Assembly: GCA_046563655.1 (NCBI GenBank)
Contig: JAJCTO010000010.1
Coordinates: forward strand, 806,001 to 870,000
Reading direction: 5' to 3'
DNA from: Yuukianura sp. NJ FZ-2021
Lineage: Eukaryota
DNA: 64,000 bases
Numbering within the stretch: position 1 is the stretch's first letter; each line of letters opens with the position of its first letter. Positions 1 through 64,000 of the stretch are shown in pieces. The translations under genes were made by a program, and so were the position numbers. The notes under the pieces are model-generated. The model did no database searches, was not told the DNA's origin, and saw nothing but the letters and a program-made list of their open reading frames with translations.

Positions 1-584
1 GTTAATTCATAAGCCCAAGCGTTGAATGATACACACAAGAAAATTCGGAAGATGAATAAAAATTTAGCAGAAGCATAAATTCTTTATTTTCAACGTTTGA
101 ATGTTTGAGTATTTTAATCTATGTAGTAGGTTAATCTATTTGCCACTTTCGTTAAAACATGGAATAGGATTCCAAATCCTTCATCAACCGTAAAGTTTTC
201 AATCATACACATGTTTTCGTAAAATATATAAATAAATCAGCAGAAAACAGATCCTTTTTGTTTTGTTCAAACACGAAATTGAAATTTGTTTTTCTATAAT
301 CGGGAATTTAAACTCTTAAATATGAAATAAGCTTTTTTCACCCTCCTTCTCATTAGGATCTGTTTTGTTTGAACCCCCTTGTACCCTACTAGGAGGAACT
401 CTCGTTCAGCAGTGTGAAAGAAAGAGACAAAAAATAAAAATACACACACACACACAGCTCCAATTTAGAGCTAACGAACTCTGATTCATTTCTTCGTGTT
501 TATTCAAAACAATTCTATGGGTCCTTATTGTTTCATGTTAAAAACATGTTGATTCAGAACCATGTTGAATTTGACATTATCTTT

Positions 585-1187
585 TCACTCACGATCTGAA
601 TAATATGTATAGTAGTACTCAAAGAGTTGTGGATTTGATAGTGAAGATTTACAGTCCAAGAGGGTTAGCTCATTGTTGATATAATTATGGTATGAATTAT
701 CAAGTAGCTCAGCCAAGCAGGTAGTAGTTACAGCATGATCAAAGGACTTTCCAAAAATCGCAGTTGCTAAGTCATCGAACTTGCTGCCAAAGAATTGAAT
801 AAGATAGAGACGAATGTATTTCTGCCATTCTCTTTGAGTGTTCTGAAATAAAATGTTAGATTGCTGTGAAAGAAGTACTCGTGCAGCCGAGAGTCGAACA
901 CAATTAAAGAAGAAAACACGAGCGAATTCCCAGTTTTTGATCTTTGCAGAATCAGTAAGTGGATAGGTGAGCTTTATTTTCTGAAATACTTTTCTAATTA
1001 TCTTAACAACACATTTGTCTGACGGAGAACCGTATGGTGCCATTTTTTTCCTAAGTCTGATTTTGGTATAGTGAATGTCTGACTTTTTGTTGGGAACTGA
1101 CTCGCTACTAGTGCAATGTCTCCATTTATAGCTGTACAAACATGCTGAAAGGGAGCAGGGAGTGACTGCTAACTTCTCAAGCGACAC
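585..1187 (-). CDS. Hypothetical protein, probable Polinton accessory gene; may have an upstream exon
   Basis: 200-aa ORF with no recognised motif. A gtaagg...ttttctgtag intron-like segment (about 1244-1188, minus) lies immediately upstream. Confidence 0.35.
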   Translation of the reverse strand: MSLEKLAVTPCSLSACLYSYKWRHCTSSESVPNKKSDIHYTKIRLRKKMAPYGSPSDKCVVKIIRKVFQKIKLTYPLTDSAKIKNWEFARVFFFNCVRLSAARVLLSQQSNILFQNTQREWQKYIRLYLIQFFGSKFDDLATAIFGKSFDHAVTTTCLAELLDNSYHNYINNELTLLDCKSSLSNPQLFEYYYTYYSDRE

Positions 1188-1248
1188 CTACAGAAAAAAA
1201 AATAGCTCGCAGAATTAACAAAGAAACTTATTTTTGTACCTTACAACG

Positions 1249-1761
1249 TCAATGGTGATTAAGATGTTCTAGAATTATCTCCTTCCATTTTTTGGTTGAT
1301 TTTATCATTTTAAATACGAAGTCCGCAAATATACGTTTTATGTCAAAGATGTTAGCGGCAAAGTTGGCAACGCAGTGTGCTGCAAAGTCGTCAGCGACAT
1401 TTCTTGCATCCTCAGAAGCCATGCATAATATAGTATGCATGGCTTTGGTTGCCTGTATTGAGCTGTCAAATTGCATGACGATGGCTAGCACATGTTCCTG
1501 AAAAATAATTTCTGCGCCAACTTTCGTGCAACATATTTTGAAGTAATCCGTGAATTCTGAAAATGCCCTTTTCAGATGCTTCCTTTGGGGCTCGCTCAGT
1601 GTCGTGCACCACTTTTCGTAAAGTTCATCGTCAAATATAATTAACTTTGTCGGTTCTCCTACTGCACTTTCGATAAGTTTTAAAATTTCGTTAGAGTCGG
1701 TAAGACTGGTTTCACCAATCTTAGCCGCACCGTCCGGTGTGCTGATGGAGTAGGAGTTCAT
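1249..1761 (-). CDS. Hypothetical helical protein, Polinton accessory family (related to 24153..24548)
   Basis: AFSEFTDYFKICCTKVGAEIIFQEH aligns without gaps to ALDNFVDYTQQIRTKEGCSKIFTEY. Confidence 0.5.
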   Translation of the reverse strand: MNSYSISTPDGAAKIGETSLTDSNEILKLIESAVGEPTKLIIFDDELYEKWCTTLSEPQRKHLKRAFSEFTDYFKICCTKVGAEIIFQEHVLAIVMQFDSSIQATKAMHTILCMASEDARNVADDFAAHCVANFAANIFDIKRIFADFVFKMIKSTKKWKEIILEHLNHH

Positions 1762-2017
1762 TTTGTTAGACTGATGAATGTAAGGAAATCCAAAGTTCCT
1801 TATAAGTCAATTTTAAATTGAGTTAGCTGCATGATCTTCAGTAGAGAATATCTCTAAGTCACCAACTCCACAAGTTTTTTAAATGGTTAAATTAAAAGCC
1901 CCTTGAAAATGTCTTTTTGTCTCTTTTGCGTTTGCCTTCATGTCTCACTTTTTAATTGAGTTAAGTAGAATGTATTCAGTAAAGTACACCAAAATCCCAC
2001 AGGATTTAGATTATTAT

Positions 2018-2489
2018 CAGAGATGTCAAAAATATTTTTTATCAATATTTTAAATGTTTTCAATATTTCGGCCTTTTTAGTCAATACAAAATATTTACTT
2101 TTTAGTAAATATTTAAATCAATATTTCACCGATTTCGAGAAATATTCACTAAAAAATCAGAATTGGATCGGCTCATGTATAAAGTAAAAAATTTTACAAA
2201 CTAAATTTTAACACAAGGAAGTCTACCCTAAGGTTACTTTTGATTCGGGAGTTTCTGCTGTAATTCCACAGCTAACAAAACAATAGAAAAACTATATTTC
2301 TTCATAATCTGACACTTATACTTGTTCAAGGTTATGTTTTATTCTAATGTTACATTGTGGCAGAGTCCATCAGTACGTATTATTAGCAAATATTAGTAAA
2401 TATTTTCATCAATATTTGAGCAGTTTTTAGTAAATAAATAAATAAATAAATATTCCGGTCTTTTATAGAAAATATTTTTGACATCTCTG
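2018..2489. mobile_element. 472-bp MITE (hAT- or P-like)
   Basis: TIRs cagagatgtcaaaaatatttt / aaaatatttttgacatctctg. 8-bp TSD attattat at 2010-2017 and 2490-2497. AT-rich non-coding interior. Confidence 0.85.
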
Positions 2490-2785
2490 ATTATTATAGC
2501 CTTGAGACTAGTCTCCTAATTTCTGAGTTTTTAATTGTCTTAATCAGTGACTTCAGCAAAATCGTCTAAAATAAAATAATCCTTGTGAAAGCCATTGGTC
2601 TAGCAATGAAATTGTGGTCAACTAGGGTGAAGACGTTAGACCTACACAAAACGACATTAAGTGTCAACGCTTTATTACTTAAGTCCAGTTGATCCATCTC
2701 CAACACATCTGATTTTGACACTGTAGACATTCACTATACTTTGTCATTTCAAAATTCCGAAGTATCAATTTTGCTTTTGCTACCA

Positions 2786-3172
2786 ATGGAACAAGGAATT
2801 ATTTCAGCAATTCTTGCTCTTCAAGAGGAACTTGTTCAGTTAGAACGAATTCAACTGAGAGAAGCCACTAAAGAGCTTTATAACACCAAGGATGCACTTT
2901 ACAAACTGAGAACTGTAGTCGTAGAAAAAGAGAACGAAATTAGTTTTCAAGCAAGAGTAAGCATTTCCATTGTCAGAGGCGTATGTATTGTCTTTATTTT
3001 TTCTTTTTTTTATATCCACTTTGTTAGAATCCTGAAACTGGAAGATGAATTGAAAAATGAGAGGAATGCAAGCGAGATGTGGGTTAAGGATGCAGGAGAA
3101 GTGTTTGCAAAACTTTGTGAAATAATACAGACTCCACGCATTTTAAATCCAACCATGAACCCATCTAAATGA
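2786..3172 (+). pseudogene. Small coiled-coil protein gene with one intron (2957-3027), frameshifted copy
   Basis: gtaagc...ttgttag intron. Splicing restores the frame (EITVFKQE|ILKLEDELK) only with the extra 2 nt present in the duplicate at about 3410-3420. Confidence 0.45.
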
Positions 3173-4185
3173 CAATTTTTGAAGCTTGTCAAGTGAATTA
3201 CACGTAATTGTTCAGCAATTAGGCCTAACCTTTTCCCAAAAAACACAATCTGATATAAATAAAATTATTGTGTAAACGGCTTGTGTAATTTGAAGCTTGC
3301 TGGAATAAAATATAATTGTTCTGAAATTTTTTTAATTGATATATCAAGAGGAACTTGTTCCGTTACGAATTCAACTGAGAGAACTGTAGTCGTAGAAAAA
3401 GAGAACGAAATTACAGTTTTCAAGCAAGAGTAAGCATTTCCATTGTCAGAGGCGTATGTATTGTCTTTATTTTTTCTTTTTTTATATTCACTTTGTTAGA
3501 ATCCTGAAACTAGAAGATGAATTGAAAAATGAGAGGAATGCAAGCGAGATGTGGGTTAAGGATGTGGGAGAAGTGTTTGCAAAACTTTGTGAAATAATAC
3601 AGACTCCACGCATTTTACATCCAACCATGAACCCATCTAAATGAGAATTTTTGAAGCTTGTCAAGTGAATTACACGTAATTGTTCAGCAATTAGGCCTAA
3701 CCTTTTCCCAAAAAACACAATCTGAAATAAATAAAATTATTGTGTAAACGGCTTGTGTAATTTGAAGCTTGCTGGAATAAAATATAATTGTTCTGAAATT
3801 TTTTAATTTATATAAAAATTTAATTTATAATATAATAAAAATTAATTTATTTTTTCACACATTTAATATCGATGTGAACATTCAATCTTCCTTTCAAGTT
3901 TCAAGGTTCGATTAGTCGCGGGTTAAAAGCAGCAAGATTTTGTTTTCACTAATTTACCATATGATTCTGAAATTACAAGAGGCGGAAAACTGCTAGAGAT
4001 GTGCTTGTAAAACTAGTGAAATATTCCGCACTGTTTACGATCAGTCTCAGCCTCATTTGAAGCTTGCTGCAATAAAATATAATTGTTCTGAAATTTTTTT
4101 AACATATTTATTTTTACACACATTTAATATCGATGTGAACATTCAATCTTTCTTTCAAGTTCCAAGGTTCGATTAGTCACGGGTC
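2820..4185. repeat. Local tandem duplication (about 470-bp offset) plus a partial third copy
   Basis: 2820-3335 is near-identical to 3345-3805 apart from an internal deletion. 4058-4183 repeats parts of 3760-3923. Confidence 0.85.
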
Positions 4186-4496
4186 TGCGGTTTTACATTG
4201 CTACGAGAAGCTCAAGCGCGACATGTGAATAGAAATTGAGGTCTTAAGTTTTAATTACCATATGTGCAAAATAGCTCATGGGGTTTGGTGCTTGTTCTTG
4301 CCAAACCTTATGCAGTTTTGGCGGTTTTTCGCACGAGATTCCTTCATGCCGCTGAAAAGCTTATGTTTCCAAAGGTTGATTTGGAAGTCTTAATTAGTCT
4401 TAATTAATCTGTCTTGTAGGATCTCACGCCAGTGGGTTTTAAACCTTATGGGTCCAAAGGTCGATTTGGCGTGAAAGTCCGTCCTATCTATCTACT

Positions 4497-5479
4497 TTGT
4501 GACTTTTCTTCTTTTGGCTAGGACCAGGTCCAAAACCAATCTGAGTAAGTGCCCGTTGTTCCTTGTTGCCCGCTTCTCTCTTCAGAAATGCCAGTAGGAA
4601 ATCAAGTTCACTCTTCGGTGGGTTCTCCTTGGAACCATCACGCCCAAAGTCGGAACTTCGTTGCCATGCAACCAAAATGTCCTCCGGCAAGCAGGATTCC
4701 ACCATAGGAAACAACAGTTCAACCATGTTGTCAACACTTACACCAAGGGACTGTGGAGACTGAAGAGAAGCTTCTAATTTCCCATAAAGGATATCCAATG
4801 GCTTCTTCTCCTTCGCCCAAGTGTCCCACATCAACTTCATTAATTCTCGAACATACACGTGTTTCAGCAGTTTCGGATTCCCGAACCTCTCCTTTAGTGC
4901 CTCCAATGCCTTTGGGTAGTTCTCGGCCGACTCAGGGTACCGCTTGACTACTTCTTCTGCCTTGGATCCTCGCACCATACACTGAACGAGATACCCGAAC
5001 TTGTCCACAACGTGTATTTCGTCATCGTCGTCAATCTTCTTGAATTGAGACCACCATCCAATCCAGTCGATCAGCTCTCCAGAGTACTTCCGTAACTCTG
5101 TCTTGGGTAATTTCATCTTCCTATGTCGGCTGGTGGACGATGCGTCATCATTATTAGACGAACGATTCTGTGACTTGGTCGGTGGATGGAGAATCTTCTG
5201 CGCTTCAATCTTCACTAACGTAGCTCTTTTCTTGAAGTCATTGTTGACACGCCACTCCGTGTGCAACGTCTCTGGGGTTGATGATTCGTCATCCAAAAGA
5301 AAAGTCAACATCTGTTCATGAAGATCCGCCAATCTCTCCACTGCATCATCCAGCATCGTTACAGCCGCGATGACGTCATTTTCGGAAACCGATTCCCTTT
5401 TCAATTCGGACTCCAAATTCGCGATTAGGTCCGTCACGCCAAGTCTCTGTAGATCTCTTGCTTTCTTAGCACGATCCAT
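4497..5479 (-). pseudogene. gag: BEL/Pao gag (DUF1759-like), 3'-truncated by the Polinton terminus
   Basis: Motifs MKLPKTELRKYSGELIDWIGWWSQF, DKFGYLVQCM, ENYPKALEALKERFG, LFPMVESCLPEDILVAWQR. The last codons of the ORF read into the Polinton end. Confidence 0.85.
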
Positions 5480-5602
5480 GTCTCAAAACAAGATTCAAAC
5501 AAAACCAAAATTAGTGAAAATACTAATAATCGTCACTGGAGCGACAATCACCTTGCTTAACCACACTCCGGCAGTGGTCGCCTCTACGTATACTGTTGTT
5601 TA

Positions 5603-7009
5603 GCGTGTGTCTGCTGGGCCACTGCAGTGACTAAACAAAATACATTAGCCATATTGCAAAAGGTGCAAAGGGGAGCACTGCTCAACATAACAGGGGCAAT
5701 GCATTCCACACCAACTGCGAGCATGGAATGTATTATTGACATACGCCCAATTGACCTGCATATCATGACACTATGCATTAAAACAATGCTAAGGTTGATT
5801 GAGCACAAAGATTGGCTACCATGGAAATCGATGGGGCTACTGAAAAGAAATACACACATAAAACAATGTGAGGAATGGAGAAATAAACTTCCACTTCTCC
5901 TGCTCCCAATCGAAACAAAAATAATTAACAAAGCAGAACCAAAATACAATATAATAATAAAAAACCGTAAACTCTGGGAAAGAGACGGGGAGCCGAAGCG
6001 CAGCGCTGAAGTTCTCCAGATCTTTACCGACGGATCAAAAATAAACTCCGCTGGCGCTGCTTATGTAGTGCTCAATGAAAACGCAATACTCCAAAGTGAA
6101 ATTCATCCACTTAGATACAGAACAAGTGTCTTTCAGGCTGAGGCGTACGCCCTACTCTCAGCCGCCACTTGGATTGAAAACACACTGTCTACAGACAAAC
6201 CAGAATATAAGCACATAACACTCGTAGAAATATACATAGACAACCAAGGCGTTGTGAAATGCCTAATGGGCAAAAATGATGAGAGTACAACCCTCATCTA
6301 CGAATCTCACAGAACTCTCAACAAAATTAATTTGATATGCCCAGTAAATGTTAACTGGATACCAGCACATAGTGGATATGTAGGCAACGAAATAGTAGAC
6401 AGCTTAGCGAAGGCGGCTGCTTACACAAAATTTGTCGGGCCAGAACCGATATTACCAATCCCATACAGTACAATAGAAACTGAAATCAGGGACTATGCTA
6501 GAACCTATGCAAAAAGATGGCAAGCACAACAAGGATGTAAGGACTCCAAAAAAGTACTTACAACAATATGTACTAAAAACGCTAAGCACTGCTTAAAACT
6601 GAATAAAGCAGATCTAAAATCTCTTACAGCATTGATCACAGGACATGGTCAATATGCCAAACACCTCCACAGGATGGGAGTCGCAGAGTCGCCGTTATGT
6701 CCACACTGTGGATATAAGGAGGAGACTCGCGATCACCTACTGATGGAATGTGGGGCACACATAAACCCAAGGCTCAAGGCATTTGGGATACACCTCTTGA
6801 GAAAAGAGGATCTTAAAAATACTTCTCTCTCTGAACTGACGGAATTCCTCCGACAACTAAATAGAGCGAAAGTTAGAGGTGGGAGAGTTAATCCCTGAAA
6901 TTAAATTGGTGTTACGGAGAGCGCGAAATAGGCCCGGTAGTGCGCCTCATCGCCGTGATCCTCTTTGTGCCTAATGCACCTAGAGATCCCTCTGAAAAAC
7001 ATACATACA
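5603..7009 (+). mobile_element. 5'-truncated non-LTR retrotransposon (Loa/R1-like; RNase H plus C-terminal Cys/His motif) in the BEL 5' UTR
   Basis: 14-bp TSD tatactgttgttta at 5589-5602 and 7010-7023. (CATA)n tail. Confidence 0.85.
5627..6898 (+). CDS. LINE ORF2 C-terminal fragment (RT thumb end, RNase H, zinc knuckle)
   Basis: IFTDGSK, SVFQAE, IYIDNQ, WIPAHSGYVGNEIVDSLAK; TGH...HL...CPHCG...ETRDHLLMEC. Confidence 0.85.
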   Translation: MTKQNTLAILQKVQRGALLNITGAMHSTPTASMECIIDIRPIDLHIMTLCIKTMLRLIEHKDWLPWKSMGLLKRNTHIKQCEEWRNKLPLLLLPIETKIINKAEPKYNIIIKNRKLWERDGEPKRSAEVLQIFTDGSKINSAGAAYVVLNENAILQSEIHPLRYRTSVFQAEAYALLSAATWIENTLSTDKPEYKHITLVEIYIDNQGVVKCLMGKNDESTTLIYESHRTLNKINLICPVNVNWIPAHSGYVGNEIVDSLAKAAAYTKFVGPEPILPIPYSTIETEIRDYARTYAKRWQAQQGCKDSKKVLTTICTKNAKHCLKLNKADLKSLTALITGHGQYAKHLHRMGVAESPLCPHCGYKEETRDHLLMECGAHINPRLKAFGIHLLRKEDLKNTSLSELTEFLRQLNRAKVRGGRVNP

Positions 7010-7111
7010 TATACTGTTGTTTATAAGTGATGTCCAGTGATCCTTCCAGAACGATCCTCCAAGGCGGCGTGGATCCAACAACTCCAAGTTTACTCCGAGG
7101 GTCACCACAAA

Positions 7112-7595
7112 TGTAGAATATGGCGCTAAAAAACTACCCGTTCTTTACGCCACATCAATGGGAGTTCTGTAACTTGGCCGGCTCTCAAACGCTGCTTAAA
7201 TGGACTGATCGTTCGGGCTGTGATGAATGTTAGTTTTACTAGTTTATTAGTATTCTTTACCAATTAAATCCAATTAATGACAACTTAGAACTTAACTTAT
7301 GTGTTGTCTCTTCAAAGTCTGAATCTTGTCTTTTTTCTTACTTATTACTATACATCGGATTCTTAAGATATTCTTACTAACGAGTTGAGTGAGGAAGCTT
7401 TGTCAGGGTTAGCTAGAAGCTCGATACACGCGATTTGAACGTTTTTGAACGTAAGAATAAGCAATGATAAATAAGATTTCCATGTTTTAAATAAGAAAGA
7501 ATCTTTACAAAGAATTCCGGCCATTTTCCGATATTTTACCAGGAATTCGGGCATTATCCCGAGGTTTTGACAAGAATTCGGGCACATTTCCGACA
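7112..7595 (-). repeat. Probable 5' LTR of the BEL element, with PBS at about 7095-7107
   Basis: Minus strand reads TGTCGG...TACA, then tttgTGGTGACCCTCGG. Internal AATAAA present. The outer boundary is uncertain because no partner LTR is in the window. Confidence 0.5.
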
Positions 7596-8308
7596 TTTAC
7601 GAGAGTGAATGTCAAAATTTCTTTTTTTCTGAAAAAATGTTGCCCAAAGTAGAAAAGTATTTAGCATTTCCACAGTATTCATCGTTTGAGCCCTCGTTTA
7701 TCTTCAATTTCCTGAATTCCAACTTGACGAAACTGAATACAAACACTAAATTTCGCCTCGAAATCGTTGGGAACTATCGAGACAATCAGTATTTGTGTTT
7801 GTTAATGAACATTTGGTTGATTATGTTGATTATTTTACCCTGATTTTTCTTTAAAAGGCACAATCTTTTTAAAAAGATTTTTGGCGTTTTTCGTAAGAAT
7901 TGAAAGAAAGATTTTTGCAATTTTTGGAAAGAAAGAATCCGATGTATACTTATTACTTATGCCTATGCTTATGGGAACACACACAAGGAGGGAGAGGAAG
8001 AAACACATAATAGCCGAAGGCCAGACGCCAGACACTAACGTCGCACCCTATCTCCACCCACTACTCAGAAACGCGACTTGTGGCGAAGCTATAACTTATA
8101 GGAAACACTCTAAATACTTAAACCTATAGGCCCACAAAGTTTCACAAAAAACTGACCTTTCGTTTCAAAGGGCGGGAAACTTAAAGTTATGCTTAACTAA
8201 AAATAGAAATAACCCAATTATCCTACATCGTCAAATGGAGAATACAAAATAATTGCTCGAGAAACGACAAAAGAAAACACGGAACCAGATTACGTCAATC
8301 TTGAGCAG

Positions 8309-9131
8309 TTGTCAATTAAAGAAGATCCTGGAAATGACTCAACAGAGAAAGCGGAAAATTCCAGCACAAGTGGACCTACGCTGAGAAGATCAGCTCGGCT
8401 CAAAAATCAAGCGACAAAATATCAAATGTTTGTCAAGAAAACAGTGCCTTCCAGCTACAAAGAGGCCATCACATCAGAAGAGGTTGATGAGTGGCAAGAA
8501 GCGATGGAAGATGAGTTTCGGAGCCAACTTCAAAACAAAACATGCATTCTCGTCTCCAGACCACTAAATCGCAAAATACTCAAAAATCGTTGGGTATTTC
8601 GGATCAAAAATAACCCTGATGGGTCAATTGAAAAATACAAAGCCAGGCTAGTAGTCAAAGGCTTTAGTCAAGTCGAAGGAGTGGACTATGAAGAAACTTT
8701 CGCTCCTGTCTGCCGCTACGAGACGATCCGAATGATGCTAGCCCTAGCAGCACAAGAAGGGTGGAATATGACTCAGTTTGACATTACCACAGCATTTCTC
8801 AACAGTACTCTGGATGAAGAAATTTACATGGAGCAACCAGAAGGGATTGAAGTTCAAGGGATTAGTGCTTACGGGGACAATCTCGTTTGTCTACTCAAGA
8901 AGGGGTTGTATGGACTGAAACAAGCCCCTCGATGCTGGAATCACACGCTTAATTCGGAGCTTCAGAAATTGGGCTTTCTCCCGCTGACATCAGACTATTG
9001 TGTCTACAAGAAAGTGGACAACGGAACTATCACTTTCTTCATCATTTACGTGGACGATGGAATCATAATGGGGAATGATGCCAAAGCAAATCACCGCCTT
9101 CTAACTGATTTGCAGAAGATTTTTAAACTGA
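8309..9131 (+). pseudogene. pol: Ty1/Copia reverse transcriptase, 5' part (interrupted)
   Basis: RWVFRIK, YKARLVVKGFSQ, DYEETFAPV, FDITTAFLN, LYGLKQAPRCW, IYVDD. Confidence 0.92.
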
Positions 9132-9754
9132 TAAGAGGAGGTAGACTCCTCAACGGGCCGCCGTGCAGGCACCCGGAATGATGGGTCAAGGAACGGGTCA
9201 CGAGAGTGACCCGGAACAATAAATCAGACGTGGAGTGGGCGGATAATGGGGGAAACAAAATAATGTTTATTTAAATAAAGAAAAACGAGAAAAACGAAAA
9301 GAACCAATATGTTGTGGGTGTGTCCGGTGGTTTTGGGTCGTGTCCAGTGCTTGGTGGGTCTTGTCCAGTGCTTCGTGGGTCTTGTCCAGTGGTGGTTGGG
9401 GTCACGGCGTGGTCCACTGACCGAGAAGAAGTATGGCTGCCGGTGGAGAGAGCTGAGTCGTGGACTGGACGGCTCGGTAACTGGAGGGAGACTGCCAGGA
9501 GGAAGTGGGGATTTGGCTTCTGCCTGTGAACAGGCAGAAGTTTCTAGAATCTTCTAGAAGGTGGTTTTGGGGGATTCGGGAAGGGGGAAAAACACACGGC
9601 GAAGTGGGGGGAACTCCTTGTCATGTTCCTTTTCAGGAACATGGCAAGGGCTAGTGGGAAAATTCAGTGGACATGGGGAGGAGTCTTGGTTTCATTCGAA
9701 ACCAAGACTAAAAAGAAACGAATTTCGGACGGGAGAGGGAGTAACCTCCTCACA
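9132..9754 (-). repeat. 3' LTR of Gypsy 1
   Basis: Direct repeat of 19276-19897 with several substitutions and small indels. Contains a 21-bp tandem repeat (tgtccagtgcttggtgggtct). Confidence 0.95.
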
Positions 9755-9819
9755 TGTCCCCAACGACTGTCAGCCGACCCGGCGACATCACACGGGCGAC
9801 TGGCAGCGGGACAGAGGCT

Positions 9820-10986
9820 CTACTTGGGGGGATTTTGGGGTTGACGGTTGGGGTTTTGGGAGCTCGAAGCCCAGAATTGAGCTCGACGCCGATGGCGGGG
9901 AGGTGGAGGGGGCATCGGAGGGGGATTTGGAGGTGGAGGGGGAATTGGGGCTGGAGCTGGGGCTGGTGCTTGTGGCGGTGCTGGAACGGAGGGGGAAACC
10001 AATTGGGGGGAAGTAGCATTTTGGGGGGAACTGCCAAAAGTGACAGTAACGGAAGTAACACCAGTGGGGATTAGGGTGTAAAGGAGTCCATAACCAGGGA
10101 AATTTGAGGGCAAAAGTGTGGAAAGGTTATGTGGCGAAGAAATGGTGATGGAAGTGCCGGAATTTGGGGAAGGTACTTGGGAAGTGACAGATAGCATGGG
10201 AGAAACGGAAGTAGAAGCCGAATTAGAGGAAGTGACTGTAGTGGGAGTTGGAACTGAAGTAACTGGGGCAGGAATGGAACGAGATGTGGTAGGAATTGGG
10301 GGAATTGAAGCAGAGGAAGACTGAATTGGTGGGAAAAGTGGTTGTGGGCGAATTGGTGGGACAAGTGGACGTGGTGGGTATGGAGTGGGGCGGGAACTGG
10401 AAGATCCAGCTTTGGGGAGTTTTGGTGGGCCATCAGGGAATTTCAAATCCATAAGAGAGGGAACTTTAGCGGCCGCACCTCTCTTAAGAATTGAAGTGGG
10501 AACGGTTTTTGAGCCGCTGGGACGGGAATTGGGGTTCAAACAGGATTTGGGGGGAACAACGACAACAGATCGGAGCTTTGGGGTTACAGAAGATGAGGGT
10601 GGGGCAGAAACCATCTCTTGGAGGCTACGGAGGGAACCGTGTGCTTGGGTAGAAGAGTGGGGCAGTAGTTGGGGGGTCTTGGGGGGAGTCTTCGGAGGGG
10701 CAGGAGAATCCCAATCAACATCGGCAGCGTCCATTGGCGTCGGAGCAGCATTTTGAGTAGGAGTTGAAGTAGACGGAGTTGGTAGTGGCGGAGACACGAC
10801 AACGATTGGTGCTGGAGGAGCTGGGAAGGCGATGACAGTGGTTGGAGACGAAGATGACGACGAATCCGAAGAGGAAGGCGAATTCGGAGGCGGTGGTGAT
10901 GCTCGTAGCAACGCTTCTTCTTCCTCTTTGGCCAGATCAACTTCAGCGATGCCTTCTTCAGGCCCAAGGTCCATCTCCTCGTCCAT
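9820..10986 (-). CDS. Gypsy 1 ORF3: acidic N-terminus and Pro/Ser/Thr-rich low-complexity protein
   Basis: Open frame of about 388 aa between pol and the 3' LTR. ATG preceded by acceptor-like tttttatatatttgcag. Confidence 0.6.
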   Translation of the reverse strand: MDEEMDLGPEEGIAEVDLAKEEEEALLRASPPPPNSPSSSDSSSSSSPTTVIAFPAPPAPIVVVSPPLPTPSTSTPTQNAAPTPMDAADVDWDSPAPPKTPPKTPQLLPHSSTQAHGSLRSLQEMVSAPPSSSVTPKLRSVVVVPPKSCLNPNSRPSGSKTVPTSILKRGAAAKVPSLMDLKFPDGPPKLPKAGSSSSRPTPYPPRPLVPPIRPQPLFPPIQSSSASIPPIPTTSRSIPAPVTSVPTPTTVTSSNSASTSVSPMLSVTSQVPSPNSGTSITISSPHNLSTLLPSNFPGYGLLYTLIPTGVTSVTVTFGSSPQNATSPQLVSPSVPAPPQAPAPAPAPIPPPPPNPPPMPPPPPRHRRRAQFWASSSQNPNRQPQNPPK

Positions 10987-11020
10987 CTGCAAATATATAA
11001 AAAGAACAGTATGAGTAAAA

Positions 11021-14000
11021 TTACTCAGTCAGGTGCGTTTTGCGCTCATATTTTCGCGCTAAACGGAAAGTAGCTTTTGGGGCAGCAGCGCGTTTTGGGC
11101 GATTAGAAATCGGGGGATTTGTGTTGGCAGGGACACAAACAGCGGGATTTTCGCGAACAACAGGAGGCAGGGGATCCTGCGCTTGCGCAATCGATGGAAT
11201 TGGGATTTCTTGGTCACAACGCGATTCGGGACTTGGAATGACATTATCGGGAGGGTCAGAATTTTGGGGGAGGGGCGGGTTTGAAGTACTGGGGTCGTTT
11301 TGGGGCAATTGGTTCTGTCGTTGGGGTAACTTAATGTGGGTTTTTGGCAGGAAATTTCTGGCGACGGCTGGTTCGGAAACGACGGGAGGGGGCTCAAAAT
11401 CGCTGTCACACGACTCGTAAGTGGAGGAACTACTTTCCGCTGACGCAGAGGAGCTTTCCTCACGCGCCTTATAGGGTTTTAAACGCTGGATATTGACAAC
11501 TGTCTCGTAGGGCTTATGGGGGACAAGGGAAGTGATACGAACGGTGGAGTTTGCGTAGACTTCTAAAATTTTGTAGGGACCATTCCATTTTCGGGTGAAC
11601 TTTTTGACATGGGACTTTTTCCGTTGGAAATTTCTGACAAGAACTTTCATCCCGACGACGTATTTAGGGTAGTGGACTTGCGTTTGGGCTTGGGCACGAA
11701 GGATTTGTTGTTCTCGAGACAGCTCGTGAGCGACATTATTTGCCTCAAATAAACGATCTAAGTAATCGTCTTGGGGTAACTCGTCAGGGGGCAAAAGGAA
11801 GAGCTTGTCAACGGGAAGAACAGGCTCACGACCGTAAACCAGAAAGTACGCAGAGAATGTCGTAGTCTTGTGGACGGAACAATTCAGGGAGAAGACGGCA
11901 CGGGGAATGTGGAGGTCCCAATCTTTGTGATTGTCAGAAACGAATTTCGCGATGACGGACTTGACAGTGCCGTTGTGACGCTCACAAACGCCATTCGATT
12001 GGGGATGGTAGGAAGTCGTACTGCGGTGTTCAATGGCGTGGTGTTTACAGAACTCAGCGAATTCTTCCGACTGGAAAACCGAACCACGATCGGAGAGAAG
12101 GATTTTGGGAACTCCGTGTCGGTAGAGGACATGTTTGGTCAAAACTTTGATGGCGTGAGCAGAAGTTGCTGCGGGGACTGGCCAGGCTTCCACGTAACGG
12201 GTGTGGAGGTCAACAATGGTCAAGATGTACGTGTTTCTTCTCGCCGTGAGGGGGAAGGGGCCAATGTAGTCCAGCGCTAGGGATTGGAAGGGGACGGAGG
12301 GAACGTCAAGACCGACGCTATTTGGGGGAAGGGGAAAGTACCGACGATTGTGGATTTGGCATTCGTGACACGAATTGACGAATTTGACAACGTCACGGTA
12401 CATCCGAGGCCAGTAGAAGCGGGAACGGAGTAAATGCCAAGTTTTGTGGAGTCCGAGGTGACTTAGGGAGTCTGTATGGGCCGATTCCATGGTGGATTTT
12501 CTAAGGGACTTAGGAAGAACTAAACGCCACAAGTTACCAAACTCGGAATAATTAATTCTGTATAAAACTCCATTACGAAGGCTATACTCACGTACGTGTT
12601 TCGGCTCTTTAAGGGAATGTTGTTTACCAGACTGCTCGGCTTTAAGATACTCGATTATCGGTGACCAATCCGGTTCTTTAAGTTGGAGCTCACGAAGTTT
12701 GGTGTCACGAACTCTTCGGGGGGCATCAGGGGAAACGTTGAGCGCCAACAAATGGTGCTCAATCGCTAAGTGGTCAGTGTCGGAAGGGGCTGGGTCAACG
12801 GGGTTACGAGAAAGGGGATCCGCGTCTGTGTGTACTCTTCCGTTTCTGTGTATCACCGTAAAGTCGTAGGGTTGGAGGGCTAGGGACCAACGGGATATTT
12901 GTCCATACGGATCTTTAAATTTGAGCATGTTACAGAGGGAATGGTGGTCTGTAACAACTTTGAAGTGTCGACCGTAGAGATAGGGACGGAACTTTTCAAC
13001 TGCCCAAACGAACGCTTTCATTTCGAGCTGGGGAGTACCAAATTTGGATTCGGAGGGGGAAAGGGCACGGGACGCGTAGGCGACTACTCTCTCTTGTCCA
13101 TCTTGCATCTGGGTCAACGTAGCACCAAAACCGAGTCCTGACGCGTCGCAATGAACCGCTGTCTCCGCTTCCTCATCAGGAAACGCTAAGACAGGGGCTG
13201 AGGTCAATTTGTCTTTAAGGGTTTGGAAAGCTTCTTCAGCTTCTGGGGGCCAAGTAAAGGGATCCGTACGTGTTTTAGCACACAGGACATGGAGGGGACG
13301 GGCAATGTTCGCAAAATTTTCTACAAATCTGCGGTAGTAACTACACAGACTCACGAACGATCTTACACCTCGGGAATTTTTGGGGGTGGGAAACTCTCGA
13401 ACTGCGTGGGTTTTGGCGGGGTCAACGGAAATTCCGTCTCGGGAAATAATATGGCCAAGGAATTTGAGGGAATCTTCTCCAAAATTGCACTTCTTCGGTT
13501 TTAGACTGAGTCCAGCACGTCGAAGGCAAGAGAAGATTTGGGAAAGGTGGTCAAGGTGCTCCTCAAATGTCCGGGAAAAACAGGTAATGTCGTCAAGGTA
13601 GATTGGGGCAACTGTCCATTTTAAACGTCCCAAGACATTGTCTATGAGACGCTGCCAAGTACTGGGGGCATTACACAGACCAAAGGGCATGACGACAAAC
13701 TCATATTGTCCGTCGGGGGTTACGAAACTTGTCTTTTCGCGATCTTGGGGGTCAACCTCGATTTGGTAGTAGGCTTGGTCGCAGTCCATCGAAGAGAAAT
13801 ACTTGGCGCCATTGAGACGATCAAGGGTATCGTCTATTCGGGGGAGGGGGTAGGAGTCTTTTCGGGTAACGTCGTTAAGTTTTCGAAAATCCACGCAGAA
13901 CCTCCAGCTATTGTCTGGCTTCTTAACCAGAAGGACGGGGGAACACCAGGGGCTGTCACTAGGGGTTATCGCTCCAAGGTCTAGAAGTCTTTCAACTTCT

Positions 14001-15913
14001 TTCTGGATTTCACGTCTTTCAGTGAAACCAGTTCTGTGGGGATGGGTACGAATGGGAGGGGCATCTCCAGTGTCTATTTTGTGGGTCACAAGATGAGTTC
14101 GTCCTAGGGTTTTGGGGTCAAAGTTGAAAACATCCATGTTGGAAACAAGGAAATTTTTCATTTTCTCTTGCTGTTCGGGGGTTAGGGTTTTGGAAATTTG
14201 GAACGCATCGATCCGTTTTTGAAGTCTCAGAGCCGTAATTTCGGCATCGTCGTCATCATTGACGACAAAATTACAGATTGAATGCGCTGGGAGGGAAGGT
14301 TGGGAAGATTTGTTATTTACAGGGTCGAATTCGTCAAGGTTACAGATCACAGAGGATTCTGCAAAGGGTTCGAAGGTGCCAATGGAGATATTCTGTAGTA
14401 GTTTGACTGGCCGGTCGCTCAAGTTCCAGAGGTAGGTAACTCCTGTGCCATCGTGTAAGTGGGAAATTGAATTTCCTATGGCGACGTGACGAGCATATTG
14501 CAGCTCTTTTCTCGGAGAAATTAGGATATCCCCGGTAAACGGGTTATCTGACCGAACGCTAACGCGTTTCATGGTCCGTGGATTGATGATGTAGGAACGA
14601 GCCAACCGGAGAAAGTCAGGCGAAGTGGCACTTTGGGACAAATTGGAATTATCAACGAAGGATGCTTCGGAGTTCTGTAGAGTACTGGGGTTGGAAGAAT
14701 CGGAATTTTCGGACGAACTCTGGGGTTTGGGCTGACACTTTGGAGACTTTTTAGGGAGTTTGGGCTTTACATGTCTGGGTTTGGGTACTGGGGGTTCTGG
14801 GGGCGAACTGGAGGGATCTGAACCATCCCTATCCGACGGATCGGACAGAGACAGCTTGTGGAGGGCATTAAACTCGGACTTCTTGACTAGCACATACTCA
14901 TTTCTGAGATCAGTGCATGGGAGTTCACCTCGTACAAGGCGTTCGTTAAGGGGGTCAAGGAGAAGCCGCTCGGAACGGAGAAAATCCGAACCGATGACTA
15001 TGTCGTTAGACAAATGGGGGAAAATGTGGAAGGGATATTTGAAGGGGACGCCAGCAATGGAGAATTCAATGTCGACTGATTGGAGGGAATCGCATGGAAT
15101 GTAACTTCCAAAAGACAGCTTAACCCTTACGGGTTGAACATTGTTCACATTGGAAACAACGCTGGGGAATTTGGTCAGAAAACTGGGGTGGACACAACAG
15201 AGCGATGCTCCGCTATCGCAAAGGACTGGGATGGTAGTTGAGGCAAAGACGACGTCGATATGGAATGTGGAATACTTTGGGGCATTGAGGGCAGCAATTA
15301 CATTCGCGGCGGAAACACCACAGGGTAGTTCGGAGTCTGGGTCTTGGGACATTGGGGCTTGGGGCGGAAATACTGGGGAAAGTACGATTGCGTCTGGACT
15401 GGCTGTAGCAACCCACTCATCAACTCGGCTCACATTGTTCGGATGGATCCCAAATCTGGAGGTCAACGAAAACTCGGGGCGGGGAGGGGGCATAACGGCT
15501 GGGGGGTTCAATGGGGGGAAAACACAAAGGTCGGAAGTACCAATGGCTACGGAAACGACAGGCTTTACGGAAACATCGGAAGGCACACAACGGGATTTGG
15601 GTCTGGAAACGGCGGGAAAATCGTGTGGAGAGGGTGGACTTGCCTCCCCAACGACTAAGGGTAAAGTACGGTCATTGTGGGAACAACATTTGGGACAGGA
15701 CACTTTTTGATTTAGGGCTTGTTGGAGTTTGGTGTATAACTCCTGGGAAATGACTGGATTCTGAGAACTGGGCTTTCTGCCAAAAGCCGACAAGTTCTTA
15801 TAAATGGGGAAAGTTGGTTGTTTGTTTTTTCGTCTTTTGGTTCTTAATTGGGAATTATTTGGTGGTAAGGTCATGGTAGGGGTGGGGACTGGAAGCGGCT
15901 GTCGTCCCTGCAA
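11021..15913 (-). CDS. pol: Gypsy 1 pol (PR-RT-RNase H-integrase), uninterrupted
   Basis: LCDSGAS; WRFCVDFRKLN; YLDD; CDASG; H..H..C..C; LDYIGP...SDRG...ERHNG; GPY motif. Confidence 0.97.
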   Translation of the reverse strand: MQGRQPLPVPTPTMTLPPNNSQLRTKRRKNKQPTFPIYKNLSAFGRKPSSQNPVISQELYTKLQQALNQKVSCPKCCSHNDRTLPLVVGEASPPSPHDFPAVSRPKSRCVPSDVSVKPVVSVAIGTSDLCVFPPLNPPAVMPPPRPEFSLTSRFGIHPNNVSRVDEWVATASPDAIVLSPVFPPQAPMSQDPDSELPCGVSAANVIAALNAPKYSTFHIDVVFASTTIPVLCDSGASLCCVHPSFLTKFPSVVSNVNNVQPVRVKLSFGSYIPCDSLQSVDIEFSIAGVPFKYPFHIFPHLSNDIVIGSDFLRSERLLLDPLNERLVRGELPCTDLRNEYVLVKKSEFNALHKLSLSDPSDRDGSDPSSSPPEPPVPKPRHVKPKLPKKSPKCQPKPQSSSENSDSSNPSTLQNSEASFVDNSNLSQSATSPDFLRLARSYIINPRTMKRVSVRSDNPFTGDILISPRKELQYARHVAIGNSISHLHDGTGVTYLWNLSDRPVKLLQNISIGTFEPFAESSVICNLDEFDPVNNKSSQPSLPAHSICNFVVNDDDDAEITALRLQKRIDAFQISKTLTPEQQEKMKNFLVSNMDVFNFDPKTLGRTHLVTHKIDTGDAPPIRTHPHRTGFTERREIQKEVERLLDLGAITPSDSPWCSPVLLVKKPDNSWRFCVDFRKLNDVTRKDSYPLPRIDDTLDRLNGAKYFSSMDCDQAYYQIEVDPQDREKTSFVTPDGQYEFVVMPFGLCNAPSTWQRLIDNVLGRLKWTVAPIYLDDITCFSRTFEEHLDHLSQIFSCLRRAGLSLKPKKCNFGEDSLKFLGHIISRDGISVDPAKTHAVREFPTPKNSRGVRSFVSLCSYYRRFVENFANIARPLHVLCAKTRTDPFTWPPEAEEAFQTLKDKLTSAPVLAFPDEEAETAVHCDASGLGFGATLTQMQDGQERVVAYASRALSPSESKFGTPQLEMKAFVWAVEKFRPYLYGRHFKVVTDHHSLCNMLKFKDPYGQISRWSLALQPYDFTVIHRNGRVHTDADPLSRNPVDPAPSDTDHLAIEHHLLALNVSPDAPRRVRDTKLRELQLKEPDWSPIIEYLKAEQSGKQHSLKEPKHVREYSLRNGVLYRINYSEFGNLWRLVLPKSLRKSTMESAHTDSLSHLGLHKTWHLLRSRFYWPRMYRDVVKFVNSCHECQIHNRRYFPLPPNSVGLDVPSVPFQSLALDYIGPFPLTARRNTYILTIVDLHTRYVEAWPVPAATSAHAIKVLTKHVLYRHGVPKILLSDRGSVFQSEEFAEFCKHHAIEHRSTTSYHPQSNGVCERHNGTVKSVIAKFVSDNHKDWDLHIPRAVFSLNCSVHKTTTFSAYFLVYGREPVLPVDKLFLLPPDELPQDDYLDRLFEANNVAHELSREQQILRAQAQTQVHYPKYVVGMKVLVRNFQRKKSHVKKFTRKWNGPYKILEVYANSTVRITSLVPHKPYETVVNIQRLKPYKAREESSSASAESSSSTYESCDSDFEPPPVVSEPAVARNFLPKTHIKLPQRQNQLPQNDPSTSNPPLPQNSDPPDNVIPSPESRCDQEIPIPSIAQAQDPLPPVVRENPAVCVPANTNPPISNRPKRAAAPKATFRLARKYERKTHLTE

Positions 15914-15924
15914 CGACAGCGCTA

Positions 15925-17674
15925 TTAGTTTTCCGGAGGTTTGGGAACAATGGCATCTCCAATTTTCTTGAGGAGATCAGTCATGGCAGAAAAGCCTTGG
16001 ATAATCCGGGGACCCCAATGGTCATCTGGGTTTTGTGGGACTGGAGCAGGTTGCGGGGCATTGGAGGGTCCAGGGGATGGTTTAAAGACCACAGAAGTCT
16101 GGGGGGCAACAGCCTGAGCATAGGACACAGGCTGCTGTGGGAACTGACCATAACCTTGCGGCTGTGTGGGACGGGGTTTGAGGGGGTGACATCCGTTGGC
16201 GAGGGGATCCTTGCCTTGGCTTCTCCACCAGTTGTGGCAATAACGTTGGATGTGGCCTGTGCGACTACAAAAATCGCAAATAGGACGTCCGTCTTCTGCA
16301 CGTCTACGTTGTGGCTGTGTCTGTCCGGCTGCTTGTGCTGCGGGAATAAGGGGTTGGGCTTGGTACTGTGAGACTGGCTGCTGTACGGGGTACTGGAGAG
16401 CTGGTTGTGTACCAACTGGGGGGTAATAGGGCTGGGGTGGGGGGTTATTTCCCGATTCCAGAGCATGGAGGGTAAGGACTTGGGCTGAAACTTCTTTGGG
16501 GCGGGTATGAACTTCTGCGACTCTGCGCAGAAGCTTTTGGAAATCAGCAGTGGTGGGAATGGACTGGAGAACGAAAGACTGTTCTAGGTCTGGGGGTAAA
16601 CCGCGGACAAGACGTTTGACTGGATTCTTCGCTCATGTAGGGGTTGATCTTGGACATGAGTTCCAGCTTTTCTGCTACATACTTGTCAATGTTGTCACCC
16701 AGTTTGTAACGTAGGGCTTTGTTGATGTTACGAAGCTCTTCGGCTCGTTCGCGGAGGGAAAAATGAGCAACAAACCGCAATTCGAAGTCGTTCTAGATCT
16801 CTTCGTGGTTGACATTGGGAGTTTCGATTCGTTCGCGTAGTCTTGGCCACACGGATGCAAACCAAGACTGAGCAACTCCAGTTACTACGCGATCGAAATG
16901 GCAAAGGGCTCCTTTGGGACCAAAACCAGAGTCAGCTAGATCGTACTTGTAACGGGCAAGGAATTCGGCTGGGTCACTGCTCCCATCATATTTTCGAATG
17001 TACTTGAAAACTTTGATGTCAGGGAGGGAATCTTGTTGATTGGCAAAGGCTTGGGGAGGGGACACCATTTGGGCTGCATTGGGGAAACTTCCTGCTGCTC
17101 TGGGGGATGCATTGGGCGTAGGGGTTATTGGGCGGGGAATGCTGGTGGGTACTGGAATCGACGTACCTTGGGTTGAGGGGACTGGGACAGGGACTGGTAT
17201 GGAAACAGTGTTTGTCTGACTGTTTCGTCTTTGGCGGGGTTGGTATTGGATCTCCGGGGCGTAATGGGTACTAAACCACACCATTTTCGGGAAGGGGGGT
17301 TAATACTCGTCAATGACAAGTAGTCCTTGGTAGCGGGCAAAGATGACGAGAAGGGTTCTATACCAGGGACCGAACCAACTCCAATGGTAATGGTTTAACC
17401 GTACTATTAGGGCAATGTAATAGTAGGCTTCGGTATAGGGTAAAACTTTAAGGAAGATCTGGTATTCGTTTGGGTATTGTCGCAATCGGTAAATGGGGAA
17501 CAGGTGGAGAACCAGAAAGTCAATGACAGTGGCTAGGGTTCCGTAAAAACAACTTTTAGTTGCTGAGGTTAGGAGGAAGTAACAGCCAAAAATGAGATGG
17601 GCACCCAAATAGATGCCAACTAGGGAAAGGACTAAGATCAGGGACAATCGCAACCAGTAGAGAAAGTTCCACAT
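15925..17674 (-). pseudogene. gag: Gypsy 1 gag (disrupted), with hydrophobic N-terminal extension and CCHC knuckle
   Basis: ORFs 17674-17300, 17284-16793 and 16780-16544 share one frame, separated by single stops. KYDGSSDPAEFL capsid-like motif. CDFCSRTGHIQRYC knuckle at about 16235-16280. Confidence 0.8.
15928..15934 (-). promoter_or_regulatory. Probable -1 ribosomal frameshift site G_GAA_AAC (gag to pol)
   Basis: gag ends ccg gaa aac taa. The -1 frame continues cta ata gcg ctg tcg ttg cag into pol. Confidence 0.7.
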
Positions 17675-18424
17675 GGGTGGGGGTCAAGGGCGGGGGTTTT
17701 CAACAGTTACTCGAAGTAACTTGCTACTGGGGGAACAGCCGTCTCAGTTGTCGGAGGAGGAATCGTTCCAAAATAGTTCGTAGGACTTCGTAGATGACAG
17801 TGAGTACCAGGACCAGGATTAGCCACACGGTCGTTTCAATCATTCGGGGGAGCGGGGATACTTTTCTGGAATATAGGGAGAATTAGTAATTGGACCAAAA
17901 AATAATTGTTTCTTAATTAGGGGACTAAATTATTTTTTTTTTTTAATTTTAAATACCAAAACCTAGAAACAAAAGAAAATTATTAAAGAAACGAAGATGG
18001 GCTATGGGGCTATGGTTTTCACCAAATTCCTCCAAAACCTTTTAAATCCGATGAAGAATGAGCCAAAAACACGCGAAAACCAAAATAGCCGTAGTCACTT
18101 TGGCTAACGAGAGCCAAATTAACACACCGCAAAACCAAAGAAAGAATTCAACCAAAAGAGGGGAGGGTTGAACCATAACACACCGACTTTGGGAAAATTT
18201 GGGGTGGGTAGGGGCTTTCGGAATTAAAAATCCGAGAAATCTGAAGAATTCCGACGATTAGGTAGGGTAGTGCGACGTTGGGATGCGAGAAATCGCAATT
18301 GGGAAATTATCCGATGAGTCTGGGGAATGGTCGCACCTGCTTGCGTCCAAGTCGCAAGTGGTTGCGATCAGCGCAGACTGTAGTTGTTGGATGTGTCAGT
18401 TGGGGGGATAATCGGTGGGACTTG

Positions 18425-18900
18425 GGCCAAAAACTGCTAAGTGTTTTGAATTTGGGAAAAATCGGGCAGCGTTTTGGTAGGGGGTGAGGGATATTCAAAT
18501 TGGGTGATGTTTCAATAGGGGGGAGGGATAAACAAATTCGAAAATTCGCTAAGTTTTTGAAATTGGGAAAAATTTGGGCAGAGTTCTGTTACGGGGTGAG
18601 GGAAAGCCTATTTAGGTACTGTTCAGTGGGGGGGGGGAATACTAAATTTTGAGAAATCTACAAAGTGTTTGAAATTTTAGAAAATTTTGGACAGGGTTTG
18701 TTTAGGGAATCAAAATTTCAATTTAAGGTAAGGCTTAGGGAAGGGAAGGTCACTTGGAGGAGAGTCAATGACTTTATCTGGTAGTGGGACTATTTTTGGA
18801 CTTTGGTGGGGCTGGTGGGGACGAAAAACGCTAAGTTTTTTAACTTTTGAAAAAATTTTGCGCGGGGGAGGTTTAGGGAAAGCGATTTAGCGCGAAAAAC
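18425..18900. repeat. Diverged ~105-125-bp tandem repeats in the Gypsy 1 leader
   Basis: The motif gctaagt(g)ttttgaa..tgggaaaa..tgggcag and variants recur at about 18435, 18548, 18660 and 18830. Confidence 0.6.
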
Positions 18901-19275
18901 GGGGTCACTTTAAGGGAGCAGGGGGATAAACGCCGGGGGGTGGGGCGCTACAACGCAATAAACAACAACCTGACCTTTGATTTGACCTTGGTGGCTCTTC
19001 GGTGGCTCAGTAGTCGCTCGGAGGGCGGTTGTTCAGAAGAAAGTCGGTGGCTCAGGAGAGATACGGTGGCTCAGAAGACAATTCGGTGGCTCTCGCTTTG
19101 TTGGCTCAAAAAATGGAAGGACGGAGGAGCTAAAAATAATCGAAAAAGAATGAGAAACCGAACCAAAAAATAAGCTTAAAAAAAAACAAAAATTATTTAG
19201 GATGTGGGAGTGAGGTATGGGTTTGGGGTCAAATTGGGGTCAAGGGTCAAAGGAAAGCCCGTCTGAGGCCCCACT

Positions 19276-19897
19276 TGAGAGGAGGTTGACTCCTCAACGG
19301 GCCGCCGTGCAGGCACCCGGAATGATGGGTCAACGAACGGGTCACGAGAGTGACCCGGAACAATAAATCAGACGTGGAGTGGGCGGATAATGGGGGAAAC
19401 AAAATAATGTTTATTTAAATAAAGAAAAAAACGAGAAAACGAAAAGAACCAATATGTTGTGGGTGTGTCCGGTGGTTTTGGGTCGTGTCCAGTGCTTGGT
19501 GGGTCTTGTCCAGTGCTTCGTGGGTCTTGTCCAGTGGTGGTTGGGGTCACGGCGTGGTCCACTGACCGAGAAGAAGTATGGCTGCCGGTGGAGAGAGCTG
19601 AGTCGTGGACTGGACGGCTCGGTAACTGGAGGGAGACTGCCAGGAGGAAGTGGGATTGGGCTTCTGCCTGTGAACAGGCAGAAGATTCTAGAATCTTCTA
19701 GAAGGTGGTTTGGGGGATTCGGGAAGGGGGAAAAACACACGGCATTGTGGGGAAAACGCCTTGTCATGTTCCTTTGCAGGAGCATGGCAAGGGCTAGTGG
19801 GGGAAAATACTGGACTTGGGGAGGAGTCTTGGTTTCATTCGAAACCAAGACTAAAAAGAAACGAATTTCGGACGGGAGAGGGAGTAACCTCCTCACA
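19276..19897 (-). repeat. 5' LTR of Gypsy 1
   Basis: Termini tgagaggagg...cctcctcaca. PBS adjacent on the minus strand. Confidence 0.95.
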
Positions 19898-19901
19898 CTG
19901 A

Positions 19902-20028
19902 CGGTTGGAACTTTGAATAAGTTCCTGGGCATTGAAATTGTCCAAAAGAAAAACAGAATCTTAATTCATCAACGAGGATACATCGAAGCCATGCTTGAGC
20001 GATTTAATATGTCCAGTTGCAAACCTAG
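19902..20028 (+). pseudogene. pol: Copia RT continuation, cut again by an LTR
   Basis: FLGIEI...ILIHQRGYIEAMLERFNMSSCKP. Confidence 0.9.
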
Positions 20029-21057
20029 TGTAACGTCGGATTTTGACTTCTCCCGAAATTCGTATTTCGGGACAAGTTAAAATCTGGATGAATTGCTAAT
20101 TATGAGTAATTAGCGATAAGAGTGTAAAAGAGAACGAGTATGCAAATTGGGAAACTCGCTTTCGCAACAAAGTTGCAAAGACTTATGATATTTGATCTTT
20201 GCTCTGACAGATCAGAAGAGGGCCGACGCAGCAGTTTTACTTGTCCAACAAGTTTTACACTTGTTGGACATGCGATGTCACATGAATAGCGAGTGATTTT
20301 AATTCAAATTGACGAGATGTCAATTTGCATACGATCGCAACTTTGTCTGATATCAGACATTAATGACTGAATTGGATCATAAATCCTGGTCATTAACGTC
20401 TGATCACGGACTTGAGTCCCAAGGGTGTTGCCAAGGGTGGTCAAACCTTGAGGATAGCGTGGGTCAAGATCTAGGTTATAAATACTAGTGGAAATTGTAT
20501 AGAAGTAAAGTCAATCTTAAATTAGGTTTTCTGCTAGAGACTAAGTAAGTCAGTCTTAGGTTAGCTTTCTTTCGAAACTCCTTAAAAGTCATTTTCGAAT
20601 TAGCTTTTCTCATAAGCTCTTAACGGGATCAAGGGTACTCTTTCGGGAAATAAATTCTTCAAAATTCCACATTCTGACTGTTGGCTTCACTTTCTGCTCT
20701 GGACTTAGGCATTGCGAAATTCAACTGTAGCTGAAGGAGGTAATTAACCAGTCATACTCTTTTATTGTCATGATACATAGAGTTAGTCTTTTCAAATCCA
20801 ATAGTAACGAGGGTAGTTAGGCTGGTAGGTAAGATCAAGTGGGTTTGGTCCTTTCTCATCTCAGGCAGTTAGATTAGGTTGCTCCTTAAGGGCCCGAGAG
20901 GGTCAAAGGCTTTAGGTCACGAGGGGTGAGCGGGTGTTAGACCCGCAGAGGCCTGGGGGCCTCGGCTATTGGTAATTTTCAGAGAATTGCCAGTAGTTTT
21001 TCATTGAGGCAAAGGTTTTTCAAACATTGTAACGAGTCGAAGATTCACCCCGTTTCA
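20029..21057 (+). mobile_element. Solo LTR (~1.03 kb) with non-matching flanks
   Basis: Termini tgtaacg...cgtttca. TATA-like ttataaata at about 20476 and AATAAA at about 20649. Copia lies to the left and the penton frame to the right. Confidence 0.6.
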
Positions 21058-21944
21058 AATACGAGGTCCATAGTTCCGCAGTGGCCAACATTGAAGACCT
21101 GGTGAACACTATAAACAGTATATGCAGAAGTAGCGATATTTCCATCTACATATTCATCAATCAAAACACCGTGAGAATTCTTTGGAAAGGAACTTCTAAA
21201 ATGCAAGCCTTCTTCACACCAGAAATTAACCGACTATTTGGAATTCCACAAACTACGGTTTTCCGAGAAGCTAAAGAATACATCTACAATTTACCGGAAG
21301 GAACTATATACAAGTCAATGAGAGAACCAATTGTCCTTTCGCAAACTAGCAATGCAATTCGACCAACTGCTGAGGAAGTTCAACCAGTTCCATCTGAGAA
21401 AATTCCTGAAATTAGACCAGTTCAGCCAGTTCAATCTAATCTTGAGGAAATTGAGCCAGTCTCAAAACCTGTGTCTTTAGAAGAAAATCAACCAGTGGTA
21501 AAACCTGGGGAAAATCAACCAGTGAGAAAAACCTCCAAAGAAATTACAGAGGAATCTTCAATTGACAAGACAACTGAAGCAGAGTCCTCCCCCAGTGAGG
21601 ATGAAGAGGAATCTCCGGTCAAGGTCTCTGGTCTTCATAAGTGCGAAGGGGTAGGGGCTTACCTTATATTCCTTACAGCGGGAAATACCAAATTATTTGT
21701 TTATTGTAATTTGGTCAGACCTCAGTATATTGGAGACAGATTAGCCCCTTGTCTTCGTGTGGTACCCTACAGTGGAAACAATCGTGAACAACAACATCAT
21801 GAATTTATACATCCTCATTTTATGGAGCTTGCCTTGTCAGAATTCGACACAGTGCACGTGTATATATTAAACGAAAGTGGTGAAAGAATGCCATTACTGT
21901 TTGGAAGTGTGACGGTGACACTACAATTTCGAGAAAAAAAATGA
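21058..21944 (+). pseudogene. Polinton minor capsid (penton), 5'-truncated
   Basis: C-terminal LFVYCNLVRPQYIGDRLAPCLRVV...EFIHPHF...EFDTVHVYILNESGE...VTLQFR. Lacks the N-terminal FYVTLxSN motif seen in 36258..37294. Confidence 0.85.
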
Positions 21945-22288
21945 ATTATCACTTGCAAAACGGAGGAGCATTTGACGACGGACGTCTGTATTTTGCCGGC
22001 ATCCGAAGACAACGAGGTGGAGGTCTTGGTGGTGTCTTTGGTAGCGTAGCTCGCTATCTTGTACCATTCTTGAAAAAATTTATTCTACCACATGCAACAT
22101 CTGCAATTACCAGTATTGCCACCGACATGGTTGCAAAGAAGCAACCACTTTCCTCTGCGATAAAGGAACATGGACGGGAAGCTTTAAAAAGAGTTGGATC
22201 ACAGATTATGGATCAGTCTGGTTCTGGGAAGCGAAGGAAGCGCAATCAGAAAAGGAAGCGGAAAACTGACGGAAAGTTTCTGTTCTAA
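21941..22288 (+). CDS. Polinton small core/membrane-active precursor protein with QxGxG sites
   Basis: QRGGGLGGVFGSVARYLVPFLKK amphipathic segment, QSGSG, basic tail. Lies between penton and MCP. Confidence 0.75.
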   Translation: MNYHLQNGGAFDDGRLYFAGIRRQRGGGLGGVFGSVARYLVPFLKKFILPHATSAITSIATDMVAKKQPLSSAIKEHGREALKRVGSQIMDQSGSGKRRKRNQKRKRKTDGKFLF

Positions 22289-22289
22289 A

Positions 22290-23627
22290 ATGCCACGCCG
22301 AGTAAAACTAGCAAGTGCACCATCCACACTACCGTTTACATTCATCCGTTCAGAGACACAACTGTTTCAAGAGCCACACTACAATGTCAGCTTGGTTTCA
22401 ACACACTCGTCAGAGCATTATCCAATCACGTCAATTAGTGATCAAACATTACCCTTGGAATTCTTCATTCAATCAAACGATGTTCAGTTTATCGATTTGA
22501 GCGAAACAAAGCTTTACGTTAAAGCCAGAGTGGTCAAACCAGATGGAAGACAACTCGAAGAAGCAACAGTTGTGGGAACAGTTAACAACTTTTTGCATTC
22601 AATGTTTCAACAAGCAGCCATCTATCTGAACGAAGTCTTGGTTACACCAGCAACAAACCATTATGCATACAGAAGCTATTTGGACACTCTACTTTCTTAC
22701 AACAGAGAGTATAAAAAGTCACAAGCTCAATGTGCCTTGTCCTATCGTGAAAACGATCCAGCATCTGTTCTTACCACCGACGAAGATGGCCTCAGTGAAC
22801 GCTACAAAGTGACAAAGGGAAGTCAAGTGTTTGAAATGATTGGTCGCCCGTTTTGCGACTTGTTTCTTCAAAACAAATACTTGATCCCTGGTATTGATAT
22901 GCGGGTATCATTCGCAAGATCGCCAACTGCCTTTTGCCTGTTTACTGGACAAACGACAAGTGCAACGGTTCGGATTGTTGAAGCCAAGCTTTTGATCAAA
23001 AAGCATGTTCTTCTGCCTACACTATTGAATGCAACAATTTCAGCGCTCCATGCTGGAAATCCTGCAACATATCCAATGAAACGTGTGGAACTCAAAGCCT
23101 ATTCTGTTGCTACGGGAGCTACCAACGATGTGAATGACACTGTGCTAAGCGGATTACTACCAGATCGAATTGTTGTGGGATTAGTTTCCTCAAAAGCCTA
23201 CAGTGGAGATATGAGGAGGAACCCATTTCGATTTCAAGATTTCAACCTCAATCGTGTGGAAGTTGCTATAAATGGAGACAACACAGCGTATCTACCTCTT
23301 CAATTGGATTTCAGTCAAAATCAATACATTCAACTCTACAACAACCTGTTTGAAGGACTCGAAGTTTCGAATGAAGACGTTGGCTAGGATATCACACGGG
23401 AAACATTTAAGAAACATCCTCTGCTAGTTTACAATCTTCGACACATTCGAGATTGATTTGCGCTCCCCAAGTACGGAAATGTGAAGATTGATCTGGCATT
23501 TAAAGAAGCTCTAACCGAGTCTGTCACGGTTATCGTCTATGCTGAGTATCAATCAGTGTTGTATATTGATAAAAGCAAGAACGCCTACTTCAAAGATTTT
23601 CCAAACTCTCCAGCAATCGAAGTATGA
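22290..23627 (+). pseudogene. Polinton major capsid protein (double jelly-roll) with two nonsense codons
   Basis: PLEFFI, IDLSETKLYV, VNNFLHSMF, YAYRSYLDTLL, LPDRIVVG, NPFRFQDF. In-frame TAG at 23385 and TGA at 23454; the frame then continues (YAEYQSVLYID) colinear with 38085..39437. Confidence 0.9.
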
Positions 23628-24148
23628 ACACCGAAGAAATTTATGGATACCTGAACTGCTTCTTGTCAGATAATAGTTGTACATTTAATGTAATACCCTG
23701 TGACTTGCTTGTAAATTTAAAAATTCAAAAATACCCAGTGTATTTAGTTTGTAATTCTGATGTTAGCTCTAAACCAGGGCAGCACTGGCTTGCACTTTAC
23801 CAGGCGGAAAAATCATGTCCTATCATTTTTATAGAGTCCTATGGAAGAGGAATCGAAAGCTACAATGAAGTATTTAGAAACTTTGTGAATATTAAATCTT
23901 CAAAACTTATTGATTCGGATAGAATTCTACAGAGCATCACCAGCGATGTTTGTGGTCACTATACAATTTACTTTCTTCATAAGCTATTTAAAGAAAATGG
24001 ATGTATTGGAAACATGTGTAGAAACTTTACAAATGATACTGTAGCAAATGATAAAATTGTTGTAAACTTTGTAAAGAAAAGAATTTGTAGACTTGGCTCT
24101 GTATTTCCACGCACTGTTCAGTGCTGCAAAAAATTTTGTGAACAATAA
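23624..24148 (+). CDS. Adenain-like cysteine protease
   Basis: NSD...PGQHWLALY, FIESYG, LQSITSDVCGHY. Confidence 0.9.
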   Translation: MNTEEIYGYLNCFLSDNSCTFNVIPCDLLVNLKIQKYPVYLVCNSDVSSKPGQHWLALYQAEKSCPIIFIESYGRGIESYNEVFRNFVNIKSSKLIDSDRILQSITSDVCGHYTIYFLHKLFKENGCIGNMCRNFTNDTVANDKIVVNFVKKRICRLGSVFPRTVQCCKKFCEQ

Positions 24149-24152
24149 ACTT

Positions 24153-24548
24153 TTATTCATTCGGTTTAAAAGTAACAGCTGCAACAATGAATTGCATTGC
24201 AAAAATTTCTTCAAAAATTAATAGATTTGACTTTGAATTGACAGAAAAGTTTTCAACACTATTAGCAACGTAAGAGTCCAATAAAGAATTTGAACATTTT
24301 CCAAGAATGTACGTCCACATGGATTCAGCATGTTCATCGTCTTCAAATCCTTGGAGTAGTGGGTATTCGGTAAAAATCTTGCTGCAGCCTTCCTTGGTTC
24401 TGATTTGCTGTGTATAGTCCACAAAGTTGTCCAATGCCTGGTGGAATTTGTTCTTTAAAATTGGTGACAAGAAATGGTAAACAGGAAACCGGCTCGCCCT
24501 CAAATCGAAACAAATAGCCATGACGGAAGCTGCAAAGTAACTGACCAT
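24153..24548 (-). CDS. Polinton accessory hypothetical protein
   Basis: ATG-started 131-aa ORF convergent with the protease; similar to 1249..1761. Confidence 0.55.
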   Translation of the reverse strand: MVSYFAASVMAICFDLRASRFPVYHFLSPILKNKFHQALDNFVDYTQQIRTKEGCSKIFTEYPLLQGFEDDEHAESMWTYILGKCSNSLLDSYVANSVENFSVNSKSNLLIFEEIFAMQFIVAAVTFKPNE

Positions 24549-24624
24549 TTAGACTTCGACGCCACCTTTTAAATCGTCTTGCTAATGCGACTAATTAATG
24601 AACACAGATGGCGTTTAATTTACT

Positions 24625-24860
24625 GTCACGGAAGCAACAGGAAGTGTTTAATTGGACACAGGAAGTGCTAATTAGTGTGCGCAGGAAGTATTTAATTAGT
24701 CATGAAGGAAGTCTTAATTGATTTTAATTAGTCTTAATTAATCTGCCTTTGATATTAATTAGGCTTAATTAACAGCTGACTCGGGCTAGAACTCATGCTG
24801 TGAAAAAGCTTATGGGTCCAAAGGTTGATTTGACTCGAAAGTCCTATCCTACCTCCTACT
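24625..24860. repeat. Polinton terminal region with GGAAGT/TAATT subterminal repeats
   Basis: Four aggaagt..taatt units at about 24638-24720. Shares blocks with 4350-4496. Confidence 0.7.
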
Positions 24861-24905
24861 AAGACACTGAATTTATGCATACTATTAAAAATGTAAAAAA
24901 AAAGA

Positions 24906-25344
24906 AAACGAATTTCGGAGCTGGACGTTGACATTACGGAGGTGGACGCCATCGACATGCAAGATGAGACAAAGACTGGCGACAAATTGAAGCTAGCGGT
25001 TGGAGCCCGCTGCATGTTAACCAAGAATCTTTTTGTCGCAGCAGGTATACCATAGTATCCTTATTAATTTTAAAAAGACTAATTTCTGATTTTTCTAAAC
25101 AGGAGTTTACAACGGAGCACTAGTCACAGTCACTCAGATTTCAACCGAAGTAGACGAAAACGGAGTTCCAAGTTTCGTTTTCGTCCGTCCCGACACATAT
25201 TTTCGTGTTCCATACCCACTCAGGAGAGATATTCCTATAGTTCCGCTCGTGATGCCATACTATGACAAGTATGCGGAAAGAACTTACCAAAGAAAGTTAT
25301 TCCCATTGCAACTGGCTTGGGGAATGACATGTGACAAGGCACAG
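24906..25344 (+). pseudogene. Pif1-family helicase fragment (Helitron-like), two exons
   Basis: LKLAVGARCMLTKN...AA(G)|VYNG and RKLFPLQLAWGMTCDKAQ. Intron 25045-25102 (gtatac...aacag); next donor gtaaat at 25345. Confidence 0.8.
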
Positions 25345-25409
25345 GTAAATTACCTAAAGACTATGCTAAAAACATTTGATCATTTACATTACATTTGATC
25401 ATTTGATCA

Positions 25410-26400
25410 TTCTACGAATCTGTCCTCATCAGTTCTGAATCAGAAAATCTAAATCGAGACAATGGAATGAGAATTAACCCTATTTGGAAATCTCTCCTCG
25501 TACCTATGGCAAAGAAACTACACAAACGAAAATGTCTCACGTCAACAAACGCCAATTAAATTTCGCACAAGTTTAGTTCGTAGTTTTTTCCTTAAAAAAT
25601 TTCTTTAAAAGTTTTTATTCCCTGAAGAAGGACATAGATAATTGTCCGAAAGCTTGGATCTTTTTGAATAAAGATTTAAAAGTTAAAACATCAACTGGCG
25701 ATATTCCGATCTAAAATGCAATTTAATATTGAGTTGACCAGTTGGAAGGAGGTAAAAACATACGTCAAGACACACTACGGAAAGTGTTACATAAAAATAG
25801 TGAAAAAATACGAATTTCTCCAAACCAAAATGATGAAAACCAAAAACAATATTGTCTTCCTCAAGAGATGTAAGCGTGATAGAATAACACCAAAATTTCT
25901 AAAAATCAAGAACAATTGGTCACACCTGACGAAAAGTACGAAGCTCCTTGATTCCATCGAACAGCGTCTACTCAGACTACAAATCGACCACTGTTTTAAA
26001 ATTCGGAAAATACTGGAATCACAACTTGAACAAATCGAAATCCAACTCGTCACGAATTTAGAGACTCAAATTCTCGTCTCCATTTTTGAAAAAATTGATA
26101 TTACAGTCAACAACCAAAATTCCAGAATGAAAGCAAGACATCAGAAAAAATTTGCGAATTTACTCAGCAAAGGAACTGGAAATGACTTTGAAATGGACAC
26201 CAATGATTTAAATTTGTTCCAAACTATTCCAAGCACGGAAAATTTATCTCATCGAAAGTTTACTCCCACAGAAGAAAAAGTCTTAAATTTGGGACTTAAT
26301 TTTGCCGTACCTGAAAATAATTTCAACAAGAAAGTTTTTGATACAATAATCAACACGGAATTACAATTCCCTCGAGAAAATGGCGAAAACCAAATAAGTC
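25410..26400 (+). mobile_element. Penelope-like element fragment: pseudo-LTR (GIY-YIG tail and 3' UTR) followed by the ORF N-terminus
   Basis: FYESVLI...NLNRDNGMRINPIWKSLL at about 25410-25500. ORF from 25716 has FLKRCK...TPKFL and NLSHRKFTPTEEKVLNLGLNFAVP. RT is absent. Confidence 0.85.
25612..25673 (+). ncRNA. Minimal hammerhead ribozyme motif in the Penelope pseudo-LTR
   Basis: CUGAAGA at 25622-25628, stem II GGACA/UGUCC, GAAA at 25648-25651, then palindromic AAGCUU. Confidence 0.75.
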
Positions 26401-27600
26401 ATAACAATACAGCCGAATATTTTAAATTTTACATACGATTTGGTTTTTGGATTTGTACAAAAATTTGTACACATATTCGTGTTTTTTTCATTTTTTTGTG
26501 AGCAATCGAGGTAGTACTCAACCTGTTAAAGAGAATTCATTTTTCGTTGTCATTACAGACAAATCACTAATTCATGATTTGTCTTTGTTTCAGTAGTGAC
26601 AACATGTGTCGTGGGTGCAGGGATTCGGTGGTTGATTCGGTGGGTTCGGGAGTGGAACGAGCCCCACCAACATCGGGGATTTAGGCCCCGCCCACCAACA
26701 CCACATCCAGCTCCGCCTGCTGCCCCACGGCGTGCCACCACTGCCCCACCCCAGCTGCCCCACCGTCCAGCTCCACCAGCAGCAGCAGCCAACAACTTGG
26801 CCCCACTACAGCCACCACCGTGGGGAGACTACCCAAGTCTCACAAGCCCCACGATGGTGCAGCACCTGGAGCCGTTACGGCAGTCGGCAAGACTGGCTGC
26901 CAAGAGGCAGCATCCAGGATATTCCCGGCCAAGGCAAGGTTTGTTTTTGTTTTTATTAAGTAGCGAAAGCTACTTTATGCAGAATCTGCAATGCAATTTT
27001 ATTTGCAAGTAAACAGAATGAGAGTGGAGAGTAGAGTGGAGAGTGCGGACGTAGAAGTAGACATCCGCATCTCTCTCCATTGTCATTCTGTTTGCTTGCA
27101 AAAAACTGCATTGCAGATTTTTGCAACTTTTTTTTTAATCAAATTTTGTTTTTATTTCAGGTACCGGTACTAGGTACCAAGGACCCAGCACCAGCACCAA
27201 TCCATTTCTTCGCGGGAACATGGTTTCGTTCCCATTTGCGGTTACAAATCCGCAGTATTCAGCACTGGATCTAAATCCTACGGGATTAGTTTCCAGTGCT
27301 GAAGAAACGTCATTTGTTTAATGGCAAATGGGAATGAACCATGTTCATTAAGTTAGGTTTCCTTTTCCAGTTATTTTCGGTTTCAAATTCAATGCTCCTC
27401 AAAAGAAGAGCTTAGCCAAATAAAGTACAAGGCATAACATTGAATTTGGAACCGAAAATAACTGGAAAACGATAGTTAGTTAAAAATTTTTGCACATTTT
27501 TTTTCAAAATTTTTGCACTTTTTGAAATAATAAAATTATATGCGGCCTGCCATTTACTTGTAGTTGTTTTTTTTACTCAGGATGTCATGATTGCCACAGT

Positions 27601-27664
27601 TGCCTGGTGGTGTAGAGCGACAGTAACAAAATAGAGAGACGGAGAGCGACGCGAGTTCGAATCT
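27601..27664 (+). other. Degenerate tRNA-derived Pol III promoter-like sequence
   Basis: A-box-like TGGTGTAGAGCG and B-box-like GAGTTCGAATC followed by T-runs. No convincing cloverleaf. Confidence 0.4.
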
Positions 27665-28792
27665 TTAAAAGTTTTTTTATTTTTAGATTTTTTTTATTTT
27701 TTAGAATTTTTTTTTAAATTATGAATAATATTTAAGAATAATTAATAATCTAAATCTGCATATAATATTTTTACAATTGTTAATTATTTTTTGATTTGAG
27801 CGGGGTGAACGGACAGGGGCTGGGGGTGTAGGGAGGGGGGCTTGACCTATTTTCTTTTAGTAAACAGTTACCACTAACTGAGGTCAAAATTTCAAAATTT
27901 ATGAAAAACTAAGGAGGGAGGGGAGTCATTTGGTTCAACATTGCGTTGACCTTGACTGACCTCAACCTAAAATTTGAGTTTGTAAAAACTCTAAACAAAA
28001 CCCAGACACTTTCTTAAGAATTTCCATTTTGGTAATAAATTACCTCTGAAATTTCTTTAACTTTTTATGTCGACTCCAGTTTCGCAAATACAAGTTAAAG
28101 AAAGATTTTCAGTGAGAAAATTAACCTCTGAGATTTGCTGAAACATGCGGGAGACTTCAAAGTTATTGCAAATTCATGTAATAATTGCCCACTAATTGCA
28201 TCTGATTCTTTAAAATAAAAACTAAAATCATGATTCCTTGTGCGCCACGATTGAATTTGCTCTTACGGTGGCGTAGATCCCTCAACCGCGCAAATTCAAA
28301 CTCAAAAAAGCAGTCGGCGAAAGCGATCGAACTGTAGAGTTAAAATGGTGTGCGACATGGTCTTTTCATGAAAAATAAATTTGTTTTACAAAAAGTTGCA
28401 AAAAGATTCATTTTTAACTAATAAATTCAAAATCATGTCAAAAATTCAAAATTCCAAAAAGGAAACAGAAGTTGCCAACAAATCACCAAGCTGAAAAGCG
28501 TAAACTAGTTTCCTTCACCTCAACATAAACAAGGTCAACGAACCTAAGAGGTGACTCATGGAACAAAAGTAAGCTGACCTTTGACCTTTTTGCAATTTGC
28601 AAATTTGGTTCTGTTATGTTCCATGCCCGCTCCTCAACATTCCTAAATTTTACATTATTTCATTTTTCAATTTTCTATTTTACTTAATTTTATTTTTATT
28701 TTTCTAGGTGAACTTTGAGACGCTGATGGACTGCCGCATTCCCACCGAACTCCAACGAACTCAGGAGAGTTCTTCTTCTCAGGAGGGAGGAA

Positions 28793-29203
28793 TGTGATGA
28801 AAAGAAGTCAGCGACCTCTCAGTTCACGTCAAATTGCATAATTAGTTTTTATAGTTAAAAGTCACTTTTGTCTTGTGTTAAAAATAGATTGTAAGTTTGC
28901 AAATATTCTAATTTGGAGTTAGATTTGCTCTTGTTTTACTCCAGTGGTATCCGGTCTGGGCCCTATAAAAGGACCCAGCACCGCCTGTACATACAACTCA
29001 TTCTATCTCGTGACTCTGCTCCACTTGGAACAGAGTTCACCTTTCCTTGTCGCCAGTTGACCTCTGCGAGGTCAAACTGGACTTTCCAATTTCATTTACT
29101 TTGAATAAAAAGTTCATTTCTACCTTCCCCCACGGAAGGCAAAACAAACTTTGTAGTGTGTTGTGTCTTTTATTTTAGGCCGAAAGGCCTTGTTTTCACC
29201 ACA
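28793..29203 (+). mobile_element. 3' LTR (411 bp) with upstream PPT; element body not recognisable
   Basis: Termini tgtgatgaaaa...ttttcaccaca. PPT aggagggaggaa immediately 5'. TATAAAA at about 28964 and AATAAA at about 29104. Confidence 0.75.
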
Positions 29204-29289
29204 TAACTGTAAAACTAGAATTGAAATATGAATAAGTAAACCTAGGAAATAACCTAAAGAATTGAACTGATCAGTTCACCCACCAACGC

Positions 29290-32200
29290 GAAGCTAGCTC
29301 TATGTGAAACATATTCGACTGTTCCGCCTTAAGTACTCCAGGGCAAAGGGCCCTAAAACCACGACACCGACAAATTTGTATTAGTAGTCTTCCACAGCCT
29401 GTCGAAGACATGCGTCTGCAAAAGACTAAAAGTGGGTTTTCCACAAATTGAAGTCCAGCCGTTGGTGTAACATACAAACCCTGTTATGATGCCATGTATC
29501 GCGTTTGAAAATGAATTTGTCAAATGGCCGAAAAACTTTCCACTTAAATTTGATATAAAGAGAAATGTTAGAGCAGGCTACTCAGATACGTTGTAACTTG
29601 ATATACTAAGCCGCACTGAGGTTTCAAAATCAGTGCCCTAACCTATTTACGCTGAAACTTACGTTAGATTAGCAAGACAGAGACCGCGCTAGAAGCTAGC
29701 TCTATGTGAAACATATTCGACTGTTCCGCCTTAAGTACTCCAGCGCAAAGGGCCCTAAAAACACGACACCGACAAATTTGTATCAATAGAGTTCCACAGC
29801 CTGTCGCAGACATGCGTCTGCAAAAGACTAAAAGTGGGTTTTCCGCAAATTGAAGTCCAGCCGTTGGTGTAACATACAAACTTTGTTATGATGCCATGTA
29901 TCGCGTTTGACAATGAATTTGTCAAATGGCCGGAAAACTTTCCACTTAAATTTGATACAAAGAGAAATGTTAGAGCAGGCTACTCAAATACGTTGTAACT
30001 TGATATACTAAGCCGCAATGAGGTTTCAAAATCAGTGCACTAACCTATTTACGCTGAAACTTACGTTAGAGTAGCAAGACAGAGACCGCGCTAGAAACTG
30101 GCTCTTCGTGAAACATATTCGACTGTTCCGCCTTAAGTACTCCAGCGCAAAGGGCCCTAAAAACACGACACCCACAAATTTGTATCAATAGTCTTCCACA
30201 GCCTTTCGCAGATATGCGTCTGCAAAAGACTAAAAGTGGGTTTTCTACACATTGAAGTCCAGCCGTTGGTGTAACATACAAACATTGTTATGATGTCATG
30301 TTACGCGTTCGACACTGAATTTGTCAAATGGCCGGGAAACTTTCCACTTAAATTTGATACAAAGAGAAATGTTAGAGAAGGCTACTCAGATACGTTGTAA
30401 CTTGATATACTAAGCCGCACTGAGGTTTCAAAATCAGTGCCCTAACCTATTTACGCTGAAACTTACGTTAGAGTAGCAAGACAGAGACCGCGCTAGAAAC
30501 TGGCTCTTCGTGAAACATATTCGACTGTTCCGCCTTAAGTACTCCAGGCAAAGGGCCCTAAAAATACGACACCGACAAATTTGTATCAATAGCCTTCCAC
30601 AGCCTTTCGCAGATATGCGTCTGCAAAAGACTAAAAGTGGGTTTTCTACACATTGAAGTCCAGCCGTTGGTGTAACATACAAACATTGTTATGATGTCAT
30701 GTTACGCGTTCGACAATGAATTTGTCAAATGGCCGGGAAACTTTCCACTTAAATTTGATACAAAGAGATATGTTAGAGCAGGCTACTCAGATACGTTGTA
30801 ACTTGATATACTAAGCCGCACTGAGGTTTCAAAATCAGTGCCCTAACCTATTTACGCTGAAACTTACGTTAGATTAGCAAGACAGAGACCGCGCTAGAAG
30901 CTAGCTCTATGTGAAACATATTCGACTGTTCCGCCTTAAGTACTCCAGCGCAAAGGGCCCTAAAAACACGACACCGACAAATTTGTATCAATAGTCTTCC
31001 ACAGCCTTTCGCAGATATGCGTCTGCAAAAGACTAAAAGTGGGTTTTCTACACATTGAAGTCCAGTCGCTGGTGTAACATACAAACATTGTTATGATTTC
31101 ATGTTACGCGTTCGACAATGAATTTGTCAAATGGCCAGGAAACTTTCCACTTAAATTTGATACAAAGAGATATGTTAGAGCAGGCTACTCAGATACGTTG
31201 TAACTTGATATACTAAGCCGCACTGAGGTTTCAAAATCAGTGAACTAACCTATTTACGCTGAAACTTACGTTAGATTAGCAAGACAGAGACCGCGCTAGA
31301 AGCTAGCTCTATGTGAAACATATTCGACTGTTCCGCCTTAAGTACTCCAGCGCATAGGGCCCTAAAAACACGACACCCACCAATTTGTATCAATAGTCTT
31401 CCACAGCCTTTCGCAGATATGCGTCTGCAAAAGACTAAAAGTGGGTTTTCCACAAATTGAAGTCCAGTCGCTGGTGTAACATACAAACTGTGTTATGATG
31501 CCATGTGACGCGCTTGACAATAAATTTGTCAAATGGCCGGGGAACTTTCCACTTAAATTTGATACAAAGAGATATGTTAGAGCAGGCTACTCAGATACGT
31601 TGTAACTTGATATACTAAGCCGCACTGAGGTTTCAAAGTCAGTGCCCTAACCTATTTACGCTGAAACTTACGTTAGATTAGCAAGACAGAGACCGCGCTA
31701 GTAGCTAGCTCTATGTGAAACATATTCGACTGTTCCGCCTTAAGTACTCCAGTGCAAAGGGCCCTAAAAACACGACACCGACAAATTTGTATCAATAGTT
31801 TTCCACAGCCTGTCGCAGACATGCGTCTGCAAAAGACTAAAAGTGGGTTTTCCACAAATTGAAGTCCAGCCGTTGGTGTAACATACAAACTTTGTTATGA
31901 TGCCATGTATCGCGTTTGACAATGAATTTATCAAATGGCCGGAAAACTTTCCAGTTAAATTTGATATAAAGAGAAATGTTAGAGCAGGCTACTCAGATAC
32001 GTTGTAACTTGATATACTAAGCCGCACTGAGGTTTCAAAATCAGTGCCCTAACCTATTTACGCTGAAACTTACGTTAGATTAGCAAGACAGAGACCGCGC
32101 TAGAAGCTAGCTCTATGTGAAACATATTCGACTGTTCCGCATTAAGTACTCTAGCGCAAAGGGCCCTAAAAACACGACACCCACAAATTTGTATCAATAG

Positions 32201-34838
32201 TCTTCCACAGCCTGTCGCAGACATGCGTCTGCAAAACACTAAAAGTGGGTTTTCCACAAACTGAAGTCCAGTCGCTGGTGTAACATACAAACTGTGTTAT
32301 GATGCCATGTGACGCGTTTGACAATAAATTTGTCAAATGGCCGGGGAACCTTCCACTTAAATTTGATACAAAGAGAAATGTTAGAGCAGGCTACTCAGAT
32401 ACGTTGTAACTTGATATACTAAGCCGCACTGAGGTTTCAAAATCAGTGCCGTAACCTACTTACGCTGAAACTTACGTTAGATTAGCAAGACAGAGACCGC
32501 GCTAGTAGCTAGCTCTATGTGAAACATATTCGACTGTTCCGCCTTAAGTACTCCAGTGCAAAGGGCCCTAAAAACACGACACCGACAAATTTGTATCAAT
32601 AGTTTTCCACAGCCTGTCGCAGACATGCGTCTGCAAAAGACTAAAAGTGGGTTTTCCACAAATTGAAGTCCAGCCGTTGGTGTAACATACAAACTTTGTT
32701 ATGATGCCATGTATCGCGTTTGACAATGAATTTGTCAAATGGCCGGAAAACTTTCCACTTAAATTTGATATAAAGAGAAATGTTAGAGCAGGCTACTCAG
32801 ATACGTTGTAACTTGATATACTAAGCCGCACTGAGGTTTCAAAATCAGTGCCGTAACCTACTTACGCTGAAACTTACGTTAGATTAGCAAGACAGAGACC
32901 GCGCTAGTAGCTAGCTCTATGTGAAACATATTCGACTGTTCCGCCTTAAGTACTCCAGTGCAAAGGGCCCTAAAAACACGACACCGACAAATTTGTATCA
33001 ATAGTTTTCCACAGCCTGTCGCAGACATGCGTCTGCAAAAGACTAAAAGTGGGTTTTCCACAAATTGAAGTCCAGCCGTTGGTGTAACATACAAACTTTG
33101 TTATGATGCCATGTATCGCGTTTGACAATGAATTTATCAAATGGCCGGAAAACTTTCCACTTAAATTTGATATAAAGAGAAATGTTAGAGCAGGCTACTC
33201 AGACACGTTGTAACTTGATATACTAAGCCGCACTGAGGTTTCAAAATCAGTGCCGTAACCTACTTACGCTGAAACTTACGTTAGATTAGCAAGACAGAGA
33301 CCGCGCTAGAAGCTAGCTCTATGTGAAACATATTCGACTGTTCCGCCTTAAGTACTCCAGCGCAAAGGGCCCTAAAAACACGACACCCACAAATTTGTAT
33401 CAATAGTCTTCCACAGCCTGTCGCAGACATGCGTCTGCAAAACACTAAAAGTGGGTTTTCCACAAATTGAAGTCCAGTCGCTGGTGTAACATACAAACTG
33501 TGTTATGATGCCATGTGACGCGTTTGACAATAAATTTGTCAAATGGCCGGGGAACTTTCCAGTTAAATTTGATACAAAGAGAAATGTTAGAGCAGGCTAC
33601 TCAGATACGTTGTAACTTGATATACTAAGCCGCACTGAGGTTTCAAAATCAGTGCCGTAACCTACTTACGCTGAAACTTACGTTAGATTAGCAAGACAGA
33701 GACCGCGCTAGTAGCTAGCTCTATGTGAAACATATTCGACTGTTCCGCCTTAAGTACTCCAGTGCAAAGGGCCCTAAAAACACGACACCGACAAATTTGT
33801 ATCAATAGTTTTCCACAGCCTGTCGCAGACATGCGTCTGCAAAAGACTAAAAGTGGGTTTTCCACAAATTGAAGTCCAGCCGTTGGTGTAACATACAAAC
33901 TTTGTTATGATGCCATGTATCGCGTTTGACAATGAATTTATCAAATGGCCGGAAAACTTTCCAGTTAAATTTGATATAAAGAGAAATGTTAGAGCAGGCT
34001 ACTCAGATACGTTGTAACTTGATATACTAAGCCGCACTGAGGTTTCAAAATCAGTGCCCTAACCTATTTACGCTGAAACTTACGTTAGATTAGCAAGACA
34101 GAGACCGCGCTAGAAGCTAGCTCTATGTGAAACATATTCGACTGTTCCGCCTTAAGTACTCCAGCGCAAAGGGCCCTAAAAACACGACACCCACAAATTT
34201 GTATCAATAGTCTTCCACAGCCTGTCGCAGACATGCGTCTGCAAAACACTAAAAGTGGGTTTTCCACAAACTGAAGTCCAGTCGCTGGTGTAACATACAA
34301 ACTGTGTTATGATGCCATGTGACGCGTTTGACAATAAATTTGTCAAATGGCCGGGGAACTTTCCACTTAAATTTGATACAAAGAGAAATGTTAGAGCAGG
34401 CTACTCAGATACGTTGTAACTTGTTATACTAAGCCGCACTGAGGTTTCAAAATCAGTGCCGTAACCTACTTACGCTGAAACTTACGTTAGATTAGCAAGA
34501 CAGAGACCGCGCTAGAAGCTAGCTCTATGTGAAACATATTCGACTGTTCCGCCTTAAGCACTCCAGCGCAAATTGCCCTAAAAACACGACACCGACAAAT
34601 TTGTATCAATAGTCTTCCACAGCCTGTCGCAGACATGCGTCTGCAAAAGACTAAAAGTGGGTTTTCCACAAATTGAAGTCCAGTCGCTGGTGTAACATAC
34701 AAACCCTGTTATGATGCCATGTATCGCGTTTGAAAATGAATTTGTCAAATGGCCGAAAAACTTTCCACTTAAATTTGATACAAAGAGAAATGTTAGAGCA
34801 GGCTACTCAGATACGTTGTAACTTGATATACTAAGCCG
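29290..34838. repeat. Tandem satellite, 402-bp unit, about 14 copies
   Basis: Homologous positions recur every 402 bp (one 401-bp unit). Units differ by scattered substitutions. Confidence 0.97.
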
Positions 34839-34856
34839 GCAATTCTATATCAAGAT

Positions 34857-35786
34857 TTGGCTCGCCGACTCAATCAAAAACGTCATATTTTGGAAAAGAC
34901 ACCCATTTTGGTAAAAAATATAAGTGCTGGTAAACATGGTAAAACAAATGGACTAGGACAAAGACAAGAAGAAGAAGATGAGGAGGAAGACCAGTTGTTT
35001 GGATCACAACTTCCGGCAGCAGCTAGCATGATTTATCAACAAGAACAAAACGAGACCAATTCTTCTTCTTATCCGGCGCTACTGCCGTCAAGTTTGAAAA
35101 CAAGTTTCCTTCAAGTTTCAGAACCATATATTATACAACAATGTGATGGTAGTCGAAATGTACGTAAACTTTTACGTTACATGCTATTAAACGACATTAC
35201 GTGGAACTCTTCCTTTGAAATTTTGATTCAAAAGCAACGATTGCCAGCAACAAATATTATCAAGATTATAAAATATTTTGTCAATCTCAAAGAACGAAAA
35301 CATACTAGAATACCATATGGTTTTCAACATGTTCGAGATTATTTACAAAAATACATGTTTTCAATGACTACAAGTCCAGCCGCCGCATCTGGAAATTCTT
35401 CCATATTTCGTCTAATTTCTTCTCCTGCCATACATTTCCAGGAGGAGGAGGAGGAGGAAGCAAGTTTTAGTCCAAATCCTAATTCAAATTATAATACACC
35501 AGCTGCTGCTGCCGCCGGAAGTGATCAAGGGAGGAGTGAGGAGGAGGAGGAGCAACCAGAAGTTGACGGAACAACTCCACCCTTTTCAATTTCTCGTCCT
35601 TCACCTACTGCTGGACTCGGTCGTCAGCAGCAGCAGCAGCAAAAGTTGCCAACACATTTTTCTCCAATTGCAAATCGACTTAGAAAAAGAATTCGACCAC
35701 CGGCTGCTGATCAGAGGACTGAAGCTGCTGCTGCTAAGAAGAAAAAAGGAACCAAAAAAGATGGAGGTGGAGGTGAAGGCAGTTAG
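34857..35786 (+). CDS. Polinton C hypothetical protein, 5' end replaced by satellite
   Basis: ITWNSSFEILIQKQRLPATNIIKII...PYGF resembles a domain recurrent in Maverick ORFs. Low-complexity C-terminus. Lies upstream of the penton. Confidence 0.5.
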   Translation: MARRLNQKRHILEKTPILVKNISAGKHGKTNGLGQRQEEEDEEEDQLFGSQLPAAASMIYQQEQNETNSSSYPALLPSSLKTSFLQVSEPYIIQQCDGSRNVRKLLRYMLLNDITWNSSFEILIQKQRLPATNIIKIIKYFVNLKERKHTRIPYGFQHVRDYLQKYMFSMTTSPAAASGNSSIFRLISSPAIHFQEEEEEEASFSPNPNSNYNTPAAAAAGSDQGRSEEEEEQPEVDGTTPPFSISRPSPTAGLGRQQQQQQKLPTHFSPIANRLRKRIRPPAADQRTEAAAAKKKKGTKKDGGGGEGS

Positions 35787-36257
35787 CTCATGAACCTTAC
35801 AGATGAACCTATACGGCATTGGGAAAAATTTTAATTCCAAAAAAAAATGTGGAAAGCAAGGCCAGCCTCCCCCCCCCCGGGGGCGCGCGCGCGCAAAGGG
35901 GGGCAGACCCATGCCTCATAAATGAAAATTTGGAACTTTGTTTTTGTGGGTAAGGAGATCGTGCTAGTCAAGTTGTGGAGTTTACCCATACCTCGTAAAT
36001 GAAAATTTGGAACTTTTTTTCCATGGTTAAGGAGTCCGTGCTAGTCAAGTTGTGGAGTTTAGTCCTGCTTCTGACTTTAAAGGATAAGCAACCACCATTT
36101 TTTCTGGAGGATTTTCACCCACCATCAAAAAAGGATCCCAGCTCCACAATTGTTTAGGATTCCTGCTCGCCAACTTTGGAGAAGGTCCGTGCTTTGCACT
36201 GTCTGCGTTTTGTAAGAAAAAAAAAGAAAAAAGAGAAGCAATTGGAGGGGGAGATAA

Positions 36258-37294
36258 TGACGAGTGCACCAGCTTCAAGTTCTACAAATTCTTCAAATTC
36301 ATTTTATGTTACACTCCAATCTAATGCAAGTTTGGACTATTTTCCTGGAAATCTAATTTCTGACTTTAAAAACAAATTGGCAAATTCAATTAGTCTTCCT
36401 GGTGACCAGTGGGAAGTGGCTCTCACAGATGTGAGTTATACATATGGCAATGCATTTATTCAAGCAAACCAAATCCTTTTTACTTCACGAATCGAGTATC
36501 CACCGCCTGCATTTTCTGGTGCCCCACTACCACCACCACCACCACCACCGGCGTCAAATTTTGCTGGAAATGGATATGGACCTCCTGTTGACCCGATGGA
36601 AGACAAGAGCATTTCGTTTCGTGAACGTCAGAGACGGGCTTCTGCTGCAATTGCCGCTGCTTCAACCAATACGTCTTCTTCTTCTAATTTTCACAGCAAC
36701 ATCCGCACCCTTCAACGTCCTTCATCTCCACCAAAAGCAATTGAAGTTGCAGTGAAAGCTCCAAAGCGTTTGATGACAGAGTACCAATTATTAAATCTTT
36801 TACATGAACTACTTCCACACTCCTCGTTTCGAATTGAAGCAAACATTTTCAAGTATCGTGTACCCCTTGTGGATGGAACAACAATCAAATTTAGTTCCAA
36901 AGTGGCTGATATTTTGGGACTTTATGGAAGAGAATTATCCTTGTCCAACCAAGCAAGACCAACTCTGCCAGCAGATGGATTTCGTCTCTACGAAGGAGAA
37001 GGGGCTTACCCAGTCTTTTTGAATGCTGGACAAACAAAACTTTTTGTTTATTGTAATTTAATTCGACCGCAATTTATTGGAGATGCTCTGGTTCCGGTTC
37101 TTCGAGTAGTCAACTATGAAGGAAAATTCCGGAAGCAACACTCGCATGAATTTGTTCATGCACATTACATGGATTTGGCAGTATCAGAATTTGACACAAT
37201 TCATATGTATATAATGAATGAAGTGGGAGAGAGGATGCCATTCGAGTTTGGTAACCCTACGGCTACACTACACTTTCGTGAAAAAAAGACATGA
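36258..37294 (+). CDS. Polinton minor capsid (penton), intact
   Basis: SFYVTLQSNASLDYFPGN...WEVALTDVSY; LFVYCNLIRPQFIGDALVPVLRVV...TLHFR. Confidence 0.9.
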
Positions 37295-37986
37295 GGTCAA
37301 GGCTGCCGCCATCACAACCTACTGTTCCATACAACTGTGCTGGAGACTTTCCTATTAATTCATTTTTTCAACAAAATTTACATTCGAATCAGGTTGGACA
37401 GCAGCAGCAGCAGCGAGGAGGAGGTTCTCCTCAACTTTACTTTAGTGGAGTTAGACGTCAAAAAGGTTAGGCAAAAAAGAAAAAAAATGAAAAGAAGAGA
37501 AAAAAAATTAATAAAAACAAAAAAAAACATTCTTAACTTCCTTGTTTTTTTTTTTGGTTTAAAAAAAATCCGGTTTAATTAGGAGCTGGGCTTGGAGGTG
37601 TTTTTGGTACAATTGCACGTCATTTGTTACCATTTGTTGAACAATACATTTTACCACACGCTGCATCTGCCACAAAAAGTGTAGCAGCTGACGTAATTTT
37701 TAATCGACAATCAATTAAAAATTCTTTAAAATCACATGGTTGGGAAGCATTAAAAGGAGTAGGAAAAAACGTAAAGAATCAGCAGACGGGATCAGGTATT
37801 CGAGGAGTCAAGAAGAGTAGACGGAGGTTAAAACAAAAATCCAACACCAAAAGAACTACTAGACGGAAAGGAAGAAAGAGGCTGCTACAGCGGGGACGAC
37901 GACGGAAACAACACTTGAGGAAAAAACGAAGAGCAACCAAAACTCGAAAGAACAACAAACCCACTGGGATCAGATATAATTTCTAA
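37291..37986 (+). CDS. Polinton core precursor protein, spliced (exons 37291-37465 and 37583-37986)
   Basis: Splicing gives LYFSGVRRQKGAGLGGVFGTIARHLLPF, colinear with LYFAGIRRQRGGGLGGVFGSVARYLVPF of 21941..22288. Long Arg/Lys-rich tail. Confidence 0.8.
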
Positions 37987-38084
37987 AAAAACCTAACCCG
38001 GAACCTGGACTTTTTTCGTTTCCTTTTTTATTTTTTCGAGGTGAGAAAACGAACAAATTTGGAGAAATTAGAAGAAACAAAAAA

Positions 38085-39437
38085 ATGCCAAAGGTAAAGA
38101 CTACAAAAGGATATGGAGGAACAGGGGTTGGACCAATTTCTCCATATACATTTGTCAGATCGGAAACAAATTTGTTTGAAGAACCAGCTTTTGACGTTAG
38201 TCTCTTGTCTACAATTCAATCAGAGTACCATTCAATTACTTCCTTGGCTGACTCCATGGCACCCATTGAATTTTATATTCAAGGGAATGACACACAATTT
38301 TCAGACTTGTCAGAGACAAAACTTTATCTAAAAACTCGAATTGTTGCTGAAAATGGAAGTGCTTTGGGTGAAGAGGATCTTGTTGCTCCTGTAAACAATT
38401 TTCTTCACTCACTCTTTCAACAACTAAGTGTACATCTCAATGAAAGTCTCATTACACCATCATCTAATCAATATGCGTATCGAAGCTACCTTGAAACACT
38501 ACTTGGTTATAATAAAGAGTTTAAAAAGTCTCAAGCTCAAGGAGCACTATACTACAAGGATAAGGATCCTTCCAACAAAAGTACAACTACTGAAGACGGG
38601 TACAAGACTCGCTTTGATTTGACAAAAAATAGCAAAAGCATAGAACTGATTGGACGTCCATTTGGAGATATTTTTTCTCAAAACAAGTTTTTGATTCCTG
38701 GAATTGATGTACGTGTTAGCTTCCTTCGATCTTCTCCTACATTTTGTTTAATTAGTAATACCCCAACTGGAAAATATCAAGTTCAAATTTCGGACGCAAG
38801 ACTTTTGATTCAAAAGCATACCCTACTACCTTCTCTGGTTACTTCAATTTTTAAAGAATGGGAACTTGGACGACCAATCACATATCCTCTACGACGAGTG
38901 GAAATTAAAACTTATACAATTGGACCTGGTAGTGTTCAATTTATAAACGAGAATTTATTAAGCGGTCTCTTGCCAGATAGAATCATCATTGGACTTTTAC
39001 AATCAGAAGACTACATGGGAACTAGAACTTCTAATCCATACAACTTTTCTCACTTTGACCTAAATCATCTCAATGTTACAGTCAATGGAGAACAAAGTTC
39101 TTGTCTACCTCTTCATTTGGATTGGGACGGAGACCAATACATTCAACTCTACAACAATCTTTTTTACGGACTTGGAATGTCAAACGAAAATGTTGGAATT
39201 GATATGACGCGAGCCGAGTATAAAAATCAACCCCTCATGATTTATAACTTACGTCATACCAGAGAAGGATTTGCTCCGCCACGACATGGAAACGTCAAAA
39301 TTGAATTAAAATTTAAAAAAGCTCTAGCAAAGGCCATAACTGTCCTAGTATATGCTGAATATCAAGCAGTACTCTACATTGACTCGAGCAAGAACGTCTT
39401 TTGGAAAGACTACAGTAGTACGAGTAGTAGCAACTAG
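38085..39437 (+). CDS. Polinton major capsid protein, intact (450 aa)
   Basis: PIEFYI, DLSETKLYL, PVNNFLHSLF, YAYRSYLETLL, LPDRIIIG, NPYNFSHF, VYAEY. Confidence 0.93.
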   Translation: MPKVKTTKGYGGTGVGPISPYTFVRSETNLFEEPAFDVSLLSTIQSEYHSITSLADSMAPIEFYIQGNDTQFSDLSETKLYLKTRIVAENGSALGEEDLVAPVNNFLHSLFQQLSVHLNESLITPSSNQYAYRSYLETLLGYNKEFKKSQAQGALYYKDKDPSNKSTTTEDGYKTRFDLTKNSKSIELIGRPFGDIFSQNKFLIPGIDVRVSFLRSSPTFCLISNTPTGKYQVQISDARLLIQKHTLLPSLVTSIFKEWELGRPITYPLRRVEIKTYTIGPGSVQFINENLLSGLLPDRIIIGLLQSEDYMGTRTSNPYNFSHFDLNHLNVTVNGEQSSCLPLHLDWDGDQYIQLYNNLFYGLGMSNENVGIDMTRAEYKNQPLMIYNLRHTREGFAPPRHGNVKIELKFKKALAKAITVLVYAEYQAVLYIDSSKNVFWKDYSSTSSSN

Positions 39438-39448
39438 GAAGAGTCCAA

Positions 39449-39479
<31 letters not shown>

Positions 39480-39513
39480 TCTCGCGTGGAAGAGTTTAAC
39501 TGGAACCACCAGA

Positions 39514-40053
39514 AATGGAGACGAGTCAAATTTTAAATACCTTTCATGCTTTTTGAAAAGTAACTCGGCCACCTTCCACGTCCTTCCTTGTGATTATTTG
39601 ACTCTTCTTACAGTTTCACGTTATCCTCTATGCCTTGTTGTAAATTCGGATCCGTCCACTTCTCCTGGAAGTCATTGGATGGCTCTATTTCGGGAACATT
39701 CCAGAGCATCTCTCAAGTTTATCGATTCATATGGAATGGGGATTGACTTTTATGACAAATCCTTCACAAACTTTGCTAATCGACTTGGAGCTCCAATTGT
39801 AGAAAATGTAAAAACACTCCAAAGCCACAACTCTCAAGTTTGCGGTGAATTCGCAATCTACTTTTTGTATAAACCCTACAATTCTTGTTGTCTCATGAGC
39901 ATCTACTGTAACTTCAATTCAAATTTAAAACAAAATGATAGGTTAGTTAAGCAATTTGTAAGAAAACGACTAAAAAATAGAAATACAAAATTTTTCTCAT
40001 CCTCCTCCTCCTCTTTGTCAGCTACAATTGAGCAATGTTGTACTCCATTTTAA
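39514..40053 (+). pseudogene. Adenain-like protease; probable 1-nt frameshift near the start
   Basis: GSHWMALF, FIDSYG, LQSHNSQVCGEF. The ATG at 39514 (METSQI) matches MNTEEI of the other copy but is out of frame with the catalytic body. Confidence 0.8.
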
Positions 40054-40176
40054 CAATGAAAATAGTAAAAAAAAAAAGAAAGTTGTACTGTTATGCTTTT
40101 AATTTTTGCAAAAGACTTGAGCCAAATTAGTTAAAAATATTACATACATCTATTTGTTTTTTCTCGAAAAAAAACT

Positions 40177-40473
40177 TTACTTGTCGTCATGAGGAACGTC
40201 TTGGAGTTCCAGGTTGAATGCGTCAATGTCACCAAGACATTGGCCGAGAGTGGTTCGCAAAGTTGCTTGACGCTCCTCTGATCCTCCGGACGCCATCAAA
40301 TAAAAATTTGCCAAACGACGCAAAACGTACGGGACAGCACTAACTTCAAAGTTGACAGTTTTATCCATGCGACGAAAGTAGATCCAATGATAGCTCTTCC
40401 CTGCATACACCATATCCCGATTGTATACTGCCAACCGCTTCTTGTCATCAAGCAAGACAGCAAACAAATTCAC
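40177..40473 (-). CDS. Polinton accessory hypothetical protein
   Basis: 98-aa frame convergent with the protease. Weak similarity to 50178..50490 (F.R...VPY....L..Y). Confidence 0.4.
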   Translation of the reverse strand: MNLFAVLLDDKKRLAVYNRDMVYAGKSYHWIYFRRMDKTVNFEVSAVPYVLRRLANFYLMASGGSEERQATLRTTLGQCLGDIDAFNLELQDVPHDDK

Positions 40474-41686
40474 TTACTCATCTGATCTGATGCCATTGTT
40501 AGTACCAAAATAAGTACAAATGTTGACTTGACGAGAGACAAACGGAAACTGCTGCTCGAAACCAACTCCATTCCACCTCATATCAGTCCTTACAGCAACA
40601 AAAACCTCACTTGTCCTATCTATTTCTACGTCTCTCCTCCTCCTCCCACATCTCACAACTAACAGACTCCACCTCTTTCAGTGTTAAATTTGACCAACTG
40701 TTGTTCCAACAGACAGAAGCCCTGCCTCATTTCTGGCTACTCCATCTTGGTCTGTCTACCTGAAAACGTTTTTTACGACTAACATAAAAACTAAAGACTA
40801 GACGTACGCAATTCTTACGGCGACAGCATGTCAAATTCACACATAAATAAAAGATTTTCTTTTTATTGTTTTTTCTTTAGCAGTCAATCGTTTCTGGCGG
40901 CGCTGAAGGTTCGCGGTCGTAAAGTTGTTCCTTTTCTTCTTCTTCTTCTTCTCCTTCCGGTGCGTGATGTTTTCCATTTTTGTCAATTTCACGGTGGTAT
41001 GAACTCACCTCATCCTCAGCTGAATACACATTGTGCCGGATGGGCTGTATGACCTGTGACCTCTACTGTGGATGCTGGATGAGATGCTGGATGAGATGGA
41101 AGGAGAGAGAAGACCGACAAGACAAGTGAAGCCAATGAGAGCTTTATTCAGACTGAGTGAATGAATGGAATGAATGTATGTGCAGTAGCCTATACTTTGC
41201 CTATGAGGGGTGAGATGGGTGCTGTGTATGGGGTGTGCTACACATTGGGGGGCTGAAAAAGGGGGTCCTCCGGGGGGGGGGGGTATGTCCAAAATCCGGG
41301 GGATGGTCCAAGGAAAGTCCAAGAAAATCCAATGTACAGGGCCAGTCATCATCTAATCAGGAACGAGAGCACCATCCGGTGTCGGTTTTGTTTAATTACG
41401 ACGTTGTCGTCTCCTCTGATTTTCTTCCCATTGTTCGCTCTTTTTGGATTTGGCAAGAAAATATTCGGGATATTCCTCCATCACTCTGCGTTTTCTAATG
41501 TGCATATTTCTCATGAAGTTGGAGTCTTTCTTCAAATAGAGTTGGCGGTTTCAACAGTGACTCCTGGCGTGATTTGGTCGAAAGCAGATGAAGCAATATG
41601 GCGGAAGTTTCGAGTTTGGTGGAGAAATGGCAGACTTAGATGTTGGAAGAACTGATTTACGACGCTTCGAGATTACGACAACACGA

Positions 41687-43211
41687 TTAGTCGAAGCGAT
41701 ACACAATTTCTTCAATTTCACATTCGACTTCCATTTCTGGTTCCTCTAATTCCGTCTGAGTTTCGATAGACTTATGTGATAATGTGATTTTGGGAGCTGG
41801 AGGAGGTTTACGTGGGGTTGATGTAGATGGAGTTGGTTCCAGAAATGTTGAAATGTTGTCGTCATCATCAGAAATTGTCAGTAGATCAAGCTCTTCTAGA
41901 GCGGTAAGTTCTTTGAAAGATCGTTTGACTGTTTGTTGTGGAACGGAAGTGATTTCTTCGTCGTCTGAGACGATGTCAACCAAAGTTGGAGCGGGTTCGG
42001 GACGAGGGGTGACTTTGATAAATTTCTTCGGCTTAGGGACTATAATTTGAAGAATATCTTGACAGAAGTGTTTCGCAAAGAAGTAGGAATTGCTTGGCAT
42101 GAAACTTAGGAGATTTTTCTCAGACTTAATCTTTTCTTTGTTGAGGCAGATAGTCATGAGTCTTGAAGTTTCAGCGATCAAAGTTGGAGGTAAATCAAGT
42201 TTTTGTGCAATTTCATTTCTTTTTTGAAACAATCTGGAAAAGTGTTGTCGTTCTTCAGAGGAGCCATTGAACTTTTTGATTGTTTCTTCAAAATTTTCCA
42301 GTTTTGGAAGATGAAAAGCGGGCAAAATCTGATTTGATCTTGTGCATGATGTGACTTCCGTACAACTTCTTGAGTTGGTTCCAAATTTTTAAGACAATGT
42401 GGGAATCAGTTCTGGCATATTCAATTTGTTCTGCCGTCAAAGGCCTTTGAGTCCAGTTGGATGTTTGATAGTGAGTTTTGTCCGGTAGTTAAATGTCAGG
42501 GAAGTAATGAGTTGCAATTTCAGTAAGAGATGCTTGCTTCTTGATGACTTTAGATTGTGGTTGTCCTTCTGCCTGATCTTTCCAACTTAAAAGTTCAATT
42601 TGGTAATTGCCAGTTAGATTGTAGTGAGCCTTCTGAACATCAACTACTGGAAACGGGAAGATCTCGAAATAAAGATGAAATTTTGCTAAGTCTTGTTGTG
42701 GTGAATGTGTAATCTTCAGAATTTCCGTTTCTTCTAGGACAGATTTCAGTTCAGAGATGTGTTTGGCGAAGAGAAAAGGGCAAAGAACATAATCCTGACG
42801 ATTTGTAGAAAATTGGAGTAGAGCTGGGTAGGAGGAGCCGAAGTATGAATTGTCTGCCTTGAATTTAGTGCCGATTTTTGTTCCAGAAAACTCCATGTCA
42901 ACCGAAAATGCATCTTGACCTTCTAGGTCGCTTCTCATCATATTGAACTCCTCTAGAGTGGAAATTAATTTGACTGGAGTAGAGCTGCGCGTGTCAGACG
43001 TGCTATCACATTCTCGGAGTTCCGTTCGACGAGGACAAAGAGCGAATCGCTTTCCAGCTTCGTAGTATGGATGAATTTTTGTCCGATTCAATTTTTTGTT
43101 TCGATTGAGAACGGTTTCATGATACTCTCGGAAGTAGTAACTTTGCATCGACCGGATCCTTCTGGAAATGCTCAGTTTCCTTCTAACATTTTGATCTCGA
43201 TTGGAATTCAT
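41687..43211 (-). pseudogene. RNase D/RRP6-like DEDDy 3'-5' exonuclease plus probable HRDC domain (one stop, one frameshift)
   Basis: ExoI SVDMEF; LLQFST; ExoII HSPQQDL. Past the TAA at 42489-42491 the frame reads YQTSNWTQRPLTAEQIEYARTDSHIVLKIWNQL (ExoIII). The next frame gives FSRLFQKRNEIAQKLDLPPTLIA (HRDC-like). Confidence 0.85.
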
Positions 43212-46200
43212 CTGTAATCAACAAAATTGAGGATTTTAGTAATTTTTTCTGATCTTTGATGTTCAATTCCACCTCTAGTGGTTCACATGCATCGTAATAC
43301 TCTTGAAAGTCAAAGAGATTCTCGTATTTGTCTTCAAATTTGACAACTAACGCTTTGTTTTTAAAACCCGCTAAAGTACGGCAATTTATGCGAGACTTTT
43401 GTCGAAGATTTCTTTGATTGCCGATTTCTGATTGTAAGTCATTTGAATTTACTGTAGGACTTTTGTCTGAGGTACTGGGCTCATCTAGAGCATTAATATT
43501 TGTCTGTTGTCGTGAAACGTAATGTTTAATTTGAGAAACATGTCTCTTTCCAATACTTTGTTTGTCAACTGTCTGTAAAATGTCAAATGTCACATTAGAA
43601 AGTCGTTCTCCCAATTCATATGGGCCTTGCCATCTAGGCGCTAATTTTTCCATAAAACCAGACTCTTTGTCAGATTGAACATGGGATTTAATTAAGACTG
43701 AATCTCCTTTTTTGAAATTGTCTTGTATCCGACTTTTGTCGTACTGTATTTTATTTTTCTCATGAGCTTTGTGAATATTTTCTCTTACAAATTGAACTAA
43801 TTCCTGTACCAATCTTGGTGTCTGTTTGAGTTCTTCAGAACTAAGTTCTGGCTCTTCCAGAGCTAAATTTCTGTCGAATGGTAATTGGATTTCTCTCCCG
43901 AGATTTAATAAGGCTGGTGACACTTTTGTAGTCTCGTTCATCACAGTTCTGAGTGCTAAGGCGAACTTTTGAATATTTTCTTCCCATTTATGGTGACTCG
44001 ATTCCAAGTACGCTTGAAGCATTGCTTTGATATTTCGATTTGTTCTTTCGGAATGATTAGCCTGAGCATGATACGGACTGATGAATTTGTGTTGAATATT
44101 CCATTCAGAGCACAAGTTTTTGAGAATGTTTGAATCGAAGTATGTAGCATTGTCAGAAAGAATTCTCTTCGGAGTGCCATACCGGCAAAATATTTGATTT
44201 TCTAAAATGTCCGCAACTTTTTTCGCTGTGATTTCTGTCACAGGAAATAATTCAATCCATTTGGAAAGTTCGTCTAGAACGACAAGTAAATGTTTACTTT
44301 GTTTTCCTCCAGCACTCGTCGGCAGGGGTCCAATGAAGTCAAAATGAATTGTAGAAAATACAGCCTTTGCTGGCTCTGCTAATTGCAGTAAACCGAATGG
44401 TTTATGATTGTTTGCTTTGGATCTTTGACAACGATCACATGATTTGACATAAGTTGCGATTTCTTTGTTCATATTGTTCCAATAACATCTTTGTTTGATT
44501 CTTTCGAGGGTTTTGGTTCTACCCAAGTGTCCCGCTTCTGGGGCATCATGAAAGATTTGTAGGATCCTTTGAGTTATTTGCTTTGGAATAACTGGAACAT
44601 AATAATCTTCTAGATTTTTTGCTTGTAGCTTGGTAGTTTTTTGACCTTCTAAGTCTAAATTTTCAGCTGAAGTGTCTGTTCGTGCCGCGGTTTTCAAATG
44701 ATTGCAATCTGGTCGTAGACAGAGGGGGATGTGACAAGCAGAGTTGCGCTTCTCTGTTGTATTGGTAAGTTTTGGATCCATGCCTGGATTCGTAGTCATG
44801 CCCTTGAAGGGTTTAATTTTGATGAATAGGGTGTTTCTATCCATTTTGTAACTCTTCAAGCACCTTGGCCGAGGTACTGAAGAATTCTGAAGTTGGTCAA
44901 TTATCTTGGAAAGATTTTCATCCTTCCGTTGCTCCTGGGCGATTTCATCTATTGTCGGAGTACAATAGACTAAAAGAAAACTCGGTAAATAGAGTGTTTC
45001 CCGGTCTTGGAACATATCGGGGTCGTCTGGACCTTCTGGGACACTAGCACGTGATAACGCGTCCGCCACCACGTTTTCGCATCCTTTGCGAAATCTGAGT
45101 TTCGCGTTCCACGATAAAATTTCCATTGCCCACTGCGTGAGTTTTGCTTTCTTGTTCTTCATACCTTTAAGGTATCGGACCGCTCGATTATCGGTTTCTA
45201 TGATGAAGGGATGATCTTCTATGAATTCGCGGAGTTTGTCGTATGAGAAAATAATAGCATAAAGCTCTTTTTCATAGATGTGTGCGCTTCTTTCCGACTG
45301 TTTCAAAGTCTTACTCACGAACATGATTGGTCTTTCTTTCCCTTCGTGTTCTTGGACAAGGGCTGCGCCTAAGCCAGTAGTTGAGGCGTCACATTGCATA
45401 ATCAGGGGTTTTGAGTAGTCAAGAGTTGTTAAAGTGACTGTATCGGTAATCGCGTCCTTAAGTAGTTGGAAGGACTCTTGTTGAGGGACATCCCACTTCC
45501 ATTTCTTTCCTTTTCTGAGAAGTGTGTATAAATTTTCTGCTTTGATACTGTAGTTTTTGATGAAGCTGGAATACCAGCCACACATCCCAAGGAATCGGTA
45601 GAGTTCTTTCTTGTTAGATGGAGGTGGGTAGTTGGAAATTGCGTCTTGTTTGCTGGGTTGTTTCTGAATTCCGTTTTGAGAAGCAATATGTCCTAGATAT
45701 GGAACTTCATTTTTTGCAAAAATTGATTTTTCTCTCCCAATTGTAAGATTTGCTTCACGTAGTCTCTCTAAGACGAGTTCGAGGTGTTTCATATGTTCCT
45801 CTAAGTTTTTGGAGTAGATTAGGATATCGTCCATGAAAACTTTGACAAATTGGTCCACGTAACCGTGTAGGACGTTCCTCATGACTGCTTGAAAAGTCTT
45901 TGGGCTGTTTTTAAGTCCCATGGGCATCACTAAAAATTCGTAATGTCCATCTTGTGTAATAAATGCTGTCTTTTCGATGCTGTCTTCGTGCATCGGAATT
46001 TGCCAAAAGCCTCCGTTGAGATCAAGAACTGTGAAGACGTAATTCATTGGTATAGTTCTGAGAATAGAGTTGACGTTGTCTATTGGACCTGCGTTTGTCT
46101 TCATTGTGTCGTTTAGACGAATGTAATTGACACAAAGGCGGTAGGAGCCTGATTTTTTCTTCACCATAACGACTGGAGCAGCATACGGTGAAGTAGAATG

Positions 46201-46890
46201 TCGAATCATTCCTTTTTGAAGTAACTTTTCGATTTCTTGATTCATAATTTCTCTCACATTTGGTGAGTATGAGTAAGGTGCAACAGCAATTGGTCTGCCT
46301 TGAGTTTCGATCTGATGACATCCGAAGCTTGTTCGTCCATAATTTCCATCCGGTCTTGCGACATCAGGGAATTTTTTGAGTACCTCTAGTACTTTTGCCT
46401 CTCTCGGATCTACTTTTTCATTTTCTTGAGGATTTTCAGTTGTAACTGTCAGCGCTACTATTTTTGCATCTCGTTCTGGAGAAAATTTGGTTTTGAATAT
46501 TTCGTTTGGTCTGGACTTGAACCAAAATTGATCTGTAGAAACATCAATGATGATCTGGTACTTGTGCATGACATCACGACCAATGATTAAAGGAAATGGA
46601 AGTGTCTGCATCACAAAAGCTTTGACATGGATGAATGTTCCTCCAAATTTGAGTTGAAGATTGATTTTTCCTAATGGCTTCAATTTTGAATTGTCAGCAA
46701 TGGTAAGTTGAAGTGAACACGGTTCGAAGTGTTTTTGAATTTTGTGAGCCAAATTTTTGTGAATAAGGGTGTAGTCACTGCCGGAATCGAATAACGCGTG
46801 AATTTCTTCTTGAGAATTTAAGGTTGCGCAAAGAGAACTCAATTTGAGAATTGGGAGTAAATAAGATTGCGCTGTCTTATTCTCCCTCAA
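43183..46890 (-). CDS. pol: Gypsy 2 pol (PR-RT-RNase H-integrase), uninterrupted
   Basis: LFDSGS; YRLCVNY; FMDD; CDAS; HDAPEAGH...CDRC; FDFIGP...SDNA...ERTN; GPY. Confidence 0.97.
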   Translation of the reverse strand: MRENKTAQSYLLPILKLSSLCATLNSQEEIHALFDSGSDYTLIHKNLAHKIQKHFEPCSLQLTIADNSKLKPLGKINLQLKFGGTFIHVKAFVMQTLPFPLIIGRDVMHKYQIIIDVSTDQFWFKSRPNEIFKTKFSPERDAKIVALTVTTENPQENEKVDPREAKVLEVLKKFPDVARPDGNYGRTSFGCHQIETQGRPIAVAPYSYSPNVREIMNQEIEKLLQKGMIRHSTSPYAAPVVMVKKKSGSYRLCVNYIRLNDTMKTNAGPIDNVNSILRTIPMNYVFTVLDLNGGFWQIPMHEDSIEKTAFITQDGHYEFLVMPMGLKNSPKTFQAVMRNVLHGYVDQFVKVFMDDILIYSKNLEEHMKHLELVLERLREANLTIGREKSIFAKNEVPYLGHIASQNGIQKQPSKQDAISNYPPPSNKKELYRFLGMCGWYSSFIKNYSIKAENLYTLLRKGKKWKWDVPQQESFQLLKDAITDTVTLTTLDYSKPLIMQCDASTTGLGAALVQEHEGKERPIMFVSKTLKQSERSAHIYEKELYAIIFSYDKLREFIEDHPFIIETDNRAVRYLKGMKNKKAKLTQWAMEILSWNAKLRFRKGCENVVADALSRASVPEGPDDPDMFQDRETLYLPSFLLVYCTPTIDEIAQEQRKDENLSKIIDQLQNSSVPRPRCLKSYKMDRNTLFIKIKPFKGMTTNPGMDPKLTNTTEKRNSACHIPLCLRPDCNHLKTAARTDTSAENLDLEGQKTTKLQAKNLEDYYVPVIPKQITQRILQIFHDAPEAGHLGRTKTLERIKQRCYWNNMNKEIATYVKSCDRCQRSKANNHKPFGLLQLAEPAKAVFSTIHFDFIGPLPTSAGGKQSKHLLVVLDELSKWIELFPVTEITAKKVADILENQIFCRYGTPKRILSDNATYFDSNILKNLCSEWNIQHKFISPYHAQANHSERTNRNIKAMLQAYLESSHHKWEENIQKFALALRTVMNETTKVSPALLNLGREIQLPFDRNLALEEPELSSEELKQTPRLVQELVQFVRENIHKAHEKNKIQYDKSRIQDNFKKGDSVLIKSHVQSDKESGFMEKLAPRWQGPYELGERLSNVTFDILQTVDKQSIGKRHVSQIKHYVSRQQTNINALDEPSTSDKSPTVNSNDLQSEIGNQRNLRQKSRINCRTLAGFKNKALVVKFEDKYENLFDFQEYYDACEPLEVELNIKDQKKLLKSSILLITDEFQSRSKC

Positions 46891-48467
46891 TAGTTTAAAT
46901 TTTGAGATGAGTTGTGCTCCTGTCCCTCTAGGACTTGAAATTCTTTTTGTTCACTTTCTCCAGTGAATAGAACAAGCGGTTTCTTGTTTCCGCATTCATT
47001 AGCCCAATGCCCATAACCTTGGCACTTTGGGCATTTCCCAGGGGGATCATTCTGCGATTTGGAACTCGGTCCTGGCTGTTGATTGTCATTGCTTCTTCCC
47101 TCTTCGGGATTTCGATTTTGGGAATTCCCATATCCTTGGTTTTGATAACCGCGTTTGTAACCTCGACGAAATGGTCTGGAAGAATTGTATCCACGATTGG
47201 AGTACTGACCCACATATCCTTCATCTTGCGATCCGGAATTTTGTCCAAAACGGTAATTTGGATTGTAGTTTCTGCCTTTGTAATTTGGGTTTTGTCCATT
47301 GTTCTGGTAACGTCCGTGTCCTTGTACACGTCGGTAAAATCCTCTAGATCTTCCTCTGCGATTTGAAAACCCTCTAGTTTGAGATTGATTCTCTTCCTGC
47401 GTTTCTTTTTGTTGATTTGTTTCGGAATTGTAAACGACTCTCGAGTCTTGTTGATAATTCTGAGCATTGTTGTATCCTCTGCCGCGGTAATTCTGGTACG
47501 GGCGGGATTGAAATCTCTGCGAAAAGTTTCCTCGCTGATTGTTGGTTGTGTTCTGGAGACTGAGTGCCACAAGTGGAGGTAAAGCGTCATAAATTCTGCG
47601 ACTTTTGTCCTCTGCCGTGAGATTTTCATGTGCAACTCGACAAGCTGCAAACAATTCTTGTGGAGTCTCGAACTCTCTTTCCCCAAGTGGGGTTCTGAGT
47701 CTTGGAAACAATGAAGCTTTGACTCTTTTGATCATTTGTTTTAGTGTTTCATTTGGAAAACACAACTTTGCTAATCGTAGCATTTCATAGATGTACGTCT
47801 CCGTAGGATCTTTAAAATGTTGAACTCTGTTCGTGAAATATTTGATTCGATTTCTCTGTTCATCCTCTCCATCGTAGCGTTCGATGAAAGTTTTCTCAAA
47901 TTCTTCCCAGTCCTTTGTTTCAGAATGGACATGTTGCCACCAAGCGTGACTTTCCTCTGGAAGAACAGTTTTGACTAAATATAGCCATTGTTGAGGTGCG
48001 TGACCTTGCGTAGTGAAGAAACGTTCAACGTCTTTGAGAAATGATTCTGCGGTATGTCGCTTTGGATTAAACTTTGGAAGTGGCAGTTGAGAATTAACTG
48101 CTGTAACACGAACATTTTTGAGAGCTTCAGCCAAGGCTTCCGTCGTAACGAAGCTTGAAGTCGGAGAGGCTGGTGAATGTGAAGTTGAAATTTGTAAGCT
48201 TTTGGGCCGCTGTGATGAAGTTGATTGAATTGGGATTGATCCAATTTGTTGTTGACCCAGTTGTTGTTGATCATTTGTCTGAGCTAATTGTTGCTGTTGA
48301 ACAGCTTTTCTTTGAGCTTCTGCTGTCTGTCTGGTCCTTTCAGCTTCATTAATAGCTGCTGCATATAACTGGGTAAGAGCTGCCATCTGTCGGTCATTGA
48401 ATGGATAATCTGCTTCTTCTTCTTCTTCTTGGTTTGATCTGTCAATCATTTGTTGATCCAAATTCAA
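46887..48467 (-). CDS. gag: Gypsy 2 gag
   Basis: LPKFN...FLKDVERFF...WW...WEEFEKTFIERY capsid-like region; RG-rich region; CPKCQGYGHWANEC knuckle. Confidence 0.9.
   Translation of the reverse strand: MNLDQQMIDRSNQEEEEEADYPFNDRQMAALTQLYAAAINEAERTRQTAEAQRKAVQQQQLAQTNDQQQLGQQQIGSIPIQSTSSQRPKSLQISTSHSPASPTSSFVTTEALAEALKNVRVTAVNSQLPLPKFNPKRHTAESFLKDVERFFTTQGHAPQQWLYLVKTVLPEESHAWWQHVHSETKDWEEFEKTFIERYDGEDEQRNRIKYFTNRVQHFKDPTETYIYEMLRLAKLCFPNETLKQMIKRVKASLFPRLRTPLGEREFETPQELFAACRVAHENLTAEDKSRRIYDALPPLVALSLQNTTNNQRGNFSQRFQSRPYQNYRGRGYNNAQNYQQDSRVVYNSETNQQKETQEENQSQTRGFSNRRGRSRGFYRRVQGHGRYQNNGQNPNYKGRNYNPNYRFGQNSGSQDEGYVGQYSNRGYNSSRPFRRGYKRGYQNQGYGNSQNRNPEEGRSNDNQQPGPSSKSQNDPPGKCPKCQGYGHWANECGNKKPLVLFTGESEQKEFQVLEGQEHNSSQNLNY
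46893..46899 (-). promoter_or_regulatory. Probable -1 frameshift site U_UUA_AAC
   Basis: gag ends aat tta aac tat tga. The -1 frame reads cta ttg agg gag into pol. Confidence 0.75.
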
Positions 48468-50068
48468 ATTCGGCTCGAAATTTTGATTTTCCGGCGTAGA
48501 ATGTGCGGTACTTGCTGAGCTTCCAGCTTCCTCTTACCATTGACCCTCTAGGTCTGACATTGCTGTAGTTGATTTGCGAATTATTCGTCCACTTCGAGTT
48601 TTACTTGGTCCAAATGTTGGAGTTGGAATTTTTGTTTGCGTAGGTTTTTTGCTCATTAAGCACTTTTCAGAATCCTTCTAGGATTTATCGTTATGAAGTT
48701 TGATTTTTAATTTAAAATTGTTCAATTTAACAATTAACTTGTTTTAAAAACTTTAATTTTTAACGAAAATCCAATTTTTTCTTTGCTACACGAAGTTTGT
48801 CAATTGATTTGTAAAATATTTAAATCGTTAACGTGAATTAATTAATTAAAATCTTTACAAATGTGCAAAAGTTCGTTAAAAGTTATTAATTAACAATTTG
48901 TCCCTCTAGGACTGAATTTATTTACTTTACAGTTGAGTCTGAATTAATTTTAAAACAAAACACTCAATGTTTGCACGAAAGTTTGAATTTACAAATTGTT
49001 TTTGTCGAACAGCTGACTTTTGTTTTTGTTTTGATTTGAAATGTCAATTTTTTGCGAAATTGGAATTTGTTTTGTCAATCGGCTGTCTTTTGTTTATGTT
49101 TACATCTCAAATGTCAAATGTCAATTGTCAATTGTCAATTTTTAGTTAGTGCAATTGGAATCTGTATTTCGTATTTTGTTTTGCAGTTTTGCAACTTTTC
49201 AATTGTAATTGTGTAAGTTTTTGACATACGTCAATTTGCTCAATTCTGATTGGCTGTCTTTTACTCTGTGGTGGTATGGTCGGGTGGGAATAGTCTCTTT
49301 CCCCTTCTTCTCGCTTTTTCTTTTTTCCGTTATGGGCGTGGCTTATCAGCAGCCATTTTAGCTTTTTACCAAAAAGACGCTATCTTTTTAGATTTTTTGA
49401 AAAATCGGGCAGCACCCGTGCCCCAATTTACAATTTGCACGAAAAATCGCCTTCCAGGCCTTATGTCGTTGACCCCTGACCTTCTGGTCGCTTGAAGGGG
49501 TGATGCTGTGCTGTGGAGATGGAAAAGGAAGAAAAAGACACGAAAGAGCTCTATCTTCCACTTTATGTTTTTAAAAATTTTTTTACAGTTTTAAGAATTT
49601 TAGCCAATTTTAACTTTTTATCTTGCTAAATTTTTAACTTTTTAACCAATTTGAACGTTAATTAGGCGCTTCCCGTCCTTTACTCCGTTTGATGACGGTT
49701 AATTTTTAAGAAAACGAAAGGAAAATGAAAGGAATAGGCGAATCTCCTTGACTTTTCCACACAATTTCACATTTTTTTTAACGTTTGTTAGTTTTACCGT
49801 TGCTTTTTCCTGATCTTGAGGATTGCAGGGTCGTCTCCTTGACAACAGTTCGACACGTGTGCCGGATGGGCTGTATGACCTGTGACCTCTACTGTGGATG
49901 CTGGATGAGATGCTGGATGAGATGGAAGGAGAGAGAAGACCGACAAGACAAGTGAAGCCAATGAGAGCTTTATTCAGACTGAGTGAATGAATGGAATGAA
50001 TGTATGTGCAGTAGCCTATGCTTAGCCTATGAGGGGTGAGATGGGTGCTGTGTATGGGGTGTGCTACA

Positions 50069-50490
50069 ACATTTATGCGCCTGTCCTTGTCGTACCAATC
50101 TTCTTCATCATCTCGTCCGTACCCAAATTCCACTTCCCCCCACATTTCCGTGTTCCAATGATCTGCCTTCATGCCTCCTACCTCCTTTCCATCCGACATC
50201 GAGCCATCTCTCCCGAAAATTTGATACCTCGCTGCCTGGCCAAATATTCCCCGTTTGCTGCGCCAACCACATGTTTAAAATTTGGCAATTTTTTGGGATT
50301 ACTTCCGCTGATTATGTAGCACTTGATAAGATTTTCAACAATGTACGGAACGTCCGTCATTAAAATGTCTGAACGCCAACCAGCTCTTTTGAACGTGACA
50401 GTCTTGGTCCAACCAATTTGATCCGCAGAGTACCAACACCTCAGTCGCATCTTTTCTTGCTCACTTGTAAAATTTTTCTTTGAGGCCATG
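50069..50490 (-). pseudogene. Polinton C accessory gene split by Gypsy 2 (3' part at about 40877-41031)
   Basis: Joining across the TSD gives DWYDKDRRINVYSAEDEVSSYHREIDKNG... to a stop at about 40877. One frameshift near 50190. Confidence 0.6.
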
Positions 50491-51788
50491 ATGACAATTG
50501 TTCTGGTTTTTTTTGACGTTACTGTTTCAATAGAAAACAAGAAGACAACTTACTCAACAAACAGTCAAATTACAACTAACCTCACACATACTCAAAGAAA
50601 ATAAAAACAAATACCAACTTTTTTTTCCCCCTACTCACGTTCTGTCATAACCCATCGTCAGGAACCGACTGGGACCGGGCGACGGCGGTGGTGATCCTGT
50701 GTAGGGTTTTTTTTTCAAGACTTTTTTCAATTTTGGATGCGTAAAGGGTACCGCACACCGGACGGCGCCGACTGTCGGCGGTTGTCTGCTCTACTTTTTC
50801 TGTCCACTTTGCTATGGCACACCAGAAAAAGTAGCCGCCGAACTTTTTCTTCCCGTCGAAGAGGAAAGAAAAAGTTCGTCTCACTTTCTTCTTCTCACAC
50901 CGCACACCAGGATTCGGTGTCGGCTCCATTTTTTCTGCAGACAAAAGTGAAACGAAAGTTTTCGGTTCACTTTTGGCGCAGACTATGGCACACCGATTGA
51001 GAAAACTTTCGGCGGCCAAAATTTTGTCTTTCCGGAAAGTTCAAAAAGTTGAACTTTCCGAGCCGAAAATATTCGGCGCCAGTTTTTTGCCTATGGCACA
51101 CTGCACTTTCTGAACAGAAAGTGCAGTTTGTAAACAACGTCAGCTGTTAACGTTAAATTAATATGTTTGGTATCATTCAAAGTGAATGATACCTTTTTTG
51201 TTATAAGAAAACAATTCCTATATACTTAACAGGGTACTGTGTACCCTGTTAAGTTCTAACGTTCACAACAGTACTCAATTTAATGTTTATTAATACTTAG
51301 TCTGTATTAATGAATTAATGCAAGTTTAGCATATGTGGTAGCTGTTTTGCACAAAGGAAAGTTTGTACCTAACCCAAGGAGTGACCCCAGACACATAATA
51401 ACAGTGTAACAGCTACGACATAAGCTTATCTACAATTAATCAGTAACTTAATACTGGTCATTATTATTGACTTAGGAATATGAACTGATTCTCAAGTTCA
51501 TATTTGAAAAAAAGAGAATGGCGCCATTCTGTGTTGACATATTCTGATGACTCCGAATTCCTATGGCAGACCAGCTGAATCGACAAAGTGGAGCAGAAAG
51601 TTAGTCGTACCATTAAGTCCAGTGTGCTGGGTTAAAAGAAAAAGTGGAGCAGAAAAAATGGAGCCACTGCGCCGTCGGCTCCATTTCTTCTTTCGACTTA
51701 TTTTTGGTGTGCCGGGTAGAAAGAACAAGTGGAGCAGAAGCCGCTGGGATTCCAATTGTTCGTTTCACTTTTTTGGTGGACGGTAAGC

Positions 51789-52151
51789 TTAACGCGGAAT
51801 AATGTCTTCTTCTAAACCTATGATGAACTTTGACCGATTTTCCAAATTTTTCATTGTCAATGTCAAATGCAATGAGGGAAGCAACAAAAAAGGAGTGTCG
51901 CACATTTGCAGCTTATATCCAAGTTGAACAATTTCAATCCGCATTTCTTCTTCCTCATCTTTTCGTGCCATAGGTTTTCTTGAAATTCCGCGAATAATTA
52001 GTTGAGTCAAAGCTGGACACATCTTCAAGAGCTGCAGGAGCACTTTCTCGTTAACCCCATTCACAAAATCTGTATACTCCCCAAGATCTGTCAACGAAAC
52101 AAATTCCAAATTTGGTAGAGATGATAACATGGACACAAGTTTGTCACGCAC
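51789..52151 (-). CDS. Leucine-rich-repeat-like exon fragment
   Basis: LSSLPNLEFVSL and LLKMCPALTQLII spacing. Possible acceptor at about 52168. Confidence 0.35.
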   Translation of the reverse strand: MRDKLVSMLSSLPNLEFVSLTDLGEYTDFVNGVNEKVLLQLLKMCPALTQLIIRGISRKPMARKDEEEEMRIEIVQLGYKLQMCDTPFLLLPSLHLTLTMKNLENRSKFIIGLEEDIIPR

Positions 52152-52612
52152 GTTGTCAGTACGAATTCTAAAAAATGGAAATGAACTTTAGTCCATTTTC
52201 CTTATTCAAATTGACAGTGGACTATTCATTTGTACATAATTATTTTTTTTAGAGTCAAGGACATTGGCTCTAATAAACTGTGGAAGTTCACAGTTGAAAT
52301 GTAAATTAAAAATTAACTTCTGTTGGTTAGCAGAAGAATTCATAGTTATTAAAAAAGTGAAGTCGATGTTGTTCGGCTTCACCTCAAGGTCAGTATCGTT
52401 GACCTAAGGAAGGAAAGAAGCTTCATTACGGAAGGGGATTTCAAGGATTGTTGTGTTCATCAATGGCCATGGTGTTACGATTATCAGATGTCCATAGTTC
52501 CTGTAATGAAGAACGAAGCAGCAGAAAGGTACACTGCGGTGACCTAGTAGTCGAGGGCGTGGCCTTGATACGTCACTGAGTCACGTCTCTCAGGCTCCCG
52601 TGCGCGAGCTTT

Positions 52613-53090
52613 CATGTTACCAGTTCCGAGGAATTCGGCTTAACATAATCTACAGCTGCATCGTAGGAGGAACATGTTACCAGTTTTTACGAACGCGGTT
52701 CAACAGTTACTCAATTTCATAAAAAGTCGCAGTGGCGGCTTCCTTCAAAAATTCGACATACAAACGGAGGACATGTTACCAGTTCCGAGGAATTCGGTTC
52801 AACATAATCTACAGCTGCATCGTAGGAGGAACATGTTACCAGTTTTTACGAACGCGGTTCAACAGTTACTCAAACAAAGTCGCAGTGGCGGCTTCCTTCA
52901 AAAATTCTACGTACAACGGAGGAAATGTTACCAGTTTTCACGAACGCGGTTCAACACTACTCAAGAAATTCATAAAAAGTCGCAGTGGCGGCTTCCTTCA
53001 AGATTTCAGTCATTTTTGGGAATGAGAGATCATATGAGAACATGTTACCAGTTTGCCAGAACGCGGTTCAACAGTTACTCACAAATTCAA
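52613..53090. repeat. Complex tandem repeat of a catgttaccagtt...cggttcaaca module (about 6 copies, ~159-bp superunit)
   Basis: Motif at about 52613, 52673, 52772, 52832, 52925 and 53041. Confidence 0.8.
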
Positions 53091-53367
53091 GCATTATCAA
53101 AAAAGCCAAAGTTTTGGCTAAAATTCAAAATTAGTATAAGTTCAAGTCAGAACTTATCATCAAAAAACTACTTTCGGATCGAGAGGACATTCCGATGGAG
53201 ATTGGACGTTGCTGTGGTGACATTGGGATTCGGATGGAGCAATTCAGAGGACATCTACTGGTGGGAGAAGCAGAGGACCGTCATTTCCAAGTCCGCTTTC
53301 CAGAGGTCAAGGTCATGGAGAAGTTCGCCGAGGATAGCCCCGCCAAACTTCTCTTCAGGCAGGAAGA

Positions 53368-53710
53368 TGTAGCGGCCTTGTCCCTTTCCCCCAGTTTCCC
53401 CCCATTCGTCATTGGTTAGTTAGTTAGTTGGGAGGAGTTAGCTTTTCGTTTCTCTGCTGACACAGACTGCGATCTGTGTCGAGCAGTTCAGTTCAGTTAG
53501 TTGAGGCAGTCTTCGTTTTGCTTTCTGCGAGTTAGCATTGTTGGCCAAGAGCCAGGTTGTTTTGTGGAGTCAATAAACTCCACAACCATCACTACGTTCG
53601 TTTGTTGTTTCGTTTATTGTCTTTCGTTTCCTGGAGCTCGGGCCTTCAGCCCCGGAGAGTAGTCTGGTTTTTTGGAGCGTTTTCTGGTGTTCAGTAGCCG
53701 TAGTGCTACA
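53368..53710 (+). mobile_element. 3' LTR (343 bp) with PPT, abutting the 705-bp array
   Basis: Termini tgtagc...gctaca. Purine tract aggcaggaaga upstream. AATAAA at about 53572. Confidence 0.65.
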
Positions 53711-54152
53711 AAACGTTCGTTAAAACCATATTTCAGAAGGTTGGATAAACCATACGTTACTCCGTTTTTATTATGCACCCCTCCAACACCAGAAAAATTA
53801 CAACTGACTCTCAAATCATAATGTGTTTTCAACCGAACCCGCAAATGTACCTGTTTTATTGCGTTCAAACCCACTTTGCAGAAAGTTGGTATCTCGACAA
53901 GTTACCAGCACAATTGCATGCCTGTATTTACTCAACCACAGCAGAAATAGTTTATGCTACAGGATGAGGCGACCCTCATTGATTATGAAATTTAGTGAAA
54001 TATTCAGTTTCAATAAAGCTACTTGGTTTCGGGGGCGTGTGACTGCTCTTGTGGCGTTTGGGAACAGTCCCACTCCCAACCGCCAAGGATAGAGGTGTAT
54101 GGAATGGACAGTGCCTGTTATGGTAGCCTTCCGATTCTATCCTGTGCAGATT

Positions 54153-54227
54153 GTGACTCGATAGCTTAAGGGTTAGAGCTGTCTCCCCGGATTGGAGAAG
54201 GCGTGGGTTCGAATCCCACTCGGTCAC
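54153..54227 (+). ncRNA. tRNA-like Pol III unit in TRIM LTR1
   Basis: Acceptor gtgac(t)cga/tcggtcac; A-box tagcttaaggg; stem tctcc/ggaga with 7-nt loop; T-arm gtggg-ttcgaat-cccac; T6 run downstream. Confidence 0.75.
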
Positions 54228-54440
54228 TTATTTTTTCTGCACTGTCATCGTGTGTCTCTCAAGCAATGTGAGCCCTGATCCCTCACATATGGTGCCGAAA
54301 GCCGGGAAGGCAGTGAGGGGGCTTGAGGGGCGGGTGATGTGGCGTTTGGGAACAGTCCCACTCCCAACCGCCAAGGATAGAGGTGTATGGAATGGACAGT
54401 GCCTGTTATGGTAGCCTTCCGATTCTATCCTGTGCAGATT

Positions 54441-54515
54441 GTGACTCGATAGCTTAAGGGTTAGAGCTGTCTCCCCGGATTGGAGAAGGCGTGGGTTCGA
54501 ATCCCACTCGGTCAC
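54441..54515 (+). ncRNA. tRNA-like Pol III unit in TRIM LTR2
   Basis: Copy of 54153-54227, offset by 288 bp. Confidence 0.75.
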
Positions 54516-57500
54516 TTATTTTTTCTGCACTGTCATCGTGTGTCTCTCAAGCTATGTGAGCCCTGATCCCTCACACTCAAAGTTAACAAAACGAGCTGCA
54601 CTCTGTCTGGATCTTGTACGCGTTCCGGTGTCGATTTGTTGAGATAGCTTTTGTGTAGCAGGTATTCGCCTCAAGGAATTATAAACCACTCTAAAACCCA
54701 ATAGTAACTACCCTGGTTAGAAACCGCGCAATGCCATCACTGACAACAGCTAATGGATATTCAAGAGGAAATAAGTAAAAGTTTGAACGATATTTGAAAC
54801 TACGAAGTCGGTTGCTTGATATAGTTCCAAGTTTGGTAACTTATAAATGGTTTCTTGCAGCAAATTTTGTACGATTTGTATTTCCCAATAGCGTATTAGG
54901 CAAACTTTGAACCCAGGTATTTAAGATCGCCGCTCCGATGCGATGAAACGTTCGTTAAAACCATATTTCAGAAGGTTGGATAAACCGTACGTTACTCCGT
55001 TTTTATTATGCACCCCTCCAACACCAGAAAAATTACAACTGACTCTCAAATCATAATGTGTTTTCAACCGAACCTGCAAATGTACCTGTTTTATTGCGTT
55101 CAAACCCACTTTGCAGAAAGTTGGTATCTCGACAAGTTACCAGCACAATTGCATGCCTGTATTTACTCAACCACAGCAGAAATAGTTTCTGCTACAGGAT
55201 GAGGCGACCCTCATTGATTATGAAATTTAGTGAAATATTCAGTTTCAATAAAGCTACTTGGTTTCGGGGGCGTGTGACTGCTCTAAGTTAACAAAACGAG
55301 CTGCACTCTGTCTGGATCTTGTACGCGTTCCGGTGTCGATTTGTTGAGATAGCTTTTGTGTAGCAGGTATTCGCCTCAAGGAATTATAAACCACTCTAAA
55401 ACCCAATAGTAACTAGCCTGGTTAGAAACCGCGCAATGCCATCACTGACAACAGCTAATGGATATTCAAGAGGAAATAAGTAAAAGTTTGAACGATATTT
55501 GAAACTACGAAGTCGGTTGCTTGATATAGTTCCAAGTTTGGTAACTTATAAATGGTTTCTTGCAGCAAATTTTGTACGATTTGTATTTCCCAATAGCGTA
55601 TTAGGCAAACTTTGAACCCAGGTATTTAAGATCGCCGCTCCGATGCGATGAAACGTTCGTTAAAACCATATTTCAGAAGGTTGGATAAACCGTACGTTAC
55701 TCCGTTTTTATTATGCACCCCTCCAACACCAGAAAAATTACAACTGACTCTCAAATCATAATGTGTTTTCAACCGAACCTGCAAATGTACCTGTTTTATT
55801 GCGTTCAAACCCACTTTGCAGAAAGTTGGTATCTCGACAAGTTACCAGCACAATTGCATGCCTGTATTTACTCAACCACAGCAGAAATAGTTTATGCTAC
55901 AGGATGAGGCGACCCTCATTGATTATGAAATTTAGTGAAATATTCAGTTTCAATAAAGCTACTTGGTTTCGGGGGCGTGTGACTGCTCTAAGTTAACAAA
56001 ACGAGCTGCACTCTGTCTGGATCTTGTACGCGTTCCGGTGTCGATTTGTTGAGATAGCTTTTGTGTAGCAGGTATTCGCCTCAAGGAATTATAAACCACT
56101 CTAAAACCCAATAGTAACTAGCCTGGTTAGAAACCGCGCAATGCCATCACTGACAACAGCTAATGGATATTCAAGAGGAAATAAGTAAAAGTTTGAACGA
56201 TATTTGAAACTACGAGGTCGGTTGCTTGATATAGTTCCAAGTTTGGTAACTTATAAATGGTTTCTTGCAGCAAATTTTGTACGATTTGTATTTCCCAATA
56301 GCGTATTAGGCAAACTTTGAACCCAGGTATTTAAGATCGCCGCTCCGATGCGATGAAACGTTCGTTAAAACCATATTTCAGAAGGTTGGATAAACCATAC
56401 GTTACTCCGTTTTTATTATGCACCCCGCCAACACCAGAAAAATTACAACTGACTCTCAAATCATAATGTGTTTTCAACCGAACCCGCAAATGTACCTGTT
56501 TTATTGCGTTCAAACCCACTTTGCAGAAAGTTGGTATCTCGACAAGTTACCAGCACAATTGCATGCCTGTATTTACTCAACCACAGCAGAAATAGTTTAT
56601 GCTACAGGATGAGGCGACCCTCATTGATTATGAAATTTAGTGAAATATTCAGTTTCAATAAAGCTACTTGGTTTCGGGGGCGTGTGACTGCTCTAAGTTA
56701 ACAAAACGAGCTGCACTCTGTCTGGATCTTGTACGCGTTCCGGTGTCGATTTGTTGAGATGGCTTTTGTGTAGCAGGTATTCGCCTCAAGGAATTATAAA
56801 CCACTCTAAAACCCAATAGTAACTAGCCTGGTTAGAAACCGCGCAATGCCATCACTGACAACAGCTAATGGATATTCAAGAGGAAATAAGTAAAAGTTTG
56901 AACGATATTTGAAACTACGAAGTCGGTTGCTTGATATAGTTCCAAGTTTGGTAACTTATAAATGGTTTCTTGCAGCAAATTTTGTACGATTTGTATTTCC
57001 CAATAGCGTATTAGGCAAACTTTGAACCCAGGTATTTAAGATCGCCGCTCCGATGCGATGAAACGTTCGTTAAAACCATATTTCAGAAGGTTGGATAAAC
57101 CATACGTTACTCCGTTTTTATTATGCACCCCTCCAACACCAGAAAAATTACAACTGACTCTCAAATCATAATGTGTTTTCAACCGAACCCGCAAATGTAC
57201 CTGTTTTATTGCGTTCAAACCCACTTTGCAGAAAGTTGGTATCTCGACAAGTTACCAGCACAATTGCATGCCTGTATTTACTCAACCACAGCAGAAATAG
57301 TTTATGCTACAGGATGAGGCGACCCTCATTGATTATGAAATTTAGTGAAATATTCAGTTTCAATAAAGCTACTTGGTTTCGGGGGCGTGTGACTGCTCTA
57401 AGTTAACAAAACGAGCTGCACTCTGTCTGGATCTTGTACGCGTTCCGGTGTCGATTTGTTGAGATGGCTTTTGTGTAGCAGGTATTCGCCTCAAGGAATT

Positions 57501-60500
57501 ATAAACCACTCTAAAACCCAATAGTAACTAGCCTGGTTAGAAACCGCGCAATGCCATCACTGACAACAGCTAATGGATATTCAAGAGGAAATAAGTAAAA
57601 GTTTGAACGATATTTGAAACTACGAAGTCGGTTGCTTGATATAGTTCCAAGTTTGGTAACTTATAAATGGTTTCTTGCAGCAAATTTTGTACGATTTGTA
57701 TTTCCCAATAGCGTATTAGGCAAACTTTGAACCCAGGTATTTAAGATCGCCGCTCCGATGCGATGAAACGTTCGTTAAAACCATATTTCAGAAGGTTGGA
57801 TAAACCGTACGTTACTCCGTTTTTATTATGCACCCCTCCAACACCAGAAAAATTACAACTGACTCTCAAATCATAATGTGTTTTCAACCGAACCTGCAAA
57901 TGTACCTGTTTTATTGCGTTCAAACCCACTTTGCAGAAAGTTGGTATCTCGACAAGTTACCAGCACAATTGCATGCCTGTATTTACTCAACCACAGCAGA
58001 AATAGTTTATGCTACAGGATGAGGCGACCCTCATTGATTATGAAATTTAGTGAAATATTCAGTTTCAATAAAGCTACTTGGTTTCGGGGGCGTGTGACTG
58101 CTCTAAGTTAACAAAACGAGCTGCACTCTGTCTGGATCTTGTACGCGTTCCGGTGTCGATTTGTTGAGATGGCTTTTGTGTAGCAGGTATTCGCCTCAAG
58201 GAATTATAAACCACTCTAAAACCCAATAGTAACTAGCCTGGTTAGAAACCGCGCAATGCCATCACTGACAACAGCTAATGGATATTCAAGAGGAAATAAG
58301 TAAAAGTTTGAACGATATTTGAAACTACGAAGTCGGTTGCTTGATATAGTTCCAAGTTTGGTAACTTATAAATGGTTTCTTGCAGCAAATTTTGTACGAT
58401 TTGTATTTCCCAATAGCGTATTAGGCAAACTTTGAACCCAGGTATTTAAGATCGCCGCTCCGATGCGATGAAACGTTCGTTAAAACCATATTTCAGAAGG
58501 TTGGATAAACCGTACGTTACTCCGTTTTTATTATGCACCCCTCCAACACCAGAAAAATTACAACTGACTCTCAAATCATAATGTGTTTTCAACCGAACCT
58601 GCAAATGTACCTGTTTTATTGCGTTCAAACCCACTTTGCAGAAAGTTGGTATCTCGACAAGTTACCAGCACAATTGCATGCCTGTATTTACTCAACCACA
58701 GCAGAAATAGTTTATGCTACAGGATGAGGCGACCCTCATTGATTATGAAATTTAGTGAAATATTCAGTTTCAATAAAGCTACTTGGTTTCGGGGGCGTGT
58801 GACTGCTCTAAGTTAACAAAACGAGCTGCACTCTGTCTGGATCTTGTACGCGTTCCGGTGTCGATTTGTTGAGATAGCTTTTGTGTAGCAGGTATTCGCC
58901 TCAAGGAATTATAAACCACTCTAAAACCCAATAGTAACTAGCCTGGTTAGAAACCGCGCAATGCCATCACTGACAACAGCTAATGGATATTCAAGAGGAA
59001 ATAAGTAAAAGTTTGAACGATATTTGAAACTACGAAGTCGGTTGCTTGATATAGTTCCAAGTTTGGTAACTTATAAATGGTTTCTTGCAGCAAATTTTGT
59101 ACGATTTGTATTTCCCAATAGCGTATTAGGCAAACTTTGAACCCAGGTATTTAAGATCGCCGCTCCGATGCGATGAAACGTTCGTTAAAACCATATTTCA
59201 GAAGGTTGGATAAACCGTACGTTACTCCGTTTTTATTATGCACCCCTCCAACACCAGAAAAATTACAACTGACTCTCAAATCATAATGTGTTTTCAACCG
59301 AACCTGCAAATGTACCTGTTTTATTGCGTTCAAACCCACTTTGCAGAAAGTTGGTATCTCGACAAGTTACCAGCACAATTGCATGCCTGTATTTACTCAA
59401 CCACAGCAGAAATAGTTTATGCTACAGGATGAGGCGACCCTCATTGATTATGAAATTTAGTGAAATATTCAGTTTCAATAAAGCTACTTGGTTTCGGGGG
59501 CGTGTGACTGCTCTAAGTTAACAAAACGAGCTGCACTCTGTCTGGATCTTGTACGCGTTCCGGTGTCGATTTGTTGAGATGGCTTTTGTGTAGCAGGTAT
59601 TCGCCTCAAGGAATTATAAACCACTCTAAAACCCAATAGTAACTAGCCTGGTTAGAAACCGCGCAATGCCATCACTGACAACAGCTAATGGATATTCAAG
59701 AGGAAATAAGTAAAAGTTTGAACGATATTTGAAACTACGAAGTCGGTTGCTTGATATAGTTCCAAGTTTGGTAACTTATAAATGGTTTCTTGCAGCAAAT
59801 TTTGTACGATTTGTATTTCCCAATAGCGTATTAGGCAAACTTTGAACCCAGGTATTTAAGATCGCCGCTCCGATGCGATGAAACGTTCGTTAAAACCATA
59901 TTTCAGAAGGTTGGATAAACCGTACGTTACTCCGTTTTTATTATGCACCCCTCCAACACCAGAAAAATTACAACTGACTCTCAAATCATAATGTGTTTTC
60001 AACCGAACCTGCAAATGTACCTGTTTTATTGCGTTCAAACCCACTTTGCAGAAAGTTGGTATCTCGACAAGTTACCAGCACAATTGCATGCCTGTATTTA
60101 CTCAACCACAGCAGAAATAGTTTATGCTACAGGATGAGGCGACCCTCATTGATTATGAAATTTAGTGAAATATTCAGTTTCAATAAAGCTACTTGGTTTC
60201 GGGGGCGTGTGACTGCTCTAAGTTAACAAAACGAGCTGCACTCTGTCTGGATCTTGTACGCGTTCCGGTGTCGATTTGTTGAGATGGCTTTTGTGTAGCA
60301 GGTATTCGCCTCAAGGAATTATAAACCACTCTAAAACCCAATAGTAACTAGCCTGGTTAGAAACCGCGCAATGCCATCACTGACAACAGCTAATGGATAT
60401 TCAAGAGGAAATAAGTAAAAGTTTGAACGATATTTGAAACTACGAAGTCGGTTGCTTGATATAGTTCCAAGTTTGGTAACTTATAAATGGTTTCTTGCAG

Positions 60501-63500
60501 CAAATTTTGTACGATTTGTATTTCCCAATAGCGTATTAGGCAAACTTTGAACCCAGGTATTTAAGATCGCCGCTCCGATGCGATGAAACGTTCGTTAAAA
60601 CCATATTTCAGAAGGTTGGATAAACCGTACGTTACTCCGTTTTTATTATGCACCCCTCCAACACCAGAAAAATTACAACTGACTCTCAAATCATAATGTG
60701 TTTTCAACCGAACCTGCAAATGTACCTGTTTTATTGCGTTCAAACCCACTTTGCAGAAAGTTGGTATCTCGACAAGTTACCAGCACAATTGCATGCCTGT
60801 ATTTACTCAACCACAGCAGAAATAGTTTATGCTACAGGATGAGGCGACCCTCATTGATTATGAAATTTAGTGAAATATTCAGTTTCAATAAAGCTACTTG
60901 GTTTCGGGGGCGTGTGACTGCTCTAAGTTAACAAAACGAGCTGCACTCTGTCTGGATCTTGTACGCGTTCCGGTGTCGATTTGTTGAGATAGCTTTTGTG
61001 TAGCAGGTATTCGCCTCAAGGAATTATAAACCACTCTAAAACCCAATAGTAACTAGCCTGGTTAGAAACCGCGCAATGCCATCACTGACAACAGCTAATG
61101 GATATTCAAGAGGAAATAAGTAAAAGTTTGAACGATATTTGAAACTACGAAGTCGGTTGCTTGATATAGTTCCAAGTTTGGTAACTTATAAATGGTTTCT
61201 TGCAGCAAATTTTGTACGATTTGTATTTCCCAATAGCGTATTAGGCAAACTTTGAACCCAGGTATTTAAGATCGCCGCTCCGATGCGATGAAACGTTCGT
61301 TAAAACCATATTTCAGAAGGTTGGATAAACCGTACGTTACTCCGTTTTTATTATGCACCCCTCCAACACCAGAAAAATTACAACTGACTCTCAAATCATA
61401 ATGTGTTTTCAACCGAACCTGCAAATGTACCTGTTTTATTGCGTTCAAACCCACTTTGCAGAAAGTTGGTATCTCGACAAGTTACCAGCACAATTGCATG
61501 CCTGTATTTACTCAACCACAGCAGAAATAGTTTATGCTACAGGATGAGGCGACCCTCATTGATTATGAAATTTAGTGAAATATTCAGTTTCAATAAAGCT
61601 ACTTGGTTTCGGGGGCGTGTGACTGCTCTAAGTTAACAAAACGAGCTGCACTCTGTCTGGATCTTGTACGCGTTCCGGTGTCGATTTGTTGAGATGGCTT
61701 TTGTGTAGCAGGTATTCGCCTCAAGGAATTATAAACCACTCTAAAACCCAATAGTAACTAGCCTGGTTAGAAACCGCGCAATGCCATCACTGACAACAGC
61801 TAATGGATATTCAAGAGGAAATAAGTAAAAGTTTGAACGATATTTGAAACTACGAAGTCGGTTGCTTGATATAGTTCCAAGTTTGGTAACTTATAAATGG
61901 TTTCTTGCAGCAAATTTTGTACGATTTGTATTTCCCAATAGCGTATTAGGCAAACTTTGAACCCAGGTATTTAAGATCGCCGCTCCGATGCGATGAAACG
62001 TTCGTTAAAACCATATTTCAGAAGGTTGGATAAACCGTACGTTACTCCGTTTTTATTATGCACCCCTCCAACACCAGAAAAATTACAACTGACTCTCAAA
62101 TCATAATGTGTTTTCAACCGAACCTGCAAATGTACCTGTTTTATTGCGTTCAAACCCACTTTGCAGAAAGTTGGTATCTCGACAAGTTACCAGCACAATT
62201 GCATGCCTGTATTTACTCAACCACAGCAGAAATAGTTTATGCTACAGGATGAGGCGACCCTCATTGATTATGAAATTTAGTGAAATATTCAGTTTCAATA
62301 AAGCTACTTGGTTTCGGGGGCGTGTGACTGCTCTAAGTTAACAAAACGAGCTGCACTCTGTCTGGATCTTGTACGCGTTCCGGTGTCGATTTGTTGAGAT
62401 GGCTTTTGTGTAGCAGGTATTCGCCTCAAGGAATTATAAACCACTCTAAAACCCAATAGTAACTAGCCTGGTTAGAAACCGCGCAATGCCATCACTGACA
62501 ACAGCTAATGGATATTCAAGAGGAAATAAGTAAAAGTTTGAACGATATTTGAAACTACGAAGTCGGTTGCTTGATATAGTTCCAAGTTTGGTAACTTATA
62601 AATGGTTTCTTGCAGCAAATTTTGTACGATTTGTATTTCCCAATAGCGTATTAGGCAAACTTTGAACCCAGGTATTTAAGATCGCCGCTCCGATGCGATG
62701 AAACGTTCGTTAAAACCATATTTCAGAAGGTTGGATAAACCGTACGTTACTCCGTTTTTATTATGCACCCCTCCAACACCAGAAAAATTACAACTGACTC
62801 TCAAATCATAATGTGTTTTCAACCGAACCTGCAAATGTACCTGTTTTATTGCGTTCAAACCCACTTTGCAGAAAGTTGGTATCTCGACAAGTTACCAGCA
62901 CAATTGCATGCCTGTATTTACTCAACCACAGCAGAAATAGTTTATGCTACAGGATGAGGCGACCCTCATTGATTATGAAATTTAGTGAAATATTCAGTTT
63001 CAATAAAGCTACTTGGTTTCGGGGGCGTGTGACTGCTCTAAGTTAACAAAACGAGCTGCACTCTGTCTGGATCTTGTACGCGTTCCGGTGTCGATTTGTT
63101 GAGATGGCTTTTGTGTAGCAGGTATTCGCCTCAAGGAATTATAAACCACTCTAAAACCCAATAGTAACTAGCCTGGTTAGAAACCGCGCAATGCCATCAC
63201 TGACAACAGCTAATGGATATTCAAGAGGAAATAAGTAAAAGTTTGAACGATATTTGAAACTACGAAGTCGGTTGCTTGATATAGTTCCAAGTTTGGTAAC
63301 TTATAAATGGTTTCTTGCAGCAAATTTTGTACGATTTGTATTTCCCAATAGCGTATTAGGCAAACTTTGAACCCAGGTATTTAAGATCGCCGCTCCGATG
63401 CGATGAAACGTTCGTTAAAACCATATTTCAGAAGGTTGGATAAACCGTACGTTACTCCGTTTTTATTATGCACCCCTCCAACACCAGAAAAATTACAACT

Positions 63501-64000
63501 GACTCTCAAATCATAATGTGTTTTCAACCGAACCTGCAAATGTACCTGTTTTATTGCGTTCAAACCCACTTTGCAGAAAGTTGGTATCTCGACAAGTTAC
63601 CAGCACAATTGCATGCCTGTATTTACTCAACCACAGCAGAAATAGTTTATGCTACAGGATGAGGCGACCCTCATTGATTATGAAATTTAGTGAAATATTC
63701 AGTTTCAATAAAGCTACTTGGTTTCGGGGGCGTGTGACTGCTCTAAGTTAACAAAACGAGCTGCACTCTGTCTGGATCTTGTACGCGTTCCGGTGTCGAT
63801 TTGTTGAGATGGCTTTTGTGTAGCAGGTATTCGCCTCAAGGAATTATAAACCACTCTAAAACCCAATAGTAACTAGCCTGGTTAGAAACCGCGCAATGCC
63901 ATCACTGACAACAGCTAATGGATATTCAAGAGGAAATAAGTAAAAGTTTGAACGATATTTGAAACTACGAAGTCGGTTGCTTGATATAGTTCCAAGTTTG

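Follow-up and report, generated by a model that had tools for sequence, protein, structure and literature searches.

The remains of an RRP6-type exonuclease gene between pol and the 3' LTR of a Ty3/gypsy retrotransposon

The element and its broken third gene

The window, that is the whole stretch of 64,000 nucleotides that was analysed, harbours a complete LTR retrotransposon on the minus strand. Its parts, given in the direction of the element, are the following.

41032-50068, minus strand: complete Ty3/gypsy-type LTR retrotransposon (LTR pair, target duplication, gag and pol)
50069..50072, minus strand: upstream copy of the target-site duplication, 4 bases; the adjoining fifth base matches too (sequence)
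49858..50068, minus strand: 5' LTR of 211 bases with TG...CA ends, different from the 3' LTR at 2 of 211 positions
48468..49857, minus strand: leader of about 1.39 kb (sequence only)
46887..48467, minus strand: gag, open, 526 codons, with a CCHC knuckle (reading frame and weak Pfam matches)
43183..46950, minus strand: pol, open, 1235 codons, with protease, reverse transcriptase, RNase H, integrase and an SH3-like end (Pfam)
41032..41242, minus strand: 3' LTR of 211 bases (LTR comparison)
41028..41031, minus strand: downstream copy of the target-site duplication (sequence)

The order of protease, reverse transcriptase, RNase H and integrase in pol, together with the LTR pair and the target duplication, identifies the element as Ty3/gypsy. 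Pol is read in the -1 frame relative to gag, with an overlap of 64 bases. The Pfam matches of gag are weak and all below their cut-offs (Retrotrans_gag with E 1.6e-4, and zinc-knuckle families). As the original prediction had stated, gag and pol are both open and the two LTRs are nearly identical.

Contigs from two public DNA runs join position 41027 straight to 50069, with 5 ambiguous letters. The ends of the element can be regarded as fixed, since the DNA contigs contain an element-free form of the site. These contigs may nevertheless stem from other copies of the repeat that hosts the insertion, because in one of the two runs the element-free contig is deeper than the flank. Hence, no insertion polymorphism is claimed for this site. 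The surroundings of the element in the window are a field of other mobile elements. Within the leader (48468..49857), no primer binding site of the tRNA-3'-end type was recognised, and the longest complementarity to the two tRNA-Ser genes of the window is 6 bases. A TTCGA in the leader might be read as a T-loop match, but nothing supported this and the idea was dropped.

Between pol and the 3' LTR lies a third gene, ORF3, with the following features.

43226-43212, minus strand: acceptor-like, pyrimidine-rich stretch ttttgttgattacag, which ends in ATTACAG and directly precedes the ORF3 ATG at 43211
42489..43211, minus strand: first piece of ORF3, with the conserved N-terminal module and exonuclease motifs I and II, ending at the in-frame TAA 42489-42491 (lesion 1)
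42366..42968, minus strand: DEDDy exonuclease domain, Pfam PF01612, residues 82-282 of the read-through (profile match, catalytic residues, fold)
42324..42341, minus strand: lesion 2, a frame change (reading frames; a stretch is missing compared with other copies)
42041..42244, minus strand: HRDC domain, weak in this copy (Pfam below cut-off; hhalign to the HRDC columns of the family)
41687..42040, minus strand: acidic low-complexity linker, ending in TAA 41687-41689 (reading frames)
Between about 41745 and 41687, minus strand: lesion 3, the second frame change (reading frames)
41395..41745, minus strand: C-terminal remnant in a third frame, with a CCHC knuckle and a basic tail (hhalign to relatives)
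41554-41595, minus strand: CCHC zinc knuckle within the third-frame remnant
41551-41553, minus strand: lesion 4, an in-frame TGA directly after the knuckle (sequence)

The motifs SVDMEF, HSPQQD, YQTSNWTQRPL and YARTD share one frame of ORF3, which is broken by the TAA at 42489-42491. The original prediction had placed the full set of DEDDy motifs and a YQxxxWxxRPL segment here and had named this TAA as an interruption, and both points were confirmed. When the frame is read through, with an X at the TAA, Pfam DNA_pol_A_exo1 (PF01612) matches with E 6e-22 and 78.7 bits, against a cut-off of 23.6. Moreover, the catalytic residues D105, E107, D174, Y265 and D269 are all present and stand in conserved columns. 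The reading is interrupted between Exo II and Exo III, and the HRDC-like pattern, also part of the prediction, was found in the next frame, down to the TAA at 41687-41689. Pfam scores HRDC in this copy with E 1.1e-3 and 19.3 bits, below the cut-off of 23.8, and hhalign places this stretch on the HRDC columns of the family (79%, E 1.6e-5). PMC2NT, the N-terminal domain of RRP6/EXOSC10 that binds Rrp47, gave no Pfam match in the ORF3 of the window.

ORF3 had been thought to end at 41687. We found that a CCHC knuckle and a basic tail, both of which had been missed, extend the gene to about 41395. The knuckle-and-tail stretch aligns to the C-terminal columns of the family (hhalign, 72%, E 3.5e-5), and the basic tail stops before the stop codon at 41392-41394. 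Judged from these alignments, the ancestral ORF3 would have spanned about 43211-41395, some 600 codons.

In this copy ORF3 is dead, with at least four lesions, namely two in-frame stops and two frame changes. The TAA and the single frameshift of the original prediction are both among them, but the knuckle region adds two more, and the frame change that had been put near 42300 lies at 42324-42341. At this second lesion, contigs of all four DNA runs (both organisms) carry 35 letters more than the window, a length which is not divisible by three. Because other copies keep the extra stretch, lesion 2 is peculiar to this copy or its close kin. The contigs of the four DNA runs show many diverged copies of the element. 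All four lesions fall in the 1.8 kb of ORF3 and none in the 5.3 kb of gag-pol, for which the chance under uniform placement is 0.004.

A family of exonuclease genes behind gypsy pol

A word-based protein search with the ORF3 of the window gave no relatives at E <= 1e-3; an exhaustive search gave 604 proteins at the same threshold, with P0003 as the best relative (41% identity, E 4.4e-38). No relatives were found among viral contigs. A search of a phage collection with pol, an unlikely place to look, gave no match. The expectation that intact relatives may exist was correct, P0011 being one example. Other copies in the DNA runs carry the stretch that is missing at the frameshift of the window.

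Among the best 150 of the 604 matches, 19 have a C-x2-C-x4-H-x4-C motif after the HRDC or nuclease domain. In full-length relatives with the knuckle the same order recurs: a conserved N-terminal module (about 80 residues) leads into the exonuclease and HRDC, and a variable acidic linker then separates these from the knuckle and the basic tail. The HRDC of relatives reaches 37-42 bits with Pfam. PMC2NT is matched in 22 of the best 150 matches, and RNAseD_HRDC_C, the second, C-terminal HRDC of bacterial RNase D, is present in three matches which belong to a group of RNase D type.

The family is large, with at least 47 clusters at 50% identity among the best 150 matches, and it is almost unannotated. 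Metagenome records that bear a name use 'ribonuclease D' or 'RRP6', and in genome annotation family members may be taken for host genes. Overall, the family is real, broad and barely described.

Scanning contigs with a five-row family alignment gave five loci (L001-L005), of which the first three are family members and the last two, on long contigs, match at 23-25%. With the family profile, cellular RRP6 scores about 1e-74, and in a word search with this profile cellular RRP6 proteins filled the list; no new named hosts were found there.

Two of the metagenome contigs show ORF3 next to pol. On L002, an ORF3 (P0011) begins at 1693, behind an integrase (Integrase_H2C2, rve, SH3_Tf2-1) whose end is at 1656; the two share a frame, with one stop between them. 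On L001, the C-terminus of an integrase is followed by 325 bases and then by an ORF3 (P0137) in a different frame. The pol of the window and the pol upstream of P0011 are 43% identical over 555 amino acids, up to a shared C-terminal motif, and the two ORF3 proteins are about 25% identical. In addition, three gene models of the springtail Orchesella dallaii fuse the SH3-like end of an integrase to the exonuclease, HRDC and knuckle, although these are automatic models whose introns are possibly mispredicted. Orchesella dallaii is also the single organism named in look-ups of the clusters. Since ORF3 stands behind pol on both contigs and in the springtail models, it is a stable companion of one kind of pol and no local accident. 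A weak likeness between the pol tail of the window and the N-terminal ORF3 motif of P0006 was rejected, as the ORF3 frame itself aligns to this motif.

The start of ORF3 offers hints about its expression. It had been predicted that the ATG follows an acceptor-like sequence, and this is the case at 43211 on the minus strand; the ATG overlaps the final nine codons of pol in another frame. On L001, ATTACAG stands one base ahead of the ORF3 ATG, and on L002 the nearest CAG is about 28 bases upstream of it. The 1.39-kb leader of the window contains one donor-like ATG|GTAAGA, with the G of GT at 48537. Acceptor-like and donor-like sites fit a putative spliced subgenomic ORF3 RNA, the basis being three sequences. 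Where the frames agree, as may be the case in some lineages, continuation of Pol would be an alternative mode of expression.

For the tree we used the exonuclease domains of 151 proteins, of which 29 were dropped because their match was shorter than 150 positions and 122 were kept. In this quick maximum-likelihood tree with SH-aLRT support, 47 of the 122 rows form an element-borne group with a support of 88 (90 for 45 of the 47). The group holds the window together with all 17 knuckle-bearing rows of the tree. The partner of the window is P0003, and the pair belongs to a starred set of 23 rows. RRP6 proteins make up another group of 48 rows; 18 of these have a PMC2NT match, which are all the PMC2NT rows kept in the tree. 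The RNase D-type group, with 27 rows, is separate from that of the window. A tree against RRP6 and RNase D had been proposed with the original prediction. It does not place the window within the RRP6 clade but in the separate 47-row group, and the support that joins this clade to the RRP6 group is weak (39).

None of the 47 clade rows has a PMC2NT match, and RNAseD_HRDC_C was matched neither in these rows nor in the ORF3 of the window. HRDC reaches the Pfam cut-off in 8 of the 47 rows and E <= 1e-3 in at least 14 (the second batch was listed to 1e-4). Of the 47 rows, 38 have the full catalytic set D-E-D-Y-D; the others are three N-terminally truncated fragments, three rows with D-E-E-Y-D and three degenerate ones. 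Outside the clade, the set is complete in 74 of 75 rows. The mean column identity among the rows is about 19%. Conservation of the catalytic set speaks for 3'-5' exonuclease activity of the intact members. Our comparisons show an old and diversified clade of RRP6-core genes which travels with gypsy-type pol genes. The word 'captured' in the original prediction, taken as a recent pick-up from the host, is therefore not upheld, as the tree gives an old retroelement-borne clade which is apart from PMC2NT-bearing RRP6 and has a C-terminal knuckle of its own.

The fold points to the same family as the profiles. The intact relative P0011, when folded with 32 relatives, gave a confident model with an overall pLDDT of 85.5; the N-terminal module, the core and the knuckle region each exceed 90. 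In a Foldseek search with this model, the catalytic cores of RRP6 ranked at the top (4nlc, E 1.6e-22), followed by those from human and yeast, and E. coli RNase D had 4.5e-14. VIA-align placed residues 22-381 of P0011 on residues 179-588 of human RRP6 (Z 33.7, 349 aligned, rmsd 5.4), and E. coli RNase D gave a Z of 24.1 and was aligned from P0011 residue 83 only. Because the alignment with RRP6 starts at residue 22, the seemingly family-specific N-terminal module is the N-terminal extension of the eukaryotic RRP6 core. The model of the exonuclease of the window (pLDDT 82.6) also finds RRP6 chains best (E 1.4e-13), and by sequence the closest solved relatives of ORF3 are RRP6 and EXOSC10.

Hence, the profile and structure search that had been proposed as a check gave DNA_pol_A_exo1 far above its cut-off, RRP6 cores as the best folds and a weak HRDC in the window. 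An RRP6-type exonuclease with HRDC between pol and the 3' LTR of a gypsy element, the central claim of the prediction, is supported by profile, sequence and fold. The models show a gene that is, by all appearances, derived from the catalytic core of RRP6, comprising the N-terminal extension, the DEDDy exonuclease and one HRDC. Fold and profile scores are the main grounds for an RRP6 origin, given the weak join in the tree.

The family beside known DEDD nucleases

RRP6/EXOSC10, the 3'-5' exoribonuclease of the nuclear exosome, is the best match by both sequence and fold, and shares with ORF3 the N-terminal core extension, the DEDDy domain and the single HRDC. Unlike RRP6, ORF3 is encoded by an element, belongs to a separate clade and has no PMC2NT and apparently no exosome-binding tail, its C-terminus consisting of an acidic linker, a CCHC knuckle and a basic tail. 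Nibbler/Mut-7 and EXD1 are DEDD proteins of small-RNA pathways. They have the same exonuclease fold, but with a Z of about 20 they are more distant than RRP6, and they are host genes without the arrangement of HRDC and knuckle.

Closest in setting are the elements Juno and Vesta of bdelloid rotifers, for which Rodriguez et al. 2017 described an RNase D-like DEDDy ORF3 shared with Athena/Terminon (PMC5408684). In that text the authors state that such nucleases were previously unreported in retrotransposons. As in the window, the gene stands behind pol of gypsy-like LTR elements and is closer to element-borne copies than to host genes (PMC5408684). The word HRDC does not occur in the text without figures and supplements, nor does this text describe a C-terminal CCHC knuckle with a basic tail (PMC5408684). 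Furthermore, DEDD is reported there as changed to DEED (PMC5408684), whereas the copy in the window and 38 of the 47 clade rows keep DEDD and 3 of 47 have DEED. The rotifer ORF3s are set against that of the window by their description in this text only, so the DEED in 3 of 47 rows is a lead and nothing firmer (PMC5408684). DEDDy ORF3s had been attributed to LTR elements of rotifers and nematodes; the rotifer part stands (PMC5408684), and for nematodes the literature search, which gave rotifers only, found no support.

Other mobile systems couple such nucleases to integrating enzymes. In the text of Kojima and Jurka 2013, a DEDDy exonuclease domain lies inside the transposases of Dada DNA transposons, with 3'-end processing as the proposed role (PMC3706591). 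Dada is thus a mobile element in which a DEDDy nuclease is joined to the integrating enzyme, but it is a DNA transposon, its domain is inserted within the transposase, and that text reports neither HRDC nor a knuckle (PMC3706591). The CRISPR Cas1-Cas2/DEDDh 'trimmer-integrase' also couples an exonuclease to an integrase and provides an analogy for the trimming of DNA ends before integration (PMC10284694). It is an analogy only, since this system is prokaryotic, of DEDDh and not DEDDy type, and of unrelated origin (PMC10284694). A passage in a 2019 opinion paper lists a DnaQ-like exonuclease as a known accessory domain (PMC6338049).

In the literature outside subscription journals and Repbase, we found no description of an HRDC or knuckle in a retrotransposon exonuclease, of the RRP6-core-plus-knuckle plan or of non-rotifer members. 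DEDDy third genes as such are already published for rotifers, and the RRP6-core-plus-knuckle architecture and its spread appear to be undescribed.

Possible roles of intact ORF3 proteins

The usual view is that gag and pol, at times with env, suffice for an LTR retroelement. Our main reading, to which we assign a probability of roughly 0.7, is that ORF3 is the third gene of this Ty3/gypsy element, that it descends from the RRP6 core within an old and diversified clade travelling with pol, and that intact members of this clade act as 3'-5' exonucleases. A conserved exonuclease tied to the integrase would imply either that some retroelements process nucleic-acid ends in a step which has gone unrecognised, or that they deal with the RNA surveillance of the host in a novel manner. 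Proteins that are intact in nature, such as P0011, are open to direct tests.

Translation of the intact protein would begin at a start codon of its own, which overlaps the end of pol or follows it closely. The template would be a spliced subgenomic RNA, or else, in some lineages, the protein would arise by continuation of Pol. The protein would bind nucleic acid through HRDC, knuckle and basic tail, and would remove nucleotides from free single-stranded 3' ends. At somewhat less than even odds, its preferred target may be the replication intermediates of the element itself, be it the primer, the 3' ends of the cDNA before it is integrated, or the 3' end of the genomic RNA. We favour such a particle- or integration-associated trimmer because of the position next to the integrase, the possible fusions with Pol and the nucleocapsid-like knuckle and tail. 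A role at DNA ends is weakened by the fact that RRP6, RNase D and Nibbler are RNA enzymes. Only tentatively do we suggest an ancient gypsy lineage in which an RRP6-core nuclease with a knuckle serves as a partner of reverse transcriptase and integrase, polishing primer or cDNA 3' ends or removing misincorporated 3' nucleotides. If this is true, it would be the first case in retrotransposition of a 3'-5' exonuclease step that the element itself encodes.

The main rival, which we consider unlikely, is that the nuclease serves counter-defence and degrades or shortens piRNA or siRNA of the host, or hampers exosome surveillance, in which case it would work in the cytoplasm or nucleus and not in the particle. 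In its favour, Nibbler/Mut-7 and EXD1 are near in fold as well, a protein that has lost PMC2NT would no longer be coupled to the exosome, and a silencing-related role is mentioned as one possibility for the rotifer ORF3 in the text of Rodriguez et al. 2017 (PMC5408684). However, the same three features that favour a trimmer, namely the integrase-adjacent position, the possible Pol fusions and the nucleocapsid-like knuckle with its basic tail, fit a factor of the particle better.

The state of the copy in the window bears on how much the element needs the gene. Because the lesions are clustered in ORF3 and gag-pol is open, an ORF3-defective lineage may have kept moving. If it did, ORF3 would be dispensable in cis, which counts against an essential role in cis. 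The four lesions beside an open gag and pol would also suit a neutral passenger, acquired once, without a role in the life cycle and decaying as in this copy, and for the rotifer elements the text of Rodriguez et al. 2017 reports that copy number is not clearly tied to ORF3 and that evolution within genomes does not deviate from neutrality (PMC5408684). Yet we regard this as quite improbable. All five catalytic residues have been kept in 38 of 47 rows although the mean column identity is only about 19%, the N-terminal module, HRDC and knuckle have been kept as well, and the linkage persists to pol genes that are 43% identical.

With RRP6 as the closest named family, a recent transduction of host RRP6, or an unrelated host pseudogene lying between the LTRs by chance, might be considered, but the clade is separate from the PMC2NT-bearing RRP6 proteins, the same gene stands behind pol in unrelated contigs, the knuckle and tail are family-specific, and ORF3 lies within an LTR pair whose ends are confirmed by the element-free site, which makes either origin very hard to credit. 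Still less probable is a substitute for an envelope in cell-to-cell transfer, which has in its favour only the position between pol and the 3' LTR, since Pfam gave no match to envelope-type families in ORF3, and a soluble nuclease core with the knuckle accounts for the whole conserved length.

The acidic linker and an intact ORF3 relative

In the alignment of the ORF3 relatives, the acidic linker between the HRDC domain and the zinc knuckle is variable apart from one repeated feature, a tryptophan between acidic residues (D/E-W-D/E), which recurs at columns ~700-760. We found this pattern in the relatives P0008, P0010, P0011, P0018, P0032, P0037, P0053, P0112 and P0137, and it may represent a short docking motif. 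Compared with these relatives, the linker of the window's ORF3 copy is acidic but lacks the tryptophan.

One of the bearers, P0137, is encoded by an intact ORF3 on the metagenome contig L001, where it lies behind the following feature:

L001 57-1145, minus strand: pol upstream of the intact ORF3

Open frames of another element, unrelated to this pol, truncate it at the 5' side, and therefore an intact ORF3 can occupy a truncated element copy.

Plus-strand primer region of the main gypsy element

A polypurine tract is expected in the stretch preceding a 3' LTR. Directly before the 3' LTR of the main gypsy element, at window 41243-41300, runs of C predominate instead, and no plus-strand primer site stands out.

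Other elements and repeats in the window

4484-9181: additional mobile-element fragments, three frames (Pfam)
9820-15976, minus strand: second gypsy-type pol, distinct from that of the main element, with a downstream frame (Pfam, open frames)
32879-34702: tandem repeat, unit of ~402 bases, at least five copies
34827-40053, plus strand: four consecutive long open frames
54153-54228 and 54441-54516: two tRNA-Ser(GGA)-like genes

One of the fragments is a DUF1759 frame of the BEL/Pao gag type, a second combines RNase H with zf-RVT and is of the non-LTR type, and the third is an RVT_2 frame of the copia type. The second gypsy-type pol has 1651 codons in the order RT-RNase H-integrase and is followed by an open frame of 402 codons, which had no Pfam match and may represent a third gene of a different type. 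Window 8000-20000 differs from the remainder in its G+C content (~0.47-0.51) and its strongly positive GC skew (up to 0.35); this anomaly overlaps the second element, which reads on the minus strand.

Each tandem repeat unit encodes a near-identical minus-strand frame of 71 codons. The four plus-strand frames (319, 378, 485 and 234 codons), none of which matched in a Pfam search, look as though they belong to a mobile element that is large or virus-like. The tRNA-Ser(GGA)-like copies, identical in sequence and spaced by 288 bases, may form a tandem pair of tRNA genes; alternatively, they may be repeats that derive from a tRNA.

Follow-up and report, generated by a model that had tools for sequence, protein, structure and literature searches.

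A 526-bp insertion (238 + 50 + 238 bp) within the window, the whole 64-kb stretch of DNA analysed, is identified as a miniature LTR retrotransposon (TRIM) that carries a tRNA-derived unit in each LTR; the evidence supports it as a tRNA counterpart of Cassandra. Taken as a whole, it is probably a young and intact TRIM of the Helenus type, which would be copied in trans, with the tRNA-like unit as its internal promoter for Pol III. The name "Helenus" was given by Kojima 2024 (Biology 13:119, PMC10886601) to TRIMs whose LTRs contain tRNA-derived sequence, and Helenus, Cassandra and Ajax make up class TRIMp3. The initial annotation had proposed a tRNA-based analogue of Cassandra. The anatomy is as inferred there, but the implied novelty of the kind fails, because Helenus and TRIMp3 have been published (PMC10886601). 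The positions of the features are collected in Table 1.

Table 1. Features of the 526-bp element and of its insertion site (positions in the window)
Feature	Positions	Strand	Basis or remark
Host 705-bp satellite array (context only)	53711–64000		Element lies behind the first, partial unit
Left target-site duplication, CTCT	54046–54049	+	Single CTCT in 13/13 empty sister units
5' LTR, 238 bp, TG..CA	54050–54287	+	Direct repeat, 237/238 vs 3' LTR
tRNA-like unit 1	54153–54228	+	ARAGORN Ser(gga); Rfam tRNA 39.0 bits vs threshold 29
T6 run, Pol III terminator-like, 3 nt behind unit 1	54231–54236	+	Run search
Primer-binding site (PBS), tRNA-Phe type, 2 nt (TA) past 5' LTR	54290–54307	+	17/18 vs oligonucleotides
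Polypurine-rich tract (PPT) adjoining 3' LTR	54308–54337	+	75% purine over last 28 nt
3' LTR, 238 bp	54338–54575	+	Direct repeat
tRNA-like unit 2	54441–54516	+	ARAGORN and Rfam tRNA
T6 run of 3' LTR; putative 3' terminus of a genomic RNA made by Pol III	54519–54524	+	Role conditional
Right target-site duplication, CTCA, differing from CTCT at one base	54576–54579	+	Sister-unit comparison

The two LTRs were found by a direct-repeat search at an offset of 288 nt. Both begin with TG and end with CA, and they differ at a single position (54265 A versus 54553 T). The A is private to the window copy, T being the majority base in all four public sequencing runs in which the element was followed. Between the LTRs, the 50-nt core (54288–54337) consists of TA, the PBS and a G/A-rich tract. 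The first 18 bases of the PBS were compared by eye with printed tRNA-Phe(GAA) capture oligonucleotides of fly and human; 17 were equal, 11 of them contiguous when counted from the CCA end. The final 28 nt of the core contain runs of G, and the junction from the core to the LTR (54337 to 54050) was seen in four of four public runs. The layout first described for the locus, with 238-bp LTRs around just 50 bp made of a tRNA-Phe-like PBS and a PPT, was thus confirmed. The total length falls inside the 311–1263 bp range given for Helenus TRIMs (PMC10886601). None of the ATG-initiated open reading frames overlapping the element exceeds 42 aa (the longest is 42 aa), and the element is without coding capacity. 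A motif search of the element found TATA, AATAAA and ATTAAA all absent.

The satellite array provides a record of the insertion site before integration. The empty site, GACTG CTCT AAGTT, is present in 13 of 13 sister satellite units, whereas CTCT and CTCA border the element on its left and right in the filled unit, which makes the duplication 4 bp long with one mismatch. A 4-bp target-site duplication backed by empty sister sites had been claimed, and the empty sites bear this out, but the duplication is imperfect. The copy is recently inserted. No further copies of the element occur within the 64-kb window, in which just chance matches of at most 29 nt were found. The window also contains two Ty3/Gypsy elements, a BEL/Pao-type gag and a Polinton-like capsid, a set that indicates an animal host without narrowing its lineage; a look-up of one unexplained open reading frame returned a mixture of animal phyla. 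The depth of the flanking satellite is zero in four of four public runs, which proves nothing by itself, and therefore no inference on strain or species was drawn.

The tRNA-like units were assessed with a tRNA finder and a covariance model, as the initial annotation had suggested. ARAGORN made its two tRNA-Ser(gga) calls in the LTRs and no other call over 64 kb, and the Rfam tRNA family RF00005 matched in both LTRs over the full model (gathering score 29, E 2.6e-06). A cloverleaf-like unit with A box, B box and T6 run is thus present in each LTR as originally described, although box A is only partly canonical. The box A-like sequence TAGCTTAAGGG at 54162–54172 recurs 288 nt further on; its TAGCT fits TRGCY, and the later YGG position reads AGG or GGG. 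Most Helenus families have a box A with TRGCY and YGG, according to PMC10886601. In the contigs of the public runs, a variant subfamily carries TAGCA in place of TAGCT. Box B, GGTTCGAATCC at 54206–54216 and 54494–54504, keeps the GGTTC that is conserved in Helenus, and no variants of it are listed across the four public runs. The anticodon loop (54187–54193) reads CCGGATT, with C in the place of U33, in agreement with the earlier description. The T6 run and its twin in the 3' LTR are the element's only runs of at least four T; when the 204 nt separating the units were shuffled, T4 or longer was likewise missing in 60% of cases, so that this lack is not significant. By itself, the tRNA-like unit gives a weak free-energy signal (z −1.78; 10 of 200 shuffles as stable). 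The fold of a hypothetical 372-nt RNA (z −3.68) was set aside, being inflated by two self-complementary repeats. No substantial complementarity was found between the unit and the element's own PBS, the longest being 5 nt.

Contigs of public runs (X1, X3, X4 and X7), from two organism labels, were used to follow the element beyond the window. Contigs matching the stretch number 82 in X1 and 40 in X3; in identity classes of at least 99%, 95–99%, 90–95% and below 90%, they fall into 13, 17, 31 and 21 contigs in X1, and 5, 8, 15 and 12 in X3. The runs thus hold many diverged copies, nearly all with the tRNA-like unit. In X1, a contig spanning 54080–54243 (U3, tRNA-like unit and T-run) with zero differences has a depth of 994.8, contig depths not being equal to copy numbers, and this is 2.15 times that of the internal-region contig (462.9). 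Two forms that skip part of the unit, by leaving out 54075–54202 and 54078–54159, have depths of 32.6 and 15.7, that is 3.3% and 1.6% of the depth of the tRNA-bearing contig. That most family members might lack the tRNA segment, which the initial annotation had named as the observation that would count against it, is hence not what these depths indicate. In X4, an RNA library, the LTR-to-core depths are 19.6 versus 8.8, a ratio equal to that of the DNA runs. X4 and X7 are metatranscriptomes whose contigs hold the element; they may contain DNA and give no strand or end information. One X4 contig continues past T6, through PBS and PPT, as far as the following LTR, as either read-through RNA or DNA would.

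A diverged X4 contig, with 17 differences in 162 nt, was mapped by hand onto the Rfam alignment. It has A-U in place of U-A at the D-stem pair 54166/54177; in the acceptor, the altered bases at 54156 and 54159 still pair, as G-U, and box B and the T arm (54203–54226) are unaltered. Judged from this alignment, the cloverleaf is kept in the diverged variant. The peak depth in X1 (4561) corresponds to the B-box/T-run segment, which is common to related repeats; upstream of this segment, their consensus as read by eye retains pairing in the anticodon stem and the loop sequence CCGGAT. Judging from the depth profile, ~60 nt at the start of the LTR and ~45 nt at its end may also be common to other repeats. 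A scan of metagenome contigs with a 22-mer of the T arm and acceptor gave 0 matches.

The element resembles Helenus in carrying a tRNA-derived unit in each LTR, with a PBS and a PPT as sole internal content, and in its 4-bp duplication, which is the length in every animal family of Table S1 in PMC10886601 for which one is given. It also resembles Helenus in that its unit is implausible as a working tRNA and is not complementary to its own PBS, as reported in PMC10886601. That source describes 4-bp duplications and presumed Gypsy helpers for animal Helenus; in the literature searched, the one account of Helenus is bioinformatic (Kojima 2024, PMC10886601), and the source expects Helenus to use Pol III but states that this is not validated. 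The T-run of the window element, a T6, sets it apart. Four family-specific motifs (LTR start, anticodon region, T-arm-plus-acceptor and Phe-type PBS) gave 0 matches in the Kojima DataS1 consensus set, against 48 for a control motif. The comparison was by motif and not by alignment, and motifs spanning a line break would escape it. No family in Table S1 measures 238/50/526, and tRNA-Phe is missing from the primers given for animal Helenus in PMC10886601. On account of these three observations, the motif search, the sizes and the primer list, the element is called a new family; as its type was already described in 2024, it is not a new kind of element.

Within Helenus, the fish group LTR-11_DR was compared as well. 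It has the same build, with an internal region of 43–48 nt versus 50 nt here, and its PPT halves look alike by eye, unaligned (an AGTGAGG block, a G run, and GGTGA just before the LTR). By contrast, its PBS is of the tRNA-His type (PMC10886601), its LTR ends and bodies are unlike those of the window element, and its consensus sequences are without a T-run behind the tRNA-like part, where the window element has T6. Cassandra of plants and Ajax of nemerteans are likewise TRIMs in which each LTR carries a Pol III promoter derived from a small RNA, and a terminator is also present in Cassandra. Their module, however, derives from 5S rRNA and their target-site duplication is of 5 bp, against 4 bp here. 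An Rfam search of 53500–55100 with E values up to 1 gave six matches, none to 5S rRNA and none to a ribozyme family. Retrozymes, too, are non-autonomous LTR elements, and each of their LTRs has a structured small-RNA module, but theirs is a hammerhead ribozyme. The tRNA-derived SINEs (SINE2) share a tRNA-like head with boxes A and B; unlike the window element, they are without LTRs, PBS and PPT, and LINE machinery copies them via their 3' tail. Identity as a tRNA-derived SINE was rejected: LTR, PBS and PPT are present, and the unit stops at T6, with neither a SINE body nor a tail behind it.

In the life cycle that we propose, an autonomous element of Ty3/Gypsy type would supply the reverse transcriptase and integrase that copy the TRIM in trans, with tRNA-Phe as primer of reverse transcription. 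Pol III would transcribe it from the tRNA-like unit as internal promoter. Since T6 stops Pol III strongly in many animals, the majority of these transcripts would be just ~85 nt long. Some, however, may pass the T6 of the 5' LTR and halt at that of the 3' LTR, and the resulting RNA of ~370 nt would have the tRNA-like unit itself as terminal repeat (R). The LTR would then be partitioned into U3 (~54050–54152), R (~54153–54236) and U5 (~54237–54287). The 4-bp duplication and the putative link to Gypsy would be in line with the proposal for animal Helenus in PMC10886601. A search of the window for a helper found none: both of its Ty3/Gypsy elements differ in their LTR ends and lack a PBS of the Phe type.

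The same TRIM might instead draw its genomic RNA from Pol II or from read-through of flanking transcription, the tRNA-like unit being otherwise employed: it might produce a short separate Pol III RNA, form a shielding boundary bound by TFIIIC, or serve as a trimming site for RNase P and RNase Z. The T6 run directly behind the unit, which should halt most Pol III transcripts, speaks for such an origin, as do the imperfect box A, which differs between subfamilies, and the X4 contig that spans T6, PBS, PPT and the next LTR, although DNA would do so too. Against it, the LTR has no TATA or poly(A) signal, a weak argument, and across related families no part is as conserved or as repeated as box B and the T-run, which is what a Pol III cassette would predict. 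Cassandra, the only validated case, is moreover described as transcribed from its 5S promoter in PMC10886601. On balance, we consider Pol II or read-through transcription possible but somewhat unlikely. That the units are functional tRNA-Ser(GGA) genes which the element disperses fits their being called tRNAs by both ARAGORN and Rfam; nonetheless we judge it highly improbable. A functional tRNA gene needs U33, a purine at position 37, an intact acceptor stem and an isotype consistent with its anticodon, and cytosolic tRNA-Ser has a long extra arm. The units have C at 33 and T at 37, miss one acceptor pair, have a variable region of 4–5 nt in place of that arm, and reach a modest score of 39 bits. 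The same isotype disagreement affects most Helenus units (Kojima, PMC10886601). Rather than a working tRNA, the unit is a module for promoter function or structure.

That a SINE or tRNA pseudogene landed once in the LTR of a single TRIM copy, the family being otherwise without the unit, is hardly credible. The two low-depth X1 forms that skip parts of the LTR are what such an accident would leave, but they are minor next to the tRNA-bearing core, whose excess over the internal region in X1 is accompanied by a like result in X3, under the second organism label, and in two metatranscriptomes. The unit is also found in both LTRs of the window copy, and hence went through reverse transcription. 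Least probable of all is a local tandem duplication within the satellite without any retroelement. Tandem Repeats Finder does report a period of 288 with 1.8 copies, but the repeats have TG..CA ends with PBS and PPT exactly at their inner borders, the insertion of 526+4 bp is clean against the 13 empty sister units, and the element is found in runs where the flanking satellite has zero depth.

A more speculative extension of the Helenus reading, to which we give little credence, is that the tRNA-like unit and T-run constitute an exchangeable cassette of several TRIM families of this genome. Selection would keep the cloverleaf and the unusual CCGGAT loop since the fold would set both RNA ends, either because Pol III starts and stops there or because RNase P and RNase Z cut it, and any read-through RNA could then be trimmed to a competent RNA with a tRNA-mimic terminal repeat. 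The family would also add tRNA-Phe to the Helenus primers, perhaps together with a new host lineage.

Otherwise, this is an ordinary selfish element. Automatic tRNA finders would score LTRs of this type as tRNA-Ser genes, which is relevant to censuses of tRNA genes. With one LTR difference, 526 bp and 13 empty sites adjacent, the copy offers clean material for testing the use of Pol III by Helenus, and its T6 run, which follows the promoter module immediately, makes it all the more pertinent to ask how the Pol III terminator of the 5' LTR gets bypassed.

Two direct repeats surrounding a core of 50 nt were delimited, in agreement with the initial annotation, which had described 238-bp LTRs around 50 bp, and the anatomy of the element was thereby demonstrated. 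Comparison of the 5' and 3' LTRs revealed a single mismatch, A at 54265 versus T at 54553. Since T is the majority base at 54265 in all four public sequencing runs compared (1819.5/1841.9 in run X1), the 5' LTR has acquired a private change at this base after insertion. The core consists of TA, the primer-binding site (PBS) and a G/A-rich tract extending up to the second LTR, with a purine share of 75% in the final 28 nt. By-eye comparison with the capture oligonucleotides printed in two papers for Drosophila and human tRNA-Phe(GAA), which complement the tRNA 3' end including CCA, showed that the first 11 bases of the PBS are identical to them, as are 17 of the first 18. Based on this identity the site was assigned to the tRNA-Phe type, as had been claimed. 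ATG ORFs overlapping the element do not exceed 42 aa, and searches of it for TATA, AATAAA and ATTAAA found none.

Features of the miniature LTR retrotransposon and its tRNA-like unit
Feature	Position	Strand	Sequence or description
5' LTR	54050-54287	+	238-nt direct repeat, TG..CA ends
Box A-like	54162-54172	+	TAGCTTAAGGG
Box B, canonical	54206-54216	+	GGTTCGAATCC
PBS	54290-54307	+	TGGTGCCGAAAGCCGGGA, tRNA-Phe type
3' LTR	54338-54575	+	238-nt direct repeat, TG..CA ends

The host site is a 705-bp satellite running from 53711 to the window end. This satellite comprises at least 14 units of 98–99% identity in 53711-64000 and continues past the window end; the element is placed behind its first, partial (335-bp) unit. 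All 13 sister units examined carry the empty site ...GACTG CTCT AAGTT..., whereas the filled unit reads ...GACTG CTCT (526 bp) CTCA AAGTT.... Comparison of both sequences demonstrated that the filled unit gained 526 + 4 bp, the four added bases repeating CTCT except at one position. The empty-site proof of a 4-bp target site duplication thus held in 13 of 13 units, but the two copies are imperfect (CTCT versus CTCA). The A at 54579, where the left copy and all 13 empty sites have T, amounts to one change per 4 bp next to LTRs with a 1/238 difference, and may reflect a later mutation or imprecise repair during integration. In contigs of the four runs compared, depth of the satellite flank was zero, the element itself being covered.

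ARAGORN called tRNA genes at only two places in the 64 kb, 54153-54228 and 54441-54516, both as Ser(gga). Both units were matched end to end by the Rfam tRNA model with 39.0 bits (E 2.6e-06), above its gathering score of 29. The Rfam alignment shows complete pairing in the D, anticodon and T stems and one unpartnered acceptor position. The anticodon loop, CCGGATT, has C at position 33, bearing out the reported lack of U33, and T at position 37. The variable region is short, which is inconsistent with a serine tRNA. A functional tRNA-Ser gene was rejected on the basis of C33, T37, the unpartnered acceptor position and the short variable region; judged by its sequence, the unit is a tRNA derivative and no credible tRNA gene. 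A T6 run lies 3 nt behind the unit; apart from this run and its twin in the other LTR, the element has no stretch of at least four T. The folding energy signal was weak (z -1.78, 10 of 200 shuffles equally good), and the D arm comes out differently in the minimum-energy fold.

A contig of the metatranscriptome X4 covering 54070-54231 showed 17 base differences and 2 gaps relative to the window, which were mapped by hand onto the Rfam alignment. In the D stem, the pair 54166/54177 is A-U instead of U-A; the substituted bases at acceptor positions 54156 and 54159 form G-U pairs, and 54158 is the unpartnered acceptor position. All other differences fall in loops, and none affects the T arm or box B (54203-54226).

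The 64-kb window contains no second copy of the element. Seven of nine listed runs contain the stretch wholly or partly, six of them at least half of the sampled words; those containing it come from four studies under two organism labels and include two metatranscriptomes. Region 53900-54337 (left flank, 5' LTR and core) was compared with contigs of four runs, yielding 82 matching contigs in X1 (13, 17, 31 and 21 with ≥99, 95–99, 90–95 and <90% identity) and 40 in X3 (5, 8, 15 and 12, respectively). This spread indicates that many diverged copies exist; none of them was seen with its own flanks. An X1 contig spanning 54080-54243 (U3, whole unit and T-run) showed zero differences at a depth of 994.8, and another running from U5 through PBS and polypurine tract (PPT) back into the LTR start had a depth of 462.9. 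The ratio of 2.15 is that expected from two unit-bearing LTRs per core; contig depth does not equal copy number. Depths in X3 were noisier (61.9 and 92.7 versus 37.1). Two forms skipping part of the unit, with gaps 54075-54202 or 54078-54159, were found in X1 only, at depths of 32.6 and 15.7 versus 994.8; the unit is therefore present family-wide, contrary to the possibility that most members lack it.

Kojima (2024, PMC10886601) describes Helenus, miniature LTR retrotransposons (TRIMs) whose LTRs hold a tRNA-derived sequence and which together with Cassandra and Ajax form TRIMp3, as producing 5-bp duplications in fungi and plants and 4-bp ones in animals, where PBS regions are shared only with Gypsy elements. 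Helenus units are there mostly judged non-functional as tRNAs, no unit has complementarity to the PBS of its element, and use of Pol III is called unvalidated. Our element agrees with Helenus in the structural criteria of that account, apart from box A, which fits in part (TAGCT for TRGCY, with A or G instead of Y before the later GG); the lack of unit–PBS complementarity holds as well (longest complement between unit and PBS region, 5 nt). In layout and in parts of the PPT, its short core looks by eye like the core of the LTR-11_DR group of fish. Its Phe-type PBS falls outside the primers listed there for animals (Lys, Leu, Trp, Arg, His, Ile, Pro, Glu and Ser). Four motifs (LTR start, anticodon region, T arm plus acceptor, and Phe-type PBS) gave 0 matches in the consensus file of PMC10886601, in which a control motif gave 48, and its Table S1 holds no family with LTR 238, core 50 and total 526; among the papers listed by a literature search for Helenus, the two besides Kojima's do not, judged by title and abstract opening, read as accounts of new animal families. 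Because of the unmatched motifs, absent size and unlisted primer, we file the element as a new family of Helenus. The observation of an LTR element with a tRNA-like unit per LTR is confirmed and its interpretation supported in kind, the kind being already known.

According to the LTR retrotransposon cycle as outlined in PMC10886601, minus-strand synthesis would be primed by tRNA-Phe at 54290 and the plus strand by the PPT, a Gypsy-type integrase would make the 4-bp duplication, and a helper element would supply all proteins. In the favoured model, Pol III would start at the 5' LTR unit, part of the transcripts would pass the 5' LTR T6, and transcription would stop at the 3' LTR T6, giving a product of ~370 nt in which the unit forms the R at either end. 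In the main competing model, the RNA would be made by Pol II or by read-through, and the unit would act as a gene for a short RNA, a site for TFIIIC or a site of processing. In RNA-library contigs, which carry neither strand nor ends, the LTR-to-core ratio equals that of DNA and fits both readings.

Within the window, neither Ty3/Gypsy element fits as helper. The one at 41032-50073 (minus strand, apparently intact, LTRs of ~215 bp and 98.6% identity) has a gag-like ORF of 526 aa, while its protease, RT, RNase H and integrase domains lie in an ORF of 1235 aa; it matches the miniature element neither in LTR ends nor in post-LTR sequence. The other, at 9134-19897 (minus strand, LTRs of ~620 bp and 96% identity, 1630-aa pol ORF), shows strong GC skew, +0.24 to +0.30 on the + strand. 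At 4484-6898, a BEL/Pao-type gag ORF on the minus strand (DUF1759, E 4.9e-17) lies beside a second ORF that combines RNase H with a weaker, sub-threshold match to zf-RVT (23.5 bits versus a Pfam cut-off of 27.5), as non-LTR retrotransposons do. At 38085-40053, a 450-aa ORF has no Pfam matches; animal proteins make up its nearest Atlas clusters (score 0.98), some of them with a DJR-like capsid domain, at a recognition value below the guide line, and the overlapping next ORF matches adenovirus protease weakly (E 0.0034, below cut-off), the two together giving a lead towards a Polinton/Maverick fragment. Judging by these other repeats (the BEL/Pao-type gag, the Ty3/Gypsy elements and the Polinton-like capsid), the host is an animal. 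A second satellite occupies 29290-34838 (period 402 bp, 13.8 copies, 95% matches).

Depth peaked at the box B/T-run segment 54200-54244, up to 4561 in X1, and many of its contigs match nowhere else; in X1 and X3 this segment reaches up to 4.6 times the LTR-core depth. Upstream, the consensus of the segment-only contigs (agreement 0.74–0.89) again shows GGGTTAGAG, a stem whose bases differ yet still pair, and a CCGGAT loop; downstream, it resembles by eye the U5 of the element, including a TCTCTCAA block. Read by eye, these contig consensuses point to several related LTR families with one tRNA-like cassette in common. The LTR ends (first ~60 nt and last ~45 nt) are likewise over-represented in X1 and X3, and the over-represented LTR parts seem to be common to other repeat families, possibly with the helper among these.
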